Origin: Candidatus Nealsonbacteria bacterium
GTDB taxonomy: Bacteria > Patescibacteriota > Minisyncoccia > Minisyncoccales > MHMH01
Reading direction: 5' to 3'
Assembly: GCA_016181965.1 (NCBI GenBank)
Contig: JACOYH010000007.1
Coordinates: forward strand, 7,110-71,109
Length of the DNA: 64,000 nucleotides
The position numbers were made by a program, and so were the translations under genes. Positions 1-64,000 of the stretch are shown one piece after another; positions within the stretch are counted from its first letter, which is position 1; each line of letters begins with the position of its first letter. The notes under the pieces were generated by a model. That model was not told where the DNA came from and made no database searches. It saw only the letters and a program-made list of their open reading frames with translations.

Positions 1-1513
1 GCAATAAATTTTCTTCTTTCCAAAAAAACACCAAGAAATACTGATAGTCATGAGGGATAACCCATTTTTCCTTGTCTATGTACGCCAGCTTCAGAAGATT
101 ATACGATGGTTGGGGATATTCACTGCTTTCTGTCTTCAGTAGGGCCTTATCGAGAGCCCTGACGGAGTCCTCATCAAGCTCTTCTTGCAGTAAAATCGAC
201 TCTTTGGTGGGGATGGGGTTGATATAATTCCAATTACTGACAATTCTGGAGCCCTGCGGAATGTTTTCTTCAACCCATTCTTTGGCCAAAATACGCGTGT
301 CTTTTTGGTTTAGCAAATTAACATATTGAAATGAGGCCGCGGCGGGATAAGCGAAAACCAAAATCAGTAAAATTATTCTTAAAACCGGGGGCAACTTGGC
401 CGCTAATTGATAAACAGCGTAACTAGCCGGAAGAATCAGCCAAGGAATAATAACCAAAATATAGTGCAGGTGAGGATTGCCGCCAATGTATCCTCCGTGC
501 AATATGAAATAAGTAATGAGCAACCAGAAAACAGGCCAAGTCAAGAAAACAAGAGCCAACCCCTTTGACTTAAAATAAAAAAACGCTGATCCAAATAAAG
601 AAAAAATAAGAACGAGCGGCTCATAGAATAATAAGGCCTTCATATAGGCGAAAGAAACGAACAAAAATTGCGAAAAGCTTCGATTAGCCGCTAACGCTCC
701 CTCTAACCGCCCAAGACCAGTCCAACCCACGAAAAGTTGGGGAAAAATCATAGTGAAAATACCGGCCAAAAGGACAAAAACGACAATTGTTAACCACAAT
801 TTCCTGTCTTTCAATTTATTCAAAATGGAATTTTTACCGGTTGCAAAATGGGCCATCAAAAAAATAAACAGAGTAACCGGCAAGATATAGTTGGTTCCAA
901 AACCCAAACCCCCAACTATCCCCATCCATAAATAGTATTTTATTTTGGGCGATTTCCAAATACATAAAGACAAGAACATCACCAATAAGACGATAAATAA
1001 GCTGGGACCCCATAAGCGGGTGAAATGAGAAAATTGAATATGCAGGAAACTAGTGGTTAAAAACGCAGCCGATATCAACCCTACCCAATTATTAAAGGCC
1101 TTTTTACCGATTAAAAAAAGCAGAAAAACGGAAGCCGCGCCAATCAAGGCATTAATAGCCCGAGCAATCAGCCAAATCGGGCCGGGGTCAATGACAAAAT
1201 AATTGGCGATTTCGGCAAGGTTGGCAAAATGCCCTGTAAAATATTGAATTAGAACAAAAGGAGTTATAAAAAAAAGGTAAATATATGACATCAGGGGAGC
1301 GTAATATAAAATCTTAAATTCCTCGGCATGAAGAGCTGGAATCAGGGTTTTCAGTTCACCCATCTTCAGGGCCCCGTATACTAAAGTCCGCTCATCGTCG
1401 ATTAAAAAATAGGGCAAGCCGTAGTTGAGTCCCCAAAATCTCAAAAATAATGCCAATCCAATAATGCAAATAAGCGGCCAGTTTTTCTTGATTAGCTTAA
1501 TTCGCGCCATCAT
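1..1513 (-). CDS. GT-C fold membrane glycosyltransferase (ArnT/PMT-like, GT39/GT83 type); 3' end lies beyond the window
   Basis: Absent from the ORF track because it runs off the left edge. Manual translation from the ATG at 1513 gives MMARIKLIKKNWPLICIIGLALFLRFWGLNYGLPYFLIDDERTLVYGALKMGELKTLIPALHAEEFKILYYAPLMSYIYLFFIT..., then continuous multi-TM sequence. The lack of any listed minus-strand ORF here fits an open frame reaching position 1. Confidence 0.6.
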   Translation of the reverse strand, partial: MMARIKLIKKNWPLICIIGLALFLRFWGLNYGLPYFLIDDERTLVYGALKMGELKTLIPALHAEEFKILYYAPLMSYIYLFFITPFVLIQYFTGHFANLAEIANYFVIDPGPIWLIARAINALIGAASVFLLFLIGKKAFNNWVGLISAAFLTTSFLHIQFSHFTRLWGPSLFIVLLVMFLSLCIWKSPKIKYYLWMGIVGGLGFGTNYILPVTLFIFLMAHFATGKNSILNKLKDRKLWLTIVVFVLLAGIFTMIFPQLFVGWTGLGRLEGALAANRSFSQFLFVSFAYMKALLFYEPLVLIFSLFGSAFFYFKSKGLALVFLTWPVFWLLITYFILHGGYIGGNPHLHYILVIIPWLILPASYAVYQLAAKLPPVLRIILLILVFAYPAAASFQYVNLLNQKDTRILAKEWVEENIPQGSRIVSNWNYINPIPTKESILLQEELDEDSVRALDKALLKTESSEYPQPSYNLLKLAYIDKEKWVIPHDYQYFLVFFWKEENLL

Positions 1514-1589
1514 AATATTGCAACATTATGTCACTTTTAAGTGGTTTTGTCTAATCAAAAGGCGACTTTATTGAGCCGCCTTTATTTTT

Positions 1590-1919
1590 CTAAAATCCTC
1601 TTAACCTGACCAATTTGGCCTTTAATTGTTCGTGAGCTTCGCTAGACACGGGGATGCCCTCCCCAAGCGCCTCGTCGAATTCTTTCAGCATGCCATGGGT
1701 AAGCTCTATTTCCCGCGCCGTTAGTTTCGCGAAGTCAGAGAAATTGCGCGGCTTTTGGAAGATATGTCTTTTGATATCCCAATCAGAAGCGATGCCGCCC
1801 GCGTCACTTCTTTGACTCGCTGTTCGGCAAAAGCCATCGCGCGCGACGGAAATCAGCCGTCCTTCTCTTGCCAGCGAGCCATGCGTAACAATATCGCGCA
1901 TCCCCTTAACGCGTCTCAT
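1590..1919 (-). CDS. hypothetical protein, no family recognised; visibly more G+C-rich than its neighbours
   Basis: The ORF-track entry 1590..1934 starts at TTG; the first ATG is at 1919 (MRRVKGMRDIVTHGS...). The overlapping + ORF 1755..1937 looks like frame noise. Confidence 0.35.
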   Translation of the reverse strand: MRRVKGMRDIVTHGSLAREGRLISVARDGFCRTASQRSDAGGIASDWDIKRHIFQKPRNFSDFAKLTAREIELTHGMLKEFDEALGEGIPVSSEAHEQLKAKLVRLRGF

Positions 1920-2005
1920 AATGTGCCCCCGCAATAGGAAGAATCTCTAATATTCCAATATCATAAACTACGCACATCAACAAATATCAATGCGCAAGAA
2001 GTAAA

Positions 2006-2842
2006 TTACCCCAACAGCATTTCTGCTTGATTTATTAAATGCTGGATATCGCTTACTGGCACTCTGTGCTTTTTGGCAAATTTTGCGGCGTTAATGCCCA
2101 GCAAGTCCCTAACGAGCATCGTCTTCTCTTTGGCAAAAATATCTTTTAGGTATGGTTTCAAGGATGGCAAAATTGTTATGGGATAAAGCTTTTCTTCGTC
2201 TATAATATGCTCCAAACCGTTGTTTTCCGGATAGTTCCAACCCAAAAGCTCAACTCCTGCGCAGCGGCAATAATCCAGAGCCCGGCCGCTGAATTTGGTG
2301 TTGGTTACCAGCATTGGCTTCAAAATGAAGCCCTTACCTCTGTCCGACTTAAAATAACTGCCGTTTGAAATATCTAAAAAACGGGCATAGTTGGCCAAAG
2401 CTTCTTGCGAATGGACCCTGTCGCCAAAATATCGCCTATATTTGCACTCCCCCACATAAATTTCTTTTTCTTTTTTGGCGACAAAGTCAATCTCGTAACT
2501 GCGCACGCAACGACCCGGCAAAAATTGGTTTATTTTTACTTCGTAGCCCAGATTGCTTAAAATTTCTCCGGTATATTTTTCAAAAGGAAAACCGGTGGGG
2601 CCGAGTTTCCTCATACCATCTTTAATATTGAATTTCAGAGCGATGACTGGCGCTTCTTTTCGGAGCAGGCCTTTTATTTTTCTGAAGATTTCAGCTGTTT
2701 TTATGCCGGGATAGATCTCTTTAGCGATAGTGCCGGCAATCGTTCGGGCGGCCGTGTCGGAAGCGCCGGCTCTTTTAGCCGAGCGATAGAGCTTTTTTTG
2801 GGAAAACGGCTCTTTCTCTCCCCTAGAATTGACAATATACAT
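2006..2842 (-). CDS. ATP-cone domain fused to a PD-(D/E)xK (Mrr-cat-like) restriction-endonuclease-fold domain
   Basis: The N-terminus MYIVNSRGEKEPFSQKKLYRSAKRAGAS..IAKEIYPGIKTAEIFRKI resembles an ATP-cone. The central YEIDFVAKKEKEIYVGECKY fits a D..(D/E)xK nuclease core. Confidence 0.6.
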   Translation of the reverse strand: MYIVNSRGEKEPFSQKKLYRSAKRAGASDTAARTIAGTIAKEIYPGIKTAEIFRKIKGLLRKEAPVIALKFNIKDGMRKLGPTGFPFEKYTGEILSNLGYEVKINQFLPGRCVRSYEIDFVAKKEKEIYVGECKYRRYFGDRVHSQEALANYARFLDISNGSYFKSDRGKGFILKPMLVTNTKFSGRALDYCRCAGVELLGWNYPENNGLEHIIDEEKLYPITILPSLKPYLKDIFAKEKTMLVRDLLGINAAKFAKKHRVPVSDIQHLINQAEMLLG

Positions 2843-2848
2843 TCGCCC

Positions 2849-3646
2849 CTAATTAATTTCGTAAGTAATGGTTACGGTAACTTCAATTTTATTCTCGCCG
2901 GTTTCTACTCGGGGAACATCTGGCATGCCGCTACCCATACTTATTTGCTCTAGCCCATACAAGAATACAGGGGCGGGAAATTCAGATTCTGAAAAGTTTA
3001 TGATCTTATTGAGATTGACTCCGAGCTGCGAAGACAACTCTTTTGCTTTATTTTTAGCCTCATCAATCGCCATTTTCCTTGCCTGATTTTTCAATTCATC
3101 TTCATTATCAACGCTGAACTGCAAACCAGAAACATCGGTTGCTCCCATATCAGTAGCAGATTGTATAATATTGCCGGTCTTTTCTAAATTTCTGATTTTT
3201 ACCCGTAGGGACTGATAGACCTCGTAGCCCACTAAAATCCTTTCGCCGGATGGACATGGATAATTAATGCATGTCTCTAAATCCAGCCACTCATAACGTG
3301 GAGAAATATTGAAGCTTGTTGTTTCTAAGTCCTTGCCATCAACGCCCAAATTCTTCGTGGCATCAATAATAGCGTTCATCTTTTTAGTATTTTCAGACAT
3401 GGCTTCCGCGACAGTTGTGGCCTCGTTTTGCACAGCAAAAGTTATCAACGCCAAATCGGGTTTGATAAAGACCTCTCCGGTTCCGGTAAACGATATGTTA
3501 TTTGACACTTCGGGCGCTTTACTCACAAAAATGTCTTTAGCAAATGAGATCGACATGATGAGCAGTAGCAAACTCGCCGATAGCAATAACGGAATAACAA
3601 AAAAGCATTTTTTTTCTGTAATATTCTCAAAAATTTTTAGACACAT
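2849..3646 (-). CDS. SIMPL-domain (DUF541) secreted protein
   Basis: N-terminal membrane anchor, then ISFTGTGEVFIKPDLALITFAVQNEATTVAEAMSENTKKMNAIIDATKNLGV and a C-terminal VETGENKIEVTVTITYEI, typical of the SIMPL family. Confidence 0.65.
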   Translation of the reverse strand: MCLKIFENITEKKCFFVIPLLLSASLLLLIMSISFAKDIFVSKAPEVSNNISFTGTGEVFIKPDLALITFAVQNEATTVAEAMSENTKKMNAIIDATKNLGVDGKDLETTSFNISPRYEWLDLETCINYPCPSGERILVGYEVYQSLRVKIRNLEKTGNIIQSATDMGATDVSGLQFSVDNEDELKNQARKMAIDEAKNKAKELSSQLGVNLNKIINFSESEFPAPVFLYGLEQISMGSGMPDVPRVETGENKIEVTVTITYEIN

Positions 3647-3647
3647 A

Positions 3648-3887
3648 TTATTTCTTGTTAATTGCTCTTCCGAGCCAGATGATCAAAAGCACTCCGACTA
3701 TGAGCCAAACGAGGCCGGTAAGCCCAGCTATGAAAAACCAAAACGATCCGCCGCCCATCATGCCGCCCCAGGACATCATATTTCCCCACGACATCATGCC
3801 GTAAGATTGTTCGCCGCCTGCCATATCGGCCAAAGCGGCCAAGGGGGACAAGAGCGCTAAAGATACTATGGCGATTATTTTTCTCAT
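3648..3887 (-). CDS. small secreted/membrane protein with a Met/Gly/Trp-rich segment
   Basis: 79 aa: signal peptide, YGMMSWGNMMSWGGMMGGGS, then one TM helix. Its stop lies 1 nt from the next gene's start. Confidence 0.5.
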   Translation of the reverse strand: MRKIIAIVSLALLSPLAALADMAGGEQSYGMMSWGNMMSWGGMMGGGSFWFFIAGLTGLVWLIVGVLLIIWLGRAINKK

Positions 3888-3956
3888 AAATTTATTTTAG
3901 AAAAATTATTAATAATTAACCTTTGATTAATCATACCACATTTTTTTCCCTTTTCT

Positions 3957-4037
3957 ATCCACCCCGCCTCCATCCACCCCGCCTCAAACAATACCCTTTC
4001 CTTGCCATGGCTTTTATATTGGTATGGTTTTAGGGTT
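3957..4037. repeat. Intergenic element, copy 1: 15-nt tandem duplication followed by a ~63-nt unit also present at 4577..4639
   Basis: atccaccccgcctcc/atccaccccgcctca at 3957-3986. The unit caccccgcctcaaacaataccctttccttgccatggcttttatattggtatggttttagggtt is ~85% identical to copy 2. Stem AAACAATACC (3986-3995) pairs with GGTATGGTTT (4021-4030). Confidence 0.7.
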
Positions 4038-4524
4038 GGAAAATATCTTCGGGCAGGAAACGAACCTCTACGACTTCCGGAAATTGTTTTGCGGTGGCCT
4101 CAATTTGAAACCAAAGAATGCCCACGCGGCACGATCCCCCGACGGTCTTATTGTTAGGGTCGTCAAATTCAAGCGTCAAAAGACCATTGTTCAGTGAAGC
4201 TCCTTTTAATGAAAACCCTTCCAGCGGATATTCTGTTGCAATGCCTTGACTGCGCTCGTCTTGGCTTATTTGGCCCGCAAGCAAAAGTTTGATGGCGTCT
4301 TGAATCGGTGTTTGGCTTACGGGAATCTGTCTGACAACTTGCGCCAACCCCTTTCTACTGCAGGCAATATTGCCCGACTCGTCTCTGTCCAATTCTTCGT
4401 TGTAATAATACAGCCTTACTGTTCTTTGAGAGATTTCTCGTTCCTCGGTTGGTATCATTGCTAATCCAAACCAAAGTCCAGCCAGGACTATCAATGCCAC
4501 AATAAGAATGAATATTTTTTTCAT
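4030..4524 (-). CDS. GerMN-domain lipoprotein-like/secreted protein
   Basis: N-terminal anchor, then VRLYYYN...IPVSQTPIQDAIKLLLAG...GLLTLEFDD...FQIEATAKQFPEV, which resembles GerMN. Confidence 0.6.
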   Translation of the reverse strand: MKKIFILIVALIVLAGLWFGLAMIPTEEREISQRTVRLYYYNEELDRDESGNIACSRKGLAQVVRQIPVSQTPIQDAIKLLLAGQISQDERSQGIATEYPLEGFSLKGASLNNGLLTLEFDDPNNKTVGGSCRVGILWFQIEATAKQFPEVVEVRFLPEDIFQP

Positions 4525-4536
4525 ATGTATTGAAGG

Positions 4537-4561
4537 GTGTTAGACATTGAATGTCTAACAC
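4537..4561. repeat. Palindrome family P3, copy 1 (GTGTTAGACAT tga ATGTCTAACAC)
   Basis: Perfect 11-bp arms with a 3-nt centre, 13 nt upstream of the GerMN ATG. The same arms recur at 58705..58729. Confidence 0.85.
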
Positions 4562-4576
4562 GCCGCTCTTTTCCCT

Positions 4577-4639
4577 TCACCCCATCTCAAACCATACCAT
4601 TCCTTGCTATGACCTTTATATTGGTATTGTTTTAAGGTT
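4577..4639. repeat. Intergenic element, copy 2 (see 3957..4037)
   Basis: tcaccccatctcaaaccataccattccttgctatgacctttatattggtattgttttaaggtt, collinear with copy 1. Confidence 0.7.
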
Positions 4640-4645
4640 TGTGGG

Positions 4646-4698
4646 CTTTACCGAGGACTGTCCTTGCCAGATTCTGGCAAGGACAGTCCTCGGTAAAG
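4646..4698. repeat. 53-nt perfect hairpin/palindrome (25-bp arms, 3-nt loop) just after the AlkD-like gene stop
   Basis: ctttaccgaggactgtccttgccag att ctggcaaggacagtcctcggtaaag. No U-tract follows on the minus strand. Confidence 0.85.
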
Positions 4699-4706
4699 TC
4701 GGATAG

Positions 4707-5420
4707 CTATTTCTTGCCTGTGAGGAGTTTCCTTCTTGTTTCCCGAACTGCTATTTTGGGCAAAAACTCTTTGTTTACATCTATATAAAATGCAACTCTT
4801 TGGCGATGATTTTGAATCAAAGCCCTGATTAACCAAGATACGGCCTTAGTAATTAAAATATCTTTTTCGCTCTTGAGCTTGTCTATATTTTCAAACGCCA
4901 TATCGGCCAATAAATGACTATTAGACTCTCTGACGGGCTTGGTGAGTAAAACTAAGGCAGCTCGTCTCTTGTGAACATCTTTATGTTTGACAAACATTTT
5001 GAGTAATTTTTTCCATGCATCCCATTTATTCAGCAATTCTTCGGCCGTAAATATGCTTTGACATAAGGAATCAACTTCTGACCAACCCTTGGCTCCGGTC
5101 AGCCATCTATCTAAATAGCGTGGCTCAATTTTCTTTCGTAATGTCGGTAAATATTCCAAAAGCTTTCCGCCGAAAGTTCTTTCAGTGTGCGATTTGCCTT
5201 CAAAAAATGAGTTTAACACCAAAAGAAGTTCTGCTAATGAAATATCTTTATGTTCCTTTACCCATTTTTTGGCAATCTGCCGCACTTGCGGATTGGTAAT
5301 GTTATATATAGGGCGAGGTGTACCCATGTATTTACCAGCATAATACCATCCCGTATTTTGAGGATTTGAATTTGCCACCCTTTTGATTTTCCTTAAAATT
5401 TCTTGATGAGATTGATCCAT
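4707..5420 (-). CDS. DNA alkylation repair protein (AlkD/AlkC-like HEAT-repeat family)
   Basis: 237 aa with ...IAKKWVKEHKDISL...GKSHTERTFGGKLL...WSEVDSLC...HKRRAALVLL...ILITKAVSWLIRAL, resembling the DNA_alkylation family. Confidence 0.65.
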   Translation of the reverse strand: MDQSHQEILRKIKRVANSNPQNTGWYYAGKYMGTPRPIYNITNPQVRQIAKKWVKEHKDISLAELLLVLNSFFEGKSHTERTFGGKLLEYLPTLRKKIEPRYLDRWLTGAKGWSEVDSLCQSIFTAEELLNKWDAWKKLLKMFVKHKDVHKRRAALVLLTKPVRESNSHLLADMAFENIDKLKSEKDILITKAVSWLIRALIQNHRQRVAFYIDVNKEFLPKIAVRETRRKLLTGKK

Positions 5421-5423
5421 AGA

Positions 5424-5534
5424 TTATTTAATAACAAGGATTTCCAATAAAATCATTAAACTACTGAAAAGAAGGAAAAGCATAAATGCCAGCCACCATT
5501 TTATTTTAACTGTAAGGATATTTTGGATTTTCAT
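5424..5534 (-). CDS. possible 36-aa hydrophobic micro-protein (below the ORF-track cut-off)
   Basis: Manual translation gives MKIQNILTVKIKWWLAFMLFLLFSSLMILLEILVIK*. The ATG lies 3 nt after the upstream GT4 stop, and the stop lies 3 nt before the AlkD-like start. Confidence 0.35.
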   Translation of the reverse strand: MKIQNILTVKIKWWLAFMLFLLFSSLMILLEILVIK

Positions 5535-5537
5535 ATT

Positions 5538-6584
5538 TTAACTGAATTGCCCGATGATTTTATCGATTAAATTATTTAAGTTATGGTGCTTAACTACGAT
5601 TTCTCTTCTTAATTGAGGATCTGCGGGGGCTGTCATTAGATTAGTAATTTTATCGGCTAAATCATTGGCATTGCCTTTTTCAAAAATGTATTTATCGGCC
5701 AGAATTTTTTTATAGGCCTCGTTGCAGGTTAAAACAAGACAGCCCGCAGCCATGGCTTCCAGCACTACTTTATCCAAACTGCCGGTTGAGCTGGGGTTAA
5801 CAAATAAATCGGCCTCTTGATAATATTCTGGCATTTTGGCGTGAGGCGCGCCGGCCAAAAACTCTATATGTTCGTTTAGTTTATAATTTTTAGCTTGCTC
5901 TTTCAGGTCAGCCAGATATTTTTTTTCTGACTCTACGAGAGGTGTGCCCATAATTTTTAAGTTGATGTTGCAGACCTTTCTTTGGTTAACTAAAATATTC
6001 ATTGCTTCAATAAGAGTGGCGTGGCCCTTAACTGGCACGAGACGCGCCGCATATAACAAGCGGAAGGATAGAAGCCCGGCTTCCCGCGGAAGCCGGGCCT
6101 CTTGAACCGGCCGGAAAAGTTCGGTGTCTATTCCCTGTCCCAGCGCTTCTATTTTTTTGCTCGAAAGCCGACAGCCATCGGGCGAGGAAGTTACAATGTT
6201 GTCCACCAGTTTTTCTGCTATTTTCAGCTTAAGAGGCGTGGCTCCGTGCGCATACCATAAAATCAATTTTTTCCCGAAAATCTTAGCCAAAGGAAAGCTG
6301 GCGATAGCGAAAACAGGCCCCATATGAACATAAACGCCTCTGGCTTCCGATAAATGCGCGAGCAAAAATTTCTGCAACCTCCAGAGCTGCCTTATTTTAG
6401 AATAGCCCCTTTCTTTTCCCAAAGATAAAACCTTAATATTTTTGGGCAAATGATGTTCGCCCTCCGAAAGACAAATAGCGTAAACCTCATCTAACCGTTC
6501 TGAAAACTTTTCCAGCGTGCGATAAAAAAAGCTAAGGTTGTCGTCGTTGATATCTATTTTCTGGACAATGATAATCAGCTTCAT
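5538..6584 (-). CDS. glycosyltransferase family 1 (GT4-type, GT-B fold)
   Basis: C-terminal VNPSSTGSLDKVVLEAMAAGCLVL (E-x7-E region). The stop overlaps the next gene's start. Carries palindrome P1 copy A. Confidence 0.8.
   Translation of the reverse strand: MKLIIIVQKIDINDDNLSFFYRTLEKFSERLDEVYAICLSEGEHHLPKNIKVLSLGKERGYSKIRQLWRLQKFLLAHLSEARGVYVHMGPVFAIASFPLAKIFGKKLILWYAHGATPLKLKIAEKLVDNIVTSSPDGCRLSSKKIEALGQGIDTELFRPVQEARLPREAGLLSFRLLYAARLVPVKGHATLIEAMNILVNQRKVCNINLKIMGTPLVESEKKYLADLKEQAKNYKLNEHIEFLAGAPHAKMPEYYQEADLFVNPSSTGSLDKVVLEAMAAGCLVLTCNEAYKKILADKYIFEKGNANDLADKITNLMTAPADPQLRREIVVKHHNLNNLIDKIIGQFS
6071..6101. repeat. Palindrome family P1, copy A, in-frame inside the GT4 gene
   Basis: gaaGCCCGGCTTCCcgcGGAAGCCGGGCctc, translated on the minus strand as EARLPREAGL. 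Confidence 0.85.
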
Positions 6585-7588
6585 TGATTGATCATTCTTA
6601 GATAATTATCTATATATTTCTCGTTAGAAAAATTTTCTTTGATAATTTCGCGCCCCTTCTGTCCCATTTCAATCGCCAGTTTTTCGTCGTTCAGCAGGAT
6701 TCGCAGCTTTTCAGCCAGCTCTTTTGAATTAGCAACTTCAAATAAAAAGCCGGTCTGCCCGTCTTTCACTAAGTCAGGAATGCCTCCAACATTGCTTGCC
6801 ACTACCGGCTTTCCAAGCGCCATCGCCTCCAGAATTACCCTCGGCAACCCCTCGGTTATGGAGGGCACAACCAAACAATAGCAGTCCTTCATTTTTTTCC
6901 TTGTTTCTTCTAACGGCAATTTCCCAGCAGGCAGCCCTTCGCCCACCATCACAAGCTCAAAGCCAGGGAAATCGGACCTGATAAGTTCATAGGCCTCCTC
7001 AAGATATTTTATACCCTTAACCACGTCTTTCCTGCCGACAAAAAGAATATATTTTTGAAAACTGGTGTTTTCTTCTTTTAAAAAATCATCTAAATCGGTA
7101 AAAGTTGGGAAAAGATAATATGCTTTATCCGGAGATATTTTTTTCGCTTTCGCTATAAGATAATTGGCCACTCCCCTAACCTTATCGGCGTTCTTTAAAG
7201 AAATTGGCGCTATTTTTGATAGATTCTTCTTAAAACCCCAGTCGCCGTGCAATTCGACGATTAATTCCTTGCCAAGTATCTTCTTTAAGATTGTCCCAAC
7301 TAAGCCCTCGACAAGCGGCCCTTGGCAAACGACCGTATCCATTTTTTTTGTCAGGCAAATCCAAAAAGCGGCAACAAAAGCCAATGGCCAGTAAAAAATT
7401 CCCGCTGGCAATAGCAAAAAATCCGCGCCCCATTTTCTCTGGCTGCAAAATCCTCCCTTGGCAAGCACGTAAGGCGCAATTCCCTTTGACAGGCCTGCCT
7501 GCGCAGACAGGCCTTCGAACTTTTTTTGCAAATGCAAATCGCTCGCCAAATTGTATTTAGTTACTCCAAGAAATAAAACTTTTTTCAT
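6581..7588 (-). CDS. glycosyltransferase family 1 (GT4-type)
   Basis: VVPSITEGLPRVILEAMALGKPVVASNVGGIPDLV. The ORF-track start at 7603 is TTG; the ATG at 7588 gives MKKVLFLGV. Confidence 0.8.
   Translation of the reverse strand: MKKVLFLGVTKYNLASDLHLQKKFEGLSAQAGLSKGIAPYVLAKGGFCSQRKWGADFLLLPAGIFYWPLAFVAAFWICLTKKMDTVVCQGPLVEGLVGTILKKILGKELIVELHGDWGFKKNLSKIAPISLKNADKVRGVANYLIAKAKKISPDKAYYLFPTFTDLDDFLKEENTSFQKYILFVGRKDVVKGIKYLEEAYELIRSDFPGFELVMVGEGLPAGKLPLEETRKKMKDCYCLVVPSITEGLPRVILEAMALGKPVVASNVGGIPDLVKDGQTGFLFEVANSKELAEKLRILLNDEKLAIEMGQKGREIIKENFSNEKYIDNYLRMINQ
7491..7514. repeat. 24-nt near-perfect palindrome inside a GT4 gene
   Basis: aggcctgcctgc gcagacaggcct with one mismatched pair, encoding GLSAQAGLS. 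Confidence 0.7.
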
Positions 7589-8627
7589 GTTCTTTAACAA
7601 CATCGTTCCAAGTATAATTCATGGGGATTTTCTTTATTTTCTCAACATAATCCGCGTAATTTTTCTCATCCAAAAGATATAAAATCTTTCTCTCTAAATC
7701 AGCCCCGTCTCTCGGATCTATTAAAATCAAACTATTTCCAACGGTATCCAGGCCGGTTTCTTTAGTCAGCAAAACTGGCTTTCCCATGGCCAGACATTCC
7801 AAAGCAAAATTGGGGGTAATTTCGGTGAGCGAGGGCAGTACGCAAATATAACTTCTGCCCATCTCTGCCATTAATTCTTGATGTGGCAGAGGAGACGCAA
7901 AAGTTACCTTGTCATATTTTATTAGATTTGTTTTTTCCGGCCCTTCGCCGATTATTTTGAGCGTTAACGGTTTGTCTGTTTTTGACAAGACATTATAGAA
8001 TACTTTGATTAAAAATTCCAGGTTCTTCAGTTTCAAAAGCCGCCCCGCGTATAGAATCTTGTAGTTTTCTGGCGTCGTTTGCAAAGGCGCTTCTTTGGCC
8101 TCGGGAAAGGGATTTTTTATGATGACTGTTTTCTCTGGCCTAAAGCCGTAATGTTTAAAATATATTTGCCGCTGAAAATCGCTTGTAAAAATTATTTTGT
8201 CGGTACTCTTGAGGATTTTTCCGATAATAAACATCGTTAACCTTTCTCGCAACGTTTTTACGGAACTCTCGTAGTATTCCCGTAAAGTTTGTTCGATTCT
8301 GCCTTGCTCCACCGCTCTTTCCCACAAAAAGTCGCCGCCGAGCCGTATGAAAAATCGTTTTCTCAAGATTTTACCGCAAAAGCAGGCGGGTATGCCGCAG
8401 CTTATGGCATTAAAAGCATAAATGGCATCCGCCCCCAAAGACGCTTTCAGGAGATTAGCGACATAGCAGGCAATTCTTAATGGCTGAGGAATTTTTCTAA
8501 GGTTGCCGTAAGAAACAACGGTTGTAGAAATTCCCCTGCCCTCAAATCCTTGCTTGAGTTTTTGGGCATATGTTGCCGGGCCCCCAATATCTGGCGGGTA
8601 AATTGGCGTGGCTAAAACAATTTTCAT
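7557..8627 (-). CDS. glycosyltransferase family 1 (GT4-type)
   Basis: MKIVLATPIYPPDIGGPATY... and VLPSLTEITPNFALECLAMGKPVLL. Confidence 0.8.
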   Translation of the reverse strand: MKIVLATPIYPPDIGGPATYAQKLKQGFEGRGISTTVVSYGNLRKIPQPLRIACYVANLLKASLGADAIYAFNAISCGIPACFCGKILRKRFFIRLGGDFLWERAVEQGRIEQTLREYYESSVKTLRERLTMFIIGKILKSTDKIIFTSDFQRQIYFKHYGFRPEKTVIIKNPFPEAKEAPLQTTPENYKILYAGRLLKLKNLEFLIKVFYNVLSKTDKPLTLKIIGEGPEKTNLIKYDKVTFASPLPHQELMAEMGRSYICVLPSLTEITPNFALECLAMGKPVLLTKETGLDTVGNSLILIDPRDGADLERKILYLLDEKNYADYVEKIKKIPMNYTWNDVVKEHEKSFISWSN

Positions 8628-9709
8628 CTTTTTACTTTTTGATAAATATCATATACCCTATTGGCGATATTTTGCCAGTTATATTTTGGCAAGACATTTT
8701 TTGCATTTTCAACCAGCATTTTGGCAAAATCAGGGTTGGATTGAATCTTGAATAAGGCCTCGCTAATTTGGCCAACATTGCCCGGCTCAACCAAAAGGCC
8801 GGTTTTCTGGTCTTCAATCAAGTCCAAAATACCTCCTACCCCGCTGGCAACAACCGGCAAGCCAGCGGCCTGCGCTTCCAAAACAACAATGCCAAAACCC
8901 TCTTGAATAGAGGGCAGAACAAAACAGTCGGCCATTGCCAAGTAAAAAGGAATTTTTTCATTGGGAATTTCTCCGAGAAATTCCACGCTATCTTCTGATT
9001 TTAATTGTTTAACTAAATTCTCAAGGTCCTTTCGCCTACTACCATCGCCGATAACCATTAACTCACTTGGTTGACACCTGGTGTCAACCAACGCTCTTAT
9101 TAAATATTCCACTCCCTTGACTTTTTCTAATCGGGCCACCGTAATGACAATAAACTTCTCGCGGGGCTGTCTCTTGATGTTTTCAAATCTCGATAGGTCC
9201 ACTCCGTTGGGAATAACTGCAACCTTTTTTACACCTATGTCTTCAAAATTTTTCTTGACGGCCGAAGAAGCGGCAATACAAAAAGCGGCTTTTCTGTAAA
9301 TAAAATTTTTCAAAGGATTTCTTTTCTTTTCGAGCCGTTGAACGGTAGTAATATAGGGAACTCTTGTTACGACAGAGAGGCAAAAACCCAGAAAGCTGCT
9401 TAGAAAACCTTGGCAGTGTAAAATATCAATTTTCTCTTGCCGCATTAAAATTAATGATTTCAGGAAAATACAGGGCAATAGGGAAACGGTATAGATTTTA
9501 GGGGAACGCGACAAATCAGATAAGGTAAAAAACGAAGTCCGGAAAATGCGCAATCCGCCTGCGGCCTCCTTGTTGGGCCGATTCTTTACCCTGCCTGTCA
9601 CCACGAAAACCTCGGCTTTTTTGGAAACATTCTCGGCAATATTGCGGGTCCATGTCTCAATGCCTCCAACAACCGGATAATAATGAAGCGCCGGCATCAA
9701 TATTTTCAT
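8624..9709 (-). CDS. glycosyltransferase family 1 (GT4-type)
   Basis: MKILMPALHYYPVVGGIETW... and VLPSIQEGFGIVVLEAQAAGLPVVASGVGG. Carries palindrome P2 copy 1. Confidence 0.85.
   Translation of the reverse strand: MKILMPALHYYPVVGGIETWTRNIAENVSKKAEVFVVTGRVKNRPNKEAAGGLRIFRTSFFTLSDLSRSPKIYTVSLLPCIFLKSLILMRQEKIDILHCQGFLSSFLGFCLSVVTRVPYITTVQRLEKKRNPLKNFIYRKAAFCIAASSAVKKNFEDIGVKKVAVIPNGVDLSRFENIKRQPREKFIVITVARLEKVKGVEYLIRALVDTRCQPSELMVIGDGSRRKDLENLVKQLKSEDSVEFLGEIPNEKIPFYLAMADCFVLPSIQEGFGIVVLEAQAAGLPVVASGVGGILDLIEDQKTGLLVEPGNVGQISEALFKIQSNPDFAKMLVENAKNVLPKYNWQNIANRVYDIYQKVKR
9067..9091. repeat. Palindrome family P2, copy 1, in-frame inside a GT4 gene
   Basis: TTGGTTGACACC t GGTGTCAACCAA, 12-bp perfect arms, encoding VDTRCQPS on the minus strand. 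Confidence 0.85.
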
Positions 9710-10824
9710 AAGATGGTTATTGCCTTTTTTACGGCATTGATAATTCTTTTGGCATCTTTTTCGGAATAATGGTTCTGCAAAGGAATATTAATTATCCTTT
9801 TTGCCGCCTCGAATGTGTTGGGTAAATCCTCTTGATTTAAGGCAATGGGCGTATGCCATATTCTGGTGCAGAAAACCCCGTATTTTCTTAACCGTTTAAC
9901 AATTTCATCGCGTTTTTGGGTCATTTCCTTGGGCGCCAAAACCGAGAGATAGCAAAAGACATTCCCCTCTCCCTCCTGCACGCCAAACCCCAGCGCCTTT
10001 AATTCGGCCTGTAAAATGAGAGCCAGCTTTCTCCTGTTTTCCAAAGATTTTTCGGCATCTTCAAAAAAATTGGCAAACAGATTAAGCGAGGCGTTGTTTA
10101 TGCCCCCGATTTCATCGAGCTTTTCTTTTCTTAGTATTTTGGGGGCAATATCAGAACCAAATTTTTTAAACAAAAAAGATAAAGGAGCAAAATAGTTTAA
10201 AAAAGAAATAAAATCGCGGAAATTAAATTTGGTGGCAGGCAAATTAACTTGCCAGTCGCTTGGGCAGACAGCCATGCCGCCCCGTAGGGCCGGAAACTGC
10301 TTATATAAACTAAAAAAGGAAACATCGCCCAAATTGCCGGCAAAGACCCCATTCTTTTTTGCAAAAAAGGCATGAGCGCAATCCTCGATGATTATAAGGC
10401 GATGGTTCAATCCCCGTAATTGTTTTCTCAATGCTTCAATATCAAAAAGCAAACCATAGGTGTGGCAAACTAAAATTGACTTCGTGTTGGGCGTAATCTT
10501 GTTTTGAATATCTTCTGTTTTGATGTGAAAGGTCTTTAGGTCAATATCTAAAAATATCGGCTTAATTTTGTAATGAGTTAAAATGGGCTGGAAAATATCG
10601 CAAATATAAGCGGGGATAAGCATTTCGGAATTCTGCAAGCCCTTCTTTTCGATGACCAACTTGAAAGCCGACCTCCCCATATCGGTAAAAACAAATTGCT
10701 TGTTCGGCATATAAACAGAAAGCTTCTCGGTGATTTTGGCTCGGTTGGGGCGGCCAAACAAAGACAGCTTTGCCTTAACAATGCTGGTTAACTTTATTTG
10801 CGGATGAACGAAATAAAAATGCAT
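9706..10824 (-). CDS. DegT/DnrJ/EryC1/StrS-family PLP sugar aminotransferase
   Basis: ...LIPAYICDIFQPI...ILVCHTYGL...IIEDCAHAFFAK...GDVSFFSLYKQFP (candidate PLP-lysine). Confidence 0.75.
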   Translation of the reverse strand: MHFYFVHPQIKLTSIVKAKLSLFGRPNRAKITEKLSVYMPNKQFVFTDMGRSAFKLVIEKKGLQNSEMLIPAYICDIFQPILTHYKIKPIFLDIDLKTFHIKTEDIQNKITPNTKSILVCHTYGLLFDIEALRKQLRGLNHRLIIIEDCAHAFFAKKNGVFAGNLGDVSFFSLYKQFPALRGGMAVCPSDWQVNLPATKFNFRDFISFLNYFAPLSFLFKKFGSDIAPKILRKEKLDEIGGINNASLNLFANFFEDAEKSLENRRKLALILQAELKALGFGVQEGEGNVFCYLSVLAPKEMTQKRDEIVKRLRKYGVFCTRIWHTPIALNQEDLPNTFEAAKRIINIPLQNHYSEKDAKRIINAVKKAITIL

Positions 10825-10942
10825 ATTTATAGCTTATATTTAAGCAAACGCGGCGACAAAATCTTTATCAGATCTATTGGCATAAAAACCCACAAATCCC
10901 TCAAAAAACTTTTTTTCAGCCGCGACTCGCTAGAATAGTTTC

Positions 10943-11752
10943 TCAATTCAAAAATAGGATATGTTTTTGCTCCCCAGCGTCTCTTGAAGTCGCCCAGAGT
11001 ACCAAGGAATGAGCGCCCTGTTTTTTATCTGATTTCTTAAAACCGCACAAAAAAGAATGCGCTATTTTATCGTAAAAAAGAAAGACATTACCCCCAATGA
11101 CGCCGCTTCTATTTTTTACCACCATGACCTCGGCTTGCTGATTTTGCAGAAAGAAACTGAAAAAAGAGAAAGGATAGGGCAGGGCCTTATGCTGTCTCAG
11201 GTTTTGAACATAGAGATCGTACAACGTCTTCAATTCGCTGATGCTTTGACACTTTGACACTGCAAAATCCTGTTCTTGAGCCGACTTTATTGAGCGATGG
11301 CGGTTCCTGTCTAATGTATCCCAAATTTCGGAGTCGGACAATGTATCTAAATTCTCAAAAAAGAAGGTCTCCCTTTCTGCTTCAGCCAGGGGCAGATTAT
11401 CAAAGTAATTAAAAATCATCGGATGAAAACTGATTTTAAAAGGCGTGTCTCTAAAATACTGCAGCACATCATCTGCAAACTTCTTGCCGTCGACCTTGTC
11501 TGCCAAAGGCAACGGCCCCCCATATTCGCAGAAGGGATGAGAAACGAGTTTTTCTCTCGCCCCTATTTTAACTCTCGCTAAGCTTAATAGGGCCTGATTA
11601 TTCCAAATGTAACGCTCGAATTTCAGCCATTTGAATTCTCGCTCTAAAAACTCCTCCCATTCCAATAAATGAAAAAAAGTCCTGAAAAAGACCTTATCTA
11701 ATAATTTTTGCCATTCTTCCCTATTTTTGATTTGCAAGAATTTGTTTTCCAT
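10943..11752 (-). CDS. FemAB/BioF2-like GNAT-fold transferase, apparently frameshifted; the C-terminus continues in another frame to 10827
   Basis: The ORF ends ...GAHSLVLWATSRDAGEQKHILFLN*. The -1 frame from ~10995 reads ...GDFKRRWGAKTYPIFELRNYSSESRLKKSFLRDLWVFMPIDLIKILSPRLLKYKL* and stops at 10827-10829, 2 nt before the DegT ATG. Confidence 0.6.
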   Translation of the reverse strand: MENKFLQIKNREEWQKLLDKVFFRTFFHLLEWEEFLEREFKWLKFERYIWNNQALLSLARVKIGAREKLVSHPFCEYGGPLPLADKVDGKKFADDVLQYFRDTPFKISFHPMIFNYFDNLPLAEAERETFFFENLDTLSDSEIWDTLDRNRHRSIKSAQEQDFAVSKCQSISELKTLYDLYVQNLRQHKALPYPFSFFSFFLQNQQAEVMVVKNRSGVIGGNVFLFYDKIAHSFLCGFKKSDKKQGAHSLVLWATSRDAGEQKHILFLN

Positions 11753-12455
11753 TTTGGAATTGATAGCCCGCCTTTTTTAATATCTTGAGAATCTCGTCCA
11801 GTTTTTTGAGATATCGTGGGCTTGAAGCGTCCCACGAATGCATACTCAAGGTTATAAACATGGGCTTATGGATAATGAACAGTGTTTTATAAACCAAAAT
11901 GGGTAATTTGGCAACCCACGCGGCGGCCAAGGGAATGCCTAAAATCTGCCCCGCATTTGGAATCTCCAAAATTTTTTTGCCTTTCGGATAATAAGGCAAG
12001 AGCGGCGCCTTTCCCCTGTATCCGCGATATTTTTTAAACGGCGGATAATGCGGCACGATGCTGGAGTCATATAAGAAGCCCTTTTCCTCCAGCAGTTTGA
12101 TGCCGTCGTCGTCAATCACGTGCGAAGGCGCGCGGAATCCGATCGGCTCTTTTTGAAAAACATCTTTATAGAGTGCAATGAAATCAGCCAGCTCTTTTGT
12201 TCTTTGTTCATGATTCAAAGTATTCCAGAAACGATGCGTGTAGCTGTGGCAGGCAATTTCGTGGTTCCTGCCCCAGCTGGCAACCTGCTCCCGATATTTT
12301 TCCAGCGCCTCGCCGGTAACAAAAAGCGTGGCCGGAGATTCGTATTTGTTAAAAATATCAAGGATTTTATTTGTCAGTCCGACCTCGCCGCGAATATCAT
12401 ATTCAACATCAATAGAAACAAAACATGCTTTATTTTTGAGCATGGATATCATCAA
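11721..12455 (-). CDS. polysaccharide deacetylase (CE4 family)
   Basis: CFVSIDVEYD...ATLFVTGEALEKY...HEIACHSYTHRFW...GFRAPSH. Confidence 0.8.
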   Translation of the reverse strand: MMISMLKNKACFVSIDVEYDIRGEVGLTNKILDIFNKYESPATLFVTGEALEKYREQVASWGRNHEIACHSYTHRFWNTLNHEQRTKELADFIALYKDVFQKEPIGFRAPSHVIDDDGIKLLEEKGFLYDSSIVPHYPPFKKYRGYRGKAPLLPYYPKGKKILEIPNAGQILGIPLAAAWVAKLPILVYKTLFIIHKPMFITLSMHSWDASSPRYLKKLDEILKILKKAGYQFQNGKQILANQK

Positions 12456-13404
12456 TGATTTCCCCCAAACTTTGTTCTAGGGTTTTCTTTGGCTTGTAGC
12501 CAATGGCTTTTTTAATTTTGGTGAGGTCGGGCTTTCTTTTCATCATGTCTTCGAAGCCCGGGCCATAGATCTTGTTATAAGAAGCGAACAAAATTTTTGA
12601 CTTGCTGTGGGTTAATGTTTTCACCTTATCCGCTAAATTTTTAATGCTTATTTCTTCATCCGAGCCCAAGTTAAAAATTTGGCCGTAGGTTTTCGGGGTA
12701 TCAATTAATTTAACCAGCGCTCCGACAACGTCCTCAATATTGCCAAAACATCTTGTTTGCGAACCATCGCCAAAAACCGTAATGGGCTGGCCGGAAATTG
12801 CTTGTTCGACAAATCTTGGGACTACCATGCCATATACGCCGGTCTGCCGGGGGCCTATGACATTAAAAAGACGAACGGTTACCACGGGCAGTTTTTTCTC
12901 GCGAAAATAAGCCAAAGCCAAAAATTCATCAACTCCCTTGGACATGCCATATCCCCAGCGGGCGTTGTAGGCAGAACCATAAATTCTGTCGGAATCCTCG
13001 CTAAAAGGAATGTTGGTATTTTTGCCGTACACCTCGGAAGTCGATGTAAATAAGACCGGAGTCCTGCGATTAGCCGCGGCCTCAAAAACCACTTCCGCCC
13101 CTAAGAGGTTATTTAAAAGCGACTCCAGCGGTTTTTCCATAATGTTTTTTACGCCAACGGCAGCAGCCAAATGGTAAACTCGGTCGGCTTTGGCAACCAA
13201 TTTCTCAAGTTTCTTTTTTTCGGTGACAGAGCCCTTGATAAAATGAAAATTACTGTTCTTCTTTAGATGACTGATGTTCTTGAGTGAACCGGTGGACAAA
13301 TCATCGAGCACAAAAACATCCTCCCCTAAAGAAAGAAGTTTTTCTGCCAGATGAGAACCGATAAATCCGGCGCCGCCGGTGATTAATATATTTTTTTTAG
13401 CCAT
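12430..13404 (-). CDS. NAD-dependent sugar epimerase/dehydratase (extended SDR; UDP-glucuronate decarboxylase-like)
   Basis: ILITGGAGFIGSHL; the YGMSKGVDE Y-x3-K motif. Confidence 0.8.
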   Translation of the reverse strand: MAKKNILITGGAGFIGSHLAEKLLSLGEDVFVLDDLSTGSLKNISHLKKNSNFHFIKGSVTEKKKLEKLVAKADRVYHLAAAVGVKNIMEKPLESLLNNLLGAEVVFEAAANRRTPVLFTSTSEVYGKNTNIPFSEDSDRIYGSAYNARWGYGMSKGVDEFLALAYFREKKLPVVTVRLFNVIGPRQTGVYGMVVPRFVEQAISGQPITVFGDGSQTRCFGNIEDVVGALVKLIDTPKTYGQIFNLGSDEEISIKNLADKVKTLTHSKSKILFASYNKIYGPGFEDMMKRKPDLTKIKKAIGYKPKKTLEQSLGEIIDDIHAQK

Positions 13405-14302
13405 TTTCTGCTTCTAAAAGCTGTTTTATACCGTCTTGCAGTTCGATTTGCGCCTGCCATCCTAGAAGCTCTCTCGCCTTAGTGGCATCGGCCAAAGTAT
13501 CTCGCATTTCGCCGGGCCTATCTGCAATATGAATCGACTCGCCGCCGATCATCTCGGCAATTTCATTAACACTGTGATTTTCGCCAGCTCCTATATTAAT
13601 AACATCTCCTTTGCCAACTTTATCTGATTCCATAGCTAAAACATTTGCGCGGGCCACATCGAAAACATGAGTAAAATCGCGCGTCTGTCCGCCGTCGCCG
13701 GTAATAGTCATTGGTTGGCCTGCTTTTTTCTGCGTTAGAAATACGCCGATGACCGGCGTGTAAGCGCCCTCTCTCGGCTGCCGAGGGCCATAAACATTAA
13801 AATATCTTAAAGAAACGGTGGGTACGCCGTAAATACTTGTGGCAATTTTGCAGTAAAGTTCGCCGACATATTTTTGCAAAGCGTACGGGTTTAACGGATT
13901 GCAAAGGCCGTCTTCTCGCATGGGCAAGGTCGCATTGCCCCCCAAAGCCGACGATGACGAGGCATAGATTACTTTCTTTACTTTGGCATCTCTGGCGGCC
14001 AGCAAAACATGCACCGTGGCTTTAATATTAATATCGTTGGTCTCGATCGGCTTTTCGATGGAAAGCGGAATTCTTGGCAAAGCCGCCTCATGGAAAACAA
14101 AGTCAACGCCCTCAAAAATCGGCTTTATTTTTTCGAAATTAAGCAAATCCTCCTCAAAGAAAATTGCTTTACTGTTGAGGTTTTCCCGCCTGCCCGTGCT
14201 CAAATTGTCAATCACGAGCACTTCGTGCCCTTTTGCAATCAGGGCGTCAACCAAATTTGAACCGATAAAACCGGCGCCGCCGGTTACTAGACATCTTGCC
14301 AT
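13397..14302 (-). CDS. NAD-dependent sugar epimerase (extended SDR; UDP-glucose 4-epimerase-like)
   Basis: CLVTGGAGFIGSNL; the YALQKYVGE Y-x3-K motif. Confidence 0.8.
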   Translation of the reverse strand: MARCLVTGGAGFIGSNLVDALIAKGHEVLVIDNLSTGRRENLNSKAIFFEEDLLNFEKIKPIFEGVDFVFHEAALPRIPLSIEKPIETNDINIKATVHVLLAARDAKVKKVIYASSSSALGGNATLPMREDGLCNPLNPYALQKYVGELYCKIATSIYGVPTVSLRYFNVYGPRQPREGAYTPVIGVFLTQKKAGQPMTITGDGGQTRDFTHVFDVARANVLAMESDKVGKGDVINIGAGENHSVNEIAEMIGGESIHIADRPGEMRDTLADATKARELLGWQAQIELQDGIKQLLEAENG

Positions 14303-14303
14303 A

Positions 14304-15140
14304 TTAAAATTGGCTCCGAATACCTTTCTTCTCGGGGTCTTCTATGCCTTGCTGTCTCATCAAATCTTCGTTGATGGCTTCAGCCATCTTGTGAAGCCGC
14401 AAATCAACTCCCCTTGAATCAGCCAACTGAATCAAGGCCCTAATGTCTTTTGGCAGACACTTGCCGCCATATCCTCTATAGCCCTTGTGGAAAATATTAA
14501 GGTGAGTCCGGCCAATTCTTTTATCGGCAGCCGCTCCCTCGACCATTCTGTCATAGTTCACGCCGAGCTTCTGGCACAAATCATACATTTGGTTGGCAAA
14601 ACTGACCTTAACGGCAAACCATGAATTGCCAAAATATTTTATCACTTCGGCTTCAGTAGCCGGCAGAGTCCTTTCGAAGGGAGCCAATGGTAAAAGTTGC
14701 ATGACATCCCCGGCGACCGTCTGGCTTTGCGCGGTATAGCCCACAATTTGCCTGTCGGGATAAAGCATATCCTGGTCGGCAGTTTCTTCCGTCAAAAACT
14801 CCGGATTCATCATAAGCTTGTGCTGGGGATATTTTTGCTGAATCATTTCGGTGGTGCCGGGCATGATAGTGGACTTGACAACCACCACCTTTTCTCCCTG
14901 CAGCATACCCATTGTTTCTTCCACATAGGATAAATCAAAACCCTTGCCATCCTTCAAATATGGAGTCGGCACGCAGACGAAAACAATCTCTGCCTTATTA
15001 ACCTCTTCGGGCGAGCCAAGGTTTTTGCCTTTATCGTATAAGAAAAGCTCAACACCTTCTTTTTTATCAAAATAGCGCTGGAGAGCACCTCCCACCATTC
15101 CAGTGCCAACGATGCCTATTTTAGTGAATCGTTTGAACAT
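14304..15140 (-). CDS. UDP-glucose/GDP-mannose dehydrogenase-family protein (short form)
   Basis: N-terminal KIGIVGTGMVGGA Rossmann motif; GGKCLPKD resembles the catalytic-Cys motif of UGDH. Confidence 0.65.
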   Translation of the reverse strand: MFKRFTKIGIVGTGMVGGALQRYFDKKEGVELFLYDKGKNLGSPEEVNKAEIVFVCVPTPYLKDGKGFDLSYVEETMGMLQGEKVVVVKSTIMPGTTEMIQQKYPQHKLMMNPEFLTEETADQDMLYPDRQIVGYTAQSQTVAGDVMQLLPLAPFERTLPATEAEVIKYFGNSWFAVKVSFANQMYDLCQKLGVNYDRMVEGAAADKRIGRTHLNIFHKGYRGYGGKCLPKDIRALIQLADSRGVDLRLHKMAEAINEDLMRQQGIEDPEKKGIRSQF

Positions 15141-15278
15141 AGAAGTGATTTATTAATAAATTATTAAGCTTGTTTAATTGAAACCTATAATCTATTATAT
15201 ACAGAAAGGAGAAAATCTGTCAATTTACCTGCCCCGTTAGAAATTACCAAATTAATGGGGCAATAAGCGGAAATTACT

Positions 15279-16439
15279 ATGAAGGAAAAAACAAACCAAA
15301 TTTCTAATGGGGTGAAAAGGGTCTTATTTTTGGTTACTCAATCGGAAATGGGGGGCGCCCAGAGGTATATTTTTGAGTTGGCGCGCGGTCTGGATAAGCA
15401 AAAATACGAAATTTCAGTTGCCGCCGGCGAAGGAGACGGAGAATTATTTGAAAGGATTGCGCCCCTGCAAGTCAAAACGCACCAACTAATAAATCTTAAA
15501 CGCGCGCCAAATCCCTATCTCCTTATTGCTGCGGTCGTGGAGATAAGGAGATTGCTTAAAAAAGAAAAGCCGGATGTCTTGTTTCTGTGCTCCACCACGG
15601 CCGGATTGCTCGGCTCTATCGCAGCTATTTTCTTGCCCGCAAAAGTAGTATACAGAATTGGCGGCTGGGCATTCAGGGATCCGCGGACTTTTTGGAAGAA
15701 TTGGCTGATTTTGCTCGCAGAGAAGATGACTGCTCCCCTTAAAGATAGAATCATTGTCAATTCGGAAATTGATCGTAATTTAGCTATAAAATACAAAATT
15801 GCTCCGCCGGGGAAAATAATCAAAATCTATAACGGCATTGACCCGGATTCTTTAAACTTTTTAAGCCAACAAGAAGCCCGGAACCGGTTGACACCAGGTG
15901 TCAACCAAGGTGTCAACCAAGTCGTGGTTGGAACGGTGGCAAATTTTTATAAAACCAAGGGATTAGAATATTTAATCGAGGGCTTCGCGAGGTCCGACCT
16001 CGCCAAAGGCGGGTCAAATCTCATTATCATCGGCGAGGGGCGAGAACGGCCGAAACTGGAAACCTTAATTAAAAAACATAAGATAGAGGATAAAGTCATT
16101 TTAGCTGGACGTCTGCCTGACGCTTACAAATACTTGAAGGCCTTTGATGTTTTCGCGCTTCCCTCCCTAAAAGAGGGCTTTCCTTGGATAATTCTAGAGG
16201 CAATGGCCGCTGAAGCGCCGATTGTCGCTACTAAAGTCGGCGCTCTGCCAGAGATCATTGATGACGCTAAAGAAGGATTTTTAGTAGAGCCGAAAAATAG
16301 CAAGGCCTTGGCTGAAAAAATAAAATGGGCGTTAGAACATCAGCAAGAAGCCAAAGAGATGACCGCTCGAGCCAAAATAAAAGTTCTCGCTCGATTTTCT
16401 CTCTCTAAAATGATTGAGGCCACTCAAAATGAACTCTAA
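15279..16439 (+). CDS. glycosyltransferase family 1 (GT4-type)
   Basis: ALPSLKEGFPWIILEAMAAEAPIVATKVGALPEI. Transcribed divergently from the 5538-15140 operon. Carries palindrome P2 copy 2. Confidence 0.85.
   Translation: MKEKTNQISNGVKRVLFLVTQSEMGGAQRYIFELARGLDKQKYEISVAAGEGDGELFERIAPLQVKTHQLINLKRAPNPYLLIAAVVEIRRLLKKEKPDVLFLCSTTAGLLGSIAAIFLPAKVVYRIGGWAFRDPRTFWKNWLILLAEKMTAPLKDRIIVNSEIDRNLAIKYKIAPPGKIIKIYNGIDPDSLNFLSQQEARNRLTPGVNQGVNQVVVGTVANFYKTKGLEYLIEGFARSDLAKGGSNLIIIGEGRERPKLETLIKKHKIEDKVILAGRLPDAYKYLKAFDVFALPSLKEGFPWIILEAMAAEAPIVATKVGALPEIIDDAKEGFLVEPKNSKALAEKIKWALEHQQEAKEMTARAKIKVLARFSLSKMIEATQNEL
15886..15920. repeat. Palindrome family P2, copy 2, with a tandem duplication of one arm, in-frame inside a GT4 gene
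   Basis: GGTTGACACC a GGTGTCAACC aa GGTGTCAACCAA, encoding PGVNQGVNQ. Confidence 0.85.
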
Positions 16440-18351
16440 ACTGCTCAAAACGATAATTTTTATATTGATTTTGGGCCTCTACGCCTCACTTCTTTTTTAT
16501 AAAATTGACTTCTTCTCGCTATCCATAAACGACTTGGGCCGGCATATTCAAAACGGCCGAACGCTTCTTGAAACAAGAGACATTCTCACAACCAACTTTT
16601 ATTCTTACACTAATCCTGATTTCTCTTTTATCAATCACCATTGGCTAAGCGGCGTTATTTTTAATTTTCTGCATTCATTCTTTGGATTCGGTGGTCTGGT
16701 CGTATTTAAGATAATTGTTTTAACGGCCGCTTTCGCGCTTGTTTTTCTTGCCGCAGTAAAGAAAGCCAATTTCTGGCTGGTGGCTCTTTTCTCTTTGCCA
16801 ACCATGCTCATCCTGAAAGAACGCGCCGAACTTCGGCCGGAAATTTTCAGCTATCTGTTCACGGCTATTTTTATTTATTTTTTGATTGGTTTTGAAAAAA
16901 ATCCTGCGGGCAAAAGAATTTTCTGGCTTATTCCCCTGCAAATTTTATGGGTAAATTTGCACAGCTTTTTCTTTGTTGGCATTCTGCTGACAGCCGGCTT
17001 TCTGCTGGAAAAAATTCTTCTCAACCTTAAAGATTTTAAAAAGCTGGCCCTGCTTTTAATAATGTTGATAGCGGCCTGTTTTATCAACCCCAACGGCATT
17101 AAAGGGGCTCTCTATTTTTTGGACATTTTTGGAAATTATGGTTTTAGAGTTGCCGAAAACCAATCGCTCTCTGCGGTTAAAGACATGTATTGGTGGGACA
17201 TATCAATTCAGATTTTTCTGCCATTGGCATATCTTTTGGCCTTCAGTTTTCTTTTGAATATCAAGCAAAGACCGATCTTTTATTTTGTCTCCGGGCTCGG
17301 CGCAGCCATCGCCTCTTTCTTGGTTATCAGGGGCTTGCCGCTTTTTGCTTTGATTTTCCTGCCGGCCATTGCATTTAATTTCAATAAAATTTTTCTTGGC
17401 ATTAAGAACCATTTCGGCAATTTTTTTGACAAAGCGATGGCCTTATTGCTGGCAATTATTTTAGTTTACGCTGGCTGGGCTTTACATAAAACAAGCGTCA
17501 TTTCAACCGCGGCTCCGCAAGAGCGGGGCGCGGGCTTGGTTGAACATACCAATGGCGCCATAACATTTTTTAAGGAAAATAATCTCAAGGGACCAATTTT
17601 TAATGACTATAACGTTGGCAGTTATCTTATTTACTATCTCTTCCCCGAGGAAAAGGTCTTTGTTGATAACCGGCCCGAGGCCTACCCCGCCGCTTTTTTC
17701 CAAAACATTTATTATCCCATACTGCAGCAAGAGGAAAAATGGCGCGAAGCAGAAGCAGAATATGATTTCAATGTCATATTTTTCAGTCCGCAAAATTTAG
17801 GCAATGAAGAAGGAATATTTTTAATAAACCGCTTGAGCGATCCCGCGTGGCCTTTAATTTATGCCGACGCTTATTCTGTTATTTTACTGAAAAATACTCC
17901 GGAAAATGAAGATATGATTAAAAAATTTCAAATTACCAGGGACAATATCAACGAAAAAATTAATCCTCTGCTGGCATCGGATAAAATAGCGGACAGGGTG
18001 GCGGCTATAAACTTGTTTCTCGCCATGGGCCGGGAGGATTTGCTGGTTCCGGCCCTGCAAAATATATTGGAAAAATGGCCTACATACAGCGGCGGCTGGC
18101 TGCTTCTGGGCCAATTGGCCAGCATGCAGGAAGACGAAGAAAGTTTGAAATCAGCCATTTCTTTTATGCAAAAAGCCATTGACTTAGGCGAAAAAACATC
18201 CGAGGCCTACACGTATTTGGGTCTGACATATTTTAGAACCGGCCAGTTTGAGAAATCCGAGCAAGCCCTTAAAACAGCTCTGCAAATCAACCCCAACCGC
18301 CAAGACGCCAAAAATTATCTATCGCAACTTCAGCAATACTTGAAAAAATAA
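16429..18351 (+). CDS. polytopic membrane protein with a C-terminal TPR domain (possible GT-C-like glycan polymerase/transferase)
   Basis: About 12 hydrophobic segments, then TPR-like repeats (...AYTYLGLTYFRTGQFEKSEQALKTALQINPNRQDAKNYL). The ORF-track start at 16414 is TTG; the ATG is at 16429. Confidence 0.55.
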   Translation: MNSKLLKTIIFILILGLYASLLFYKIDFFSLSINDLGRHIQNGRTLLETRDILTTNFYSYTNPDFSFINHHWLSGVIFNFLHSFFGFGGLVVFKIIVLTAAFALVFLAAVKKANFWLVALFSLPTMLILKERAELRPEIFSYLFTAIFIYFLIGFEKNPAGKRIFWLIPLQILWVNLHSFFFVGILLTAGFLLEKILLNLKDFKKLALLLIMLIAACFINPNGIKGALYFLDIFGNYGFRVAENQSLSAVKDMYWWDISIQIFLPLAYLLAFSFLLNIKQRPIFYFVSGLGAAIASFLVIRGLPLFALIFLPAIAFNFNKIFLGIKNHFGNFFDKAMALLLAIILVYAGWALHKTSVISTAAPQERGAGLVEHTNGAITFFKENNLKGPIFNDYNVGSYLIYYLFPEEKVFVDNRPEAYPAAFFQNIYYPILQQEEKWREAEAEYDFNVIFFSPQNLGNEEGIFLINRLSDPAWPLIYADAYSVILLKNTPENEDMIKKFQITRDNINEKINPLLASDKIADRVAAINLFLAMGREDLLVPALQNILEKWPTYSGGWLLLGQLASMQEDEESLKSAISFMQKAIDLGEKTSEAYTYLGLTYFRTGQFEKSEQALKTALQINPNRQDAKNYLSQLQQYLKK

Positions 18352-18364
18352 AATTACTTTTGAG

Positions 18365-19873
18365 CTATTTTCCTAAGAGCTCGTTTAGTTTATTTCTTGT
18401 AGTTTGAGCAACAACACCGGTCCCCTTGGTTATATCGTAAGGAACTAAGATATCTTGAGCGTATTTTTCTTGAAATTTAACGACGGCGGCCTTAGTTAAG
18501 TCGCCGAAATAAGCGGTTTCATTGCCCGAAGAACCAACACCAGAAACAGCAACTTGAGTGGCGGAGTCGGAATTCAGAATAATCTGCAGACATTTTACAT
18601 CTTCGCCGACATACCCCGCTCTAATATTTCTGTCAAAGCTACCGATATTACACCCCTCGATTTCCCCTTCCCCCACTTCTTTTAATTGAGCAAGCTGGCT
18701 CTGTAGATTTTGCGCTTGAATCAAAATCTCGGCAATCTTGGCTTTTAATTCTTCGGCTGTCATTTCGGAAATCGGCTTTTCTTCGGTTAGCTCCACTGGT
18801 GTCTCTGCTACAATTGGCTCCTCAACTGCCGGAGTCGGAGGAGTGGGGGTAATCGGAATTATTGGCGCTGTCGGAGTTGTTAAAGTAATGGTGGCAGAAA
18901 TAACCCCGGAATTTACTCCGTCAGAACTGACAAACTTAGCATAAATAGTTTTTTTGCCATCTCCTGCTGGCAGGGTCCAGGTTTTAGTTGTGGCATAAGT
19001 TTCCAGCGGGACAAGGAAAAGATTATCGTTAGAAATGCTCATTAGATTCGCATCGCCCGCCTTCAGCTTTAGAGTAACCTCACGGCTTTCGGTAATTGCC
19101 GCTCCTTCATTAATAATCAAAGAGTCAGTGTAGGTGGTGGGCACTGTATAACTTCTGCCACTGCGCGAGGCGGCTGTGGTTGCGGACATTACGCTACCGT
19201 AGCTGTCGCTCTGTTGGGTGAGTCCTCCATCAGACGTAGAAGACCAGGCCCTGAAGTAATAAGTATGATTTTGAGGTAAATTATAAAGGGTTACTTCCGT
19301 TCCGTTATCCCAATATGCCTGATTGCCGGCTGTAATTGAAGTGGGATATGTCGTGCCATCATTATATCTAATCATGGTCTTTTCGTTGCCGGTACCGGCA
19401 GTCCAGGTTATTTTTATTCTATCTGCAAAAGATGACACGCTAAAAGTTGAGGTAGCCGGCTCAACGGGTTTAGTTAAAAAAGTCAGCTCGTCGCCGTATT
19501 TGACGTAACCTCGAAAGTAATAAAGAGTTCCGGGAGCCAAAGGCGTAGTGCCGGAAAGCGTAGTAGTAGTATGCGAAAAAGCCGTACCTCCGGCAGAGAC
19601 GGGTCCGACGAAGGCCTGCGCATCTGTTGAAGAACCTAAATCATAATTTCCCCTAGTGGCGCTTGCGGTTCCCAAATTAAACCCTCTTCTGTCGTATGTC
19701 TCTGAATTTACCGTGGTGGTTAGTGTGCCATTTAGAACAGCTGTGGTCGTGGAAATTGCCGTGGCGGCATCGGTGGTAACAGAGATGGTGGCTGAAGAAA
19801 TTTTTGGATAGCCGAGAAAACCCAATAAAAATACTAAAAATAGCGCGGGGAATATAAAATTTTTGTTTCTCAT
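18365..19873 (-). CDS. secreted surface protein: FN3/Ig-like repeats, P/T linker, coiled coil, C-terminal peptidoglycan-binding (PG_binding_1-like) domain
   Basis: Signal peptide. The C-terminus YVGEDVKCLQIILNSDSATQVAVSGVGSSGNETAYFGDLTKAAVVKFQEKYAQDIL is ~65% identical to the N-terminal module of the 1395-aa protein. Confidence 0.75.
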   Translation of the reverse strand: MRNKNFIFPALFLVFLLGFLGYPKISSATISVTTDAATAISTTTAVLNGTLTTTVNSETYDRRGFNLGTASATRGNYDLGSSTDAQAFVGPVSAGGTAFSHTTTTLSGTTPLAPGTLYYFRGYVKYGDELTFLTKPVEPATSTFSVSSFADRIKITWTAGTGNEKTMIRYNDGTTYPTSITAGNQAYWDNGTEVTLYNLPQNHTYYFRAWSSTSDGGLTQQSDSYGSVMSATTAASRSGRSYTVPTTYTDSLIINEGAAITESREVTLKLKAGDANLMSISNDNLFLVPLETYATTKTWTLPAGDGKKTIYAKFVSSDGVNSGVISATITLTTPTAPIIPITPTPPTPAVEEPIVAETPVELTEEKPISEMTAEELKAKIAEILIQAQNLQSQLAQLKEVGEGEIEGCNIGSFDRNIRAGYVGEDVKCLQIILNSDSATQVAVSGVGSSGNETAYFGDLTKAAVVKFQEKYAQDILVPYDITKGTGVVAQTTRNKLNELLGK

Positions 19874-19926
19874 GTCCTAATTAACGACTATTAATATTAA
19901 TCATTCAGTTATTTTAACACACATAT

Positions 19927-19934
19927 GGGGGGGG
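19927..19934. repeat. G8 homopolymer in the upstream region of a surface-protein gene
   Basis: atatGGGGGGGGcaaaa, 54 nt upstream of the ATG at 19873. Confidence 0.9.
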
Positions 19935-20042
19935 CAAAAAGAAGTTATCCACAGAATTAGAAATCGGAGAAACTCAACTTGTGCGACACTCGGTGTTGCA
20001 CAAATGCCCGACATCGGGAATCGGTAACTTCAATGATATCAT

Positions 20043-20885
20043 TTAAAAGAATGATTCGAGCCAAAAAGTGAAGATTGAAAAAGCGCTAAAAATGCTGGCT
20101 TGGCTAGCGGCAATTTGCTCTTGCAAAACCTGAATTAATTGATTTAGAAGATCCAATAGCTGAAGTTGGAGGGTTTCTATTTTGTCCCGCAGATCAACGA
20201 CCTCTTCGCCCTCGCCCTCGACCTCCGCAGGAGGCTGAACCTCTTCGGGCGCCGCCAAAGTTCTCACTGCTTCAAAATTTGATAAAACAGTAGTCAAACT
20301 GGTGCCTCTATCGTTGAAAGCCACCGCCAGCCGGCCGGAGTATTCAGTATCTGGCTGGAGACCGGTTTCATCAATATAAGAAACATTTGCTTGTTCGGTT
20401 CGCGCCACTACCCTTAAGTTGCCGTCCAGAATCTTAAAACCGAATTCATTATTGGACTGGTCTTGAAAATGCCAACGAAGAGTTGTTGAGGAAATCGCCT
20501 CCGGAGTTCTGGCCTGCAAACTGGCGATATTTTTAATATCTGCGGTAACAAAAATTCTTCCGCTAAAATTTCCGGAAATCGCTGTATCAAAAAATGGCGG
20601 ACTCAAAACCCGGGCGACTTCGGTCTCATCGCCATTCCAATCTGCGGAAGAGCCATCTTGCCAAAATGTCAATTCTGAAATAACAGTGTGGTCGGCTGTA
20701 CCGGCATTACTCAAAATGATTGACTGTTTGGGCGCAGATAGAGTCAGGTCTAAGACCAAAACCCGTGAGGTATTATAGGGAATATCGTAAGTAGATTGAG
20801 GATTTACCTTAAAGTCCTCGGCCACAGAAGCCGTGGCTATGGTCGGCAGAAAGATAAAAAATAAAAGCAAAAAAATTCTTCTCAT
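20043..20885 (-). CDS. secreted protein with an FN3-like domain, acidic linker, C-terminal coiled coil and hydrophobic tail
   Basis: Signal peptide MRRIFLLLFFIFLPTIATA; ...LRWHFQDQSNNEFGFKI...LQPDTEYSGRLAVAF...; LRDKIETLQLQLLDLLNQLIQVLQEQIAASQ. Confidence 0.6.
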   Translation of the reverse strand: MRRIFLLLFFIFLPTIATASVAEDFKVNPQSTYDIPYNTSRVLVLDLTLSAPKQSIILSNAGTADHTVISELTFWQDGSSADWNGDETEVARVLSPPFFDTAISGNFSGRIFVTADIKNIASLQARTPEAISSTTLRWHFQDQSNNEFGFKILDGNLRVVARTEQANVSYIDETGLQPDTEYSGRLAVAFNDRGTSLTTVLSNFEAVRTLAAPEEVQPPAEVEGEGEEVVDLRDKIETLQLQLLDLLNQLIQVLQEQIAASQASIFSAFSIFTFWLESFF

Positions 20886-20953
20886 TATTTTATTATACCA
20901 TTATGTCAGCATGATGTCAGGATGTCCGGCACCCCTCAATTCTGTACTTGTTA

Positions 20954-21007
20954 GGTCTGTTAGAGCCAGGCTCTAACAAGCTTGTTAGAGCCTGGCTCTA
21001 ACAGACC
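20954..21007. repeat. 54-bp perfect palindrome centred on ACAAGCTTGT
   Basis: ggtctgttagagccaggctctaacaag|cttgttagagcctggctctaacagacc. An extra taacagacc copy follows at 21011-21023. Confidence 0.9.
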
Positions 21008-21026
21008 TGCTAACAGACCTAACAGA

Positions 21027-21057
21027 AAACAAAAGCCCCCGAGATAATCTCGAGGGC
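21027..21057 (-). terminator. Rho-independent terminator of the 1395-aa surface-protein gene
   Basis: Minus-strand RNA gcccucgag auuau cucgggggc (9-bp stem with one G-U pair) followed by UUUUGUUUU. Confidence 0.65.
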
Positions 21058-21116
21058 TCTTGCTTTTCTCCCGCACAATCTCTCACAAGGAAAAAGATGC
21101 GGAAATTCCTACAGCG

Positions 21117-24100
21117 TTACTTAGACAGAGTCAGAGTTTGCGTCGGCAAGCCGGAGACCTTGTAGTCCACGCTCCAGTCGCTGGTACCCATTGTGTGGGT
21201 TCCGCCAGCTCCGGATCTATCAGACCAAACGAAGGTCGCGGCAGTTGAAGTGACTGGCATCACGCTGTTTCCATGAGCCCATCCGCCGCCAACAGCCGTT
21301 TCAAAGGAACCGGTTGTGGTTGCAGTGGATCTCTTTTCAATCTTGAAAGACAGCGAGTCGCCGGCCGCACCGCCGTAAGCAATGTCTCCTCTCAACTCGT
21401 AGGTCTTGGTTGCGCCTGCGGAAATCGTCTGCTCGTTCTTAGCAACGAACCCGACTCTGGCGCCGCCACCTGTAAAGTTGTGGACATAGTAACCAGTGTC
21501 AGTCGTGGTAGGCAGAACTTCTTCGTTTGTCGCAACATCGTAGACCTTCATCGTGCTGGTGGCAACCAATGACTTGGCCACGTTAGCAACGTCAGTCGTT
21601 GAGGTACCAATAAAGATGGCAGCAGTGGTTGTTGAACCGCCGGCGCCAACCGTGTAGGCCTCGGAACTGACTGTAACGTTACCTGACACGTCAAAGATTA
21701 CTTTCTTCCAGCCAATGTCTCCGCCCGAATCAGCCGTAACAGTCCATCTGTAGAGCACCTTTGTGCCAGCGCCAAATGAAGTGCTGGGCAAAGAGGCGGC
21801 TGCCACAGTGGGCTTTGTCTTATGGAGAATCTGAACATTACCGCAAATCCTCGCTGTGTCAGCACTAATCGTAGAACCGGAACTTACTCCGATCGCGTCG
21901 GTGCTGCTAGCCAGACATAGCTGTGGAGCGTTACCGGTCGTGGCTCCAGCTTGATCAGCTGATTTCACGCCGTAAATGTCGGCTTTAACAAGCAAGGTTT
22001 TAGTGGTATCTCGCGGAATTCTCCAGTAAGAGCCAACCGGGAAGTTGAATGTGGTTGACGAGTCAGTCAATCCGGAGCTTACCAAAACTTGGTCCACTCC
22101 TAATTTAGTGCTGCCGTCCCACAAACTGACATTGGCGAAATCAGCGTCAACTGCCTGTGTCCTGTCAATACTGATCGCCTTGACATCAATATCTTCCCTG
22201 GCAGCAGTGAGAGTCACAGCCAAGAAGGTTACATCCTGCTTAACAGCGCCGGTGTTGCCAACCGCGACTATCCCTATCTCGGGATTGGTCGGAGAAGGCG
22301 CGGCCTGTACTGTCAGGGTTCCTCTGGCCTGAACGGTCACATAGTTGATAGCTGCCGGGCTTGAACTGGTACTGAAGTTCACGCCGCCAAGAGCCGAACT
22401 GTAGCTCAAGGTGGTAGTTGGCGTTGAGTTGGAACTCAAACCGGTAAAGACGATGTGCTTTGTCTGCTGTGAAGCATCAGAAGAACTGGAAATACCGAAA
22501 GCGATACGGCTGCCAGCTACTGCGGTTGAGGAAATGTCGGCCTTAACGGTAATCGTTTTTTGACTACCCTTAGTGACATCAAACCCTTGCGAGTTTAAGA
22601 AGTCAGAGGCCGAGAAGGTCACGGTTGTTGCCGTAGACGAGTCCCAGTCCCTAAATGTAGTCAATCTGGTAGTTCCTTCGTAAAGGGCGATGTTTTCCAA
22701 GTTGTCTTGGTCCGCGTCGGCAGGAGCGCCAGCGATATCACTGCTGGAGGCGCCCGAGGCGCTCAACTTGATGTAAGTCACCCTGACATCTTCAGATGAA
22801 CCGGCGGTAAACACCAATCCAACAATTGAAATTCCGGTCGCTCCGACAATCGCGTTCTGGTCGCCAGGAATAGCGGCTGCGGAAACGGTCAGAACTCCCT
22901 CGCCAATAGTCATTGTTTTACCAGTAACCGATGAAACGGTTTCGGTCAGCGTGGCCGAAGAAGCAACACCGGTGGTCACAATGTCAGCATTATTGGTAAG
23001 TTGCATATTACCGGTAGCCAAGGCGGTTGAAGTCGGAACATCTGCTAAAACCTTCAAAACCACGGTCCCTGAAGCTGGCACTGTCAGATTAATACTGAAA
23101 GCGGCTTCAGTTGTCGGCGCGGTAACGGTTGAGCCGAGCTGGGTTCCGTCAGAAACTTTCAACAGTTTGACATTGGTGTAATCGCCCGACGCCGCGTTTG
23201 ATCCCGCTGACTTCAGGTCAATAGTAACTGACGAGACGGTCAGGTCTTCTCCGGAATCAGCCGTCAGATTGAATCTTAAGAACTCCTGGTCGGTTGCGCC
23301 CTTAATAATGTTTTGCGCGGCAGGAGTGTTGGCATTCAAGGTAACGGTCAATGCGCCGCTGGCGCCAATGGTGTGAAGATTGGCATTGCCGCTGGTCAAG
23401 GTAGTGTCGCTCTGCGTAATGTCATACTTTGACTCTAATCCGTCAACCCAGACGTCGGTGTTAGCGGCGATATCCAAGTCAAGCGTTTTAGTAGCTGTGG
23501 CTCCGCTGGGAATATCGGCTTTAACCTGAATTGTTTTGTTGCCCGACTTTGGCACATCAAACAATCCGGGGCTGTCGTATCCCACAGAGTTTGAACCGAA
23601 TGTTGCGTAATTACCGATTAGAGATACGGCGCTGCCGATTTGCGTTGAGCCGTCCCAAAGAGTGACATTGGAAATATCAGTGGCCGCGCCATTGCCATTG
23701 TTAAGCTTTAGCCGCAACTTGACAATTCTTACGCCCTCCCGCGAACCCGCGGAGAACTTGAAAGCCGAGAATAATCGGCTGGTAGTTCCCTTGGTGTAGG
23801 TTTGAGCGGCCGGGTTGTAAGCCGAATCAATGTTAACGGTTAAAGTGCCTTGTCCAATGGTCATGGTTTGGCTGGTCTGCTTACTGAAAGCGGCTGTGTC
23901 TGATGCGGCTACTTCTATTGAGCCGCCGGAGTTAGCTCCGTAAGACGCAACATCGCTCACTTCGGTGATCTCAAAAAGCACAGTTCTGGCTGTGGAAATT
24001 CCCGAAGCAATGTCAGCGTAACCGTAAATGGTCTTTGTGGCGCTGGCCAAGATTTGGAAGGGATTGCCCGACAAATCAATAGTGGCCTTGCCCTGGGAAT

Positions 24101-25304
24101 TAAGCGCAGCAACAGTACTGCCGATCTGCTCGCCAGCGTATTTCAACTTGATATTGGAAATATCGTTGGTGGATGCAGAGCCGGTTTGAGTCACTACGAT
24201 TTTAGTCACATATACGGCCTCACTTGAACTGGCTGTAAAGTCCCAGGAAGCGATTTCCTGCTCGGTTGCTCCGGACAAAATAGTTGCGTTAGCTGGAGTC
24301 ACGTTAGCAGAAACGAATAATTCGCCGACTGAAATTCCAGCGATAGTCAAGGCCTTGCCGTATGCTGGGAATGTTCCGCTGACTGTGGCAGAAGTTGTGA
24401 CATCAGCGGCAGAATCAATACCCAACGTAATGCTGTCGCCGACAGTGGCAGTGCCCTTGGCGGCAACGCTAACTTTCACGGTTAGGTATTTGGTTGTGTT
24501 GGCAGGAATTTGCCAGGACAAGCCTGTAAATGTTGCCTTGTGCGTGTTGGTGTTTAAAGCCTGTGACGAGCCCAACTGGGTCGTGCCGTCATAGAGCTTA
24601 ACAGCAGAAACATCAGCGTCGGCTGACACGCTGTCTCGCTTTATTTTAATCTGGGTAACAGTATAGCCGGTAGTGCCGCCTTCGAATTTGAATTTAGCGG
24701 CGTCAGCATCAACTGCGGCCAAAGCTATTTGTCTTGCTGCCGGTGTGTCGGAAGCCAAACTTATAGCGGCTGTGCCTGATGGCGCTGGGGCAGGAGGCGG
24801 TGTCGATGGCACGCCAGATGACAACAATGCGTTCAGCTTAGCTCTGGTAGTTGAGCCAACGTAGCCGGTGCCTTTGGTCAATCCCCAAGAAGCCAAAATA
24901 TCGCTGGCGTATTTCTCTTGGAATTTGACAACCGCCGCTTTGGTCAAAGGACCAAAGTAGGTTGTTTCCATTCCCTTAGAACCAACGCCGGATGCGGCCA
25001 ATTGGGTGGCAGAATCGGAGTTTAAGACAATCTGAAGATATTTCACTTCATTACCAGAAGCGCCCAATTCAATGGCTGTCATAAAGGTGAAATCAGCCGG
25101 AACGCCTGTGATGGCGCCGCCGGTTGTTCCGCCCTCAACTGTGGACAGCTGCGATTGTAATGCGGCTATTTGAGCCAAAAGGGTGTCAATCTGGGCTTGA
25201 AGTTCGGCAGCTGTAATGGCTCCGGCAACTCCGGGGCCCATCAGCCATACAGCGGTGGTAATGGTCGTAACGGTCGCTACAATCTTTTTAGTTAATTTAT
25301 TCAT
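21117..25304 (-). CDS. giant (1395 aa) T/S/A/G-rich cell-surface protein: signal/anchor, coiled coil, PG-binding domain, Pro linker, six or more ~130-aa Ig-like repeats (S-layer or fibril candidate)
   Basis: [97 protein letters not shown]. Recurrent ...DIS.V.L.DG.TQ.GS... modules. Visibly higher G+C than the flanks. Confidence 0.8.
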   Translation of the reverse strand: [1395 protein letters not shown]

Positions 25305-25454
25305 TTTTTGTTTGTTTTTTGCGTTAAATTATTATTTCTTCAGAGTCATTATCGACCTTCCCACTGCCTTTTGGATATGAAGAATTCTTCTTTTAACTAA
25401 TGTGCCATTAGGCGACATTCAAAAAGAGATGGGATATGACCTCCAAATTCAAAA

Positions 25455-26204
25455 TTATTGGTTATTATGCGCCTGCCAAAGCTTGTATAGGGCTTCTTGG
25501 TAGAGCCCTGCGTCGTAATCCTGCATGGCCTGCTTTAGCAGTTCTTGTTTTTCTTCAGTTAATGTTCTGCTTGATAAATCCTCTATCAAATATCCGGCTG
25601 TCTGTTTCTCTAAAACGCTCAAAGCATTTTTCAAATCCTGCGTATCGCCAACCTCGGCGCCCAAGACCCTTTCTACTCTTTCTTTGTTTTCTGCTAATTT
25701 CAGGGTTTCTTCAACTAATTCTCGCAGCACAATAGCGTCCGAGCTGGTTACGTTGGCATCCATATCATTGAGATTCTGGGTGGCCTGCACCAAACTTGCC
25801 TGAAATTCTTTGATGGCCGGCTCTAATTTTCCAACCTGATTGCTTTCGGCTATTTGGCTTAATTCTGCCAGGCGCTTATTGGCTAATTGTAGCTGGACTT
25901 TTGGCTTTTCCATTTCCGAAGAAAATCCCACCTGCACGGTTTCAGTCGCTTTCTTGATTGAAAAGAAAAAGTCGCCGGGCATGGTGCCTTGCGCAAAGCC
26001 GAAAAGCCCGATAACAAGCACGACGCTCAAAATCGGAGCAAAGGCCAGCTTGTATCTGAAAACAGAAAATACCGAGGCCATTTCTTCCGCTTCCCTTGTC
26101 TGCTCTTGGGCCAGAATTCTGCTCTTAGTCAAAACAACCCAGTCCTTTCTGGGTTTGATTTCCTTGAGACATTTTAGATTGTGGATAAGTTCATTATCGG
26201 TCAT
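25455..26204 (-). CDS. membrane-anchored anti-sigma-like protein with a DUF5667-type helical domain
   Basis: ATG at 26204 (MTDNELIHNLKCLKEIKP...), one TM (LAFAPILSVVLVIGLFGF), then PGDFFFSIKKATETVQVGFS..KVQLQLANKRLAEL. The ORF-track start at 26333 is TTG and reads through a palindrome. Confidence 0.65.
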   Translation of the reverse strand: MTDNELIHNLKCLKEIKPRKDWVVLTKSRILAQEQTREAEEMASVFSVFRYKLAFAPILSVVLVIGLFGFAQGTMPGDFFFSIKKATETVQVGFSSEMEKPKVQLQLANKRLAELSQIAESNQVGKLEPAIKEFQASLVQATQNLNDMDANVTSSDAIVLRELVEETLKLAENKERVERVLGAEVGDTQDLKNALSVLEKQTAGYLIEDLSSRTLTEEKQELLKQAMQDYDAGLYQEALYKLWQAHNNQ

Positions 26205-26276
26205 ATCGGATATCGATTGTCTATTATAGTTATGACGGAAAAGAAGATATTTTGTTACACCAATATCCAGCCATCG

Positions 26277-26330
26277 TTTGTGATAGGCCGGGCTTATCAC
26301 AAGCTTGTGATAAGCCCGGCCTATCACAAA
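26277..26330. repeat. 54-bp perfect palindrome centred on ACAAGCTTGT, between the sigma and anti-sigma genes
   Basis: tttgtgataggccgggcttatcacaag|cttgtgataagcccggcctatcacaaa. Confidence 0.9.
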
Positions 26331-26349
26331 CAAACCGCTTATTACAAAC

Positions 26350-26850
26350 TTACTGTAATTCCGCTCTTAAGGCCTTCAGAGCTCTGTGGATAACCACCCT
26401 AACCGCCTCTTCCGACTTATTCAAAATCTTGGCAATTTCGGGAACCGTAAACTCATCCAAATAATACCAAACAATGATCTCCCGATAGTTGTCATTAACC
26501 TTAGCCAAAGCCGCCTTAATCCTCCCCACGTCAGAGGTCAGCATGGCTATTTCCTCCAAACTTTTTTCCCTGCTCTGCGCCTGCGGCACACTCTCCATTG
26601 AGACAAATTGGGCCTGCGCCTTTTGGCGGTATTGGTCGGTGACCAGATTACGGGCTATTTGATATAAAAATGCCTGTGGATTATCTATCTTGGACGCTTG
26701 TTTTTGGAAGGCCTCCCAACCCCTCGTAAATGTCTCGGAAGTAAGGTCTTCGGCGATTTCTTGAGAGTTCACCTTAAGGTAAATAAAGCGATAGATTTTA
26801 TCTACGCTTTTGTCGTATATTTTACCAAATTCTTTTTCTAATTGTGACAT
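26350..26850 (-). CDS. RNA polymerase sigma-70 family factor, ECF subfamily
   Basis: 166 aa with region 2 (IYRFIYLKV.SQEIAEDLTSETFTRGWEAF) and region 4 HTH (EFTVPEIAKILNKSEEAVRVVIHRALKALR). Confidence 0.85.
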   Translation of the reverse strand: MSQLEKEFGKIYDKSVDKIYRFIYLKVNSQEIAEDLTSETFTRGWEAFQKQASKIDNPQAFLYQIARNLVTDQYRQKAQAQFVSMESVPQAQSREKSLEEIAMLTSDVGRIKAALAKVNDNYREIIVWYYLDEFTVPEIAKILNKSEEAVRVVIHRALKALRAELQ

Positions 26851-26936
26851 TGACTGATTTATTGACTAAAAAATGTGACATTATGCTTAACAATTGTGCC
26901 ATTTTACATGCTTATGGCACAATTAATGTCACAATT
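26840..26936. promoter_or_regulatory. Cluster of five AAT(T)GTG(A/C)CAT(T) motifs arranged as nested inverted repeats
   Basis: 26840 aattgtgacatt (overlaps the sigma ATG), 26872 aatgtgacatt, 26892 aattgtgccatt, 26914 atggcacaatt (rc), 26925 aatgtcacaatt (rc). Further copies at 25399 and 27437. Confidence 0.6.
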
Positions 26937-27423
26937 TAATGCTGTAGTTGGCGCCCCGGCCGTTCCCTGTCCTGACAATACTACCACCCTTATACAGATC
27001 TTCCAAGTCCCTAATAAGGGTTCTTCGGCTCAACTGCGGGAAAATCTGTATAAGTTCGCCCACCCTGACTTTGTCTTTATTCTTAATAATTTCTACTATC
27101 TGTTCTTTACGAGTTCCGTTGCCCTTCTCTGCGTCTACGGAATCCGTAATCCGATCGTATTCTCTGCGTAAAACGATGAAATTGCGGCTATCGGCCAAGT
27201 TCTTTTTCTGCGCTCGGCCCAAAAAACTGTCCAGTTCTTTAATGCTTTCGCCCAAGGCCTCGGCAGTGAGGTATGGATTGGGCCAAATTAAATCAGCTAA
27301 TACCTTATTAGCTGATGTCCTAATTTGCTGTCGCAATAATTCATCTTCGGGCAATAATTCAGTGACCTTGTAGACAGCAAGAGTCAATTTAAGATAATGT
27401 TCTTTGCTATCATTTGACCACAT
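26929..27423 (-). CDS. putative transcriptional regulator: N-terminal four-helix-bundle (IVS-protein-like) domain plus C-terminal DeoR-type winged HTH
   Basis: HYLKLTLAVYKVTELLPEDELLRQQIRTSANKVLADLI; RKEQIVEIIKNKDKVRVGELIQIFPQLSRRTLIRDLEDLYKGGSIVRTGNGRGANY. Confidence 0.55.
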   Translation of the reverse strand: MWSNDSKEHYLKLTLAVYKVTELLPEDELLRQQIRTSANKVLADLIWPNPYLTAEALGESIKELDSFLGRAQKKNLADSRNFIVLRREYDRITDSVDAEKGNGTRKEQIVEIIKNKDKVRVGELIQIFPQLSRRTLIRDLEDLYKGGSIVRTGNGRGANYSIKL

Positions 27424-27429
27424 TTCCCT

Positions 27430-27458
27430 ATTTTATAATTGTGACATTGGAAAGTCAA
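27430..27458 (-). promoter_or_regulatory. sigma-70-type promoter of the wHTH gene (TTGACT-N17-TAAAAT), 6 nt from the ATG
   Basis: Minus strand: ttgact (27458-27453), 17-nt spacer containing aatgtcacaatt, taaaat (27435-27430), agggaa, ATG (27423). Confidence 0.6.
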
Positions 27459-27478
27459 CCTTATTGCTCGTTGAATTC

Positions 27479-27508
27479 TTGACACAGCATCTTGAAGATA
27501 GGTATAAT
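27479..27508 (+). promoter_or_regulatory. consensus sigma-70 promoter (TTGACA-N18-TATAAT), 6 nt from the ATG at 27515
   Basis: ttgaca 27479-27484, tataat 27503-27508, aaaact, ATG. Confidence 0.65.
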
Positions 27509-27514
27509 AAAACT

Positions 27515-27796
27515 ATGCAGGGTGACTTTTCTGAACTATCGCGGCATTTTGACGACAAATTTGAAGAACTCAAGCGGCGTCTTTTTGATTTAGAAAACAA
27601 GTTTTTGGAGATGAGCCGGAAAATAGACGATTTGCAAAGAAATAAAACAGATAAAACAGATCTCAATAATATTACAAACACTCTTAATGACCACGTCAGA
27701 AAGGCGGAAGTTGCATTCCAGCAAATAAATGAAATGACCCGCAAGGTAGATAATTGCGAAAGGCAGTTGAATGAACTCTCCGGCAGAATTAAATAA
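27515..27796 (+). CDS. small coiled-coil protein
   Basis: 93 aa from the ATG at 27515 (MQGDFSELSRHFDDKFEELKRRLFDLENKFLEMSRKIDDLQ...). The ORF-track start at 27404 is TTG and overlaps the divergent gene. Confidence 0.55.
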   Translation: MQGDFSELSRHFDDKFEELKRRLFDLENKFLEMSRKIDDLQRNKTDKTDLNNITNTLNDHVRKAEVAFQQINEMTRKVDNCERQLNELSGRIK

Positions 27797-27810
27797 TATT
27801 AAGTGTTATA

Positions 27811-27863
27811 TTGAGGGGTTTACGACATCCCTCATTAAGTGAGTGATGTCGTAAACCCCTCAA
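27811..27863. repeat. 53-nt hairpin (19-bp perfect outer arms plus inner stem) after the coiled-coil gene
   Basis: ttgaggggtttacgacatc c ctcat taa gtgag t gatgtcgtaaacccctcaa. No U-tract follows. Confidence 0.8.
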
Positions 27864-27884
27864 CCTGCGAAATAAAAATAAAAT

Positions 27885-28445
27885 ATGAGAAAAATAATTA
27901 TTCTCTTGGTTGTTTTAGGCCTCGCCGGCGCGGGCTTTTTTTATTGGTGGAACAATCAAGCAGATGTCAGGGAACTGAATAAAACCCTGCCCACAGGCGT
28001 AAGAATAGAAAAAAGCTTATTCGGCAATGAATATAAAGTAGTGAATAAGATTGATGGCTACTCGTTTAAAGTACCGCCAGAGTGGGAGGGGTTGGAGGAA
28101 GTTGAGTATATACCGGAAAGAGAAGAGTTAGGGTATGTAGGAAGTAGTCTGAATTTTAATGGCAAGGAGAAAGGCATCATAGGCGTTGCTATCGATCGCT
28201 TCACTGCCGGCGGGGATATGAGTATGGATTTAGAATCTTGGACGAAATTAGAGTTTGATGCCTTTGAATTAGTAGGAGATTTTAGTAAAGATAAGATTGG
28301 GACATTAGATATAGTAAAGACACAAGAGAACGTCCACTTCGCGGGTGAATATATATATTATCTAAAAAAAGACCAAATTATATACTCTCTCACGAGTCCT
28401 GCAAAAGGGTATATTGAATACATTATCACTAATGGACAATGGTAA
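27885..28445 (+). CDS. membrane-anchored hypothetical protein
   Basis: MRKIIILLVVLGLAGAGFFYWW anchor. 7-nt overlap with the downstream giant gene. Confidence 0.55.
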   Translation: MRKIIILLVVLGLAGAGFFYWWNNQADVRELNKTLPTGVRIEKSLFGNEYKVVNKIDGYSFKVPPEWEGLEEVEYIPEREELGYVGSSLNFNGKEKGIIGVAIDRFTAGGDMSMDLESWTKLEFDAFELVGDFSKDKIGTLDIVKTQENVHFAGEYIYYLKKDQIIYSLTSPAKGYIEYIITNGQW

Positions 28446-31400
28446 AAGCCATAAAATCTATAGGGGGTAAACTATCTTTGCAAAAGACGATTTTAACGAT
28501 TGCCATAGCCGCAATCGTTTTTTCTTTCTTGTCCAATTATTCTTTGGCCGGCCAAACAAAAGTCAACCAGCAAGAAATGCAAAGAATCAAACAGGGCTTG
28601 GATATTGTTAAAACAGCTTCAAGTTTCGGAAGCGTTCTTCTTGACGATGGCGGCTTAATGAAAGCGCTCAACACGGTTATCAAGGGCGGCAGCGCGGCCA
28701 CGGATGTCACCTACGGCCTGCTTGTCTTGAGCGCCGTCAACGAAATGGAACTAATGGATTTGGTGCTTTCGCAGGAGTATAAAACAATAGAAAGAGAATA
28801 TTTTGAACAAATTTTAGACGAGAGGACCAATTTAATATCTTATTGGAGAGGAGTTGGTTTTGACTTGCCCAAAGTGCTCTCTGGACAGATTACCGGCCCC
28901 ATGGCTGGCTTAACTTTAAACAGCTTTGCTATGACCAACAAAATTATCCATATTGCCACCGCGTTTGAAGTGTTAAAAAAAGGCCAACTGTATGATGGCC
29001 TATGGTATTACTTTGATTTAAGAAAAAATAGCAATGAGCCGCATGAAATAGCTTGGCGCGAAGCAAAAATGATACTTGGTTTTGCGACTAATTCAGTGGG
29101 ATTTCACGGACCAACACAAAGACAGAATAAAAGAATCGAGCTCGAAGCTCAATTCACATCCCTTTGGGATAAATGGGGGCTATACGCCACGCCAGGAGGC
29201 ATCAGTAATCAGTATCAAGAACAAGCAAAAGAGGAAATGAGAAGCATGCTGGCCGTGGCAGCTGAAACGCAAAGGTTAGCTGAAATAGAAAAACAAAAAG
29301 AACCATCTTGGCTATCAAAACAAATAGATGAACTCAAAACACTCGCGTCAGGCCTTGGAGAAAAAATTCACACTATGGTCTCCAAGATCGCCGACGCCAA
29401 TCCCTTTAGCGCCGGCCCAATTGTCCAATCGCCAAAAGATACACCGGTGGCACCGGTGCGAAATTCGGCCGGGCTTCAGAGCCCCAAAAACCGAGAATCA
29501 GAAGACCAAACCCCGACAGAAAGAGGCGAAGAAGCCCGGCTTCCTCGGGAAGCCGGGCTTCAGGTTCCACGAGAGGTCCCACGAGAGGTCAAACCTCAAG
29601 CGCCTCAAGAGATTGAAAGTGAAAAGACAACAGAGGAGAAAGTGAAAGATAAAGAGGTCCGAGAAGAGGAAAAAATTAAAATAGTCGAGATCAAACCCAC
29701 GCCAGATGAGCCGGGACTTTGCGAGAAAATTGCCGGGGACTTGCCTAAAAGATATAGGGCTTTCATTAACGAGGTGGCCTGGATGGGCAGTCAAAATTCG
29801 CCAAATGACGAATGGATTGAGCTGAAAAATATTTGGGGCTTACCCGTCAATCTTAACGGCTGGCAATTACAAGACAAAGACCAGCAAATAAAAATAATTT
29901 TTGAAGAAAATGATACTATTCCGGCCAGCGGATATTATCTTTTAGAAAGGACAAATGATGACTCAACGCCCAAAGCCAAGGCCGACAAAATATACACGGG
30001 CGCTTTAGGCAATAACAATGAGGCCTTATATTTATTTGATAATGACTGCCGATTGGAAGACGAAGTTATAGCCGATCCCAGTTGGCCAGGCGGCGACAAT
30101 ACCGCTAAAAAAACAATAGAACGGCTGGATCCCTTATACTGGTACACAAGCGCTTCTATAGGGGGCAGCGCCGGAAAAAACAACGGCACGCCTCCGGCAA
30201 TTTTAAAGCACCCCAGCGCGCCAACTCCCCCTTTGCCTGCTTCAGCGCCGACTTATCTTACAATTTTGATTGACGAAGTCAGAATTGATGGCGATGGAAA
30301 TATCAAAAACGATTCCGTTAAACTCTACAATCCCAACGATACGGCGGTTGATTTAACAAATTGGTATTTGCAAAGGAAAACAGCGAACTCTTCCGTATTC
30401 TCAACTTACGCGCCAAAATCGCTTTTTGCCGGAAAATCCATTGAGGCAAACGGATACTTTTTAATTGCTCACGCTTCTTCAACGTTCGCTACTTCCGCAG
30501 ACGCCATCACAACTTACTCTCTGACTCGAAATAATACCCTCGTCTTAAAAAATCCAAATGGTGAAATAGCGGACACGGCGGAGCCAGCAGAAAATAACGA
30601 AGAAACGGCGTCGTTATCGGTTGTTATCAACGAAATCGCTTGGGCAGGCGCTAAGGCCAATTCTGCCGATGAGTGGATTGAACTTTACAACAACACTACT
30701 TCAGGTATTGATTTGACTAATTGGTCAATTTTGAAAGATGACGAGGAATGGATTATCTTTTCCACCTCAAGCATCGTCTCGCAGGGATATTATTTATTGG
30801 AAAGAAGCGACGATCAGACAATCAGCGATATTACGGCCGACCAATTTTTTACCGGCGCTCTAAGCAACAGCGGCCAAAAATTAGAATTAAAAAATGCAGC
30901 CGGTGACTTAATGGACTTAATTGATTTTTCTTCTAATTGGCCAGCCGGCGAAGCCGCCCCAAACTATCTTTCAATGGAAAGGATATCTTCTACTTTCAGC
31001 GATTGGGCTAGCAATAATCGAATCTCAACAAACGGCTTGGGTAGCGGCAATAATGCCATCAACGGCACGCCGAAAGAAAAAAATAGCGTTTCGAAGTCCT
31101 TCACAGAAGTTGTCGGCGATCGCGTATTTTCAGACGACTTTACGCTTACAAAACTTGGCAGTCCTTATATTTGGGAGGGCTCCCTTATCATGGAGCAGGG
31201 GACTAAATTAACCGTCGAACCCGGCGTTACCGTAAAATTCAAGCACACTGCCCCTAACCAGCCCCACGCTCAAGTAAAAATAAAAGGCGAGATGGAGGCC
31301 ATTGGAACAAACGAGCAAGAAATAACTTTTACGTCTTTTCAGGAAAATAATTATTGGGACGGGCTTTATTTTGAGAATTCAAATTCTACTCTTGAAAATG

Positions 31401-32446
31401 TCATCATCGATTATGCCGGCAAATGGCACCATAGCGGCGCAAACGAGTTTCCCCCCTATACTTACGGGGCGATATACATAGATGGCGGAACGGTCAGCAT
31501 AAAAAACTCTCTAATTCAAAACAGCGAAACCTTCGGGGTATGGCTGAAAAATTCTCCCTTAAGCTTGATAGACGGGACGACCTTTAAGGCAAATCCTGGC
31601 ACCGTAGAAAAGCCGGCGGCGATTTATGTTGAACAGGGCAATCCGACCATTCAAAATTCTAATTTTGAAGATAATAACATTGGGATTTTCGCTGCGAATT
31701 ACTCAACGCCCGCAATCACCGACAACAGTTTTAACGGCAACCAAGCGCCCGTGAAAATAAGCTCGCTTTTTACAGACATTTCCGACAACATCGCGCAGAA
31801 CAATGATATCAACGGAATTTTACTTGAAGCTTTTGGTTTTAATGGAGAAACCAGCGAAGTCGCGTGGCAAAAAAACGATTTGCCCTATGTTGTTGAGAGC
31901 GCCCTTGATGTTGCCGCTGGAAAAATACTAGAAATAGAATCGGGCGTCGTCGTGAAGTTCAAGGGAGAAGGGGCAATAAATATAGGCGGTACGCTAAATG
32001 CGAAAGGTAAAAATAATGATAAAATAATTTTTACTTCTATCAGCGATGACGAATACGGGGGCGACACAAATAACGACGGCAATGCGTTTCCGCCCGCAGC
32101 CGGGCAATGGAAATTTCTTAAGTTCTTGAACTCCAGCGCGGAGGCATCTTTAGACAATGTTCTCGTGAGATACGGAGGATTTCTCGGAATAAGAGGCGGC
32201 GTTAGTGCGCGCGATGGGGCAATTAAGATTGAGAACAATACGCTCACCATCAAGGATTCTATTATTGAAAACAATCGGGTGGGGATTGAAATGATTAATT
32301 CTGATTTTGACGGGAAAAGCAAAAATATTTCCGTTAGGAATAATGCCATAGGAGTATACGTTGAGGGCGCCTGCCCAAATCTAAACGATATTATTTTCGA
32401 ACAGAATACGGAATACGATATTTTTCCAATTGACTGCCAAAACTAA
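28439..32446 (+). CDS. 1335-aa secreted protein: N-terminal helical region, P/E-rich linker, three lamin-tail (LTD) domains, C-terminal right-handed beta-helix repeats
   Basis: LTD signatures INEVAWMGSQNSPNDEWIELKN, LIDEVRIDG...VKLYNPN and INEIAWAGAKANSADEWIELYNN. The C-terminus has repeated ..I.NS.I.NN..GI.. units. Confidence 0.75.
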   Translation: MVKAIKSIGGKLSLQKTILTIAIAAIVFSFLSNYSLAGQTKVNQQEMQRIKQGLDIVKTASSFGSVLLDDGGLMKALNTVIKGGSAATDVTYGLLVLSAVNEMELMDLVLSQEYKTIEREYFEQILDERTNLISYWRGVGFDLPKVLSGQITGPMAGLTLNSFAMTNKIIHIATAFEVLKKGQLYDGLWYYFDLRKNSNEPHEIAWREAKMILGFATNSVGFHGPTQRQNKRIELEAQFTSLWDKWGLYATPGGISNQYQEQAKEEMRSMLAVAAETQRLAEIEKQKEPSWLSKQIDELKTLASGLGEKIHTMVSKIADANPFSAGPIVQSPKDTPVAPVRNSAGLQSPKNRESEDQTPTERGEEARLPREAGLQVPREVPREVKPQAPQEIESEKTTEEKVKDKEVREEEKIKIVEIKPTPDEPGLCEKIAGDLPKRYRAFINEVAWMGSQNSPNDEWIELKNIWGLPVNLNGWQLQDKDQQIKIIFEENDTIPASGYYLLERTNDDSTPKAKADKIYTGALGNNNEALYLFDNDCRLEDEVIADPSWPGGDNTAKKTIERLDPLYWYTSASIGGSAGKNNGTPPAILKHPSAPTPPLPASAPTYLTILIDEVRIDGDGNIKNDSVKLYNPNDTAVDLTNWYLQRKTANSSVFSTYAPKSLFAGKSIEANGYFLIAHASSTFATSADAITTYSLTRNNTLVLKNPNGEIADTAEPAENNEETASLSVVINEIAWAGAKANSADEWIELYNNTTSGIDLTNWSILKDDEEWIIFSTSSIVSQGYYLLERSDDQTISDITADQFFTGALSNSGQKLELKNAAGDLMDLIDFSSNWPAGEAAPNYLSMERISSTFSDWASNNRISTNGLGSGNNAINGTPKEKNSVSKSFTEVVGDRVFSDDFTLTKLGSPYIWEGSLIMEQGTKLTVEPGVTVKFKHTAPNQPHAQVKIKGEMEAIGTNEQEITFTSFQENNYWDGLYFENSNSTLENVIIDYAGKWHHSGANEFPPYTYGAIYIDGGTVSIKNSLIQNSETFGVWLKNSPLSLIDGTTFKANPGTVEKPAAIYVEQGNPTIQNSNFEDNNIGIFAANYSTPAITDNSFNGNQAPVKISSLFTDISDNIAQNNDINGILLEAFGFNGETSEVAWQKNDLPYVVESALDVAAGKILEIESGVVVKFKGEGAINIGGTLNAKGKNNDKIIFTSISDDEYGGDTNNDGNAFPPAAGQWKFLKFLNSSAEASLDNVLVRYGGFLGIRGGVSARDGAIKIENNTLTIKDSIIENNRVGIEMINSDFDGKSKNISVRNNAIGVYVEGACPNLNDIIFEQNTEYDIFPIDCQN
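29531..29561. repeat. Palindrome family P1, copy B, in-frame in the linker of the LTD protein
   Basis: GAAGCCCGGCTTCC tcg GGAAGCCGGGCTTC, 14-bp perfect arms, encoding EARLPREAGL. Confidence 0.9.
29565..29588 (+). repeat. 12-nt tandem duplication (VPRE VPRE) immediately 3' of P1 copy B
   Basis: ttccacgagagg tcccacgagagg. Confidence 0.85.
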
Positions 32447-33138
32447 AATCCGATAAAATCGCGAATAACCGGAGCAGGAATAGCCGAAACTCTACCCTGC
32501 GCGCCAACCATGCTTATGCCAACAACTTCGCCGGAGATGTTAAACAAGGGGCTGCCAGCCGCCTTGGATTCACGAATGTTTGTCACCACTGCGTCTTGGC
32601 TGAAATAAGAAACAATGCCCTCGTCTGTAAACATCTTAGTGGTTGTGGCCAATCTCATCGTGCCAAGTAAAAAAACTCTTTCTCCAAGGTCTGTTTTTTC
32701 CAAATTCGCGAAGCCGGCAGTGCGCAAACCGCTCTGGTCCACTTTCAACAGCGCCAAGTTGCTTTTTGTATCTCTTTTAAGTATCTGCCAAGCAGGCAAC
32801 TGGCCATCAACGTAAAAATAAAAATCTGCTCCCTGCGGCACGAGCTCGGCCAATGTAACAATCAACCCATCAGAAGTTACCGCCAAGCCAGTCCCCTCTA
32901 ACGTTTCTCCGCTGGCTGTTTTTGTCCTGACGCCCACAATAGTTTTTTCCACCCTTTCAATGGCTTGAGTAAGGGCAACGTTTTCCTGAACGGTTATTGT
33001 TTGAGTCTGATTGATAACAATTTCGCCGTCAAAAAAAGAAGACCCCATCAAATACGGCAAAAGGTAGGCCTGCGCCCAAACGCCCCCCAACGCCCCAAAA
33101 AGAAAAATCAAGAGAATTTTTAGAATTTTTTTAGACAT
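32443..33138 (-). CDS. HtrA/trypsin-fold protein with all three catalytic-triad positions substituted (predicted pseudo-protease)
   Basis: Compared with the active HtrA at 37149-38387: TNKHVV becomes TLAELV, DLAILKI becomes NLALLKV, and GNSGGPLL becomes KAAGSPLF. Its start overlaps the clpB stop by 8 nt. Confidence 0.7.
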   Translation of the reverse strand: MSKKILKILLIFLFGALGGVWAQAYLLPYLMGSSFFDGEIVINQTQTITVQENVALTQAIERVEKTIVGVRTKTASGETLEGTGLAVTSDGLIVTLAELVPQGADFYFYVDGQLPAWQILKRDTKSNLALLKVDQSGLRTAGFANLEKTDLGERVFLLGTMRLATTTKMFTDEGIVSYFSQDAVVTNIRESKAAGSPLFNISGEVVGISMVGAQGRVSAIPAPVIRDFIGF

Positions 33139-35830
33139 AAACGCTCTCTGATTTTTTTTCTCTCTTGATTAAGTCCTGCGGCGTTCTAAAAACAACGCCG
33201 CCGTTTTCCGCATCAATGACAATTTTATCGTTGGCTCCAATTTCTCCAGAAACAATCTTTAAAGCCAATGGATCGAGCACCAATTTTTGGATAACCCTCT
33301 TGAGAGGCCGCGCTCCCAAGTTGGGGTCAAATCCCCGCTCGGCCAGCAAGTCCTTGGCCATCTGGCTGACCTTAATGCCGATATCTTTCTGCTCCAGCCG
33401 CTGGGTCACTTTTTCCATTTCAAGGTCAACAATTTGCTTGATTTCCGGTTTTCCCAAATAGTCAAAAATAACTATTTCGTCTATTCTGTTTAAAAATTCC
33501 GGCCGGAAACTTTCGCGCAAAGCGTCCATAACTTTGCTTTTCAAATCCTTTTTGGCGCCGCTGTCTCCCTCTCCGGAAAATCCCAGAGCGCTCATTTTGG
33601 CAATATGTTCGGAGCCGATATTGGAAGTCATAATCAAGATAGCATTTTTGAAAGAAGCGGTCCGTCCTTTGGCGTCGGTCAGCCGGCCGTCTTCGAGAAT
33701 TTGCAACAAAATATTGAAAACATCGGGATTGGCCTTTTCTATTTCGTCCAACAAAATTACCGCATACGGCCTTCGCCTAATTTTTTCAGTCAGTTGACCG
33801 CCTTCGTCATAGCCCACATATCCCGGGGGCGAGCCAAGAATTTTAGAAACGGTGTGTTTTTCCATGTATTCGGACATATCCAAGCGCACCAAAGCCGCCT
33901 CGTCGTTGAACAAGAATTCGGCTAAGGCCCTGGCGGTTTCGGTTTTACCAACGCCCGTGGGCCCCAAGAATAAGAAAGACCCCAGCGGCCGATTCTGCTC
34001 TGAAATACCGGCTCTCGAGCGGCGAATGGCGCTGGAGACGGCCACAATGGCCTCTTTCTGGCCGATAACTCTTTTTGCCAAAATGTCTTCCATTTTTTCA
34101 AGTTTCCTGGCCTCTTCTTCAATCAGCCGTGTTACAGGAATGCCAGTCCATCGCGAAACAACCCTAGCCACGTCTTCTTCGGATACATCCTCTTTCAAAA
34201 GGCGGTGCTTCTTTTGAAAGCGAAGCAGTTCTTTTTCTTTTTTTTGAATTTCTTTTAAATGCGCCGGTATTTCTCCGTATTTAATTTCGGCCACCTTTTG
34301 GAGATTGCCCTCTCTTTGGGCAACTTCAGTTTGAAAAGATAATTGATCAACCTCCTTTCGCAGCCCTCGAATGCTTTGAATAAAGTCCCTTTCTGTTCTC
34401 CACTGCAATTCCAACTGCTTAACTTTTTCCTGAAGATCGGCCAACTGGCGATTGATAACGCTAATTTTCTTTTTGCCGATAGCGGCCTTTTCCGCTTTCA
34501 TGGCGGCTTTTTCAATTTCCAATTTTTGGACTTCCTGCTTGAGACGTTCAAGTTCAACCGGCTCTGACTCTATTTCCAATCGCAAAGCAGAAGTTGCCTC
34601 GTCCATTAAATCAACCGCCTTGTCTGGCAAAAATCTGTCGGTAATATACCGAGCGGCCAATTCGGCTGCGGCCACGAGAGCCGCGTCTTTAATTTTTACG
34701 CCGTGATGAACTTCGTATTTTTCTTTTATTCCTCTTAAAATGGCAATAGTATCTTCCACAGACGGCTCGGCCACAAAAATGGGCTGAAATCTTCTTTCCA
34801 AAGCCGGGTCCTTTTCTATGTATTTTTGATATTCCTTAAGGGTAGTGGCGCCGATGGCCCGCAGTTCGCCGCGGGCTAAAGCCGGCTTTAAGAGATTGGA
34901 GGCGTCAATTGCGCCTTCAGCAGCACCCGCTCCCACCAAAGTATGGAGTTCGTCAATAAAAAGAATATATCTGCCGCCGGCCCTATTAACTTCTCGCAAC
35001 AGGGCCTTTACCCTGTCTTCAAATTCTCCCCGGTATCTGGTGCCGGCGACTAAAGCGCCCAAGTCCAGGGCAATAATATCTTTGTCTTTAAGCGATTCGG
35101 GAACATCCCCTCTTACTATTTTCTGCGCCAAACCCTCAATGATGGCTGTTTTGCCGACGCCCGCTTCGCCAATCAGCACAGGATTGTTTTTTGTTCGTCT
35201 GGACAAAACCTGCATGAGCCGCCGGATTTCGTTATCCCGGCCTATCACCGGATCCAACTTGCCGGTTCTGGCAAGGACATTAAGATTTCTCGAGTATTTT
35301 TCTAAAACCTGATATTTGGATTCGGGCTCGGGGTCGGTGATTCTTGCGCCGCCGCGAATTTGCGATAAAATTTTAAGGGCCTCTTCATAGTTCAATTTTC
35401 CAAAGCCCAGCGCCTCTCCGCTTGATTGCAAAAAGCTGGCTTTTTCCAAAACCTCCCGCGCTTTCACATCGGAATCCAGCAGAGCCAAAAACAAATGTTC
35501 GACCGAAATAAAATCGTCGCCCATTTTCATTGCTTCCTGTCTTGCCCGCTCAAGGGCCTTAGCCATATCTTGCGTCAGATAAAACTGGCCCATCATTTGA
35601 GGCGTGGTAACGGTAGGGATTTTATCTAAAGCCGCCTTGGCTTTTTTCTTCAGACCCTCAAGATCAACTCCCATTTTTTGGAGCAGAGTCAAAACCACGC
35701 TTCCTTCTTGGGAAACGAGAGACAACAGCAAATGAAGGGCGTCCACCTGCTGTTGACCATGCTGGCGGGCCTCGTCTTGAGCCGCCAAAATTGCCTCTTG
35801 CGCTTTATGGGTAAAATTATTTCCTATCAT
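33131..35830 (-). CDS. clpB: ClpB protein disaggregase (AAA+ chaperone)
   Basis: 899 aa with a Clp_N repeat, two Walker A motifs ([19 protein letters not shown]) and a long coiled-coil M-domain between the NBD1 subdomains. Confidence 0.95.
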
Positions 35831-35836
35831 ATAACT

Positions 35837-35845
35837 ATTATATCA
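35837..35845 (-). promoter_or_regulatory. extended -10 promoter element (TGaTATAAT), 6 nt upstream of the clpB ATG
   Basis: Minus strand: ggtgTGaTATAATagttatATG. Confidence 0.55.
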
Positions 35846-35932
35846 CACCGTAATTTAACAAAAAAACTTCAAAAAATCAACCCCGCATTATGCCCCTTAT
35901 CTTACATAGTCTTACAGAAGCCGCCACTCAAT

Positions 35933-35958
35933 ACTACTATACTACATAGTATAGTAGT
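35933..35958. promoter_or_regulatory. 26-bp AT-rich palindrome, site 1 of 3 (candidate operator)
   Basis: ACTACTATACTA ca TAGTATAGTAGT, 103 nt upstream of the clpB ATG and 60 nt after the NDT-like gene stop. Confidence 0.6.
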
Positions 35959-36017
35959 GTTTAGTGCCGCCCTTGGCGACTATTTCTACGTTTTATAGAA
36001 AGCATCGTGGGGATTTT

Positions 36018-36431
36018 TCATGCAATTTGCGATAAGTCGCCATAAATTATCGTCGGCTTCACTGCCTCAATTTCTGATTTGTAATACGATATGTCAGGAA
36101 TCGGATTGTATAGGAATATCTTTTGATTCAGAACATGCGCGAAACCGATTTCCATCAATGTATTTCCGCCAATGTAATTCTTAATTCCATGCTTATCGAG
36201 ATTAAGAACTAAGACGGCATCCGCTCCTTGCATCTCGTTCCAGAATACTCTAATCGCATCCATATTACTTTTCTGATGAATTTTGATTCTTTCTTTTTCT
36301 TCGTCACTTTTTCCAATAAATGACCCATGTAGTTCTGTGACGAACGCATCGTGCCCCAACTTAATCAGATTATCTCTGACCTCAAGCATTTTCTCTGTAT
36401 ATTGCATACTACCAATGATTCCTATTTTCAT
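36018..36431 (-). CDS. nucleoside 2-deoxyribosyltransferase-like (NDT/YtoQ-type Rossmann-like) protein
   Basis: MKIGIIGSMQY...ADAVLVLNLDKHGIKNYIGGNTLMEIGFAHVLNQKIFLYNPIP resembles the Nuc_deoxyri_tr2-like family. Confidence 0.45.
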   Translation of the reverse strand: MKIGIIGSMQYTEKMLEVRDNLIKLGHDAFVTELHGSFIGKSDEEKERIKIHQKSNMDAIRVFWNEMQGADAVLVLNLDKHGIKNYIGGNTLMEIGFAHVLNQKIFLYNPIPDISYYKSEIEAVKPTIIYGDLSQIA

Positions 36432-36504
36432 ATTCTTATGACCCGAGAGCCTTTATATTTTTCACCGATCCCGTAGGAATAATGTTATCCCGATTAATTA
36501 CAAT

Positions 36505-36530
36505 ACTACTATACTACATAGTATAGTAGC
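36505..36530. promoter_or_regulatory. 26-bp palindrome, site 2 of 3
   Basis: ACTACTATACTA ca TAGTATAGTAGc, 1 nt after the regulator's stop codon and 74 nt upstream of the NDT-like ATG. Confidence 0.6.
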
Positions 36531-36531
36531 A

Positions 36532-37002
36532 TTACTGTATTTGTTTTTTGCGTTTTGTGGTCGGTTTTTCTGAAGAATCTAAAAGATTAAAAAGCAGAAA
36601 ATGAAGCGGGTATCGCTTTTTAAGCCATCCAAAAGTCAGCGGCTGACTTTGTTGGAGCTCACGCTCGCCTGCTTTCCACTGCAACTCTAATTCTTTTTCT
36701 AAACGCGGAAGTATTTGAGCATATCCTCCATCTCTGCCTTGCAACCACTTATGCACCCCTGCGATGGTAATGTGGCTCGTATGCATAGCATTGCGAATAT
36801 CATCGTAGCTTTTGCCCTCAAGCAGAAAGCGAGCAATGCGAATTCTTCGCGCCAACATAATAGCTTCTGTTTCGCTCAAAAGATCGCGGAAAAAATTCTC
36901 TATCTGCTCTCTTGTTTCCAATAAAATCACTAAACTCCATAATTCATTCAGAAGATTGTGTTTTTCGTCTTTGGAGATTGTTTTTGGCTGAACCCTCGGC
37001 AT
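36532..37002 (-). CDS. TrpR-like/YerC-YecD-family helix-turn-helix protein
   Basis: ...REQIENFFRDLLSETEAIMLARRIRIARFLLEGKSYDDIRNAMHTSHITIAGVHKWL... Confidence 0.65.
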   Translation of the reverse strand: MPRVQPKTISKDEKHNLLNELWSLVILLETREQIENFFRDLLSETEAIMLARRIRIARFLLEGKSYDDIRNAMHTSHITIAGVHKWLQGRDGGYAQILPRLEKELELQWKAGERELQQSQPLTFGWLKKRYPLHFLLFNLLDSSEKPTTKRKKQIQ

Positions 37003-37022
37003 AGATTTATATTCTATATTAT

Positions 37023-37054
37023 AACACTACTATACTATATAGTATAGTAGTGTT
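37023..37054. promoter_or_regulatory. palindrome site 3 of 3, here a perfect 32-bp palindrome abutting the regulator's -10 box
   Basis: aacACTACTATACTA ta TAGTATAGTAGTgtt. On the minus strand a TATAAT (37023-37018) follows directly, 15 nt before the ATG at 37002. Confidence 0.65.
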
Positions 37055-37087
37055 TCGATAGTGCTTCCGGGTAGCGCTTACAAACAC

Positions 37088-37142
37088 TTACAGACTTACA
37101 GACGCCCGACGTCTGTAAATCTTACAGACGTCGGACGTCGGG
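37088..37142. repeat. cluster of TTACAGACG repeats (three direct, one inverted) giving mutually exclusive hairpins
   Basis: ttacagac ttacagacg cccga cgtctgtaa atc ttacagacg tcgg acgtcggg. The best hairpin is 37106-37118/37122-37134 (13-bp arms, 3-nt loop). Confidence 0.8.
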
Positions 37143-37148
37143 AAATTC

Positions 37149-38387
37149 TTATTCGCGTTTGCCGAGGGTGACTTGAAGAGAGATCTTTTCTTCGCCGCGT
37201 AAAATTATCATTACGACTTCGTCGTTGGGACCGTATTCCTGAAGAACCGAGGCAAGGGTCTTTTCTAATGTCAATTTTTGGTCTTGCAACTCTATAATAA
37301 TGTCCCCGTCTTTAAGCCCGGCTTTTTCGGCGGCAGAATTGGCAACAATAGCTGATTCTTCGTTATCGCTATTAATCCAAGCACCTTCGCTGACGAAAAG
37401 ATTGTTTTCCTCCTGAAGTTCAGGGGTAAGCATAATATAATGAACACCTAAAAAGGGGTAAATTATTTCGCCGATTTCCTGAATTTGCCTAATATCTCTC
37501 TTGGCTTTACTTACGGGGATCGCGAAGCCAATGCTTTGGGCATCCAAGACAGTGGCCGTATTTATCCCCACCACCTTGCCGTTCAAATCCAGAAGAGGCC
37601 CCCCGGAATTTCCCTTGTTAATAGCCGCGTCTGTCTGGATAACATCTTCAATCGTTTCAACGAAACTGCCGCCTGATGCCGTAATGGTTCTGCCTAATCC
37701 GGAAACCACTCCCACTGAAACCGTATTTTTAAACTCTCCAAGGGCATTGCCAATCGCCACAACGGTTTGCCCCATTTGAAGGCCATCGGAGTCGCCAAGT
37801 TCCATAACCGGAAAAAAGCTTTCTGTCATCTCGCCCCGATCGTTTACTTCTTTTACTGTTTCTATTTTTAGGATAGCTAAGTCCTGCACCGGATCGCGCG
37901 CCAAAACCTTGGCTTCGAATTTCTTGCCGTCATTAGTAAAAACCGTGTACTCGGCTTCCTCGTCCAAAACCACATGTTTGTTTGTTAAAACCATGCCGTC
38001 CGCTGAAACAATAAAGCCGGTGCCGCCGCCAATTTCCTGTTTTTTTGTGCCGATTTGCCTCTGCTGTGGAATTCTAAATTGAAAAAACGGATCTCCTCCA
38101 AAAGGGCTAATGTAATACTCTTCAAAAATAGGCAAGTCCTTGGAAACAATGATGCTGACCACAGACGGCGAGGCCTTTTCAACTGCCTCAATTATTTTCT
38201 GCTCGTGGGAAACGGGTGGCGGCACCGGCTTCAAATCCGGCAAGAATAGGCCGGTTGCTAAGCCGCCCGCCAGAAAACCGAAAACAGAAGAAAAAATTAC
38301 GGACAGGGCAATAGTCCCAAAACCCTTGTGAAGACGGAATTTGGGTATGTTAATTTTAGGCAGATTCCTTTGCTGGTAAAATGACAC
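37149..38387 (-). CDS. htrA: HtrA/DegP-family serine protease with a C-terminal PDZ domain
   Basis: Intact triad motifs VLTNKHVV, DLAILKI and GNSGGPLL. PDZ-like C-terminus (AEKAGLKDGDIIIEL). GTG start. Confidence 0.9.
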   Translation of the reverse strand: MSFYQQRNLPKINIPKFRLHKGFGTIALSVIFSSVFGFLAGGLATGLFLPDLKPVPPPVSHEQKIIEAVEKASPSVVSIIVSKDLPIFEEYYISPFGGDPFFQFRIPQQRQIGTKKQEIGGGTGFIVSADGMVLTNKHVVLDEEAEYTVFTNDGKKFEAKVLARDPVQDLAILKIETVKEVNDRGEMTESFFPVMELGDSDGLQMGQTVVAIGNALGEFKNTVSVGVVSGLGRTITASGGSFVETIEDVIQTDAAINKGNSGGPLLDLNGKVVGINTATVLDAQSIGFAIPVSKAKRDIRQIQEIGEIIYPFLGVHYIMLTPELQEENNLFVSEGAWINSDNEESAIVANSAAEKAGLKDGDIIIELQDQKLTLEKTLASVLQEYGPNDEVVMIILRGEEKISLQVTLGKRE

Positions 38388-38390
38388 GGC

Positions 38391-38786
38391 TTATTTTTGC
38401 TTTTTTTGATAATCCTCTATGGCGGCCCTTACTCCTGCCTGCGCCAAAGTCGCGCAATGAATCTTCACCGGAGGCACGGGGCCGATTGCTTTTTTGATAT
38501 CCTCAAAGCCAACCCTCAGGGCCTGCTCGAAGGTCTTGCCCTTAATCAGCTCGCAAATCATGTCGGAAATGGCCACGGCGTGACCACACCCAAAGGTCTC
38601 AAATTTGGCATCTTTAATTATTGTCTTGCCCTTTTTATCTTCCACGGTAATATACACTTTCATTATATCGCCGCATCGCATATTCTGCGTGTCGCCGATT
38701 CCGTCGGCATTCTTAATAGCGCCCAAGTTCTTGGGATGCATAAAATGTTCTAATATTTCTTTTGAGTAGTAAGGATTATTTGCCAT
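38391..38786 (-). CDS. iscU: Fe-S cluster assembly scaffold (IscU/NifU N-terminal type)
   Basis: HPKNLGAI...RCGDIMKVYI...FETFGCGHAVAISDM...KIHCATLA (three conserved Cys). Confidence 0.85.
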   Translation of the reverse strand: MANNPYYSKEILEHFMHPKNLGAIKNADGIGDTQNMRCGDIMKVYITVEDKKGKTIIKDAKFETFGCGHAVAISDMICELIKGKTFEQALRVGFEDIKKAIGPVPPVKIHCATLAQAGVRAAIEDYQKKQK

Positions 38787-39963
38787 TTGTTTTTGTTTTA
38801 TAGCCGGATATTTCTCTTAACCGTTCCACTACTTTGGCTAAAGCCAATACAAAAATATCTATTTCTTTTTCGTTCGTGTATTTTCCCAGAGTAATCCTTA
38901 GAGAGCTATGGGCTGTCTCTTCGGGCAGGCCCAGGGCAGTCAATACATGCGAGGCCTCCAAGCTATGCGAAGAACAAGCCGAACCCGTTGAAACAGCAAA
39001 ACCCTTTTGGTCTAAGGCCACCAACAGGGCCTCGCCCTCAGCTCCGGGAAAAGTAAAGTTTATATTGTTGGGTAAACGTTTTTCCAGCGAGCCGTTAATC
39101 GCAATATCGGAAATAATCTTTGGAATTTTTTTTATAAGTTTGTCGCGCAGCTGCCTGATTCTTATATTATGAATCTTGTTTTTGGGGCTGGCAACTTCTT
39201 TAATAGCGGCTCCCAAACCGACAATTCCAGCTACATTTTCGGTGCCCGGCCTCAGCCCCCGCTCATGCCCGCCGCCATAGACCATCGGCTCGATAGCCGT
39301 TCCCTTTCGGACATAAAGCGCGCCGACGCCTTTGGGGCCGTAAATTTTGTGCGCGCTGATTGTAAGCAAATCAACCCCCAAACTATCGACATTGCAGTCC
39401 AAATAATTTACCGCCTGCACCGCGTCGGTATGAAAATATATTTTTGTTTTGCTTTGCTTTAAAAATTTTCCGATTTCAGCGAGCGGCTGGATAGCGCCGA
39501 TTTCATTATTGGCGTAAATAACGGAAACCAAAACCGTATTCTCCTGCACTGCTTTTTTCAAATCGGCAAGCGAAACCAGCCCATCTTTACTGACGGGCAA
39601 AACGGTGACTTCGCACCCTTGTTTCTTTAAATATTGGCATGGCTCCAAAACAGCGTGATGCTCAATTGCGGAAGTTATAATGTGAGGCTTGGCAATCCTG
39701 CTTTTGGCTGCTTTCACGATTCCTTGAATTGCCAAATTATCGGCTTCGGTAGCAGAACCGGTGAAATAAACTTCTTCTGGCTGACAACGCAAAAAATTGG
39801 CAACAATATTGCGCGCATCTTCAATGGCCGATAGGGCCCTTTGTCCAAAAGCATGTATAGAGGAAGCGTTGCCGAATTCCTTTTTCAAATAAGGCATCAT
39901 TGTCTTGAGAACTTTTGGATCAATGGGCGTAGCGGCCGCGTAATCTAAATAGATTTTGGGCAT
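38776..39963 (-). CDS. iscS: cysteine desulfurase (NifS/IscS class)
   Basis: ATG at 39963 (MPKIYLDYAAATP...). SAHKIYGPKG (PLP Lys) and STGSACSS (catalytic Cys). The ORF-track TTG start at 40059 would overlap the PHP gene. Confidence 0.9.
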   Translation of the reverse strand: MPKIYLDYAAATPIDPKVLKTMMPYLKKEFGNASSIHAFGQRALSAIEDARNIVANFLRCQPEEVYFTGSATEADNLAIQGIVKAAKSRIAKPHIITSAIEHHAVLEPCQYLKKQGCEVTVLPVSKDGLVSLADLKKAVQENTVLVSVIYANNEIGAIQPLAEIGKFLKQSKTKIYFHTDAVQAVNYLDCNVDSLGVDLLTISAHKIYGPKGVGALYVRKGTAIEPMVYGGGHERGLRPGTENVAGIVGLGAAIKEVASPKNKIHNIRIRQLRDKLIKKIPKIISDIAINGSLEKRLPNNINFTFPGAEGEALLVALDQKGFAVSTGSACSSHSLEASHVLTALGLPEETAHSSLRITLGKYTNEKEIDIFVLALAKVVERLREISGYKTKTNGK

Positions 39964-39988
39964 AATGCAATAATTTTTTAAAATTGTA

Positions 39989-40744
39989 TCATATTTTCGT
40001 CTGATCGGAAAATCTCCGAAAGGCCTTTTTTGCTTTTCTGACTGTCCATAAAATATCAAAAATAATTAAAGGACCTCCTTTGCGAAAATTATTTTTGAGC
40101 CAATGCGCGCCATAGGAAAAAAAATCCCTTTTCGACCAAAAATTTCCTTCAACGGCGGTCGTTTTATTTTGAATTGACGAATATAATTCCGAGGCCGTCT
40201 TCCCCTTAAAAAGAGTATAGGCCTTGCCAACCAAATCGGCAAAATGCGCGTCGCTGCCGCCTATTGCCGCCAGCTTAAAAATTTCCTCGTTAAGACGCTG
40301 CATTTTAGCAAAGTTTTTCCTGCCTGTCCAGCCAGCGCTTAAAACCTCTGCGCCGTCAATTTGCTGCGCCAATTGGCCCAAAAGCTTCTCTCCCACCCCG
40401 TCCTGCCAAAAACTCAAGGGATGGGGAGCAAAGACCAGCCCGCCCTGCCGCTTAATCCTCTGAATTGCCTCTAAAATTGGAAGATCGGGGGGGATTGTTT
40501 CTTTAAGAAAAAGGCCGATGACCTCTCCTTCTTGGGTTAAAATTTCTTCACCGACAACAACTTCCAAGCCAAAATCAGCGGCCAATTTTTCAGCTTCTTT
40601 GGCCCCCTCAATGGTGTGATGGTCGGTGATAGCCACAACGTCAAGCTGCGCGTTCTTGGCCTTCTCTAAAACATCCCTGACGGAACTGAAGGCATCCGGG
40701 CTGTAATTTGAGTGGACATGTAAGTCGGCCTTGCCTAATTTCAT
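39989..40744 (-). CDS. PHP-domain metal-dependent phosphoesterase
   Basis: ADLHVHSNYSPDAFSS...VVAITDHHTIEGA...GGSDAHF. Confidence 0.8.
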   Translation of the reverse strand: MKLGKADLHVHSNYSPDAFSSVRDVLEKAKNAQLDVVAITDHHTIEGAKEAEKLAADFGLEVVVGEEILTQEGEVIGLFLKETIPPDLPILEAIQRIKRQGGLVFAPHPLSFWQDGVGEKLLGQLAQQIDGAEVLSAGWTGRKNFAKMQRLNEEIFKLAAIGGSDAHFADLVGKAYTLFKGKTASELYSSIQNKTTAVEGNFWSKRDFFSYGAHWLKNNFRKGGPLIIFDILWTVRKAKKAFRRFSDQTKI

Positions 40745-42294
40745 AATTTTTTTCTAAATTTTTCTGTTGGGAAAAAGCCCATGTATTTTCCAAGCATCAG
40801 CCGGGTCTGCGCATCAATAGCCGGCACCGAGCCGAAAATAATAAGTGAAAAGGGAAGGAAAATCCATTGCATCACCATAAATAGCTTTTTTTTGTTGGAA
40901 AGATTAATGGACGCCAAACGGAATAAGATAGTATTGACAACAATGCAAACTATCACGCCGGCTGAAGCGATCGTCATTAGAATTTGCGTGGTTTTGGGAA
41001 GATTATACGATAAAACGGTGCTATTGAATTGGTTTCCCCCCAGCAGCAGCGGCAGCCATCCCAAGAAAAGCAACAGCAGAGCATTGGTGCCCCAGGCCCA
41101 AAATGACTCTAAAAGCAAAAGCGTATAGCGAAACTTCTTATGAAAAGCTATTTTTTTATTTTTAAAAAATCCAAAAAGCAGATATGGAATACCCTCCGAA
41201 CCCCATGCCCACCTTCTTTGCTGTTTGTACTGGTTTAGAATAGATTGCCAGCAACTTTTGGCAGCGCAGGAATCCATTGATAAAGGATAGTGAAAGGGGA
41301 CAATCCGATAATTGCCGTCGTAAAAAAGAAAAGTCCTCCAGAATATACCGGCGTCTTCTGAAACAATGTTTGTCTGCCAAAAATCCGCCTCGACCAAGGC
41401 CTTAAAACTCATTGAATGTGACGAATAGGTGGTGAGTTTTTCCGGCCGCTGCTGCTGCATCATCTGCCAAAAAACATTGGAAGAACTGACCACGCGAGAA
41501 AAAAATGGCGCGTCTAAAACATTATTAAAGTAAAAGGGAATTGGCTGAAAGCTGACTCTGGATGACGCGGGCTCGGTGAAATAATGATAAGCCAGGCAGC
41601 TAAAATACTGGGGGTAAACCTGGGTATCGGAATCAAAACACGAAACAATAATATCTTCGTATGGAATCCCGAGCTGGTCAATGACTTGCTTTTTAACTTC
41701 TCTTCCGGCCCAGCTTTCGTTGGAACCCTTGCCGGCAATTTCACCTTCAATGCCGGCCGGATGACAAGTGACCAAAAACTTGAAAAATTTATCGCCAAAC
41801 TCTTCATTCATAATGCGAGCGGTTTCTTGCGCCTCGCTTCCCGCCCTCTCTTCGATTGCTAAAACAACAATCATTCTGCTTTTGTCGTATTGGGCCCGAA
41901 CCAATGATTGTATCGACCCCCGCAGCACCCTGATTTCTTCTTTATAAGTCGGCAGAATAACCAAATGATAAATTTCCCGGTTAGCCGCAACTGGCAGCTG
42001 CTCAAGCTTTTCCGGCCAGTTGATATTCATATTAATTTTCGTTTGTTTGTAAGCGGCAACCAAATGCAGGGCAAAGTGGCCGACTCTGACGAGCCAATAA
42101 ACGCAAAAAATAATAATAAATATGGCGGTAAAGGCCGGGAAGAGCCAGGAGAAAATAACCATGCCGATGAGAGTAATCCAAATTAAAGCGCCGGGTATTA
42201 TTTCAAATACCCGGTAAATAAGGCGTTCTTTGGCATCCTTTAAATCGCTCGCCTTGCCGACATTCAAATAATATTTTTCTGTTTTTCCGTGCAT
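40741..42294 (-). CDS. membrane-embedded processive family-2 glycosyltransferase (cellulose/chitin/PNAG-synthase-like)
   Basis: N- and C-terminal TM bundles; DxD-like FDSDTQ; QQRRWAWG (QxxRW). The ATG at 42294 overlaps the upstream stop (TAATG). The ORF-track start at 42321 is TTG. Confidence 0.75.
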   Translation of the reverse strand: MHGKTEKYYLNVGKASDLKDAKERLIYRVFEIIPGALIWITLIGMVIFSWLFPAFTAIFIIIFCVYWLVRVGHFALHLVAAYKQTKINMNINWPEKLEQLPVAANREIYHLVILPTYKEEIRVLRGSIQSLVRAQYDKSRMIVVLAIEERAGSEAQETARIMNEEFGDKFFKFLVTCHPAGIEGEIAGKGSNESWAGREVKKQVIDQLGIPYEDIIVSCFDSDTQVYPQYFSCLAYHYFTEPASSRVSFQPIPFYFNNVLDAPFFSRVVSSSNVFWQMMQQQRPEKLTTYSSHSMSFKALVEADFWQTNIVSEDAGIFWRTFLFYDGNYRIVPFHYPLSMDSCAAKSCWQSILNQYKQQRRWAWGSEGIPYLLFGFFKNKKIAFHKKFRYTLLLLESFWAWGTNALLLLFLGWLPLLLGGNQFNSTVLSYNLPKTTQILMTIASAGVIVCIVVNTILFRLASINLSNKKKLFMVMQWIFLPFSLIIFGSVPAIDAQTRLMLGKYMGFFPTEKFRKKL

Positions 42295-43283
42295 TAGAAT
42301 AATTTTTTTGCCTCGTTCCAAATTTGCGGCTCATTTTGCTTTTCTTTCATCCAGTACCACCATTCTGCGCCCCATAGGTAAAACTCTCTCAAGCCGGAAT
42401 TTCTGGCAAAATTGATGTTGGCCATAAACTGCTCCAAATCCATTGTTTTCTTCTGCTCTTCCGGCGAAACGTCATACAGGAGCTTGGGGCCCCAGGGTTC
42501 CGCCTGTAATTCTACAACAATCACCTCTTTACCAAACAATTTCTGAACGATAAGCGCCTTGCGTTGATAAAAAACCGGAGGAAAGGGGTAGGTTAGATAT
42601 TGAGCTAATTGATGGAACCAAACCTTCCTGTACATAGTCACCCCGACTACATCTCCATAATTAGCTGCTGTTGTCCACAAAGAAAATTCCCCGCTGTCTG
42701 AAATAATTACCGGCCGCTGGGCATCTAATGACTTTACCAGATTTATTTCTTTTTTCAAGAACTCCTCGTCTGTCCAAGGACAAATGCCGAAAGGGAAAGC
42801 CGGCTCGTTTTCCACCTGCCAAGCCCAAATAACCGGGGATTCTTTATACCGCAGGATTATTTCTTCAAGAAGGTTCAAAATATGTCCCTGTTGCGTTTCC
42901 ATATTGGAATTCTTGTCCCAATCTGGAACATGACATTCCGGCCAGCGCGGCGTCTTTAGGCCGATAACCAAAAGAATCTTTGCGTTTCTCTTTGCCGCCT
43001 CATGAATCTGCCAGTCCAAATCATTAAAATCGTATTCCCCCCCCTCTTTCTCTATTAAATCCCAATAACTTGCCACCTTTATTTTTTTAACGCCAAGTTC
43101 ATCCAATAAGGCCAGATAGGTTTCTTGCCAGTCCAGTCCAAGAAGCTGGGCGTGCTTTTGCGAAAAGACGATTCCCCAGCTGATATTTTCGGCCGGTTTC
43201 GCGCTACCCCAAAAAAAATATCCGGCGGCGCCAAGAATTAGTAGAATTATGGCTAATAAAATTATACCTAAGATCCTCCTCAT
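42294..43283 (-). CDS. membrane-anchored clan GH-A (TIM-barrel) glycoside hydrolase, GH42/GH5-like
   Basis: YWDLIEKEGGEYDFNDLDWQIHEAAKRNAKILLVIG...WQVENEP (NEP acid/base motif). Confidence 0.55.
   Translation of the reverse strand: MRRILGIILLAIILLILGAAGYFFWGSAKPAENISWGIVFSQKHAQLLGLDWQETYLALLDELGVKKIKVASYWDLIEKEGGEYDFNDLDWQIHEAAKRNAKILLVIGLKTPRWPECHVPDWDKNSNMETQQGHILNLLEEIILRYKESPVIWAWQVENEPAFPFGICPWTDEEFLKKEINLVKSLDAQRPVIISDSGEFSLWTTAANYGDVVGVTMYRKVWFHQLAQYLTYPFPPVFYQRKALIVQKLFGKEVIVVELQAEPWGPKLLYDVSPEEQKKTMDLEQFMANINFARNSGLREFYLWGAEWWYWMKEKQNEPQIWNEAKKLF
43037..43044. repeat. G8/C8 homopolymer inside the glycoside-hydrolase coding sequence
   Basis: cgtattCCCCCCCCtctttc, which is gag ggg ggg gaa (EGGE) on the coding strand. 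Confidence 0.9.
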
Positions 43284-44188
43284 ATTAGTGCCAGCATGGC
43301 CAGTCCTGCTCCCAAGAGCAATAGAGCCATACTTTTTTGAATTACAGCTTGCCTGTTTAATTCTTCTTTTAAAATTCGCGGAAACTTTAGAGAAAACAAA
43401 ATGGTCAAAAGAAATAAAAATCCGTACTGCGCTCCCTGCAAGGCGTTAATAAAAGCGACATAAATAAGCGGCGCTAAAGCTATGGACCAATTTTGCAGCA
43501 TATTGGCGGCGGCCCCGGCTGCCTGACCGGCAAAAAAAATAACTGCCGTTTTTCTCTTTACCGCCATTCTTTTTTGAAACAATGAACTCCTTAAATCGGC
43601 ATCAAAAAGAAAAATCAGTGAAAAAAGAGCTCCTCCCAATTTGATCCAGATCAAGCTTAATAAGAAGGGGTAGTTTAGATAAACAAATTTAGCCGAGACG
43701 AAGGAAACTGAAAGAAAAAAAGCGGCCACAATTGCGAACTTCATGCTTTTCCAAGAAAAAATCGAGGCCTTTTCCATGGTTATTAAAACACTGCCGCCTA
43801 TCAGCAGAAAGAATGCTAAAATTTGTTGCGGGGCTAATGTTTCGCGTCCCCATGAAATAAGATAAATGAGCAAAATAGTAAAAATCGGCAAGAGTCCCCC
43901 TACAGCTGGAATCATTCTTGAGGTCTCAAATTTTTTAAGGCCTTTAAAAAACCAAAAGATACCGAAGAGAAAAGTAGCGCCGGAAACAAAAGCTAAAAAC
44001 ATATCCGAAGGATTTAAAAAGTAAAGGTCAACAAAAGGCGCGAAAACCAAAACACCTATTCCTAATATACCGATATAAAAGGCATAGGCCCGGGCATTGG
44101 GAATGGAACTGGTTAAAAGATACTTATCAACCAAAAAAACGGCAGCCAATATAAAATAAGCAACAATAGTAACGATTAGCCAAAGCAT
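43280..44188 (-). CDS. 10-TM membrane protein (DMT/EamA-like transporter)
   Basis: 302 aa, almost entirely hydrophobic helices with two similar halves. Start and stop overlap both neighbours. Confidence 0.4.
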   Translation of the reverse strand: MLWLIVTIVAYFILAAVFLVDKYLLTSSIPNARAYAFYIGILGIGVLVFAPFVDLYFLNPSDMFLAFVSGATFLFGIFWFFKGLKKFETSRMIPAVGGLLPIFTILLIYLISWGRETLAPQQILAFFLLIGGSVLITMEKASIFSWKSMKFAIVAAFFLSVSFVSAKFVYLNYPFLLSLIWIKLGGALFSLIFLFDADLRSSLFQKRMAVKRKTAVIFFAGQAAGAAANMLQNWSIALAPLIYVAFINALQGAQYGFLFLLTILFSLKFPRILKEELNRQAVIQKSMALLLLGAGLAMLALI

Positions 44189-45372
44189 ATCTTAGTAATA
44201 TTTGATATTCCCGACTTTTCTCCCTTAGCAAACCCTTTTTCGGCGCAGTCGGCAAAATACCCCTTCGCCAGCCAGTCAAAAAGCCACTGGTCGGTCTTGG
44301 CGGGGTCTCCTTGCTCAATGCCAAAGCCGTTTTTTAACAGCCATGATTTGTTAAATTCCTCTTGCGAGCCGATGGGAGGCGCAATCAAAATGGGCAGGCC
44401 TAATGCCGAGTAAAAAGAAAGCTCCGATGGCTTGGTCCAAAGAATGTCGGTTGTTTTCAGCGCCTCATTAAATTTTTGGAAATAAGGGCTGATTTCTTTT
44501 TCAAAAAGAACTTTGACTTGTTTTTCCAAACCCAGTTGTTTGAGCTCTTTTACGAAATAATCTTTTACTCCCTGCCGAATACCGGCCGACAAAATAAGGC
44601 CAACCTTGCCGGCTTTAATTTTTTCTGACAAGGATTCGGCAATCTGAATAGCAATCTCTTTTTGAGCTCCGGCTCCCCCAACGGCAAACATTAAAGTTAG
44701 AAACCGTGGTTTTTTGCTTGCCGGGCCAAGATTGCGCATTCTTGCCCGAAAGGCATTTTTGGAGGCCCGCGGAAGAGGAAAGCCGGTATAAAAAATATTG
44801 CCCGGCCTTACGCCGTAGAGCTTGAGCCGTTCTGCGACTCTTTGGGTTGGCGCAAAATACTTAATTCTGCTGTTTCGCGGCTTGAGAGCAGCCCAAGCCC
44901 GAGAAACATCGGCGTCGGCAACAAGGCAATAAATATCGCCTTTATAGCCGTGAAATTCAGCCATAAAAGCCGGGATAAAAAAAGTCGCAATCAAAGGCAG
45001 CTGTCTTTTATTTAATCTTTCAACTTGGTCCCTGCCCCAGCCCTTTTGTATTAAAGAATATGTCTGTTTTAACTGAAAAGTCGGTTTGGATAGGTCTCTT
45101 TTGGGATAAAAACTTTGAATTGCCTGAAATCGGTCAAAAATACCGAAGACAATTTTGCCGATTATCGGCACGCGGTAAAATCTTGAGATAAGCTCATAAA
45201 AACTTCTGGCCCTCTCCCAGATTTTTCTGTCGTTTTCGGGAATACCCGGATAATCATTGGCATTTATAACCTGATTATTTGGAGCAAGACCAGCCAAGGG
45301 ATAGGCCGCCCTTTGATGCCCGTAGCCCATGCTCACTGCCACAATCCATGCTTTTTTATTTGAAATCGCCAT
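44176..45372 (-). CDS. GT-B-like glycosyltransferase (MurG/MGDG-synthase superfamily), uncertain
   Basis: N-terminal WIVAVSMGYGHQRAA resembles the G-rich loop of GT28/MGDG synthases. 398 aa. Confidence 0.35.
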   Translation of the reverse strand: MAISNKKAWIVAVSMGYGHQRAAYPLAGLAPNNQVINANDYPGIPENDRKIWERARSFYELISRFYRVPIIGKIVFGIFDRFQAIQSFYPKRDLSKPTFQLKQTYSLIQKGWGRDQVERLNKRQLPLIATFFIPAFMAEFHGYKGDIYCLVADADVSRAWAALKPRNSRIKYFAPTQRVAERLKLYGVRPGNIFYTGFPLPRASKNAFRARMRNLGPASKKPRFLTLMFAVGGAGAQKEIAIQIAESLSEKIKAGKVGLILSAGIRQGVKDYFVKELKQLGLEKQVKVLFEKEISPYFQKFNEALKTTDILWTKPSELSFYSALGLPILIAPPIGSQEEFNKSWLLKNGFGIEQGDPAKTDQWLFDWLAKGYFADCAEKGFAKGEKSGISNITKICFG

Positions 45373-45376
45373 ATTG

Positions 45377-46816
45377 CTAATGATATTTTAACATATTTTC
45401 CCTATTTAACCGCCAGGTAAGACAGCCCAATGCAAAGTAAGCCGCTACCAGCCAAACCCAATGAATCTTTTCTAATACTAAAAGGGCCATGGGCACGCCA
45501 GAAAACCAATGAATCAGTGTCGCAATATAAGTTAAAAAGAGCCAAGTCGGCCAAGAAAGCAAAATCCCGAGCGGGGCAATGATCATTCCGGATATTCCAA
45601 AGATAAAAATCAAAATAGTAATTGGCGCTAAAAAGGGAACAATCAAGAGGTTGGTAATCGGAGACAGCAAGGGAATGGAGCCAAAATTATACACTAAAAT
45701 TGGCAAGGCAAAAAACTGTGCTGATAAAGTAGCAGAAATAGTGGTTCTTGCGGGAAATATCTTGGGATCGGGAATTTTCCTGAACCAATAGAAAAAAATT
45801 GGCTGAAGGTAGATTAGTCCCAAAATGGCCAGAAAAGAAAGCTGAAAGCCGACGTCTATGGTTAAAAGCAGGGGGTTTTCAAGTAGCATAAGAGTTGCTG
45901 CAAATAGCACCCCCCTCGAGGCCGCTGATAAGCGACCGAGACACTGGGCCGCCATTAAAAAGAAAGCCATAAGACCGGCCCTAACCGCCGATGCAGGAGC
46001 CCCGATCATTAGAATGTAAAGAGCGAGCAGAATGATTGATAGATAAAATGCCTGTTTTCTTCGAAAGCCAACTAAAATAGCAAGAGACATTATCAAAAAA
46101 GCGATAATGGTGATATTCATCCCGGAAACAGCGGCAATGTGCCTAGTGCCCGTGATATTTAATTTATTTTTCCACTCTTTAGAAAAGCCCCTCTCGTCTC
46201 CCGAGAACAGGGCCTCTAAAAAACCTATCTGCGGCGGGGCGATAAATTTTTCGGCAGTTTCCTGAAATTTATTTTTAAAAGAAATTGTTGCGGCTATTAT
46301 CGGATTCCCCCGATCTTTTGCGATGAGCTCAATTTTCGGTAAATAAATCACCGAATAAATTCCGTCTTTGGCTAAATAATCTTTATAATTAAAATCCTCA
46401 AATGCTTGAGGAACTTGCAGCTTGCCCATAATTTTTATTTCATCGCCGTATTGATACTCCGGATATCTGCTCGCCGTCACCAAAATCTTTTCGCCTTGTT
46501 GAAGCACGGTTAGTTGAGTGCTATTTTCTCTTATATCTGATTCGCTTACTATTATTCCGGTGAAAGTAATTTGCCGCTCCGCGGGATAAACAATTTTCGA
46601 CAAAGCCGCCTGATGCCTCCATATGCCAGCCGTCAAAAACAACAGGCAAAATCCAACAACAATGCACTTCTTATGGCGCCAAAAAACGCTGATTAAAAAC
46701 ACTCCCAAAACTAAAACTCCCAGCATAATCGGCTGGAAGATAGAACTTACCGAGCTCAAAAAAATACCTCCAACAAAAGATAAGCAGAAATATAGAAAAA
46801 CTCTGGACTTTGTCAT
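45377..46816 (-). CDS. comEC: ComEC/Rec2-family DNA-uptake channel protein (no beta-lactamase domain)
   Basis: DUF4131-like N-terminus plus a competence domain (TGTRHIAAVSGMNITIIAFLI). The ATG at 46816 shares a base with the upstream TGA. Confidence 0.75.
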   Translation of the reverse strand: MTKSRVFLYFCLSFVGGIFLSSVSSIFQPIMLGVLVLGVFLISVFWRHKKCIVVGFCLLFLTAGIWRHQAALSKIVYPAERQITFTGIIVSESDIRENSTQLTVLQQGEKILVTASRYPEYQYGDEIKIMGKLQVPQAFEDFNYKDYLAKDGIYSVIYLPKIELIAKDRGNPIIAATISFKNKFQETAEKFIAPPQIGFLEALFSGDERGFSKEWKNKLNITGTRHIAAVSGMNITIIAFLIMSLAILVGFRRKQAFYLSIILLALYILMIGAPASAVRAGLMAFFLMAAQCLGRLSAASRGVLFAATLMLLENPLLLTIDVGFQLSFLAILGLIYLQPIFFYWFRKIPDPKIFPARTTISATLSAQFFALPILVYNFGSIPLLSPITNLLIVPFLAPITILIFIFGISGMIIAPLGILLSWPTWLFLTYIATLIHWFSGVPMALLVLEKIHWVWLVAAYFALGCLTWRLNRENMLKYH

Positions 46817-47094
46817 CAAGAAAAAGTCAATAAACTGGCGAGGCCTTTGATGCCCACAAAAGCAGCCAAGCCGAGCAGCAAAAAGTGCGGCAAAGAAGCA
46901 GCCAATCCAAAAACTAAAATAACGCCAACCGCTATATCAATCCAACTAAAAAAATTCGTAATAAAAAGCACGCCTTTCAAAATCATAACGGCGCCAATCG
47001 CCAAGGCCATGCCTCCGGGGGCGGCCATGCCGTAGGCGCCTGACACAAAAAGAAGCCCTGCCAATATGTCTATAAAACCAAGTATTTTTGTCAT
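46816..47094 (-). CDS. small (92 aa) three-TM membrane protein
   Basis: MTKILGFIDILAGLLFVSGAYGMAAPGGMALAIGAVMILKGVLF... Confidence 0.45.
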   Translation of the reverse strand: MTKILGFIDILAGLLFVSGAYGMAAPGGMALAIGAVMILKGVLFITNFFSWIDIAVGVILVFGLAASLPHFLLLGLAAFVGIKGLASLLTFS

Positions 47095-47105
47095 TTTCTC
47101 GTATA

Positions 47106-47597
47106 TTAATATTCTATGCCTTTAACGGCTTTAACGCCCCGCCTAAAATAATGCTTAACTTCTTTGAATTCAGTAATCAGATCGGCTTTGTCGCAAATAT
47201 CTTTACTGGCGCTTCTGCCTGTCAGAATAATATGCTTATTGTTGTCCTGCGCGTCTAAAAAAGATAAGACCTCTTTGCCGCTTATCAAATTAAATTTCAA
47301 GGCCACATTGATTTCGTCCATAATAATCATCTTGTATTTCTCGGCTTCTTTTTCAAGGAACCGCAGGCCTTTCCTTGCCAAAAGAGCGTCTTTCGCGCCA
47401 AAGGGAGCGAATCCTCTTCTGCCAAATGTCTTGATATCAAAATTTTCAATCCGTTTAATTATTTTATTTTCTGAAGAAGCGCTTGTTTTGAGAAACTGAA
47501 CCATTAAGACCTTTTGCCCCGCTCCCGCGGCTCTAATTCCCATGCCCAGAGCAGAGGTTGTTTTACCCTTGCCATTGCCCGTTAAAACAAAAATCAT
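47106..47597 (-). CDS. ATP:cob(I)alamin adenosyltransferase (CobA/CobO/BtuR family)
   Basis: P-loop LTGNGKGKTTSALG...VQFLK...DEINVALKF...ILTGR....L...ADLITE...KH. Confidence 0.75.
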   Translation of the reverse strand: MIFVLTGNGKGKTTSALGMGIRAAGAGQKVLMVQFLKTSASSENKIIKRIENFDIKTFGRRGFAPFGAKDALLARKGLRFLEKEAEKYKMIIMDEINVALKFNLISGKEVLSFLDAQDNNKHIILTGRSASKDICDKADLITEFKEVKHYFRRGVKAVKGIEY

Positions 47598-47600
47598 ATT

Positions 47601-49781
47601 TTAAATATTACAAGTGGGGCAGCTGCCGGGAGGCAGGTCGGGCAGTTCGGGAGAAGGGTCTCTCAACTCCGGCGGCACTTCTGTCTCGGGCACTTTTTTC
47701 TCAACGGGCAATTCTTTCTGCCCTTTCGTCTTGATGTTCAATACCTGCTGCTGTCGGCTGCCTGTTCTGAAAACAGTAATCCCCTTGCATCGCAGATCGA
47801 AAGCCAAAAAATAGGCCCCTCTAATGTCATCCTCCGAGGCCTCATAAGGAAAATTAATGGTTTTAGAAACAGCATTGTCGCTGTATTTTTGGAAAGCTGC
47901 TTGCGCTCTGACATGATCTTCCGGAGTTATGTCAAAAGCAGTTACAAAAATCTTCCGCACTTCTTTTGGAATTTCTTCTATTTCCTGAATACTCGCCTCG
48001 CCCGCCGCTTTTTCCAAAACACTGCTGCCGTCTAATTTTTTATTTTCGAGCATTTCTTCAAATAAAGGATTTGTCTCGGTCATTTCTTCGCCTCCCAGCA
48101 CGTGTTTTCTGGTGAAAGAAACCGCGAAAAGCGGTTCAATGCCCGAAGAACAACCGGCGATTATGCCAATTGTTCCCGTCGGAGCAATCGTTGTGGTAGT
48201 GGAATTTCTCAATGGCTCAGCCCCATCGGTGTCATAAATACTGCCCCGGAAATTTGGAAAAGGCCCTCTCTCTTTGGCCATTTCGCGGGAAGCCGCCTTG
48301 GATTCGTCTTGTATAAATTGCATTATTTTTTCGGCCGTTTGCAGCGCTTCTTTTGAATTGTAGGGTGTTTCCAGTCGAATCAGCATATCGGCAAAACCCA
48401 TCACCCCTAAGCCAATTTTGCGGTTGCCCTTAGTCATCTCTTCGATTTCTTTTAAGGGATAACGGTTGACTTCAATGACGTTGTCCAAAAATCTGGTAGC
48501 TGTGCGGATGGTGTGTTTCAATTTTTGCCAATCAATTTCCCACTTGTCTTCTCCTTTCTTTTTCAGCATCTTTTGCAAATTGATACTGCCAAGGTTGCAC
48601 GATTCGTATGGCAATAACGGTTGTTCGCCGCATGGATTTGTGCTTTCAATTTCGCCGAGCTTGGGAGTAGGATTTTGTTCGTTTATCCTATCAATAAAGA
48701 TAACGCCCGGATCTCCGGTTTCCCAAGCATAACGAGTAATCAGTTCAAAGACCGTTTTTGCGTTTAGAGCCCCCCAAACCTGGCTTGTTCTGGGATTTAT
48801 TAAATCATAATCCTGGTCTTTTCTTGCTTTCTCCATGAACTCATCGGTAACGGCAACCGAGATGTTGAAATTAGAGAGAATTCCCTCCTCGTGCTTAGCG
48901 GTAATAAACTCCATAATATCGGGGTGGTCTACTCGCAGTATGCCCATGTTGGCTCCTCTTCTTTTGCCGCCCTGCTTGATGGTGTTAGTGGCTGCGTCGA
49001 AAACAGTCATAAAACTAATGGGACCCGAAGCCACGCCTTTGGTGCTTTTCACTACGTCGCCTCGGGGACGCAAACGAGTAAAACTAAAACCGGTCCCTCC
49101 CCCCGACTGATGAATAAGGGCTGAATTTTTTACTGCATCAAAAATGCTGTCCAAAGAATCCTTGACCGGCAAAACAAAACAGGCCGAAAGCTGCTGCAAA
49201 ACGTTCCCGGCGTTCATTAATGTGGGAGAATTAGGCAAAAAGTCCAAAGAGGCCATCATGCGATAAAATTTTTCTTCAACTCTAAACAAATCGTCTTCGC
49301 TTAGTTCGGGATTGTATATTTTTTCTGCCGAGGCGATATTTTGAGCCACCCTTCTAAAAAGCTGCTGGGGTGTTTCAACGATCTTACCCAATTCATTTTT
49401 TTTCAAATATCTGGACTCCAGCACTCGCAAAGCGTTAGCCGATAATCTGGTTCTTACTTGGTGGTTTAAGAGCCACCATTTGGCCTCTCGAATTTCAGTT
49501 CTTTTCTGCCGATAATTGTGGTAGGCGAGGGCGACTTCCCCGAGGTTTTCCTTTTTAAAAACCTCTTCTACGGTGTCTTGGATTTGTTCGACTTCGGGAA
49601 TTTGGCCGGCGAATCTTTCGTTTAAAGCCAAAACGACCTTGTCGGAAAGACCTTCGGCCAGCTCTTCTTTCTGGCCGTTCACAATCAATGCTCTCACAAT
49701 GGCGGTAGTAATTTTTTCTTGGTTCCAGTCCACTACCCGGCCATCTCTTTTTTTGATTTTAGCAAACTTGCTCTCTATCAT
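47601..49781 (-). CDS. nrdJ: adenosylcobalamin-dependent (class II) ribonucleotide reductase with an N-terminal ATP-cone
   Basis: KIKKRDGRVVDWNQEKITTAIVRAL (ATP-cone); TNPCGEQPLLPYESCNLGSINL. No NrdB- or NrdD-type partner in the window. Confidence 0.85.
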   Translation of the reverse strand: MIESKFAKIKKRDGRVVDWNQEKITTAIVRALIVNGQKEELAEGLSDKVVLALNERFAGQIPEVEQIQDTVEEVFKKENLGEVALAYHNYRQKRTEIREAKWWLLNHQVRTRLSANALRVLESRYLKKNELGKIVETPQQLFRRVAQNIASAEKIYNPELSEDDLFRVEEKFYRMMASLDFLPNSPTLMNAGNVLQQLSACFVLPVKDSLDSIFDAVKNSALIHQSGGGTGFSFTRLRPRGDVVKSTKGVASGPISFMTVFDAATNTIKQGGKRRGANMGILRVDHPDIMEFITAKHEEGILSNFNISVAVTDEFMEKARKDQDYDLINPRTSQVWGALNAKTVFELITRYAWETGDPGVIFIDRINEQNPTPKLGEIESTNPCGEQPLLPYESCNLGSINLQKMLKKKGEDKWEIDWQKLKHTIRTATRFLDNVIEVNRYPLKEIEEMTKGNRKIGLGVMGFADMLIRLETPYNSKEALQTAEKIMQFIQDESKAASREMAKERGPFPNFRGSIYDTDGAEPLRNSTTTTIAPTGTIGIIAGCSSGIEPLFAVSFTRKHVLGGEEMTETNPLFEEMLENKKLDGSSVLEKAAGEASIQEIEEIPKEVRKIFVTAFDITPEDHVRAQAAFQKYSDNAVSKTINFPYEASEDDIRGAYFLAFDLRCKGITVFRTGSRQQQVLNIKTKGQKELPVEKKVPETEVPPELRDPSPELPDLPPGSCPTCNI

Positions 49782-49856
49782 ATTTTTGATAAAAAAATCC
49801 TTTCAAATGCAAAAGGAAGAATAAATATAAAAGAATATTATTGTATTCTACCTCAA

Positions 49857-49880
49857 CAAAAAAACAGGGTCAAACCCTGT
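49857..49880 (-). terminator. Rho-independent terminator downstream of ftsZ
   Basis: Minus-strand acagggu uug acccugu followed by U7. Confidence 0.75.
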
Positions 49881-49932
49881 CGGTTGCTCGGCCTTTCATA
49901 ACTTATCCACAGACCGCCACGACAATGCAAAT

Positions 49933-49953
49933 GAGGGATGTTCAACATCCCTC
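49933..49953. repeat. 21-nt perfect palindrome just after the ftsZ stop
   Basis: GAGGGATGTT c AACATCCCTC, flanked by the imperfect outer pair accgccacg/cgtgcggcggt. Confidence 0.8.
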
Positions 49954-49977
49954 GCCGTGCGGCGGTTGAAGATTATT

Positions 49978-50913
49978 TTATTTTTCGAAGCCGGTGGCGA
50001 TGACGGTGATTTTTAGTTCGCCTTTTGGCATTTTTTTGTCATTGACCGCGCCGAAAATGATTTTTGCCCGGGGGTCGGCTTGCTCGGTTATAATTTGGGC
50101 CGCTTCATTAATTTCATTCAAACTCAAATCGTCGCCGCCGCTAATATTAAACAAAACACCCTTGGCTCCTTTAATTGAAAAATTAAGCAGGGAAGAATTT
50201 ATGGCCAAGCTGACGGCTGTCTCCACCCGGCGTTCCCCCCGGGCTTTTCCCATGCCAAATAAGGCGGAACCGGAGTCCTTCATAATTGTTTTGACGCCGG
50301 CAAAATCCACATTAATAATGCCGGGCAGCAAAATTAAATCGGTAATGCCCTGCACGGCCTGCCGCAAAACCTCATCGCAGGCCCAAAAGGCCTCGACCAA
50401 GCTCTTGCCCTTACTGCCTTGAGACAAAACCTTGTCGTTGGGAATAGTCAGCAAAGTGTCAACCTTTGTTTTCAAAATCTCCAGGCCTTTTTTGGCAACC
50501 TGCGCCCGATAACTGCCTTCAAACGAAAAAGGCGTAGTCGCTACGCCTACAACTAAGGCCCCGAGGCCTTTGGCAACTTCCGCCACAATCGGAGCCGCTC
50601 CCGTGCCCGTGCCGCCGCCCAGTCCGCAGGTTACAAAAACCATATCGGTACCGCTTAAAAGTTGAGCAATTTCTTCTTTATTTTCCTCGGCGGCCATTCT
50701 GCCGACTTCCGGGTTCATGCCAGCGCCCAGACCCTTGGTCAGCTCTCTGCCGATTCTTAATTTCTGCGTGGCCTTGGCCTTTTGCAGATCCTGCGCGTCG
50801 CAATTGATAATCGCCAAGTCAACACCCTGAATCTTAGCTGCCACCATGCGGGAAACGGCGTTTGCTCCGGCTCCACCCACTCCAACGACTTTTATTTTTG
50901 CGGCATAACTCAT
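49978..50913 (-). CDS. ftsZ: cell-division GTPase FtsZ
   Basis: ATG at 50913 overlaps the ftsA stop (ATGA). [10 protein letters not shown] and [13 protein letters not shown] tubulin signature. The ORF-track GTG start at 51039 lies inside ftsA. Confidence 0.95.
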
Positions 50914-52136
50914 GGTATGAAATTTTGCAAAATTCCCTTCATCTTCCTGACAAAGCCCTGCGGCAACTGCGGCATACTGCGCGACCTCCCCTCGTCTAAA
51001 TCGAAAGCCGCCAACGCCAGTCCTGCGGCCGTGCTCCACAAATTATCATCATCTATGCCCAACATGCCATGCACCTTGCCGAGCCGCACGGGCAATTTTA
51101 GTTCTCTTTTAACTAGTTCTACCATTTTGGGGAGCTTCGTTCCCCCGCCAGTCAAGACAATTCCGGCAGGCAAAGAACCCTTGAGCGGGGCCTTTTTCAG
51201 TTCTTTTTGGACCTGGTCAAATATTTCGCAAACGCGCGCTTCAATAATTTTCACCAACATTTTATGGGAAAAGGAAAGCTGTTCGCCGTTGCCCTCATCT
51301 TTCGACAGCTCTATTTTCTCTTTTCTTCTGCCGCCTGAAAAAATACAGCTGCCAAACTCTTTTTTTATCTGCTCGGCCAGTTCAACGTCGGTTTTCAAGC
51401 AGATGGCAAGGTCATTGGTGATTCTTTCGGAACCCACAGGGAAAACGGCCGCATGAATCAAGTCGCCTTCTTCGTAAACCGCTACATCGGTTGTGCCCGA
51501 GCCAATGTCAACCAAGCACACGCCCAGCTCTTTTTGCTGAGGGGTTAAGACCGCTCGTGAACTGGCCAAAGCCGAGGGAGTAATATCTGCAACATGGGGC
51601 CAAGCGCTATAAATAGCGTTGCTAAGATTTTTCATAAAGGGAGAAAAAGCGCACAAGGCCAAGACGCTGACTTCCAGCCGCTGTCCCTGCATGTTTTGCG
51701 GCTCTTTGATGTGGCCCTGTCCGTCAACAATGAACTCGAGAGGAAATGTCTCTAATATCTCCCGATTAGAAGGAAGCGGAAAAACCTTAGCCGCCTCAAT
51801 AACTCTGTTCACATCCTCCTCGGAAATCTTTTGATCGGCTCGGGAAACAATAACTGTTCCGTGAGACGAGACGGAGAATATATGGCTGCCCCCGGCGCTG
51901 GCGTAAACATCGTCAATTTTACAATTGGCTTCGGAGCTAAGGCGCTCCAAGGCCTGAGTTATGCTTTTTGAAACATCTTCGGTCCTAAAAACCACTCCGC
52001 GCCTGATGCCAAAAACCGGCAAAGAAACTTTCCCAATCACTTCAAGGACCTGATTCTCCTGGTCTCGGGAGGCAATTATTGCCTTAATCGAACTTGTCCC
52101 AATGTCCAAGCCGCAAATTGTATGATTCTTGGCCAT
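50910..52136 (-). CDS. ftsA: cell-division protein FtsA
   Basis: Actin-fold motifs GLDIGTSSIKAII and VDIGSGTTDVAVY; lies upstream of ftsZ. Confidence 0.9.
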   Translation of the reverse strand: MAKNHTICGLDIGTSSIKAIIASRDQENQVLEVIGKVSLPVFGIRRGVVFRTEDVSKSITQALERLSSEANCKIDDVYASAGGSHIFSVSSHGTVIVSRADQKISEEDVNRVIEAAKVFPLPSNREILETFPLEFIVDGQGHIKEPQNMQGQRLEVSVLALCAFSPFMKNLSNAIYSAWPHVADITPSALASSRAVLTPQQKELGVCLVDIGSGTTDVAVYEEGDLIHAAVFPVGSERITNDLAICLKTDVELAEQIKKEFGSCIFSGGRRKEKIELSKDEGNGEQLSFSHKMLVKIIEARVCEIFDQVQKELKKAPLKGSLPAGIVLTGGGTKLPKMVELVKRELKLPVRLGKVHGMLGIDDDNLWSTAAGLALAAFDLDEGRSRSMPQLPQGFVRKMKGILQNFIP

Positions 52137-52147
52137 TAAATAACTTT

Positions 52148-52618
52148 TTAAGAAGTTAATAAATCCTTAACGAGCTGCGAAACCAAAGCGCCGTCAGCCC
52201 TGCCCTTAACCTTGGGCATAAGCGCGGCCATGACTTTTCCCATGTCTTTTTGCCCGGCCGCTCCGGTTTTTTCGATTGCTTCTTTGACCAGTCCTCGAAC
52301 TTCTTCTTCGGAAAGCTGTTCGGGCAAATATTTTTTTAAGATTTCCGTTTCTTGTTTCTCTTTCTCTGCCATTTCAGAGCGCCCGGCCTTCTCGTATTCT
52401 ATCGCCGCCTCTCTTCTTTTTTTGGCCTCAGAGGAAATGACATCCGCAATCTCCTCGTCGGCGAGTCGAACATCCTTTTCTTCGCCCAATTTATATCTTT
52501 TTTCTTTTTCTTTATTTAAAATCGCGGCCGAAAGCATTCTTAAAACAGAGGATTTTAATTCTTCTTTGCTTTTAACGGCTTCCGTTAAATCCTTTAAGAT
52601 TTCTTCTTTTAAAGCCAT
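52148..52618 (-). CDS. yqeY: GatB/YqeY-domain protein
   Basis: ALKEEILKDLTEAVKSK...VLRMLSAAILNKEKE...MGKVMAALMPKVKGRADG. Confidence 0.8.
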   Translation of the reverse strand: MALKEEILKDLTEAVKSKEELKSSVLRMLSAAILNKEKEKRYKLGEEKDVRLADEEIADVISSEAKKRREAAIEYEKAGRSEMAEKEKQETEILKKYLPEQLSEEEVRGLVKEAIEKTGAAGQKDMGKVMAALMPKVKGRADGALVSQLVKDLLTS

Positions 52619-52834
52619 TTACGCCTTGCCCATTTTTTTTAATTCGGCGTACTCCTGTCTCAATTCTTCCCTCCTCATAGCAGCTTTCTTCTTTGCGGCT
52701 TCGCTTTTCTTTCTGGCATGAAAACGCCCCTTTCTCGCCCTAACCAAAATACCGCTTTGCTGCATGCTCTTTTGAAAGCGGCGAATTAAGACCTGCGTTG
52801 GTTCTCTTTCTTGTTTTTTTACTTGCAATACCAT
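52619..52834 (-). CDS. rpsU: 30S ribosomal protein bS21
   Basis: 71 aa basic protein: ...LIRRFQKSMQQSGILVRARKGRFHARKKSE... Confidence 0.85.
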   Translation of the reverse strand: MVLQVKKQEREPTQVLIRRFQKSMQQSGILVRARKGRFHARKKSEAAKKKAAMRREELRQEYAELKKMGKA

Positions 52835-52872
52835 GTTTAATTAATTTAAAATTTAAGGTGATTGTGCTTATG

Positions 52873-52901
52873 ATTCTATCTCCTTTCTGGCAATTTTACA
52901 A
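52873..52901 (-). promoter_or_regulatory. sigma-70-type promoter upstream of rpsU (TTGTAA-N17-TAGAAT)
   Basis: Minus strand: ttgtaa (52901-52896), 17 nt, tagaat (52878-52873), about 38 nt before the ATG. Confidence 0.5.
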
Positions 52902-52926
52902 AAAATGCATTCATCCACAGTGTTTG

Positions 52927-54216
52927 TTACTTCTTGAGCTGTTTTTTTAATTCGTCAACCGCTTTGTCTAACTTCACAACATCTTGCTTGCCCGTCTTCA
53001 TGTCTCGGATAATTACCGTATTCTCAAGGGCTTCCTTTTGGCCGATAATCAACGCGTAGGGAACCTGAAATCTGTCGGCCGAACGCAATTGCGCTTTCAA
53101 CGAATCACGGCCGAATGATTCAGCGACGGGAATTTTTGCCTTGCGCAATTCCTCAAACAATTTCAAACTTTTCCTTTTGGCCAGGCCGCCGAGTTGGGCC
53201 AAAAATATGCCCTTGCTCTGCAATTGCGGCCCGGGTTCGATCTTCATTGCTCCTCGCAAATGTTCGACTATTCTCTCCACTCCGGCCGCGCCCCCGCAAG
53301 CTGGCGTATCCCTTCCGCCGAGCAGTTTAACTAAGGCGTCATACCTGCCGCCTCCCACCAAAGCCGCTGATTTTTCTCCGCTCTCGGATTCCTGAAAAAT
53401 CTCAAATACGGTTTTTGTATAGTAATCCAGCCCTCTTACCAAGTATGGATTCAAACGATACGGTAAGTCAAGCTCGTCTAAAAATTCCAGCACTTCCTTA
53501 AAATGCGCCTTGCACGCCTCGCAAAGATGGTCGACTATTTGAGGCGCCTGCGCCTTAACCGGCTGGCACTTCTCTTCTTTGCAGTCAAGCACTCGCAAAG
53601 GATTTTGCTTGGCCCGGCGGCGGCAATCGGCGCAAAGCGAACTTTCGCGCGCCTTTAGGTAATTAGCCAGCAGTTTTTTGTAGTAAGGCCGGCACTGGCT
53701 GTCGCCGATGCTGTTAACTTCCACGACTAAATTTTTAAACTTCAGTTCTTTTAGGATATTATAAAAAATCTGTATCAGCTGGGCGTCGGCAACCGGAGTT
53801 TGCTCTCCAAACATCTCAAGATTGAACTGGTGAAATTGCCGGTACCTGCCCGCCTGCGGCTTTTCCGACCTGAATAAGGGGCCGATAGAATAAAATTTCA
53901 ATGGCTGGGGCAAATTAAACATGCCGTGTTCAATATAGGCCCGGGCAATGCCTGCGGTAAATTCGGGGCGCAGGGCCAAAAAATCACCGCCCCTTGTCCG
54001 CAGGGCGTACATTTGTTTTTCAACTACATCGGTTGACAAACCGATGCCTTTCGAAAAAAGCTCGGCGTCTTCCAGTATGGGAGTGTCTATTTTTTTGAAA
54101 CCGTAAAAATCAACAATGCCTTCGGCAGCGCTGTAAAGCTTCTGATAGTACGGCTGATCTGGCGGCAGGATATCATGCATGCCAGTTGGCGCCTGAAATT
54201 TGTTTTTTGGTATCAT
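52927..54216 (-). CDS. hisS: histidine--tRNA ligase
   Basis: GMHDILP...RPEFTAGIARAY...FRSEKPQAGRYRQFHQ...GGGRYD. Confidence 0.95.
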   Translation of the reverse strand: MIPKNKFQAPTGMHDILPPDQPYYQKLYSAAEGIVDFYGFKKIDTPILEDAELFSKGIGLSTDVVEKQMYALRTRGGDFLALRPEFTAGIARAYIEHGMFNLPQPLKFYSIGPLFRSEKPQAGRYRQFHQFNLEMFGEQTPVADAQLIQIFYNILKELKFKNLVVEVNSIGDSQCRPYYKKLLANYLKARESSLCADCRRRAKQNPLRVLDCKEEKCQPVKAQAPQIVDHLCEACKAHFKEVLEFLDELDLPYRLNPYLVRGLDYYTKTVFEIFQESESGEKSAALVGGGRYDALVKLLGGRDTPACGGAAGVERIVEHLRGAMKIEPGPQLQSKGIFLAQLGGLAKRKSLKLFEELRKAKIPVAESFGRDSLKAQLRSADRFQVPYALIIGQKEALENTVIIRDMKTGKQDVVKLDKAVDELKKQLKK

Positions 54217-54743
54217 ATCTTAGCTAAAGCCGTGAAGGGCCATGCCCTCAAAAAAACCCGGCCTATAATATTATCCTCCGGAACCGCTCCCCATCTTCGC
54301 GAATCAGACGAAACGGCGCGGTTGTCGCCCAGCACGAAATACTCGTCTTGGCTCAAAGAGACCCTTACCGCTCCGGCCGTCTCTATAAAATCAGCAAGGT
54401 AAGACGACTCATTCAGCGTTTCGGCAATGCCGTCCTTGTAAATAATTATCTGCCCGCCCTCTATCTGGATTGTCTCTCCGGGCAAGCCGATAATTCTTTT
54501 GATATATTTTTGCGAAGGATTATTGGGATATTTGAAGACAATGGTTTCCCCTCTTTCCGGACTGCGTAAATGATATGAAAGCTCGTCAATAATCAAATAA
54601 TCCCCTGTGAAAAAAGAGGGCTCCATGCTTTGTCCCCTGACGAAAAACGGCTGAAAGATAAAATAGCGGATAGGCACCACTATCAGCAGGGCAACGACAA
54701 CTATTTTAGAAACTTCCCAAATAAAAATAAGAAAGTTTTTCAT
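54213..54743 (-). CDS. lepB: signal peptidase I
   Basis: GQSMEPSF (Ser), IKRIIGLPGE (Lys), VLGDNRAVSSDSRRWG. ATG at 54743; the ORF-track start at 54782 is TTG. Confidence 0.85.
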   Translation of the reverse strand: MKNFLIFIWEVSKIVVVALLIVVPIRYFIFQPFFVRGQSMEPSFFTGDYLIIDELSYHLRSPERGETIVFKYPNNPSQKYIKRIIGLPGETIQIEGGQIIIYKDGIAETLNESSYLADFIETAGAVRVSLSQDEYFVLGDNRAVSSDSRRWGAVPEDNIIGRVFLRAWPFTALAKI

Positions 54744-54769
54744 ATCTTTAGTTATTATATATAAACTTT

Positions 54770-54798
54770 TTATCAAAAGCAAGAGGGCGTGGTATAAT
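54770..54798 (+). promoter_or_regulatory. promoter of pth (TTATCA-N17-TGgTATAAT), 7 nt from the ATG
   Basis: ttatca 54770-54775; tg at 54790-54791; tataat 54793-54798; aaaaaat; ATG at 54806. Confidence 0.55.
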
Positions 54799-54805
54799 AA
54801 AAAAT

Positions 54806-55273
54806 ATGAAACTAATCATCGGCTTGGGCAATCCCGGCAAAAAATACGAAAAAACGCGGCACAACTTCGGCTTTTTGGCTATAGACGAACTGCAAAAGCA
54901 AACGCCGAAAGACGCTATTTTACTGAAGCCCGACACTTTTATGAACAAATCGGGCAAAGCCGTTAAAGAAAAAGCGGCCTACTATAAAATAAAGCCGCAA
55001 GATATTTGGGTTATTCACGACGATATTGATTTGCCGTTAGGAGAGTATAAAATTTCCCGCGGACAGGGCTCGGCCGGGCACAAGGGCGTCCAATCAATTA
55101 TAGACGAACTCGGCACTAAGGATTTCAATAGAATTCGTCTTGGCATTTGCCCGGCCTCGGGCAAGCCCTCCAATGTAGAGGACTTTGTTTTGCAAAAGTT
55201 CACCGCCGAAGAAGAAAAAATCATTACTGGGGCTCTTGACTTATTAAGGTCTGACTTCAACAAACTAAACTAA
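54806..55273 (+). CDS. pth: peptidyl-tRNA hydrolase (short, 155 aa)
   Basis: MKLIIGLGNPGKKYEKTRHNFGF...KPDTFMNKSG...HDDIDLPLG...GHKG. Confidence 0.9.
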   Translation: MKLIIGLGNPGKKYEKTRHNFGFLAIDELQKQTPKDAILLKPDTFMNKSGKAVKEKAAYYKIKPQDIWVIHDDIDLPLGEYKISRGQGSAGHKGVQSIIDELGTKDFNRIRLGICPASGKPSNVEDFVLQKFTAEEEKIITGALDLLRSDFNKLN

Positions 55274-55275
55274 AA

Positions 55276-55309
55276 AAGGTTGGGGATAATCTCCCCAACC
55301 TTGGTTTTT
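55276..55309. terminator. bidirectional Rho-independent terminator (pth on +, paralogue 1 on -)
   Basis: aaggttgggga taatc tccccaacctt with GGTTTTT downstream on + and A6 (U6 on -) upstream. Confidence 0.75.
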
Positions 55310-55320
55310 CGACGAGCCCC

Positions 55321-55920
55321 TTAAAGGAAAAATAGCGCGGACCAGAATAAGAGGGCGAGGATAAATGACATGATAACAGGAGCTGCATAGCTCTGAAATT
55401 GCCTCGTGGCTAGCCTTGTAAAGGAAAAAAGCGTCGCCACTATGGCCATAACGAACAGGAAAATCTGCAACACGCCATTTACTGGGCCATAATCCCGCAC
55501 GGTCACATCGCGACCGGTCAGCCGGACGAGATAGGTCCTGACCTTTGCTTTTCGGTCGCGAGCGAACCAGCCGGTGGCGTCCCAGTACCCGTTCACTGCC
55601 AGCACAAGTTCATCGGGCAGAACGACCGTGGTCGCCAGCTCATAGAACTTGAGGTAGTCGTCGGCATTTGACTTGGCTTGGCCAAAATCCTCAATGCCCT
55701 TCTGCAGTTCGCGCATTTCTTTGCCGTCGACAATTTGGTCAGCGGCTACTTGCCCTGCCGTTGCCAAAACCGCGTCTCTCTTTTCGGCCAACAGCCGTTC
55801 TTTTTCGGCCAAAACCTGCTGACCAGCTTTTTTGAAGTTGGCCTCCTCGTCGGCTATGGCCGAACCCGCTGCTCCCAACAGCAACAACCCCGCGACAACC
55901 GCCACCAGTGCCTTTTTCAT
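55321..55920 (-). CDS. secreted/membrane protein of unknown family, paralogue 1 (G+C-rich)
   Basis: Signal peptide, soluble domain (EKRDAVLATAGQVAADQIV..KEMREL...FARDRKAKVRTYLV) and two C-terminal TM helices ending LFFL. GGGAGG SD. About 45-50% identical to 58050-58646. Confidence 0.7.
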   Translation of the reverse strand: MKKALVAVVAGLLLLGAAGSAIADEEANFKKAGQQVLAEKERLLAEKRDAVLATAGQVAADQIVDGKEMRELQKGIEDFGQAKSNADDYLKFYELATTVVLPDELVLAVNGYWDATGWFARDRKAKVRTYLVRLTGRDVTVRDYGPVNGVLQIFLFVMAIVATLFSFTRLATRQFQSYAAPVIMSFILALLFWSALFFL

Positions 55921-55986
55921 GTCTTCCTCCCTTTCTTATTTGGCTTCTTTTGACAAAGAGCCGATTTTCTTATATAGCATAAACGA

Positions 55987-57987
55987 ATGGAAAAGTCAAC
56001 CCTAGACCGGGTTTTAATCGTTGGCATCACCCCCTACTTCTTGGAAAGGGAGAATTTTTGGTTTGAAGAAAACCTGCAAAAGATATTAACGGCGAGAAAA
56101 ACCCAGTCGTTCTTTGAAGATAATATTGTTTTTTTAGAAAAGGGCAGTGATTTCAATTTTTCGCGGCTGCTCCGGCAACTTGACGAAATGGGCTATGAAA
56201 TAGTGCAAGAAGTCGCGGAACCCGGCGAAATAGCAAGGCATGGCGGCACGATTGACATTTTTCCGGTCAACTTAAATCGGGCCGTTAGAATTAATTACTT
56301 CGGCAACAAGATTGAAGAAATAGAACAATCAAATACTTGTGTTAGCGATGAAAAAAAAGACAAAGAACGGCTGAAGAAAAAACTAAAGAATCAAAAAATA
56401 TATTCCCAATTGCAAGGCCTAAAGCCGGGCGATTTTTTGGTGCACCTAGACCACGGCATCGGGCTCTTGACGGGGATAACTGGAAGTCCGGCTTCCGCGG
56501 GAAGCCGGACTTCCTCGTTTCCGTTTCCGCAGAAATATTACGTTTTAGAATATGCCTCGGGCGATAAATTATATGTGCCGCTGGGCCTTGAGAGAAAACT
56601 TTCGCGCTATGTCGGCTTTATTAATCCTAAAATTTCCCGGTTGAGCGCGCCGACTTGGTTGAATACGAAAAGGAAAGTCAAAGAGGAAACCGAAAAGTTA
56701 GCCGCAGAGCTTCTGGAAATATACGCTCAACGAGAAGTGGCTCGGCGCCAGCCCTACAGCCGCGATTTTGAAATGGAAGCGAAAATTCAAGAGACGTTTG
56801 CCTATCTTGAAACACCCGATCAGGCGCAGGCAACAAATGACATTGCCAAGGACCTTGAAGAGTCGGAAATGCCTATGGACAGGATTGTCTGCGGGGACGT
56901 TGGTTTTGGCAAAACAGAAATCGCCCTAAGGGCTGTCATTAAGGCGGTAAGCAACGGCAAGCAGGCGGCCATGATTTGCCCCACCACTATTTTGGCTTCA
57001 CAGCACTATCAAAACTTCACCCACCGGCTGAACAATCTGCCAGTCAAAATCGCGCTGATAAGCCGCCTGCAATCTAAAAGCGAACAAAAAACAATTGCCG
57101 GACAATTAAAGGCGGGGGAAATAGACATTGCCATTGGCACTCACCGGCTGCTTTCTGCCGATATTGCATTTAAGAATTTGGGCATGCTCGTTATCGACGA
57201 CGAGCAGAAATTCGGCGTGGAGCAAAAAGAGCGTCTCAAAAGAATCCGGCCGCAGTTAGATATTCTCTCGCTGTCGGCTACGCCCATTCCCCGCACTCTT
57301 TATTTTGCTCTCTCATCGCTAAAGAATATCAGTATTGTTAAAACGCCTCCGCCGGAACGGTTGCCTGTTGAGACCTTTATCAAACCACGCTCGGAAAAAA
57401 TTATCCGGCGGGCAATTGAGGCGGAAATCACCAGAGGAGGCCAGGTTTATTATTTGCACAACCGAGTTGCCACCATTGAAATGGTTAAAAAATCTTTGGC
57501 GGAAAAATTCCCCCATCTGAATGTTGGCGTTGTTCACGGCAGAATGAATGAACCGGAAATGGTGTCGGTCATGCGCGATTTCAAAGAAAAAAATATTGAT
57601 GTGCTCGTAGCCACCACTATTATTGAAAACGGCATAGACCTCTCCAACGCCAATACTTTGGTTGTGGCCGATGCCGCCAAACTCGGCTTGGCGCAGGCGC
57701 ACCAAATCAGGGGCAGAGTGGGTCGCTCAAATGTTCGGGCCTTTGCCTATTTTCTGCATTCGGGCAAATTAAACGATTTAGCAAAAAGGCGCCTGCAAGC
57801 GCTCAAAGAGGCGCAAAATCTTGGGTCGGGCTATAAAGTCGCCCTGCAAGATATGGAAATACGAGGGGCAGGCAATATTCTCGGCAAAGAACAATCGGGC
57901 AGTGTCAATCAAGTGGGTCTGAATTTGTACTGTCAGATGTTAAGCGAAGTGATTGAAAAACTGAAAACTGCCAAACCTGCCCCGTAA
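55987..57987 (+). CDS. mfd: transcription-repair coupling factor Mfd, shortened (666 aa)
   Basis: UvrB_inter-like N-terminus (GEIARHGGTIDIFP), CarD_TRCF/RID (LKPGDFLVHLDHGIG...YVLEYASGDKLYVPL), and SF2 motifs GDVGFGKTE, DDEQKFG, SATPIPRTL. No visible D2 or D7 regions. Confidence 0.85.
   Translation: MEKSTLDRVLIVGITPYFLERENFWFEENLQKILTARKTQSFFEDNIVFLEKGSDFNFSRLLRQLDEMGYEIVQEVAEPGEIARHGGTIDIFPVNLNRAVRINYFGNKIEEIEQSNTCVSDEKKDKERLKKKLKNQKIYSQLQGLKPGDFLVHLDHGIGLLTGITGSPASAGSRTSSFPFPQKYYVLEYASGDKLYVPLGLERKLSRYVGFINPKISRLSAPTWLNTKRKVKEETEKLAAELLEIYAQREVARRQPYSRDFEMEAKIQETFAYLETPDQAQATNDIAKDLEESEMPMDRIVCGDVGFGKTEIALRAVIKAVSNGKQAAMICPTTILASQHYQNFTHRLNNLPVKIALISRLQSKSEQKTIAGQLKAGEIDIAIGTHRLLSADIAFKNLGMLVIDDEQKFGVEQKERLKRIRPQLDILSLSATPIPRTLYFALSSLKNISIVKTPPPERLPVETFIKPRSEKIIRRAIEAEITRGGQVYYLHNRVATIEMVKKSLAEKFPHLNVGVVHGRMNEPEMVSVMRDFKEKNIDVLVATTIIENGIDLSNANTLVVADAAKLGLAQAHQIRGRVGRSNVRAFAYFLHSGKLNDLAKRRLQALKEAQNLGSGYKVALQDMEIRGAGNILGKEQSGSVNQVGLNLYCQMLSEVIEKLKTAKPAP
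56482..56514. repeat. Palindrome family P1, copy C, exactly 11 codons inside the Mfd RID domain
   Basis: GGAAGTCCGGCTTCC gcg GGAAGCCGGACTTCC, 15-bp perfect arms. Starts at a codon boundary and encodes GSPASAGSRTS. Confidence 0.9.
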
Positions 57988-58019
57988 AAAACCGAAGGTT
58001 TTTGTACGGGGTGCTCTAG

Positions 58020-58045
58020 AAAAAGTTGAGGACAATGTCCTCAAC
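58020..58045 (-). terminator. Rho-independent terminator of paralogue 2
   Basis: Minus-strand guugaggac auu guccucaac followed by U5. Confidence 0.65.
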
Positions 58046-58049
58046 TATA

Positions 58050-58646
58050 TTAAAGGAAAAATAGCCAGCGCCAAAGAAAGACAGCGGATAAACCAGACGC
58101 AATGAAAGACGCAAACACCGCTATATTTCTCTTGCCCATAAGGAAGAGAGCGTCAAAGAACGCAACGAAACAGGAACTAGCGAGTAGAGCCATAAGCGCG
58201 GCAAGGAATTGCCACAGGCCCAATATAATAGAATCCTGCACAATGATGTCATGTCCTGCGAGTCCGACGAGATAAGTCCTGACTTTTGCGCTTCTGTCGC
58301 GGGCAAAAAAACTATTAGAAACCCAGTACTCATCTACCGCTTGCGTAAGCTCTGCCGGCAAAACAACTGTGGTCGTTAGGCCGTAGGATGTTAAATAGTA
58401 ATCGGCCTCGGACTTGGCCCGGCTAAAACTTTCAATGCCCCTTATAAGTTCCCGCATTTCCTTGCTGGTGACAATCTGGTCGGCGGCAACTTGCCCCGTG
58501 GTTGCCAAGACCGCATCTCTCTTTTCGATCAGTATGCGCTCTTCTTCAATTAGCTTCTTCTGGCCTGCTTTATCATCAGCCGTGGCCATATCAGTTGTGC
58601 CCAGCAGCAATAGTGCCGCGAAAATCGCCAATATCGCTCTTTTCAT
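58050..58646 (-). CDS. secreted/membrane protein of unknown family, paralogue 2
   Basis: ATG at 58646 (MKRAILAIFAALLLLG...) preceded by GGGAGG. EKRDAVLATTGQVAADQIV..KEMREL...FARDRSAKVRTYLV; ends LFFL. The longer ORF-track start at 58793 reads through repeats. Confidence 0.7.
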   Translation of the reverse strand: MKRAILAIFAALLLLGTTDMATADDKAGQKKLIEEERILIEKRDAVLATTGQVAADQIVTSKEMRELIRGIESFSRAKSEADYYLTSYGLTTTVVLPAELTQAVDEYWVSNSFFARDRSAKVRTYLVGLAGHDIIVQDSIILGLWQFLAALMALLASSCFVAFFDALFLMGKRNIAVFASFIASGLSAVFLWRWLFFL

Positions 58647-58704
58647 TTCTGCCTCCCTCGCTGTTTTGCTTATAGCACAAAACACGAAACAATAAAAAAG
58701 CCAT

Positions 58705-58729
58705 GTGTTAGACATCGGATGTCTAACAC
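58705..58729. repeat. Palindrome family P3, copy 2
   Basis: GTGTTAGACAT cgg ATGTCTAACAC, 59 nt upstream of the paralogue-2 ATG. Confidence 0.85.
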
Positions 58730-58752
58730 CTTGACCGATGAACGGCGATATG

Positions 58753-58792
58753 TTGTCTGTGCAGGTTTGTCTGTGCAGGTTTAACCTGCACA
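58753..58792. repeat. 14-nt tandem duplication whose second copy forms a 21-nt palindrome
   Basis: ttgtctgtgcaggt ttgtctgtgcaggt tta acctgcaca. The palindrome TGTGCAGGT tta ACCTGCACA lies at 58772-58792. Confidence 0.85.
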
Positions 58793-58826
58793 AGCCGAAA
58801 ACGGAGTAGAATGCATCATCCCTGCG

Positions 58827-58855
58827 TTGACTGCTGGGATTTTCTTTTGTAATAT
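58827..58855 (+). promoter_or_regulatory. sigma-70-type promoter upstream of topA (TTGACT-N17-TAATAT)
   Basis: ttgact 58827-58832; taatat 58850-58855; about 29 nt to the ATG. Confidence 0.5.
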
Positions 58856-58884
58856 TACCGCCGTCGTGTTAAATTAAAAAAATA

Positions 58885-60903
58885 ATGAAACTCATTATCG
58901 TTGAGTCGCCGACAAAAAGCAAAACCCTGCAATCGTTTTTGGGAAAAGACTACAAAGTGCTTTCTTCTTTTGGCCACGTAAGAGACCTTCCCAAGGGCTC
59001 TCTTGGCGTTGATTTGGAAAATAATTTTAAGCCAAAATACGTCATTCCCACAAAATCAAGAAAAACTGTGACCGCCCTGAAGAAAGAACTGCCAAAAAGC
59101 GATTCGGTTGTTTTAGCGACTGATGAGGACAGAGAGGGCGAGGCCATTGCTTGGCATTTGGCGCAGGCGCTTGATTTAAGCGGGCAAAAAAAATACGAGA
59201 GAATCGCTTTTCATGAAATTACAAAGCCGGCGATATTGGAAGCGCTGAAAAACCCCCGCGAAATAGACATGAATTTAGTCAACGCCCAGCAGGCGAGACG
59301 GGTGCTCGACAGAATTGTCGGCTATAAACTTTCGCCTTTTTTATGGAAAAAAATCGCCCGCGGCCTGTCGGCCGGCAGAGTTCAGTCGATAGCCGTTCGG
59401 CTGGTGGTAGAGAGAGAAAGGGAAATCAAAAAGTTTCAATCTCAAGAATATTGGAGCATTATTGCCCTTCTTATTGCCGAGGACAGTCCTCGGCAATTTG
59501 AAACAATATTATACAAAAAAAATGGCGAGGCCATAGATAAGCTGGCGATAAAAAATACCGAAGAAGCAGAAGCAATAATCAGCGAGTTAAGGGGGGCGGA
59601 ATACAAAGTCGAAAATATTGAAAAAAAGGAAAGTCGCAGAAATCCCCTGCCCCCTTTCACTACCTCAACTCTCCAGCAAGATGCTTGGCGCAAATTTAAA
59701 TTTCCGGCCAAGTTCACTATGCGCATCGCTCAAAATCTTTACGAAAGAGGATTTATCACTTACCACCGCACCGACTCTTTGAATCTTTCCGGTTTAGCCC
59801 TGGGAGCGGCGAAGGAATTGATTACTGAAAGATATGGCCAAAATTACCATCAGTTCAGAAAATACAAAAGCAAAGGCAGGGCGCAAGAAGCGCATGAAGC
59901 CATCAGGCCGACCAACGCCGACAGACCTCCCAAAAACCTTGACGAAAACCAACGCCGCCTTTATGAGCTAATCTGGCAAAGATTTATCGCCTGCCAAATG
60001 GCCCCGGCTGTTTTTGACGCTGTGGCCATTGATATCGCGGCTCAAAATTATACCTTCAGGGCCAACGGCCAAACATTAAAATTCGACGGCTTCTTAAAAG
60101 CATACCCCATTAAATACGAAGAAACAGATTTGCCTCTTTTAGAAAAAGAAGAGATTTTGGAATTAAAAAAACTCGTAACCTCTCAGCACTTTACCCAGCC
60201 GCCTGCCCGATACACCGAAGCCACGCTGATCAAGGCCCTGGAAGCAGAGGGCATTGGCAGGCCCTCAACTTACGCCCCAACGCTCTCTACTATTCAAGAC
60301 AGGAATTATATTGAAAAAAATGAAAAACGCTATTTCCAGCCGACCGAAATCGGCACGGTGGTCAACGACCTTTTGGTTGAACATTTCCCTCAAATTGTCG
60401 ACATAAAATTTACGGCCAATATGGAGGATGCCTTGGACAAAATTGCCGAAGGCGAAGCCGAGTGGACGAAAATCATCGGAGAATTTTACGGGCCCTTCGC
60501 GGAAAATCTTGAAAAAAAATACGAGGAGGTTTCCAAAAAGGACTTCACCGAAAAACCCACCGGCAAAACGTGCCCCAAGTGCGGCTCTCCCCTAATAATG
60601 CGGCTGGGAAAATTCGGCCAATTCTATGCCTGCTCTAAATTCCCCGACTGCAAATACACCGAGTCACTGCCGCAAAAAAATCTGAATGTTAAATGTCCGA
60701 AATGCCTTGAGGGCGATTTGGTGGAAAAAAGAACCAAGCGCAAAAAAATATTTTACGGCTGTAATCGCTTCCCCAAGTGCGATTTTGCTTTGTGGGACAA
60801 ACCAACTGGCGAAAAATGCCAAAAGTGCGGCTCTCTATTGGTAGAGAAACAAAAAAAGATAAAATGCTCAAATAAGGAGTGCGACTACCAGAAAGACAAA
60901 TAA
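58885..60903 (+). CDS. topA: DNA topoisomerase I (type IA) with C-terminal zinc ribbons
   Basis: Toprim MKLIIVESPTKSKTL..ATDEDREGEAIAWH; active-site region ITYHRTDS; three C4 ribbons (CPKCGSPL...CSKFPDC and others). Confidence 0.95.
   Translation: MKLIIVESPTKSKTLQSFLGKDYKVLSSFGHVRDLPKGSLGVDLENNFKPKYVIPTKSRKTVTALKKELPKSDSVVLATDEDREGEAIAWHLAQALDLSGQKKYERIAFHEITKPAILEALKNPREIDMNLVNAQQARRVLDRIVGYKLSPFLWKKIARGLSAGRVQSIAVRLVVEREREIKKFQSQEYWSIIALLIAEDSPRQFETILYKKNGEAIDKLAIKNTEEAEAIISELRGAEYKVENIEKKESRRNPLPPFTTSTLQQDAWRKFKFPAKFTMRIAQNLYERGFITYHRTDSLNLSGLALGAAKELITERYGQNYHQFRKYKSKGRAQEAHEAIRPTNADRPPKNLDENQRRLYELIWQRFIACQMAPAVFDAVAIDIAAQNYTFRANGQTLKFDGFLKAYPIKYEETDLPLLEKEEILELKKLVTSQHFTQPPARYTEATLIKALEAEGIGRPSTYAPTLSTIQDRNYIEKNEKRYFQPTEIGTVVNDLLVEHFPQIVDIKFTANMEDALDKIAEGEAEWTKIIGEFYGPFAENLEKKYEEVSKKDFTEKPTGKTCPKCGSPLIMRLGKFGQFYACSKFPDCKYTESLPQKNLNVKCPKCLEGDLVEKRTKRKKIFYGCNRFPKCDFALWDKPTGEKCQKCGSLLVEKQKKIKCSNKECDYQKDK
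59473..59497. repeat. 25-nt perfect palindrome in-frame inside topA
   Basis: ATTGCCGAGGAC a GTCCTCGGCAAT, encoding IAEDSPRQ. Shares aggacagtcctcgg with the 53-nt hairpin at 4646-4698. Confidence 0.85.
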
Positions 60904-60904
60904 A

Positions 60905-60928
60905 AAAGTGCCGCTTCTACGGCACTTT
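60905..60928. terminator. bidirectional terminator hairpin between topA and the Qng1-like gene
   Basis: aaagtgccg cttcta cggcacttt. A6 lies upstream, giving U-rich sequence after the stem on the minus strand. Confidence 0.6.
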
Positions 60929-60939
60929 CGTGTTGATTG

Positions 60940-61956
60940 TCAATAGTCCGTTGTCGGAACAAGGATGTGCGGCTCCTGTGACTGCCTGCCCAAGTTCCAA
61001 ATATGGAAATCGGCTTGCGCCATATTAATGCCGGCCCCTTCGCAAAGTTTTACCATCGCATAGCTCATAGCCAAACGATTCTCCACCTCACAGGTGTGTC
61101 CGGGCATAAAAACATAATGCTGTCGTATCATTTCTTCCAATAACGGCGAGTATTCTAATACCCCCAAAAATTTGAGGGTTTTAGGCACTTCGTAGTCGGC
61201 AATCGGGCCGATCTCGTCAGCATCTTTAAGTAGGGGAAATTTGCCTCCGGAATTCATTGCCCGTCCTTGATACATCATGACCAAAAGCTGGGCGCGTTTC
61301 TGAAACAGCAGGTTGCGCCTTCTGTAGCTTCTGAAGTCCCGAAATGAGAAGAAAGCGTTGGTTAGTTGATCGACAATACCCAAGCCGCCAAAGGCCCGCC
61401 AACCGGCGAAGTGAAACAAATTAAGCCAACTCCCATCGTACCTTCGGAGAAGGATTTCGGCCACTTGCTGAAGAATCATCTGCCTTTCTGCAAGCATGGG
61501 AATTTGGTGATCGTCGTCAGCGGCTCGAAAAATATGCGCGGCATCCGTTAAGGAAATGTTGCGCATATAATCGGGGTCAAAAACCGGCGTCCCTTCTTTC
61601 AGAGCTCTCATAAAGCAGGCCTGCATGGCGAAAGCGCCGCGCCAGTGCATTCCCAAAGGATATTCAACGGTAAACTTGGTGGAAGGCGGTTCGAAGTTGG
61701 TGAAAGCGAAGTTAATCGTATTTATCCAGCAAACAAAATTTATCCATTCCTCCAAGCCGCAATTTAACTTTGGCTGGGCCGGATAGGTGTCCCAGGCAGG
61801 TGTTGACAAATCCTTGCCTTTCATTTCTTCAATAAGCTGCTGGAGCTTATCCTCATTCACCCAAACATGCTTGGTGTTGCGCCAAACGCGCGCCAAGGTC
61901 TTAGTATAACTGTTCACCCTGACCACTCCTTCTTGCTTTGTAATGATCTCTGGCAT
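60940..61956 (-). CDS. queuosine-salvage protein family (DUF2419/Qng1-like)
   Basis: ...INFAFTNF...HWRGAFAMQACFMRALKEGTPV...IPMLAERQMILQQVAEIL...FQKRAQLLVMM...IADYEVPKTLKFLGVLEYS...EVENRLAMSYA.. resembles DUF2419. ATG at 61956; the ORF-track start at 61965 is TTG. Confidence 0.6.
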   Translation of the reverse strand: MPEIITKQEGVVRVNSYTKTLARVWRNTKHVWVNEDKLQQLIEEMKGKDLSTPAWDTYPAQPKLNCGLEEWINFVCWINTINFAFTNFEPPSTKFTVEYPLGMHWRGAFAMQACFMRALKEGTPVFDPDYMRNISLTDAAHIFRAADDDHQIPMLAERQMILQQVAEILLRRYDGSWLNLFHFAGWRAFGGLGIVDQLTNAFFSFRDFRSYRRRNLLFQKRAQLLVMMYQGRAMNSGGKFPLLKDADEIGPIADYEVPKTLKFLGVLEYSPLLEEMIRQHYVFMPGHTCEVENRLAMSYAMVKLCEGAGINMAQADFHIWNLGRQSQEPHILVPTTDY

Positions 61957-61965
61957 ACAATACAA

Positions 61966-61971
61966 TATAAT
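61966..61971 (+). promoter_or_regulatory. -10 box (TATAAT), 8 nt upstream of the relA/spoT ATG
   Basis: acaaTATAATctaacacaATG. No good -35 recognised. Confidence 0.4.
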
Positions 61972-61979
61972 CTAACACA

Positions 61980-63704
61980 ATGTCAACCCCCAATATAATT
62001 CAAAAAATTCTTAGAGCCGCGCCCGAACAAAAGCTCGCCCAGAAGGCGTTAGAGTTTGCCAGGGCCGCTCATCTGGGCCAAAAAAGACGCTCGGGCGAGG
62101 ATTATATCAATCACCCCATTAAAGTGGCTGAAACATTGCGGCAAATGGGCTTGGATCAGCAGACAATTGCTGCCGGTTTTTTGCATGATGTGGTGGATGA
62201 CACGAATAAAACCCCGGACGATATTGAAAATGAATTTGGCAAAGAAGTTGCTTTTTTAGTAGCTGGCGTGAGTAAACTGGGTAAATTGAGATATCCCAAG
62301 ACGGGCTTGGAAATAAAAACCATGGAGGAAAGAGTCGAAGAGCCGATTGACCCGCGGGCAGAAAATTTGAGAAAAATGTTTTTTGCTATGGGCGAGGACT
62401 TAAGAGTTGTTTTAATTAAGCTGGCCGACCGGCTTCACAACATGGAAACGCTGGAGTCGCTGCCTCCTGAAAAACAAAAAAGAATTTCTCTGGAAACGCT
62501 CGAGGTCTTCGTGCCATTGGCCGACCGACTGGGAATCGGTGAGATGAGAGGCAAACTGCAAGACCTGGCTTTTCCCTATCTCTATCCCAAAGAATACGAC
62601 TGGCTGACAATTAATGTTCGGGAAAGGTATGAAAAAAGAAAAAGTTATTCGCAAGCCGTTCAGCCGGTTTTAAAGCATCTGCTGGCCCAAGAGGGAATAA
62701 AAATACTCGATATGCATTCCCGGGCAAAGTCCTACTGGAGCTTGTATCAAAAACTGCTGAAAAACGAAATGAATATTGATAAAATTTACGACCTGGTGGC
62801 CCTGCGAATCATCGTTAAAGATGTGGCTTCCTGTTACAAGGCCTTGGGTATTATTCATAAACACTGGCGGCCTCTGCCTCAAAAAATTCAGGATTTTATC
62901 GCCTTGCCCAGACCCAACGGCTATCAGGGCCTTCACACAACCGTGTTCTGTCTTGAAGGAAAACTGACCGAATTTCAAATTAAAACAAAAGAAATGCACG
63001 ATGAAGCGGAAAACGGCATTTGCGCCCATTGGGCTTACAAACAGGGCATTGACTTGGCAAGCCAGAAAGATAAATTCGCTTGGGTTGCGCAATTGAGGGA
63101 CTGGCCCGAGGTTGTGGAAACGCTCAAAATTGATTTTTTCAAAAACAGGATTTTTGTCTTTACTCCAAAGGGCGATGTGATTGACCTGCCCGAAGGAGCC
63201 ACGCCCGTTGATTTTGCTTATTCCGTGCATACCGACATTGGCAACAAATGCGCCGGGGCCAAAGTGAACGGCAAAATGCTCGCCCTGTCGCAAGCCCTCA
63301 AAAATGGCGACGTGGTTGAGATTGTTGTAGATAAAAATAAAAAACCGTCTCGCGATTGGCTGGAATTTGCCAAAACCAGCATGGCGCGCTCGCGCATTAA
63401 GACCTTCTTGAAACTGAAATTTGAAAAGCAAGCGCCGGATAAAGAAGTTGCCCCCCTGCCGCCAAAAACACGCCCCGAGCTTTCCATCAAACCGTCAGTT
63501 AAGGGAACGCGCATCGCCTTAGCGGGGCAAAAAGGCATGCAGGTATTTTTGGCTAAATGCTGTTTGCCCGAGGCGGGCCGGCCAATCAAGGCCTACATCA
63601 CCCGCAGCCGCGGCGCCTCGGTGCACCAAGAAAGCTGCGTTAACCTTGTCAGGGCAAAACAAAAATGGCCCTATAAAGTTATAGAGGCCACTTGGGATGA
63701 ATAA
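61980..63704 (+). CDS. relA: bifunctional (p)ppGpp synthetase/hydrolase (RelA/SpoT homologue) with HD, synthetase and TGS domains; short C-terminus
   Basis: HLGQKRRSGEDYINHP..LHDVVDDT (HD); RAKSYWSLYQKL..DLVALRIIV..YQGLHTTV (synthetase); VFTPKGDVIDLPEGATPVDFAYSVHTDIG (TGS). Confidence 0.9.
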   Translation: MSTPNIIQKILRAAPEQKLAQKALEFARAAHLGQKRRSGEDYINHPIKVAETLRQMGLDQQTIAAGFLHDVVDDTNKTPDDIENEFGKEVAFLVAGVSKLGKLRYPKTGLEIKTMEERVEEPIDPRAENLRKMFFAMGEDLRVVLIKLADRLHNMETLESLPPEKQKRISLETLEVFVPLADRLGIGEMRGKLQDLAFPYLYPKEYDWLTINVRERYEKRKSYSQAVQPVLKHLLAQEGIKILDMHSRAKSYWSLYQKLLKNEMNIDKIYDLVALRIIVKDVASCYKALGIIHKHWRPLPQKIQDFIALPRPNGYQGLHTTVFCLEGKLTEFQIKTKEMHDEAENGICAHWAYKQGIDLASQKDKFAWVAQLRDWPEVVETLKIDFFKNRIFVFTPKGDVIDLPEGATPVDFAYSVHTDIGNKCAGAKVNGKMLALSQALKNGDVVEIVVDKNKKPSRDWLEFAKTSMARSRIKTFLKLKFEKQAPDKEVAPLPPKTRPELSIKPSVKGTRIALAGQKGMQVFLAKCCLPEAGRPIKAYITRSRGASVHQESCVNLVRAKQKWPYKVIEATWDE

Positions 63705-63758
63705 TTGGGATGAATAAAAAAAGTTGGGCGGAGCAATGTGACTTGCCCCGCCCTTGGA

Positions 63759-63998
63759 CTACTCCGTCTTCGCCCCGGGCCAGATGGCCCGGATTTGCAA
63801 GACCTCTTTCCGCGCGAGAAGCTCGAGACGCTCCGCGCAGAGCTGGTCCTGTTCCTTACACATCTCCGAGAACACCTCGTCAAGTGCCACACGTCCGGCC
63901 TCAGTGCGCGGCTTCAGGTCACGCAATACTAGACCCTGCTTTTCCATCTCCCGAAACCGCTCTTGGATCTCATCGAGCCTTTCCAGAATAGCATCCAT
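63759..63998 (-). CDS. hypothetical helical protein in a G+C-rich segment; the N-terminus may lie beyond the window
   Basis: MDAILERLDEIQERFREMEKQGLVLRDLKP... has sensible composition. The competing + ORF 63710..63991 is Pro/Arg-rich frame noise. Confidence 0.35.
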   Translation of the reverse strand: MDAILERLDEIQERFREMEKQGLVLRDLKPRTEAGRVALDEVFSEMCKEQDQLCAERLELLARKEVLQIRAIWPGAKTE

Positions 63999-64000
63999 TT

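Follow-up and report, generated by a model that had tools for sequence, protein, structure and literature searches.

A perfect palindrome in a Nealsonbacteria genome is probably a recent copy of a REPIN-like hairpin repeat dispersed in Parcubacteria

The palindrome studied here, P1, lies among genes that are read from the minus strand of the window, the term used below for the whole 64-kb stretch of a Candidatus Nealsonbacteria MAG that was analysed. In the direction of transcription, an ECF sigma factor gene is followed by a second palindrome (P2), an ECF-type promoter, a gene for a DUF5667 protein, a gene for a 1395-aa protein, an intrinsic terminator, P1 and the promoter of a gene for a 280-aa protein (Table 1). 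The terminator had been taken in an initial sequence-only reading to be the true one of the 1395-aa gene, and its conservation in relatives (alignment A2) supports this. The 280-aa gene is nearly leaderless, with its ATG at 20885, and its promoter-like site matches the consensus at 11/12 positions. The -10 element and the ATG are conserved in alignment A2; the -10 is ancestral and the -35-like CTGACA lies within inserted DNA. The DUF5667 and 280-aa proteins correspond to HYT21_02790 and HYT21_02780 (100% identity each), and exact-protein look-ups with the 280-aa and 1395-aa products gave no match. The neighbours had been called surface-protein genes; the domain matches, to PG_binding_1/DUF5344, are weak and below threshold. 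Among the window ORFs of at least 120 aa we found cell-envelope sugar genes, clpB, htrA, suf/nif, RNR, comEC, ftsAZ, hisS, mfd, topA and similar genes, and no transposase, recombinase, nuclease, HUH or protelomerase gene.

Table 1. Features of the P1 and P2 region, in window coordinates. R1 is the covariance model of the hairpin family described in the text; A1 to A3 are alignments with relatives.
Feature	Position	Strand	Details
P1, 56-bp perfect palindrome	20953-21008	no strand	28-nt arms, 0 spacer; inverted doublet joined at AAGCTT (20978-20983)
P2, 56-bp perfect palindrome	26276-26331	no strand	28-nt arms, AAGCTT centre as in P1
P1 unit 1, hairpin CTGTTAGAGCC-A-GGCTCTAACAA at 20957-20979 plus flanks	20951-20987	minus	R1 25.8 bits, E 6e-5
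P1 unit 2, hairpin TTGTTAGAGCC-T-GGCTCTAACAG at 20982-21004 plus flanks	20974-21010	plus	R1 24.2 bits, E 2e-4
P2 units	26278-26302 and 26305-26329		R1 47.4 and 41.6 bits
12-nt tandem duplication, CTAACAGACCTG x1.9, at foot of P1 right arm	20998-21020	plus	TRF, period 12
Single diverged unit, TTGTGCGACAC-T-CGGTGTTGCACAA, 40 nt past stop of 280-aa gene	19971-20009	plus	R1 22.3 bits, E 7e-4
P1 segment missing in relatives, ~125 bp	20905-21029 (+/- 5 bp)	minus	A2 with L008, L009, L012, L014
P2 segment missing in relatives, 89 bp	26261-26349	minus	A1, A3 with L015, L017, L008, L009, L012, L014
ECF sigma factor gene	26850-26350	minus	
ECF-type promoter of DUF5667 gene, GTGTAAC-N16-CGTCATAA	26260-26230	minus	invariant alignment columns in A1/A3
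DUF5667 protein gene	26204-25455	minus	
1395-aa protein gene	25304-21117	minus	
Intrinsic terminator of 1395-aa gene, GAGCCCTCGAG-attat-CTCGGGGGCTT plus T-run	about 21031-21057	minus	conserved in relatives
Promoter-like site of 280-aa gene	20892-20920	minus	-35 CTGACA 20920-20915, 17 nt, TG-extended -10 TATAAT 20897-20892

P1 had been described as a 54-bp perfect palindrome without a spacer. The perfect symmetry and the absence of a spacer were confirmed, and an extra base on each side brings the length to 56 bp. The longest perfect arm in 20 dinucleotide-style shuffles of the window was 12. The proposal that each arm contains its own hairpin holds for both palindromes: the internal hairpin is GTTAGAGCC-A/T-GGCTCTAAC in the P1 arm and TTGTGATAGGCC-G-GGCTTATCACAA in the P2 arm, where a single position is mismatched (G.T or A.C). 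P1 and P2 had also been thought to be related. They are equal in size and share the centre ACAAGCTTGT, which occurs nowhere else in the window (0.09 occurrences expected), and both are matched by the covariance model R1; the two sites are 5.3 kb apart and share a symmetric core of 10 bp, and their arms are only ~55% identical. Folding of P1 as DNA gave -31.3 kcal/mol for the long stem versus ~2 x -7.5 kcal/mol for two short hairpins, so that the long stem is predicted to be far more stable than the paired short hairpins, and the minimum free energy structure of the doublet is a single 26-bp stem. As RNA, the P1 region (86 nt including the stem) and the P2 region (88 nt including the stem) folded at -53 and -56.6 kcal/mol, with z of about -9 to -11.

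The extra copy of TAACAGACC that had been noticed beside P1 is present, and was resolved by TRF as a 12-nt tandem duplication at the foot of the right arm (20998-21020). A 15-nt inverted match pairs 20949-20963 with 21010-21024, and with the 12-nt duplication removed the symmetry extends over 20949-21024, with 32-nt arms (20949-20980 versus 20981-21007 plus 21020-24). The duplication interrupts an older, longer (64-bp) palindrome. The window also holds other inverted doublets, built from unrelated hairpins, at 4646-4698, 27811-27863 and 37096-37144; none were seen in ~75 kb of relatives. Several apparent connections with these and other window sequences were rejected. The right flank of P1 resembles an arm of the 27811-27863 palindrome at 17/21 identities, but other window segments score equally. 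The CTWACAGAC motif shared with 37087-37129 is not enriched (17 versus 12 +/- 3.5), and a 13-nt match between contig L048 and the 4646-4698 palindrome belongs to an unrelated 95-bp tandem repeat. Restriction avoidance was rejected too: shuffles suggested a deficit of AAGCTT, but a maximal-order Markov model expects 22.4 occurrences versus 21 observed.

MDA and some assemblers are well known to produce spacer-less perfect palindromes as artefacts, and the sequence-only reading had raised the possibility of an assembly or amplification chimera. Logan assemblies, which are made one per sequencing run with a k=31 de Bruijn graph, were used as independent evidence. The first internal 31-mer of the palindrome is the reverse complement of its last, so unitigs are expected to stop 2 nt past the centre. 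Contig L075 (SRR12113430) begins at P1 centre-2 (AGCTTGTTAGAGCC...) and then matches the window exactly over 145 nt, and contigs L001 (SRR12113430) and L002 (SRR12113384) terminate at P2 centre+2 (...CACAAGCT). Since separate-run assemblies break, for both palindromes, at the very nodes predicted for a 56-bp perfect palindrome, an assembly artefact is very unlikely. The flanks of P1 and P2 are, moreover, the neighbours expected from synteny in relatives, and a sister palindrome is known from an unrelated MAG of a different study (L003, described below). A chimeric origin is therefore barely credible. The early argument that a palindrome of this kind should be unstable in bacteria was overstated. 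In E. coli, marked inviability is said, after the work of Leach, to concern palindromes well above 100 bp in length, and 56 bp is below the lengths linked to inviability; its tolerated presence alone thus demands no special mechanism.

To place the palindromes in an evolutionary context, orthologous loci were gathered via homologues of the DUF5667 protein, all of which retain the gene order (sigma factor, DUF5667, a protein of ~1400 aa, terminator, promoter, next gene). The relatives have protein identities of 87% (L015/L016, from the same samples), 79% (L008), 75% (L017), 60% (L009), 57% (L012) and 55% (L014). The P1 site is empty in L008, L009, L012 and L014, where the terminator abuts a TGnTATAAT promoter (A2). 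The P2 site is empty in all relatives compared, in which the ECF promoter lies 0-20 nt past the sigma stop codon (A1, A3); in the window the P2 insertion displaces the ECF-type promoter 89 bp from the sigma gene. Intergenic spacers of 40-63 bp and ~100-160 bp in the relatives correspond to 145 and 231 bp in the window. Apart from ordinary terminators, no palindrome with arms of at least 12 was found in the relatives' loci, R1 gave no family match across about 80 kb of their DNA, and neither the 13-nt core nor the AAGCTTGT edge has a counterpart at their empty sites. The first 18 nt of the P2 segment (26349-26332, GTTTGTAATAAGCGGTTT) resemble a decayed 5' half-unit directly after TAAG. No target-site duplication was evident at P1 or P2 in the filled-versus-empty alignments A1-A3; a duplication of this kind, or an origin of the arms in ancestral promoter sequence, looked suggestive by eye in A2 and A3 and was set aside as speculation only. 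P1 is a real insertion with respect to relatives, and the absence of both palindromes from orthologous sites makes them lineage-specific. The suspicion of recent formation was thereby borne out, for P2 even against the co-occurring relative at 87% protein identity; the P1 insertion is dated less tightly because the closest relative with the P1 locus is at 79% (L008). Nothing at the P1 locus shows the active maintenance that had been suggested as the alternative.

We then asked where related sequences occur. A scan of one genome per GTDB species with a doublet-core pattern gave one true relative. This is L003, from a Ca. Kaiserbacteria MAG, where a perfect palindrome of 48 bp (TTGTGCAGGCCAGGCTTGCACAAG|CTTGTGCAAGCCTGGCCTGCACAA) lies between rpsU and ybeY, a site that is non-orthologous to those of P1 and P2. 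The other four of the five genome-contig matches (L004-L007) were chance hits with no palindromes. In JGI metagenome contigs a strict full-doublet pattern had 0 matches, and a half-palindrome pattern matched 42 distinct loci, of which 13 have fully complementary free stem segments of 2-3 nt (<1 expected by chance): CGA/TCG in 9, CTT/AAG in 2, GA/TC in 1 and ATA/TAT in 1. An identical 27-mer recurs at no fewer than 9 distinct loci, on short metagenome contigs that are not assignable to one genome, and further units are present in the same metagenome contigs. The singlet of L059 (TAAGCTTGTGATAAGCCCGGCTTATCACAAAG) is one base off the P2 arm, and that of L039 (CTTGTTGAAGCCAGGCTTCAACAAG) is of the P1 subtype. 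Contig L070 holds 1-2 units in 13.8 kb. The singlet-bearing contigs are of Parcubacteria, with Wildermuthbacteria, Nealsonbacteria and Parcubacteria as the best named MurF relatives, and L054 carries a homologue, at 47% identity, of the DNA-alkylation-repair gene in the window. In IMG/VR viral contigs the half-pattern gave one chance match with non-complementary stems, and nothing pointed to a phage vector.

The unit of this family is a stem-loop of 23-27 nt with the consensus (T)AAG-CTTGTK-N2-3-RGCC-N-GGCY-N2-3-MACAA; the metagenome units give (T)AAG-CTTGTG-NNN-AGCC-N-GGCT-NNN'-CACAA(A). Most units have (T)AAG in front of them, so that the sequence at the 5' edge becomes AAGCTT. This flank is seen in 10/13 singlets, a count in which AG is fixed by the search pattern and only the upstream T/A is free information. 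All three doublets (P1, P2 and L003) are centred on AAGCTT, their loop bases and mismatches are mirror images rather than direct copies, and foot duplications recur in L041/L033, L038 and P1. A unique P1 with no related copies would have refuted the sequence-only reading, and such copies do exist elsewhere; P1 and P2 are indeed related, but the repeated unit is the arm, and the palindrome is its inverted doublet. The window contains five significant family matches, consisting of two doublets and one singlet, all within 19971-26335.

The stem of the family co-varies. Across 11 distinct units 98.5% of cells are paired, with double-sided changes in 5/12 pairs; none of 500 shuffles paired as well as the observed stem, and no register slide came close either. 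The covariance model R1 was built from family units without P1, L003 and L039, and the window was scanned unfiltered. R1 detected both units of P1 (Table 1), scored the L003 units at ~32 bits and L039 at 29.6 bits. These scores place the P1 arms in the hairpin family. Rfam gave no match at the gathering threshold, only generic miRNA-hairpin matches far below it.

Six singlets begin at the stop codon of a same-strand ORF or no more than 7 nt away from it, and the ORFs that precede them include RNase HII, ComM-like, DNA-alkylation-repair and deaminase-like genes. The family is also found in frame inside genes. In L047/L070 a unit within murF is translated as KLVRSPASHK, in the stretch that separates the Mur_ligase_M and C domains, and the 62%-identical MurF of L073 has KLVLGLAKHK at the same position, encoded by TTGTGCTTGGCT-T-AGCTAAGCACAA with compensatory stem changes. 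P0128 and more distant MurF homologues have the ancestral, hairpin-free KL(I/L)KG--SGGV, so the hairpin replaces ~21 nt with 27, beside the native K-L codons (AAR CTT). The murF hairpin is polymorphic among homologues, including the apparently close P0128, which to the eye, in alignment A5, is much nearer to the L073 protein than the other homologues are. Another copy occupies the linker between the DprA core and winged helix. A DNA uptake sequence (DUS/USS-like) was considered and rejected: single half-sites should then be far commoner than inverted pairs, but 27/29 GTGCGAAGCC half-sites lie within hairpins (a regex caught 23 and missed four that belong to the ATGTG-variant hairpin of L041/L033), and the remaining two form the adjacent foot duplication of the L041/L033 hairpin.

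We propose, with a probability of roughly 0.6, that P1 is a recent non-coding copy of a small hairpin repeat dispersed in Parcubacteria (Nealsonbacteria, Kaiserbacteria and Wildermuthbacteria-like), in the form of a REPIN-like head-to-head doublet. The family itself is best read as a REP/REPIN-like selfish repeat. Two routes of spread can be envisaged: a single-strand HUH/RAYT-like enzyme might insert the unit 3' of ..AAG, or template switching during replication might be anchored on AAGCTT. The flank preference and the absent target duplications fit the enzyme route; the murF replacement, the AAGCTT-centred doublets, the extended arms and the slippage duplications fit template switching. Cut-and-paste transposition is a poor fit to the replacement of ~21 nt in murF and the lack of a target-site duplication at P1 and P2. 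For the doubling step strand switching is favoured as the probable route. Synthesis would switch strand at the self-complementary AAGCTT and copy back the hairpin together with a little of its flank, giving a perfect palindrome whose arms reach beyond the unit, and slippage at the hairpin foot could then give the 12-nt duplication. With arms only ~55% identical, P1 and P2 are not recent copies of one master, unlike the members of classic REPIN populations.

P1 most likely lacks a dedicated role at its locus. It may have side effects: any read-through RNA would contain a 26-bp stem, the DNA could form a cruciform, and the inserted sequence may supply the 280-aa gene with a new -35 hexamer. For the family, the covariation of the stem and the sense-oriented placement after stop codons keep an RNA-level role alive, and the fact that the murF hairpin has been kept through compensatory changes could reflect selection for function rather than selfish spread.

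The same observations can be read in other ways. P1 and P2 might be selected cis elements of the operon, serving as RNase III stems, terminator reinforcement, insulators or DNA sites for a regulator. They bracket one transcription unit, from the ECF promoter through the DUF5667 and 1395-aa genes to the terminator, with a common 10-bp centre at sites 5.3 kb apart; their RNA stems are extremely stable; the co-varying stem and the sense-oriented singlets after stops resemble an mRNA 3'-end element; and MITE stems are known RNase III substrates (PMC10969869). However, relatives have the same operon, promoter and terminator without either palindrome, the conserved terminator upstream of P1 is intact, the stem lacks a following U-tract, and the occurrence of the family inside the murF and dprA frames and between rpsU and ybeY shows that it is not tied to this regulon. 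We consider a selected cis role unlikely. Two specific versions were rejected outright: a scan of 20800-21200 found no intrinsic terminator at P1, with no T-run on either side, and the sites, read as an operator of the sigma/DUF5667 module, are absent in L008, L009, L012, L014, L015 and L017 despite conserved promoters (for the P1 site, in L008, L009, L012 and L014). The palindromes might instead have been made locally by template-switch or snap-back repair, their resemblance being convergent and no mobile family being involved. This would account for partial direct copies of the arm ends in the flanks (TCTGTTAG three times at P1, TAAGTTTGTAATAAGC at P2) and for a window lineage with several unrelated inverted doublets when ~75 kb of relatives has none. 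It is nevertheless quite improbable, as the P2 arm is one base off a singlet on an unrelated contig (L059), the L039 singlet is of the same subtype as the P1 arm, P1 is detected by a model trained on other genomes, and the 13-nt core and AAGCTTGT edge are without counterpart at the empty sites.

The size and perfect dyad symmetry of P1 and P2 also resemble telomere-resolution sites, and the symmetric 10-bp core is common to both, as might be expected of recombinase targets with a crossover in AAGCTT or of telomere-resolvase targets like phage N15 telRL. Against this, the window encodes no recombinase or protelomerase among its ORFs of at least 120 aa, the sites lie inside a syntenic segment of the chromosome, the P1 and P2 arms differ, and the family unit is also found singly and in coding DNA, which together make a site-specific enzyme target highly improbable. 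Integron attC sites and TIGR arrays were rejected from the sequence: P2 and L003 have no GTTRRRY cores, the palindromes are perfectly symmetric, neither an integrase nor a Nop-domain gene is present, and copies occur scattered instead of in arrays. A final alternative keeps the mobile family and dispenses with the enzyme: the hairpin would propagate itself without a transposase, by replication template switching anchored on its AAGCTT edge. It would be copied into any ..AAGCTT.. site, including the murF K-L codons, overwriting a few native codons. Template switching would keep the stem halves complementary and so mimic selection, occasional fold-back would give perfect doublets such as P1 and P2, and these would be tolerated since reduced CPR genomes may lack palindrome-cleaving repair. 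We regard this as a tentative proposal with the odds against it; if true, the family would be a self-propagating DNA structure and not a conventional mobile element.

Few known genomes are as small and streamlined as those of CPR/Patescibacteria, in which repeats are usually said to be scarce. If the REP/REPIN-like reading is true, the family would mark very recent changes that set the genomes of co-occurring strains apart. It would also explain contig breaks in short-read CPR assemblies, as P1 and P2 both end k=31 contigs, and would provide a test case for small structured repeats that spread without an obvious transposase. The consequence for the locus itself is modest: the insertions separate the terminator, the ECF promoter and the sigma gene, and may add a -35 hexamer.

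The REPs and REPINs of Pseudomonas and Enterobacteria are mobilised by RAYT transposases (PMC3116915, PMC3337134). Like them, the P1-family unit is a short imperfect palindrome with a conserved fold (23-27 nt), two inverted units form one long near-perfect hairpin, and P1 and P2 are extragenic, between the end of one gene and the next. Singlets coexist with doublets, subfamilies differ in sequence and keep the fold, and there are neither MITE-type terminal inverted repeats nor a target duplication. The spacer, in contrast, is 0-6 bp in the P1 family and at least 34 nt in SBW25, and the total length is 56 bp compared with at least ~89 bp (PMC3337134). No RAYT is encoded among the window ORFs of at least 120 aa, doublets look rare and singlets common in the P1 family, the reverse of REPINs, the unit also occurs in frame inside genes, and its host, a CPR bacterium, has a tiny genome. 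For comparison, a REP population typically numbers tens to hundreds of copies in a genome, nearly identical and for the most part extragenic, together with one RAYT (HUH-Y1) gene that the repeats flank and a GTAG-like cleavage or guide tetranucleotide beside the hairpin foot.

Rickettsia palindromic elements (RPEs, PMC10969869) likewise occupy a reduced genome, both between genes and in frame at tolerated linkers of conserved metabolic genes, as the P1 family does between the murF M and C domains and in dprA. RPEs are ~100-150 bp long with a conserved peptide, whereas the P1-family unit is 27 nt (9 codons) and conserves its nucleic-acid stem while the peptide varies (RSPAS versus LGLAK). The two show no similarity in sequence, and in-frame insertion (murF, dprA) is true for the family only, since P1 itself is intergenic. 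MITEs such as Correia/CREE, ERIC and RUP (PMC10969869) are also small non-autonomous intergenic insertions, which can carry promoter hexamers and RNase III-cleavable RNA stems. They consist, however, of terminal inverted repeats around a non-palindromic core, with target duplications, whereas P1 is palindromic throughout and has no duplication. Quasipalindrome template-switch mutagenesis and strand-switch palindrome formation, known from the work of Ripley and Lovett, offer a further parallel. Template-switch mutagenesis explains the perfect arms, the self-complementary centre, the flanking bases in the arms and the slippage duplications at the foot, but it is a mutational mechanism and not an element family, and alone leaves the same unit at many unrelated loci unexplained. 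A literature search found no description of such hairpin repeats in CPR. Collectively, the P1 family is of a known kind, that of REP/REPIN-, RPE- and MITE-like small palindromic repeats; what is new is the CPR host, the spacer-less perfect doublets of 48-56 bp with no visible transposase, and a 9-codon unit inside essential genes in which the stem rather than the peptide is conserved.

Inverted doublets of hairpins were also found outside P1 and P2, the two 56-bp perfect palindromes with an AAGCTT centre. Upstream of the operon of the 186-aa and LTD proteins, the unit TGAGGGGTTTACGACATCCCTCA was paired with its inverted copy (24-nt arms, 1 mismatch). This unit is similar to the hairpin TTGTGGGAyTTACGAAGTCCCACAA, of which L012, a 57% relative, has two direct copies in the orthologous place. 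The 79% relative, L008, lacks a hairpin there. The location of the hairpin is conserved, and its arrangement is variable. The doublet of the TTACAGACG...CGTCTGTAA hairpin, located between an htrA-like and a Trp_repressor-like gene, was decayed and older, and was adjoined by direct CTTACAGA repeats.

A third palindrome, also long and perfect (26-nt arms around a 1-nt centre), is unrelated in sequence to P1 and P2 and likewise consists of a hairpin and its mirror image. It is directly preceded by the stop of a DNA-alkylation-repair gene. In the metagenome contig L054, a single unit of the P1/P2 family occupies the equivalent position after a homologue of this gene (47% identity). A 17-nt core of the palindrome arms recurs in ATTGCCGAGGACAGTCCTCGGCAAT, a palindrome with 12-bp arms within the reading frame of topA (topoisomerase I).

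Palindromes with the P1/P2-family core GAAGCCNGGCTTC were also observed in coding DNA; their matches to the family covariance model were only partial and sub-threshold (12.6 bits). The one in the LTD protein encodes EARLPREAGL in a poorly conserved linker and, when compared with L008, is not a clean insertion. L008 carries a hairpin of its own, TTTGGCTCAAG-tcaag-CTTGAGCCAAA, which contains AAGCTT and lengthens the sigma gene at its 3' end, at the junction occupied by P2 in the window. Perhaps this junction is a recurrent hot spot.

Downstream of P1 lies a gene whose product has 280 aa in the window but 317 aa in L075, a Logan contig from run SRR12113430, with 88% identity overall. Because the upstream DNA is identical in L075, we regard the difference as a within-population length polymorphism. 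Genes of this family, in the window as in four relatives, start 6-7 nt past a conserved TATAAT and no Shine-Dalgarno sequence precedes the start, which together suggest that the mRNA is leaderless.

Part of the window (pth, signal peptidase, hisS, ..., ftsA, ftsZ) shows synteny with L003, the Kaiserbacteria contig that carries a sister palindrome. The window lacks a palindrome at the counterpart of the L003 site. The first two kilobases of the window contain no ORF of at least 120 aa (longest, 114 aa), and no tRNA, repeats or Rfam match at the gathering threshold were found there. Such an ORF-poor stretch is unusual for a compact CPR genome.

The sequence GTGTTAGACAT-N3-ATGTCTAACAC occurs twice, each time just upstream of a gene start, and has the half-sites TGTTAGA/TCTAACA in common with the P1 arms; seven of the nine TGTTAGA occurrences in the window are intergenic. 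Finally, the operator-like palindrome ACTACTATACTA..TAGTATAGTAGT is present in three copies, upstream of clpB, a 137-aa gene and a Trp_repressor-family gene. These three sites look like those of a small autoregulated stress regulon.

Coordinates of the palindromes, hairpins, genes and regions described (window unless another contig is named).
Feature	Contig	Position
Doublet of TGAGGGGTTTACGACATCCCTCA		27811-27863
Direct hairpin copies	L012	8133-8157, 8188-8212
Decayed doublet		37096-37144
Third long palindrome		4646-4698
DNA-alkylation-repair gene (minus strand)		4707-5420
Family singlet	L054	2269-2303
topA		58885-60903
topA palindrome		59473-59497
Coding palindromes (LTD-protein linker, GT4 glycosyltransferase, Mfd-like helicase)		29531-29561, 6074-6098, 56482-56514
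Sigma-gene hairpin	L008	about 9121-9150
280-aa gene		20043-20885
317-aa gene	L075	98-1051
TATAAT-start region		20885-20897
L003 synteny		49978-55273
Counterpart of L003 palindrome site		52619-52926
ORF-poor stretch		1-2005
GTGTTAGACAT-N3-ATGTCTAACAC		4537-4561, 58705-58729
Operator-like palindromes		35933-35958, about 36505-36530, 37023-37054
clpB (minus strand)		33131-35830
Trp_repressor-family gene		36532-37002

Follow-up and report, generated by a model that had tools for sequence, protein, structure and literature searches.

A repeated sequence box as a candidate operator of a winged-helix regulator gene and an ECF sigma factor gene in Patescibacteria

What is the function of a short sequence that occurs seven times within 2.1 kb, close to the genes for a winged helix-turn-helix (wHTH) regulator, an ECF sigma factor and a giant surface protein? 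This question is raised by the window, by which we mean the whole 64,000-nucleotide stretch of Candidatus Nealsonbacteria DNA that was analysed. The Patescibacteria (CPR) have small genomes and few regulators, and we know of almost nothing that has been established about their transcriptional regulation.

A reading made from the sequence alone (the sequence-only reading) had proposed that seven copies of the motif AAT(T)GTG(A/C)CATT are operators of the adjacent wHTH protein that coordinate the regulator, the sigma factor and the surface protein. All seven sites were found at the positions that it had given, as six exact copies and one near copy, with ~0.06 expected by chance, and no further copy occurs in the rest of the 64-kb window. 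In shuffled sequence 0.06-0.07 exact copies are expected, and the observed counts were reached in 0 of 100 shuffles. A 9-mer box match falls inside a coding sequence only once in the 64-kb window, at 19724, and there are 11 two-mismatch matches outside the cluster compared to ~8 expected for the whole window. Three of the copies are exact 12-mers as proposed, with AATTGTGACATT present at 26840 and 27437 and, on the minus strand, at 26925, while 26892, 26872 and 25399 carry AATTGTGCCATT, AATGTGACATT and AATGTGCCATT, respectively. The AATGTCACAATT boxes in the window are confirmed as a genuine repeated motif.

Regarding the arrangement of these boxes, Box P (AATGTCACAATT on the minus strand, 27437-27448) is located in front of the regulator gene, and five others extend from the regulator stop codon to the sigma start codon. 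Specifically, Box R1 (26925-26936, plus strand) is reversed relative to the operon and includes the wHTH stop codon (26931-26929), and Box R2 (26913-26924, plus strand, TATGGCACAATT) is a GCC variant in reverse orientation that departs from the motif by two mismatches. These are followed by Box F1 (26892-26903, minus strand, AATGGCACAATT) and by Box F2 (26872-26882, minus strand), an 11-mer that forms a perfect AATGT-N-ACATT palindrome and that is followed on the minus strand by six T residues. Box F3 (26840-26851, minus strand) holds the ATG of the sigma gene (26850-26848), with ATG TCA CAA TT encoding MSQL. The R2 copy and 26892-26902 constitute a perfect 11-nt inverted repeat, in keeping with the earlier description of this reverse copy as paired with the previous site. 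The box centres are at 26846, 26877, 26898, 26918 and 26930, giving gaps of 31, 21, 20 and 12 bp, which indicates that the boxes are helically phased.

The regulator gene (26929-27423, minus strand) codes for a 164-aa protein with an N-terminal four-helix bundle and a C-terminal DeoR-type wHTH. Residues 105-157 match Pfam HTH_DeoR (PF08220; E 1e-6, 28.8 bits versus a cutoff of 21). The HTH is C-terminal rather than N-terminal, a domain search detected no DeoRC domain in the protein, and the NCBIfam GlpR and AgaR models gave only 20-22 bits versus cutoffs of 260-300. The match to 23S_rRNA_IVP (PF05635) scores 18 bits (E 0.0034), which is below the Pfam threshold of 33.8, and covers residues 11-43 only. 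An AF2 model of the regulator (pLDDT 84) has helices at residues 4-22, 28-46, 54-73 and 79-101. The best PDB match of the N-terminal domain is 2gsc, with a target-normalised TM of 0.68-0.74 and an rmsd of ~2.5-3 Å at a Foldseek E of only 8e-3, and the modelled C-terminal domain is a wHTH resembling those of ArsR, MarR, AspA and DsrD. The family is large, with at least 1320 clusters (50% identity) matching at E<=1e-10. Upstream of the gene is a sigma70-like promoter (27430-27458, minus strand) composed of TTGACT (27458-27453), a 17-nt spacer and TAAAAT (27435-27430). Only 6 nt separate this -10 element from the ATG at 27423, and the regulator mRNA is therefore predicted to be leaderless. Box P lies within the 17-nt spacer, and a divergent promoter, TTGACA-18-TATAAT, begins 30 nt past the box at 27479, both as the sequence-only reading had stated. 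In the homologous loci that were compared, conservation of the neighbourhood does not extend to the divergent coiled-coil gene.

Phylogenetic footprinting, which the sequence-only reading had suggested as a check, revealed boxes that are conserved both at the regulator promoter and at the regulator/sigma junction. We fetched 100 homologous loci from Patescibacteria, and the ~70 non-identical ones that were compared share a four-gene module coding for the wHTH regulator, the ECF sigma factor, a DUF5667 anti-sigma factor and a giant surface protein. The ECF sigma gene comes next after the regulator in essentially every one of the 100 loci with sufficient sequence. The regulator promoter architecture of the window is found in 37 of 42 clade-A loci, 27 of which have 6 nt from the -10 to the start codon, and follows the pattern TTGACA-N3-5-ATGTC[G/A]CAATT-A-TAnnAT-6 nt-ATG. 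A box beginning 4-6 nt past the -35 is present in the spacer of 28 of these 37 promoters; eight loci have a promoter with no spacer box (L004, L005, L021, L024, L049, L050, L055 and L070), and in clade B the box is upstream of the -35. Nearly all compared loci also have junction boxes, with 1-5 further copies in both orientations spanning the stop and start codons at multiples of ~10.5 bp, and spacings between boxes of the same orientation bunch at 11-12, 19-21, 30-32 and 41 bp. In clade A a reverse box over the final codons or stop codon of the regulator is conserved, and the sigma gene opens with ATGTC in 28 of 42 loci. The 12.7 kb of regulatory zones contain TGTCRCAAT 57 times and the 315 kb of flanks contain it 11 times, which amounts to a 128-fold enrichment. 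Box-like matches further downstream in other loci were rejected as targets, as they lie inside the coding sequence of the giant gene (such as the stretch that encodes AQIATLQ) and are coding coincidences.

The box also differs between clades together with the DNA-reading parts of the regulator. Clade A combines the recognition helix x(R/K)RT..RD and the wing GNGRG with the box ATGTC[A/G]C[A/G]AT, and clade B combines the helix xKRTLRRD(F/L) and the wing GENNN or GDGKW with the box ATGTCCTA/TAGGACAT. In clade A, S is the first residue of the helix where box base 7 is A (11 loci), and N is the first where this base is G (21 loci), with four exceptions among the S/N loci, a correlation that is confounded by phylogeny given that many other columns, including those of sigma, correlate equally well. 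For the same reason a mutual-information scan for specificity-determining residues was uninformative. The box variants also differ by a 1-nt indel (11-mer versus 12-mer; ATGTCCAATT versus ATGTCGCAATT), which is unusual for a rigid dimeric site and counts against their being operators.

The second gene of the module (26350-26850, minus strand) codes for a 166-aa ECF sigma factor with Sigma70_r2 and r4 domains that matches TIGR02937 at 89 bits and has a BldN-type model as its top match. The ECF-type promoter TGTAACAAAATATCTTCTTTTCCGTC (26234-26259, minus strand) lies downstream of it and upstream of the anti-sigma gene, and is the only match in the window. This sequence has the AAC motif at -35 and the CGT at -10 that are hallmarks of ECF promoters (PMC5758882), and 45 (+3) of 52 loci have TGTAAY-N16-CGTY, with an invariant spacer, at the matching position between sigma and anti-sigma. 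Between the sigma stop codon and this promoter is a perfect 28+28-nt palindrome (26276-26331), possibly a terminator or insulator, that is found in this genome only; in the other loci the position is empty or taken by an ordinary hairpin. The anti-sigma gene (25455-26204, minus strand; 249 aa from the ATG at 26204) matches Pfam DUF5667 (E 2.8e-12), and homologues of ~250 aa follow sigma in other loci. Since an ECF-type promoter of its own precedes the anti-sigma gene, the regulator would control the anti-sigma factor and the surface protein indirectly, via sigma, and direct control of the anti-sigma gene by the boxes is not supported.

A similar outcome was obtained for the site at 25399, which is located 95 nt before the ATG of the giant surface-protein gene (21117-25304, minus strand; 1395 aa) as the sequence-only reading had noted. 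This gene is the last of the conserved module, and in 41 loci a conserved N-terminus of the surface protein is encoded after the anti-sigma gene. Between these two genes is a conserved structured RNA element of ~105 nt (25339-25444, minus strand), multi-helix and with a conserved unpaired GGTCGA motif, in which 25399-25409 together with 25412-25419 forms the apical hairpin. The element has 92% of cells paired versus ~45% in slid controls, with 9-12 pairs showing compensatory changes. Its CM match (72 bits, E 1.5e-16) is the single copy in the window, and there is one per locus in 25 loci, always at the equivalent position. Neither the element nor the box array matches an Rfam 15 family, the only matches being spurious sub-threshold ones to miRNA hairpins on the palindromes. 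We rejected site 25399 as an operator on the grounds that AATGT...ACATT is lost in relatives that keep their operators unchanged and that the stem covaries; the site is thus probably an element of RNA structure rather than of DNA binding, and any link between the regulator and the surface protein would be indirect, through the sigma factor. No convincing sigma70 or ECF promoter was found directly before the giant gene, where a loosely conserved TAAAAT-like element lies 6-8 nt ahead of the first helix of the RNA element.

The box in 28 of 37 promoter spacers, the 128-fold enrichment, the phased junction boxes and the clade-level change of the box with recognition helix and wing together suggest that the boxes are likely operators of the adjacent regulator, serving autorepression and control of sigma. 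The sequence-only reading is thereby supported by comparative evidence for the regulator and the sigma factor, and not for a direct link to the surface protein, where the site in question is an RNA hairpin. We infer binding of the regulator to the boxes, repression, and co-transcription of the surface-protein gene from the ECF promoter. In the proposed circuit, the 164-aa regulator would bind the box consensus AATGTC[A/G]CAAT(T), a near-palindrome of the form AATGT-N-ACA(A)TT. Its presence on Box P, between the -35 and -10, would block RNA polymerase, resulting in negative autoregulation. The five phased boxes of the regulator/sigma junction would be bound cooperatively and may loop to the promoter box ~500-600 bp away, and when occupied would curb transcription of the ECF sigma gene, whether by read-through or from internal starts. 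Sigma, once made and freed from the anti-sigma factor, would use the separate canonical ECF promoter TGTAAC-N16-CGTC to transcribe the anti-sigma gene and probably also the giant surface-protein gene with its structured leader.

The boxes could also act in the mRNA, perhaps alongside DNA operators, with reverse boxes pairing with forward boxes. Either a two-tier hairpin followed by six U residues would terminate or attenuate transcription ahead of sigma, or a helix would hide the sigma AUG until ribosomes finishing the regulator ORF open it, thus coupling translation. We regard such a device as rather unlikely, even though the MFE structure in the window does pair 26936-26925 with 26851-26840, which includes the sigma AUG, and 26924-26914 with 26902-26892 (-24.6 kcal/mol, z -2.7). 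The T6 run after Box F2 is conserved in L001, L004, L021 and L022, loci that also keep AAATGTCACATTTTTTAGTC; the A-to-C change of the GCC variant is shared by both arms of the inner inverted pair; L023, L024, L025 and L056 have perfect inverted repeats that change on both arms; and the conserved layout places a reverse box at the stop codon and a forward box at the AUG. However, arms that are built from one protein site are automatically complementary. The AU-rich two-tier hairpin with its U6, which the window has in common with its nearest relatives, is not called by a terminator scan and is absent where the gaps are 2-7 nt. The many loci with such gaps allow only a helix of ~6 bp at -3 to -6 kcal/mol, and their AUG box (ATGTCCAATT) falls short of the optimal complement to the stop-codon box (GCGACAT). 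Furthermore, Box P is among the two most consistently placed copies and yet, lying between a -35 and a -10, should stay untranscribed, and helical phasing at ~10.5 bp is a property of DNA and not of RNA.

Two other readings keep the boxes as DNA elements and assign them to a different protein. It is improbable that they are true operators of an unlinked DNA-binding protein with the adjacent wHTH otherwise employed, for example in binding sigma or RNA. What speaks for this is that assignment of the box to the wHTH rests on co-location and coarse covariation, that the residue-base covariation is confounded by phylogeny, and that the Avd/23S-IVP-like fold of the N-terminal domain has no known DNA-related role. 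Against this, the boxes are confined to the surroundings of the regulator gene across the 64-kb window and the 315 kb of flanks, a box in a gene's own core promoter is a classic signature of autoregulation, the box changes with the recognition helix and wing, and the only other DNA-binding protein of the module is the sigma factor. The chance that this ECF sigma itself reads the boxes as autoregulated promoter elements is smaller still and close to nil. Most ECF sigmas do autoregulate (general knowledge; PMC5758882), the boxes do flank the sigma gene, and their GTC core recalls ECF -10 elements; but they occur in both orientations, in a sigma70-type spacer and over start and stop codons, and they contain no AAC...CGT pair at 16-17 nt spacing. 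This role is contradicted by the actual promoter, the textbook TGTAAY-N16-CGTY, which 48 of 52 loci carry with another sequence and in another place of the module (26259-26234 in the window). Boxes as the extended -10 or the -35 of a sigma-proximal promoter were also rejected, the spacings being inconsistent with only L021 giving a good match (TTGAAA-17-TAATAT). A weak internal promoter near the sigma gene is possible.

Operators of the adjacent regulator, our preferred reading, would place this locus beside multi-operator autoregulated repressors such as E. coli DeoR (O1/O2/OE), GalR, LacI and lambda CI. These likewise have an operator within the core promoter and more site copies hundreds of bp away, with a helical phasing consistent with cooperative binding or looping. 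In contrast to those systems, the downstream operators here overlap a stop codon and the next start codon, and the target is an ECF sigma gene rather than a catabolic operon. A DeoR-type HTH (PF08220) is common to DeoR and the regulator, yet it is C-terminal here and N-terminal in DeoR, with a four-helix bundle in place of the DeoRC sugar-phosphate sensor. The predicted N-terminal fold may be akin to that of 23S rRNA intervening-sequence proteins and Avd-like bundles (PF05635; PDB 2gsc), although here the bundle is fused to a wHTH and its sequence score is sub-threshold. Among ECF modules that act on surface proteins, such as Streptomyces BldN-RsbN, which drives the chaplins and rodlins, and B. 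subtilis SigW, SigX and SigM, the shared features are an ECF sigma (here BldN-like), an adjacent membrane anti-sigma gene, an AAC/CGTC-type promoter and a probable surface-protein target (PMC6101532, PMC5758882). Unlike in those modules, the ECF promoter here would drive the anti-sigma gene, a negative feedback, and not sigma, and sigma is encoded together with a dedicated repressor that apparently gates it and is expressed from a leaderless promoter of the housekeeping type. The RNA element at 25339-25444 resembles structured 5' leaders of highly expressed surface-layer genes and riboswitch-like RNAs in lying directly upstream of a very large surface-protein gene, and differs from known riboswitch-like RNAs in having no Rfam 15 family.

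Structural relatives of the Avd/23S-IVP-like four-helix bundle form pentamers in crystals. A more far-reaching picture, which we consider quite doubtful as a whole, is that this bundle oligomerises such that several winged helices wrap the five phased boxes and loop to Box P, creating a nucleoprotein switch with the regulator gene inside it and the sigma start codon physically masked. Together with the reversed ECF wiring, the structured RNA leader and the giant surface protein, this would be a Patescibacteria-wide master circuit that is possibly responsive to host contact.

Literature on DUF5667, on CPR ECF sigma factors and on S-layer regulation yielded nothing on the four-gene module, and the putative circuit, for which we found no description in the searchable literature, is by comparison of loci conserved in dozens of uncultured ultra-small (CPR) bacteria. 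It offers a testable CPR circuit with an operator sequence, a candidate repressor family, leaderless promoters, an ECF promoter and a new structured RNA, and its likely output is the giant surface protein. Such surface proteins are prime candidates for host attachment, and knowing the switch that controls them would open their regulation to experiment.

The genes for the regulator (164 aa, 26929-27423), the ECF sigma factor (26350-26850, best matched by a BldN-type model), the presumed anti-sigma with its DUF5667 domain (25455-26204) and the giant surface protein (1395 aa, 21117-25304) all lie on the minus strand, and the Candidatus Nealsonbacteria annotation includes a protein identical to the regulator. 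We collected 100 loci encoding regulator homologues (28-76% identity) from genome and metagenome collections. Wherever the sequence suffices, an ECF sigma homologue is found 3' of the regulator gene on the same strand, at a distance of 2-140 nt in nearly all loci, and after it come an anti-sigma of ~250 aa and then a giant surface protein. This shared gene order indicates that the four-gene module is conserved in Nealsonbacteria, Giovannonibacteria, Komeilibacteria and other CPR MAGs. A perfect-consensus TTGACA-18-TATAAT promoter (27479-27508, plus strand) is present upstream of a divergent 93-aa coiled-coil gene (27515-27796). Because the other loci do not keep this gene as a neighbour, it probably lies outside the module.

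The regulator has a C-terminal DeoR-type HTH, and in its AlphaFold2 model (pLDDT 84) a four-helix bundle precedes a winged helix. The predicted bundle resembles PDB 2gsc (Xcc0516), a 23S-IVP/Avd-type protein; the predicted N-terminal fold appears similar to that of the Avd/23S-IVP proteins, but the match to the 23S_rRNA_IVP model is below the Pfam threshold. The predicted C-terminal domain resembles the winged helices of DsrD, AspA, HlyU and MarR-type proteins. With its HTH at the C-terminus and no DeoRC domain, the regulator is not a member of the DeoR family. A profile search at E<=1e-10 returned at least 1320 clusters (50% identity), with near-full-length coverage of the regulator in nearly all of the best 150 matches.

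The sequence-only reading had proposed that seven copies of an AAT(T)GTG(A/C)CATT motif are operators that may link the regulator, the sigma pair and the surface protein. A search of the whole window recovered all seven, six of them exact: AATTGTGMCATT occurs four times (26840+, 26892+, 26925- and 27437+) and AATGTGMCATT twice (25399 and 26872), where shuffled sequences give 0.06-0.07 expected copies and reached the observed counts in 0/100 cases. The seventh copy (26913-26924) has two mismatches; it and 26892-26902 make up a perfect inverted repeat of 11 nt. Zero further copies were found in the 64-kb window beyond the cluster; there is a single 9-mer match within a CDS at 19724, and two-mismatch matches outside the cluster number 11 versus ~8 expected for the whole window. 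All positional statements proved correct, with the sigma start codon within the box at 26840-26851, the regulator stop codon within the box at 26925-26936, and the box at 27437-27448 within the 17-nt spacer of a TTGACT/TAAAAT promoter. As would be expected for the site of a dimeric winged-helix protein, the 11-mer AATGTGACATT is perfectly palindromic (AATGT-N-ACATT); the 12-mer box carries an additional T in one of its arms.

Boxes recur at corresponding places in most of the 42 non-identical loci of clade A, the clade to which the window belongs. A TTGACx-16..18-TAnnnT promoter is present 5' of the regulator gene in 37/42 loci, with a box within the spacer in 28 of the 37, and in most loci the region reads TTGACA-N3-5-ATGTC[G/A]CAATT-A-TAnnAT-6 nt-ATG. 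The -10 to start codon distance is exactly 6 nt in 27 of these promoters, implying a leaderless regulator mRNA, which is predicted for 27421-27458 of the window and for the homologous positions of loci L001-L061. At the regulator/sigma junction, homologous loci have one to five further boxes, typically a reverse box over the last codons or stop codon of the regulator gene and then forward boxes, the last of which often supplies the sigma ATG. ATGTC opens the sigma gene in 28/42 clade-A loci; ATGTCCAATT, a variant one nucleotide shorter, is present also as non-coding copies, and the box match at the sigma start is thus not merely a coding constraint. Overall, 57 copies of TGTCRCAAT fall within the 12.7 kb of these regulatory zones versus 11 within 315 kb of flanks, a 128-fold excess. 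Box-like AATGTC[G/A]CATTT sequences are also seen on the reverse strand inside the sigma coding region of several loci, at fixed positions of +156 nt (L002:4211, L010:4719, L029:1172) or +260 nt (L007:4300, L033:2848, L053:1237), and are absent from the window; they may be additional operators or arise by chance from the coding sequence.

The junction boxes might instead act in RNA, as a terminator/attenuator or a translational-coupling device. The junction in the window has a predicted fold of -24.6 kcal/mol (z -2.7), in which the reverse box over the regulator stop pairs with the box holding the sigma AUG and the box at 26913-26924 pairs with that at 26892-26903, and U6 follows the box at 26872-26882. 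However, the promoter box at 27437-27448 is not expected within the transcript, and in loci with 2-7-nt gaps between the genes helices of only about 6 bp are possible and the AUG box is not the sequence that best complements the stop-codon box. The boxes are also phased at 10.5 bp, a DNA feature: box centres in the window are spaced 31, 21, 20 and 12 bp, and adjacent boxes of the same orientation in the relatives cluster at 11-12, 19-21, 30-32 and 41 bp, which is helical phasing, as is characteristic of DNA recognition by proteins. These observations disfavour RNA as the main explanation, and we keep it as a possible, though rather unlikely, second layer.

Recognition of the boxes as DNA by the adjacent regulator is the reading we favour. 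Comparison of the two clades suggests that the box sequence follows the DNA-reading parts of the regulator. Clade A has the recognition helix x(R/K)RT(L/I/V)(L/I/M)RD, the wing GNGRG and the box ATGTC[A/G]C[A/G]AT, and the second clade (27 loci) has xKRTLRRD(F/L), GENNN or GDGKW, and ATGTCCTA/TAGGACAT. In clade A, 11 loci combine S as the first residue of the helix with A at box position 7 and 21 combine N with G, with four exceptions among the S/N loci. This correlation is only suggestive, since many other columns, including those of sigma, correlate comparably in a mutual-information scan and it is therefore confounded by phylogeny. For six of the seven sites the operator proposal thus appears mostly correct, as a predicted array of the adjacent regulator, and the boxes in the regulator's own promoter and at the regulator/sigma junction are consistent with the proposed control of both genes. 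Functionally this would resemble DeoR, GalR, LacI and lambda CI, likewise autoregulated repressors with multi-operator arrays.

The sigma factor appears to read a different sequence. TGTAAY-N16-CGTY, with an invariant 16-nt spacer, lies between the sigma stop and the anti-sigma ATG in 45/52 non-identical loci of both clades, and in three more its -35 overlaps the last sigma codons (total 48/52); only four matches occur elsewhere in 572 kb scanned. The sole match in the 64-kb window is TGTAACAAAATATCTTCTTTTCCGTC (TGTAAC-N16-CGTC, 26259-26234, minus strand). ECF promoters are recognised by AAC within the -35 element and CGT/CGTC within the -10 element (PMC5758882), so this non-box sequence explains the promoter specificity of sigma, and the boxes are excluded as ECF promoters. 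Its location implies that sigma drives the anti-sigma and not its own gene; it probably drives the surface protein as well, and no terminator is evident from the anti-sigma to the spacer before the giant gene. The ECF part is like that of BldN-type systems driving surface proteins, but its wiring is unusual, with the ECF promoter 5' of the anti-sigma rather than of sigma. In many loci the anti-sigma ATG is just ~12 nt past the ECF -10. The window also has a perfect palindrome without a loop (26276-26331, 28-nt arms, GTTTGTGATAGGCCGGGCTTATCACAAG and its complement), located past the sigma stop codon and ahead of the ECF promoter, each arm a near-palindrome, with a core (TTGTGATA) one base off the box core TTGTGACA. 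This palindrome could serve as a terminator/insulator or have arisen by insertion, as other loci have ordinary hairpins or nothing at this position.

The 150-nt spacer between the anti-sigma and giant genes aligns across loci as a multi-helix structure. A covariance model detects a single copy in the window, about 105 nt long (25339-25444, minus strand, 72 bits, E 1.5e-16), and likewise a single copy in each of 25 CPR loci with a match, always at the same position; an Rfam search matched no family. The closing helix pairs GTCGTTATC with GATAACGAC, further helices are CCC/GGG, UUUUGAAU/AUAUCCAAAA and a GC-rich apical hairpin, and an unpaired GGTCGA is conserved. The structure is supported by covariation: four helices have compensatory changes, 92% of cells are paired in the seed alignment versus 40-52% with slid partners, and compensatory changes occur in nine pairs versus one to four, rising to twelve in the covariance-model alignment of 25 loci. 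This element may be a 5' leader, a stabiliser or a riboswitch-like element of the surface-protein mRNA. Hints exist that the transcript could start at the first helix, giving a 5'-terminal stem-loop. In the 60 nt upstream (25445-25504 in the window, and 20 loci), a loosely conserved -10-type TTTAAAAT(TT)-like element is seen 6-8 nt before the first helix, and no consistent -35 was found for it. Another hairpin, AACGTTCGTTTTCGTTCAnCGTTAAACGAAAA, is conserved in one subclade (L006, L009, L035, L037, L038, L047, L051, L057), about 20-55 nt before the start codon of the giant gene; the window lacks it.

The site at 25399 (AATGTGCCATT, two bases, GCGACATT) is the apical hairpin of this RNA, reading TGT-C-GCC-UAAU-GGC-ACA on the minus strand. 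Among relatives the apical stem is replaced by GGGC/GCCC, GGGU/ACCC and others, and genomes that still keep AATGTCGCAATT operators have lost the AATGT...ACATT flanks. We therefore rejected this site as an operator, and with it any direct link to the surface protein.

Literature searches returned no description of the four-gene module or of DUF5667. In the proposed circuit, a box-controlled, housekeeping-type leaderless promoter would drive the regulator gene and then sigma, and the ECF promoter would drive the anti-sigma, the structured RNA and the giant surface-protein gene. What we found is a conserved CPR circuit, undescribed in the literature searched, with a putative operator array within it plus a new candidate structured RNA, in which the influence of the regulator on the surface protein would be indirect, via sigma.

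Follow-up and report, generated by a model that had tools for sequence, protein, structure and literature searches.

A perfect 56-bp palindrome lies between an ECF-type sigma factor gene and the DUF5667 gene that follows it, and comparison with orthologous loci indicates that it was inserted recently into the space separating the sigma gene from the conserved promoter of its neighbour, and that it is no regulatory device native to the locus. The element, termed I1 here, stands outside the conserved sigma/DUF5667 circuit, and we lean towards regarding it as a young, lineage-specific insertion of a small palindromic repeat resembling REPINs and RPEs, with any effect at the RNA level being incidental. 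The following features make up the locus in the window, that is, the whole 64-kb stretch of DNA that was analysed.

26350–26850, minus strand: ECF-type sigma-70 family gene with regions 2 and 4 (Sigma70_r2, 7.5e-12; Sigma70_r4, 3.1e-13); a protein match of 100 % carries the annotation Candidatus Nealsonbacteria; stop codon at 26350–26352, 18 nt upstream of I1
26335–26349, minus strand: left flank GTTTGTAATAAGCGG, a partial direct repeat (12/15) of the first 15 nt of I1
26276–26331, no strand: I1, with arms 26276–26303 and 26304–26331 of 28 nt each (complementarity 100 %, 0 nt in between) and the centre AAGCTT at 26301–26306
26285–26295, no strand: first copy of the core motif (AGGCCGGGCTT), at the loop region of inner hairpin 1, from the AAGCCNGGCTT search with at most one mismatch
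26312–26322, no strand: second copy of the core motif (AAGCCCGGCCT), at the loop region of inner hairpin 2, from the same search (doublet spacing 27)
26259–26234, minus strand: conserved ECF-type promoter of the DUF5667 gene, with the -35 box TGTAAC (26259–26254), a 16-nt spacer and the -10 element CGTC (26237–26234) (CGTCATAAC)
25455–26204, minus strand: DUF5667 membrane protein, putative anti-sigma (DUF5667, 5.6e-11)

Each arm of I1 is an imperfect hairpin by itself, with a fold of -13.3 kcal/mol that was equalled by none of 2000 shuffles (p < 0.0005), and the whole element is a doublet of short AAGCC-N-GGCTT hairpins, inverted and joined at the AAGCTT centre. Its RNA forms a 26-bp stem of -48.8 kcal/mol, compared with about -22.7 kcal/mol when folded as two separate hairpins, and the spacer between the two genes has a folding z-score of -9.8. 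The window has no second copy of it, and shuffled sequences yielded 0 matches. The first-pass annotation had described a perfect AAGCTT-centred palindrome of 54 bp, the second of its kind, which filled most of the 145-nt gap and would form a very strong RNA stem. The symmetry and the strength of the stem are borne out, as is the word second, the first palindrome being I2 (listed below), which is also 56 bp long and shares the ACAAGCTTGT centre; the length falls short by one base on each side, and the palindrome occupies 39 % of the gap. The positions assigned to the sigma stop codon, the DUF5667 start and the palindrome between both genes were correct. The N-terminus FVIGRAYHKLVISPAYHK of the TTG-initiated reading frame is, as had been noticed, the translated palindrome, and this extension is spurious: relatives all start at an ATG, and the true start is the ATG at 26204, since every orthologue aligns from residue 1.

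The conserved feature of this locus is instead the ECF-type promoter, which in the ancestral arrangement overlaps the sigma stop codon. The motif TGTAAY-N16-CGTCATAAT occurs once per locus on the gene strand, with a spacer of 16 nt in 26 of 27 non-redundant loci, and is predicted to be an ECF sigma-dependent promoter adjoining its cognate sigma gene. Its -35 and -10 elements resemble the ECF16 consensus (T/C)GTAAC-N17-CGAA (PMC8315932), with a spacer of N16 here versus N17 in ECF16. Three distant homologues (L033, L034, and L038) carry the motif upstream of the sigma gene itself. In the window, the promoter follows I1, with 16 nt separating the palindrome from the -35 box, and precedes the DUF5667 ATG by 30 nt; the DUF5667 gene therefore appears to have its own promoter. 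This promoter is predicted to drive the DUF5667 gene together with a giant gene encoding a putative surface protein, and its overlap with the sigma stop codon would place both the presumed anti-sigma and the surface protein under the control of the sigma factor. The result may be a feedback loop in which these two proteins are not simply co-transcribed with sigma, contrary to the earlier picture of a sigma/anti-sigma co-transcript, in which no internal promoter would separate the hairpin from the second gene. Literature searches found no paper on DUF5667.

Comparison with relatives places I1 in a slot that is mostly empty. The spacers of aligned relatives measure 40–65 nt versus 145 nt in the window, which has about 90 extra nt between the sigma stop codon and the -35 box, and the distance between these two landmarks is bimodal across loci. 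In 15 loci, including relatives with 67–80 % sigma identity, it ranges from -5 to +16 nt and no hairpin is present; in eight to nine loci it ranges from 33 to 114 nt and the interval is in every case occupied by a hairpin, of unrelated sequence. The ancestral arrangement has the stop codon TAA inside the -35 box (GTG TAA Y AAAAT) and no hairpin. Among the close relatives, L132 (80 %) lacks a hairpin in the slot; that of L131 (83 %) is shorter, AAGCTT-centred and of the form GGCT..AGCC, and in L135 (83 %) the slot holds another palindrome, the arms of which are copied in tandem. The slot hairpins of L017 and L020 are followed by U-tracts (T-runs) and look like canonical terminators. The expectation that relatives would share a structure in this spacer thus fails, with 15 loci having none and the others carrying unrelated sequence. 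Since the hairpin is missing in most relatives and differs in sequence where it is present, it is not a designed feature of the gene pair, and the locus is better read as a conserved promoter with a recent insertion beside it than as a device designed to set stoichiometry. The recurrence of hairpins in this slot, some with U-tracts, suggests that termination can be selected at this place, and the element may be adaptive.

The left flank holds a TGTAATAA copy of the -35 box sequence, and TGTAA-like direct repeats surround the insert of about 90 nt (CAGTAAG / TGTAATAA ... TGTAACAA), so that one copy is kept on each side and neither the stop codon nor the -35 box is lost. These repeats are degenerate and can alternatively be read as a partial arm duplication, hence they do not prove a target-site duplication. 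Comparable partial direct repeats adjacent to an arm occur at I2, L017, and L135, and such repeats fit slippage or template switching (mechanism in PMC7202029). The regulatory region is compact, and the element may have landed in its one dispensable slot, between the sigma stop codon and the conserved ECF-type promoter, or have grown there via local template switching. Its perfect symmetry would be best explained by a recent origin and/or by continual arm-to-arm correction. Quasipalindrome template switching turns imperfect inverted repeats into perfect ones during replication (PMC7202029, PMC6357072) and would explain both the perfect arms and the arm-adjacent partial duplications, although it is known as a mechanism of point-mutation hotspots in E. 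coli and yeast, and 56-bp palindromes and CPR hosts are outside its record.

I1 also has sister elements. They are given here with the terminator that adjoins one of them.

20953–21008, no strand: sister palindrome I2, 56 bp, perfect, with GCC-N-GGC inner loops (arm nestedness p = 0.004)
21035–21057, minus strand: canonical intrinsic terminator of the 1395-aa gene, with a 10–11 bp stem, a 3-nt loop and TTTTGTTTT
6072–6100, no strand: sister core doublet (core search), spacing 18, in frame in a glycosyltransferase ORF, encoding ARLPREAGL
29532–29560, no strand: sister core doublet (core search), in frame in a 1335-aa ORF, encoding EARLPREAGLQ
56484–56512, no strand: sister core doublet (core search), in frame in an Mfd-like ORF, encoding GSPASAGSRTS

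The core motif was observed 11 times in the window versus 4.4 expected, mostly as doublets, and four doublets in 64 kb compare with none in 294 kb of related CPR loci. Three of the four are intragenic and in frame. Compared with E. coli Mfd and the majority of CPR orthologues, the Mfd-like ORF contains about 8–11 additional residues; its doublet is missing in most aligned orthologues, and two of them have unrelated insertions at this site. Outside the window, perfect 48-bp palindromes with the same centre and the same inner loop were found in a Kaiserbacteria genome (intergenic) and a Saccharibacteria genome (in frame in mnmA), a likeness to I1 that is partly imposed by the search pattern. The Kaiserbacteria palindrome has a G-T mismatch, as does I1, and the palindrome in the MnmA of L124 adds 12 in-frame residues relative to the PDB MnmA. 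The ACAAGCTTGT centre and the GGCC-N-GGCT loops are kept across distant CPR lineages while the stems vary, and the half-site spacing varies among family members. A scan of other genomes in a collection gave 48 matches, with about 35 expected by chance and 36 having arms of only 5–7 bp. The AAGCTT-centred pattern is single-copy in both of the other CPR genomes that have it, and a high copy number is therefore not shown. Within the window, blastn-short and a pattern search allowing three mismatches found no second copy of I1, which rules out a multi-copy I1 element there, and the ORFs of the window include neither a transposase nor a RAYT (Y1 transposase).

Among known systems, I1 resembles two families of small repeats. 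REPINs are REP doublets that form hairpins in Pseudomonas and enterobacteria and are mobilised by RAYT transposases (PMC3116915, PMC3337134). Like them, I1 combines two inverted short imperfect palindromes into one long hairpin, with self-folding arms, a core doublet at 26285 and 26312, conserved cores and compensatory variation elsewhere, and it sits in a small intergenic gap just after a gene. It differs in that elements of its type have no spacer between the units, are perfectly symmetric and measure 48–56 bp instead of about 100 bp; the host belongs to the CPR, and the window elements lack a GTAG-type 5' motif and a RAYT gene in the window. REPINs come as many near-identical, mainly extragenic copies, whereas the exact I1 sequence is low in copy number and single-copy in the window, with its sister doublets mostly intragenic. 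Rickettsia palindromic elements (RPEs) and other MITEs insert in frame into genes (reviewed in PMC10969869). The likeness to RPEs consists in the reduced genome and in small palindromes lying in intergenic DNA and also, in frame, in conserved genes that survive the insertion (MnmA of L124; Mfd, glycosyltransferase and surface protein of the window). An in-frame insertion that is absent from orthologues is seen in the L124 MnmA and the window Mfd but not in I1, which is itself intergenic, and RPEs are about 100–150 bp with tens of copies, compared with 29–56 bp for the window elements. As for MITEs in general, the whole of I1 is an inverted repeat, with only degenerate TGTAA-like flanking repeats. 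A viral origin of the palindrome is rejected, as three viral-contig scans returned zero matches or one chance match. So is a known RNA family: Rfam 15 gave no match at gathering thresholds, and a permissive scan retrieved only generic long-hairpin miRNA-precursor models far below threshold.

With regard to gene expression, sigma transcripts would fold into a perfect 26-bp stem soon after the stop codon. This hairpin would most plausibly shield the 3' end and act as a partial barrier or cleavage site that reduces read-through downstream, so that the DUF5667/surface-protein unit would depend chiefly on its own ECF promoter. A stabilising effect on the mRNA before them is known for REPs. For the sigma transcript, the hairpin is probably no more than an incidental 3'-end structure or partial barrier, and an effect of a double-strand RNase or of a barrier on read-through RNA is possible. 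The long palindromes of the window that were first noticed all lie just 3' of stop codons.

Several other explanations were weighed against that of an inserted repeat. It is rather unlikely that the hairpin is an adaptive terminator or insulator, selected to stop or strongly cut transcription leaving the sigma gene, so that the DUF5667/surface-protein unit is expressed from the ECF promoter only and the repeat ancestry is just raw material. The stability of the stem and its position between the stop codon and the -35 box agree with this, as does the finding that at least eight other lineages independently have hairpins in exactly this slot, some of them, such as those of L017 and L020, with T-runs. 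Rho-independent terminators, including the bidirectional A-tract/stem/T-tract type seen in CPR loci such as L104, are likewise GC-containing stable stems a few nucleotides past a stop codon. However, I1 has no loop, its stem is two to three times longer than the canonical ones of the same genome, and the downstream sequence, GAUGGCUGGAUAUUGG, has no U-tract, so I1 is not a canonical terminator. The terminator at 21035–21057 indicates that this genome uses U-tract terminators, and six of them were found in the window by the same criteria. Moreover, 15 lineages, one at 80 % identity, manage without a hairpin, I2 is placed behind that existing terminator and before the next promoter, where no further terminator is needed, and family members occur within reading frames, where an end to transcription would do damage. 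On the same observations, a general reading of the long palindromes as this organism's terminators is rejected. A single sigma/anti-sigma co-transcript, in which a stem of 26–28 bp serves as an intercistronic processing or stability element (an RNase III site or an exonuclease barrier) that sets stoichiometry, is improbable. Perfect RNA duplexes longer than 20 bp are classical RNase III substrates, which suits the stem; read-through is likely without a U-tract; and in hairpin-less relatives, where the stop codon lies inside the -35 box, transcription of sigma must enter DUF5667. As in the REP of malE-malF and in lambda sib, the RNase III site downstream of int, a long hairpin follows one gene and precedes the next, and could be a target of RNase III or a shield of the preceding mRNA against 3' exonucleases. 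Those elements act inside a single transcript, whereas a dedicated conserved promoter parts I1 from the second cistron, the hairpin is missing in most relatives and of other sequence where present, and no RNase III gene is found among the genes of the 64-kb window.

A site acting at the DNA level is quite improbable, whether its four TTGTGATA / TATCACAA half-sites or a cruciform were bound by a regulator or recombinase (the upstream DeoR-like HTH protein, or an enzyme of the Xer or telomere-resolvase type) or its CCNGG/AAGCTT motifs by a methyltransferase. The symmetry running through the very centre is not needed for an RNA function, the centre and the loops are conserved in distant CPR lineages in which the stems vary, and the cores contain CCNGG. 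Relatives without the element nevertheless retain the full gene cluster along with the operator-like ATGTSRCA repeats upstream, the half-site spacing is not constant in the family, some members are inside unrelated ORFs, and no candidate enzyme gene is nearby in the window. An operator for the DeoR-like regulator is rejected specifically, as the repeats upstream of sigma are ATGTSRCA and not TTGTGATA and are kept where the palindrome is absent. Integron attC, protelomerase target and dif-like sites, by their usual descriptions, also fit poorly, with wrong core-site motifs, several different palindromes in 64 kb, some of them intragenic, and no recombinase gene nearby. That I1 is an artefact of assembly or amplification, for instance a fold-back chimera, is extremely improbable. 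Chimeric reads can give perfect palindromes and the source is a metagenome-assembled genome, but unique sequence on both sides of I1 leads into conserved genes in the right order, and similar elements occur in unrelated MAGs of other studies. De Bruijn assemblies break at true palindromes longer than k. Two Logan contigs from other runs, SRR12113430 and SRR12113384, carry the left arm through to the centre of I1 and stop exactly there, at ...CACAAGCT; as these independent read-set assemblies both end in de Bruijn style, an assembly origin of I1 is dismissed. A search for contigs reaching from one palindrome centre to the other, by exact look-up of the DUF5667 and 1395-aa proteins, returned nothing.

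A broader proposal can be put forward only tentatively. CPR/Patescibacteria may hold an undescribed class of mobile or self-propagating elements of about 30–56 bp, perfectly symmetric "hairpins of hairpins" with an AAGCC-N-GGCTT (CCNGG) core and often the ACAAGCTTGT centre. Such elements would spread between distant CPR lineages, into intergenic slots and in frame into coding loops, with their perfection preserved by template switching or by some unknown enzyme; I1 would be one example caught while reshaping a sigma-factor/promoter junction. Streamlined CPR genomes are thought to be poor in repeats, and no account of palindromic repeats in CPR/Patescibacteria turned up in literature searches. 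If the proposal is true, tiny perfect palindromes lying in frame in housekeeping genes such as mfd and mnmA and beside promoters would contribute to the variation of proteins and of regulation in these organisms, and in practice they would also break contigs in short-read assemblies, as in the two Logan contigs.

Two 9-mers on either side of the spacer had been taken as DnaA boxes bracketing the palindrome.

26180–26188, plus strand: TGTGGATAA 9-mer inside the DUF5667 gene, codons L-I-H-N, a coding by-product
26385–26393, plus strand: TGTGGATAA 9-mer inside the sigma gene, codons V-I-H-R of the conserved region-4 IHRAL motif, a coding by-product

Both are present in the same orientation as perfect TTATCCACA 9-mers that match the DnaA-box sequence, and the window contains four copies of TGTGGATAA versus 0.38 expected, but the meaning attached to the bracket does not hold. 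At an origin, a non-coding cluster by dnaA/dnaN, a skew switch and conservation of the DNA would be expected; here the boxes are in ORFs, the cumulative GC skew is monotonic over the window with no switch, and no dnaA gene is found in the window, on which grounds a replication origin or DnaA-box bracket is rejected. The two 9-mers share the same codon phase and encode (L/V)-I-H-(N/R), and their presence in relatives tracks codon choice, which identifies them as by-products of Ile-His codons.

The spacer between the ECF-type sigma-70 family gene (sigma) and the DUF5667 gene, which encodes a putative anti-sigma membrane protein, in this Candidatus Nealsonbacteria (CPR/Patescibacteria) MAG contains a 56-bp perfect palindrome (I1, 26276–26331), the arms of which (26276–26303 and 26304–26331) are 100% complementary and joined with zero gap at an AAGCTT centre (26301–26306). 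The first-pass annotation had described this element as an AAGCTT-centred palindrome, as it is, but gave its length as 54 bp, one base too few on each side. The "first" palindrome that it implied was also recovered (I2, 20953–21008) and is 56 bp long, perfect, and built around the same ACAAGCTTGT centre. Across the window, 17 perfect stems of at least 11 bp were detected, versus 0–1 in shuffled sequences. The 26-mer arm of I1 is matched nowhere else in the window when as many as 3 mismatches are allowed, nor in any of 100 shuffles. The I1 RNA is predicted to fold at −48.8 kcal/mol into a stem of 26 bp capped by an AGCU loop, and the 171-nt spacer including I1 gives a z-score of −9.8 for folding. 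Two Logan contigs, each from a different run, encode the identical sigma and both stop at ...CACAAGCT, the centre of I1, which is where a k = 31 de Bruijn assembly is expected to break at a true palindrome. I1 is not an assembly artefact by this evidence, the chance of one being very small.

The two genes flanking I1 lie at the positions first assigned to them:
26350–26850, minus strand: sigma gene, with Sigma70 regions 2 and 4
ATG at 26204, minus strand: DUF5667 membrane protein gene, with a DUF5667 domain match

A TTG-extended form of the DUF5667 ORF begins with MFVIGRAYHKLVISPAYHK, which, as had been suggested, is simply the palindrome translated, and all orthologues align from the ATG. The comparison set comprised 80 metagenomic loci fetched by the sigma protein and five from closer relatives, among which the gene order HTH-DeoR-like, sigma, DUF5667, giant (about 1400-aa) protein is conserved. 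The alignment of the sigma-DUF5667 spacers revealed a single strongly conserved block, GTGTAAY-AAAAT...CCGTCATAAT. The pattern TGTAAY-N15-18-CGTC occurs once in the window (26234–26259, minus strand) and, on the gene strand, a single time in each of about 30 loci; the spacing in TGTAAY-N16-CGTCATAAT is 16 nt in 26 of the 27 non-redundant loci, and the motif lies roughly 10–70 nt upstream of the DUF5667 start, in most loci less than 40 nt. In three more distant homologues (L033, L034, and L038), it is located upstream of the sigma gene itself, the classical autoregulated position. The motif fits ECF-type promoters, for instance the ECF16 consensus (T/C)GTAAC-N17-CGAA (PMC8315932). Given its conservation and this likeness, it is read as the putative cognate promoter of this sigma, driving the DUF5667 gene and probably also the giant gene that follows. 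Both the giant surface protein and the presumed anti-sigma would then be targets of the sigma, forming a negative feedback. The usual sigma/anti-sigma operon is autoregulated, whereas here the predicted promoter sits between the two genes. In the region that separates the DeoR-like HTH gene from the start of sigma (26840–26937), AATGTSRCAWT is present in three direct copies and one inverted copy, kept in relatives as ATGTGACA / ATGTCGCA, and these repeats are likely the operator or promoter layout through which the sigma gene is controlled.

The distance between the sigma stop codon and the −35 box of this promoter (the slot) is bimodal across the loci. In 15 loci it ranges from −5 to +16 nt, leaving no space for a hairpin, and in the −5 loci the sigma stop TAA forms part of the −35 box (GTG TAA TAA AAT). 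The hairpin-less slot is found at sigma protein identities of 67–73% (L003–L006, L044), 80% (L132, a slot without any hairpin), and 51% (L026), and by this distribution it is the ancestral state. Eight or nine other loci, like the window, carry 33–114 extra nt in the slot, which in all such cases form one or two strong hairpins that bear no sequence relation from one lineage to another (L010, L015/17/18, L019, L020/42, L023, and L025). Among the relatives with 83% identity, L131 has a 27-nt hairpin, TTTGGCTCAAG-TCAAG-CTTGAGCCAAA, in the same slot, AAGCTT-centred with a GGCT...AGCC core, and L135 has a different palindrome (687–740), TGTTCGGTGTT-C-AACACCGAACA, followed by two tandem copies of its right arm, a clear case of arm duplication beside a hairpin. 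The slots of L013, L030, and L032 are 318–563 nt long and strongly structured (−82 to −96 kcal/mol), representing larger insertions.

In the window, the insert of roughly 90 nt has the sigma stop (CAG TAA G) on one side and the functional −35 (TGTAAC, 26259–26254) on the other. The 15 nt before I1, GTTTGTAATAAGCGG (26349–26335), match the first 15 nt of the palindrome at 12 positions and contain TGTAATAA, a match to the ancestral −35. With the −35 beyond, TGTAA-like copies thus flank the insert, and both the stop codon and the −35 are preserved; the flanks represent either a target-site duplication or a local duplication. At the sequence level, the comparison shows that I1, a nested palindromic repeat, is a lineage-specific insertion located after a stop codon and before a conserved, predicted promoter.

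Each 28-nt arm of I1 is itself an imperfect hairpin, TTGTGATA-G-GCC-G-GGC-T-TATCACAA, with a folding energy of −13.3 kcal/mol that was equalled by none of 2000 shuffles. I1 therefore consists of two inverted hairpins, perfect as an inverted repeat and imperfect as a direct repeat, indicating that the arms are reverse complements with no tandem copy. The inner loop matches an 11-bp motif, AAGCC-N-GGCTT, of which the window has 11 copies at up to one mismatch, versus 4.4 expected; eight of these copies sit in four doublets. The I1 doublet has a spacing of 27, and the other three, with a spacing of 18, are GAAGCCCGGCTTCC-N3-GGAAGCCGGGCTTC palindromes (29–33 bp) lying in frame within unrelated ORFs:
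6072–6100: glycosyltransferase ORF, encoding ARLPREAGL
29532–29560: 1335-aa protein, encoding EARLPREAGLQ
56484–56512: Mfd-like ORF, encoding GSPASAGSRTS

The Mfd stretch adds about 8 residues relative to Escherichia coli Mfd and about 11 relative to most CPR orthologues (58–69% identity). No core doublet was found in 294 kb of related CPR loci, in which long perfect palindromes are likewise rare, with five having arms of at least 15 nt and none of these nested, although palindromes are under-represented in such short-read assemblies and the comparison is biased accordingly.

A scan of one genome per prokaryotic species, the source genome not among them, with the pattern GGCT-N3-4-ACAAGCTTGT-N3-4-AGCC returned 48 matches, versus about 35 by chance, with arms mostly of 5–6 bp. 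Two of the three CPR matches are 48-bp perfect palindromes of the same nested design; their likeness to I1 is partly imposed by the search pattern, which does not account for the 48-bp extension, the nesting, or the shared mismatch. The copy in Ca. Kaiserbacteria (TTGTGCAGGCCAGGCTTGCACAAG|CTTGTGCAAGCCTGGCCTGCACAA) follows an S21-like gene by 19 nt and precedes ybeY by 5 nt, and that in Ca. Saccharibacteria (ATGTCAAAGGCTGGCTTTGACAAG|CTTGTCAAAGCCAGCCTTTGACAT) is in frame within mnmA, where the protein has a 12-residue insertion exactly at the palindrome relative to solved MnmA structures. Their arms self-fold significantly (p = 0.0005 and 0.0025, respectively); the (A)GGCC-N-GGCT(T) loop, with an identical G-T mismatch, is common to the Kaiserbacteria copy and I1, and the stems vary with compensation in all four copies. 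Each of the two genomes holds one pattern match, suggesting that the AAGCTT-centred subtype is low-copy there. Nothing was found in the viral contigs scanned, and nothing real in Rfam. AAGCTT-centred multi-copy palindromes such as TGACGATAAGTGGCTGAAAACAAGCTTGTTTTCAGCCACTTATCGTCA occur in unrelated genomes, the uncultured Saprospiraceae MAG SRP141376_co4_228 (L083, L091, L094, and L100) and bacterium E14 bin.214 (L093 and L101), nearly always no more than 90 nt from the end of a contig. They represent dispersed palindromic repeats at which assemblies break, and their arms are not nested.

The four long palindromes of the window are all intergenic and 3' of the stop of the upstream gene, at distances of 8–18 nt for three and 108 nt for I2. 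Besides I1 and I2, which bracket the DUF5667/giant-protein unit, they are:
4646–4698: perfect palindrome (26+1+26), 8 nt after a stop, its centre differing from AAGCTT
27811–27863: palindrome with 24/24 arms at 96%, 14 nt after a stop, its centre differing from AAGCTT, the arm itself a hairpin (p = 0.0045)

These sites at first suggested terminators, a role that other observations speak against. None of the four is followed by a U-tract, and the window has six ordinary U-tract terminators with 6–11-bp stems and 3–6-nt loops; the usual CPR layout, as in L104, is an A-tract, a stem, a 2–5-nt loop, and a T-tract. The real terminator of the 1395-aa gene is at 21035–21057, and I2 lies directly behind it (the two within 20953–21066) and before the next promoter, a position in which a terminator role is unneeded; ahead of I2 are about 2.5 direct repeats of the beginning of its arm, AGGTCTGTTAG. 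Symmetry through the centre (loop of 0–1 nt) is a property of the DNA, and a function as RNA would not require it. Given these features and the family members within ORFs, the long nested palindromes are set apart from terminators as a class of their own.

We lean towards reading I1 as a palindromic-repeat insertion with an incidental or modest effect at the RNA level. A polymerase leaving the sigma gene would transcribe I1, and the RNA would fold into the 26-bp stem. Efficient termination is unlikely at a stem that lacks a U-tract, but the stem may protect the 3' end of any RNA ending there, hamper read-through somewhat, and be an ideal target for double-stranded RNases. The sigma transcript would then tend to uncouple from the DUF5667/giant-protein unit, which would retain its own predicted ECF promoter; in the hairpin-less relatives, sigma transcription must necessarily cross that predicted promoter. 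The perfect arms would imply recent formation or continual arm-against-arm correction, for which quasipalindrome template switching is a known mechanism (PMC7202029). Partial arm duplications adjoin I1, I2, and the L017 and L135 hairpins, and may be the by-product expected of slippage or template switching.

That I1 is instead a selected terminator or insulator is less likely but plausible: the T-runs on some unrelated slot hairpins of other lineages (L017 and L020) indicate that termination there evidently can be useful, but I1 has no U-tract and family members occur inside ORFs. The first-pass annotation proposed that a sigma/anti-sigma co-transcript could be processed at the stem, and suggested comparing the spacer in relatives. 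That comparison went against the proposal, the hairpin being absent in 15 loci and elsewhere unrelated in sequence between lineages, and with I1 not conserved as a regulatory device of the pair, such processing appears improbable. A DNA-level protein-binding site is given very little weight.

In architecture, the insertion is closest to REPINs, inverted REP doublets forming a hairpin (PMC3116915), and in behaviour to Rickettsia palindromic elements (RPE) and other MITEs, which insert in frame into genes (PMC10969869); the three intragenic doublets resemble the peptide-adding insertions of RPE. It is not demonstrably a member of either group. I1-type elements differ from REPINs and RPE in size (29–56 bp), zero spacer, and perfect symmetry, and lack the GTAG-type head of REPINs; no RAYT or other transposase was seen among the genes of the 64-kb window. 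No description of such repeats was found in the open-access literature on CPR/Patescibacteria. I1 may point to a CPR-wide family of very small, perfect palindromes that remodel promoters and proteins.

The DnaA boxes said to bracket I1 proved to be coding by-products. The 9-mer TGTGGATAA occurs four times in the window, versus 0.38 expected, and the two copies near I1 lie within ORFs, where the coding strand xTT-ATC-CAC-Axx encodes (L/V)-I-H-(N/R). The copy in the sigma gene sits in the conserved region-4 motif IHRAL, and its presence in relatives tracks codon choice and the neighbouring residue. The window has no GC-skew switch, and neither dnaA nor dnaN is among its genes. The other two copies are intergenic, at 19945–19953, 72 nt upstream of an unknown 502-aa gene, and at 49903–49911, 122 nt upstream of the ribonucleotide reductase gene (47601–49781). 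DnaA-regulated promoters are known for nrd genes in E. coli, and the latter copy may be a genuine DnaA site or DnaA-regulated promoter.

Further palindromes were observed in the window. A 25-bp palindrome, GTGTTAGACAT-N3-ATGTCTAACAC, occurs twice, at 4537–4561, 12 nt upstream of a minus-strand gene start, and at 58705–58729, within the 5' end of an ORF called from a TTG, which may truly begin further downstream; the pair is possibly a shared operator or 5'-UTR element. An AT-rich family, CTACTATACTA...TAGTATAGTAG, has three intergenic copies (35933–35958, 36506–36529, and 37023–37054) around the Trp-repressor-like and HtrA-like protease genes, with repeated GTCTGTAAG / TTTGTAAG motifs nearby. 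Two 25-bp perfect palindromes are intragenic, at 9067–9091 (glycosyltransferase) and 59473–59497 (topA); the latter, ATTGCCGAGGACAGTCCTCGGCAAT, falls in a variable loop that is 2 residues longer than in 6ozw, the solved topoisomerase I that matches best. The GAGGAC-N-GTCCTC core recurs at 4646–4698 and 58024–58046.
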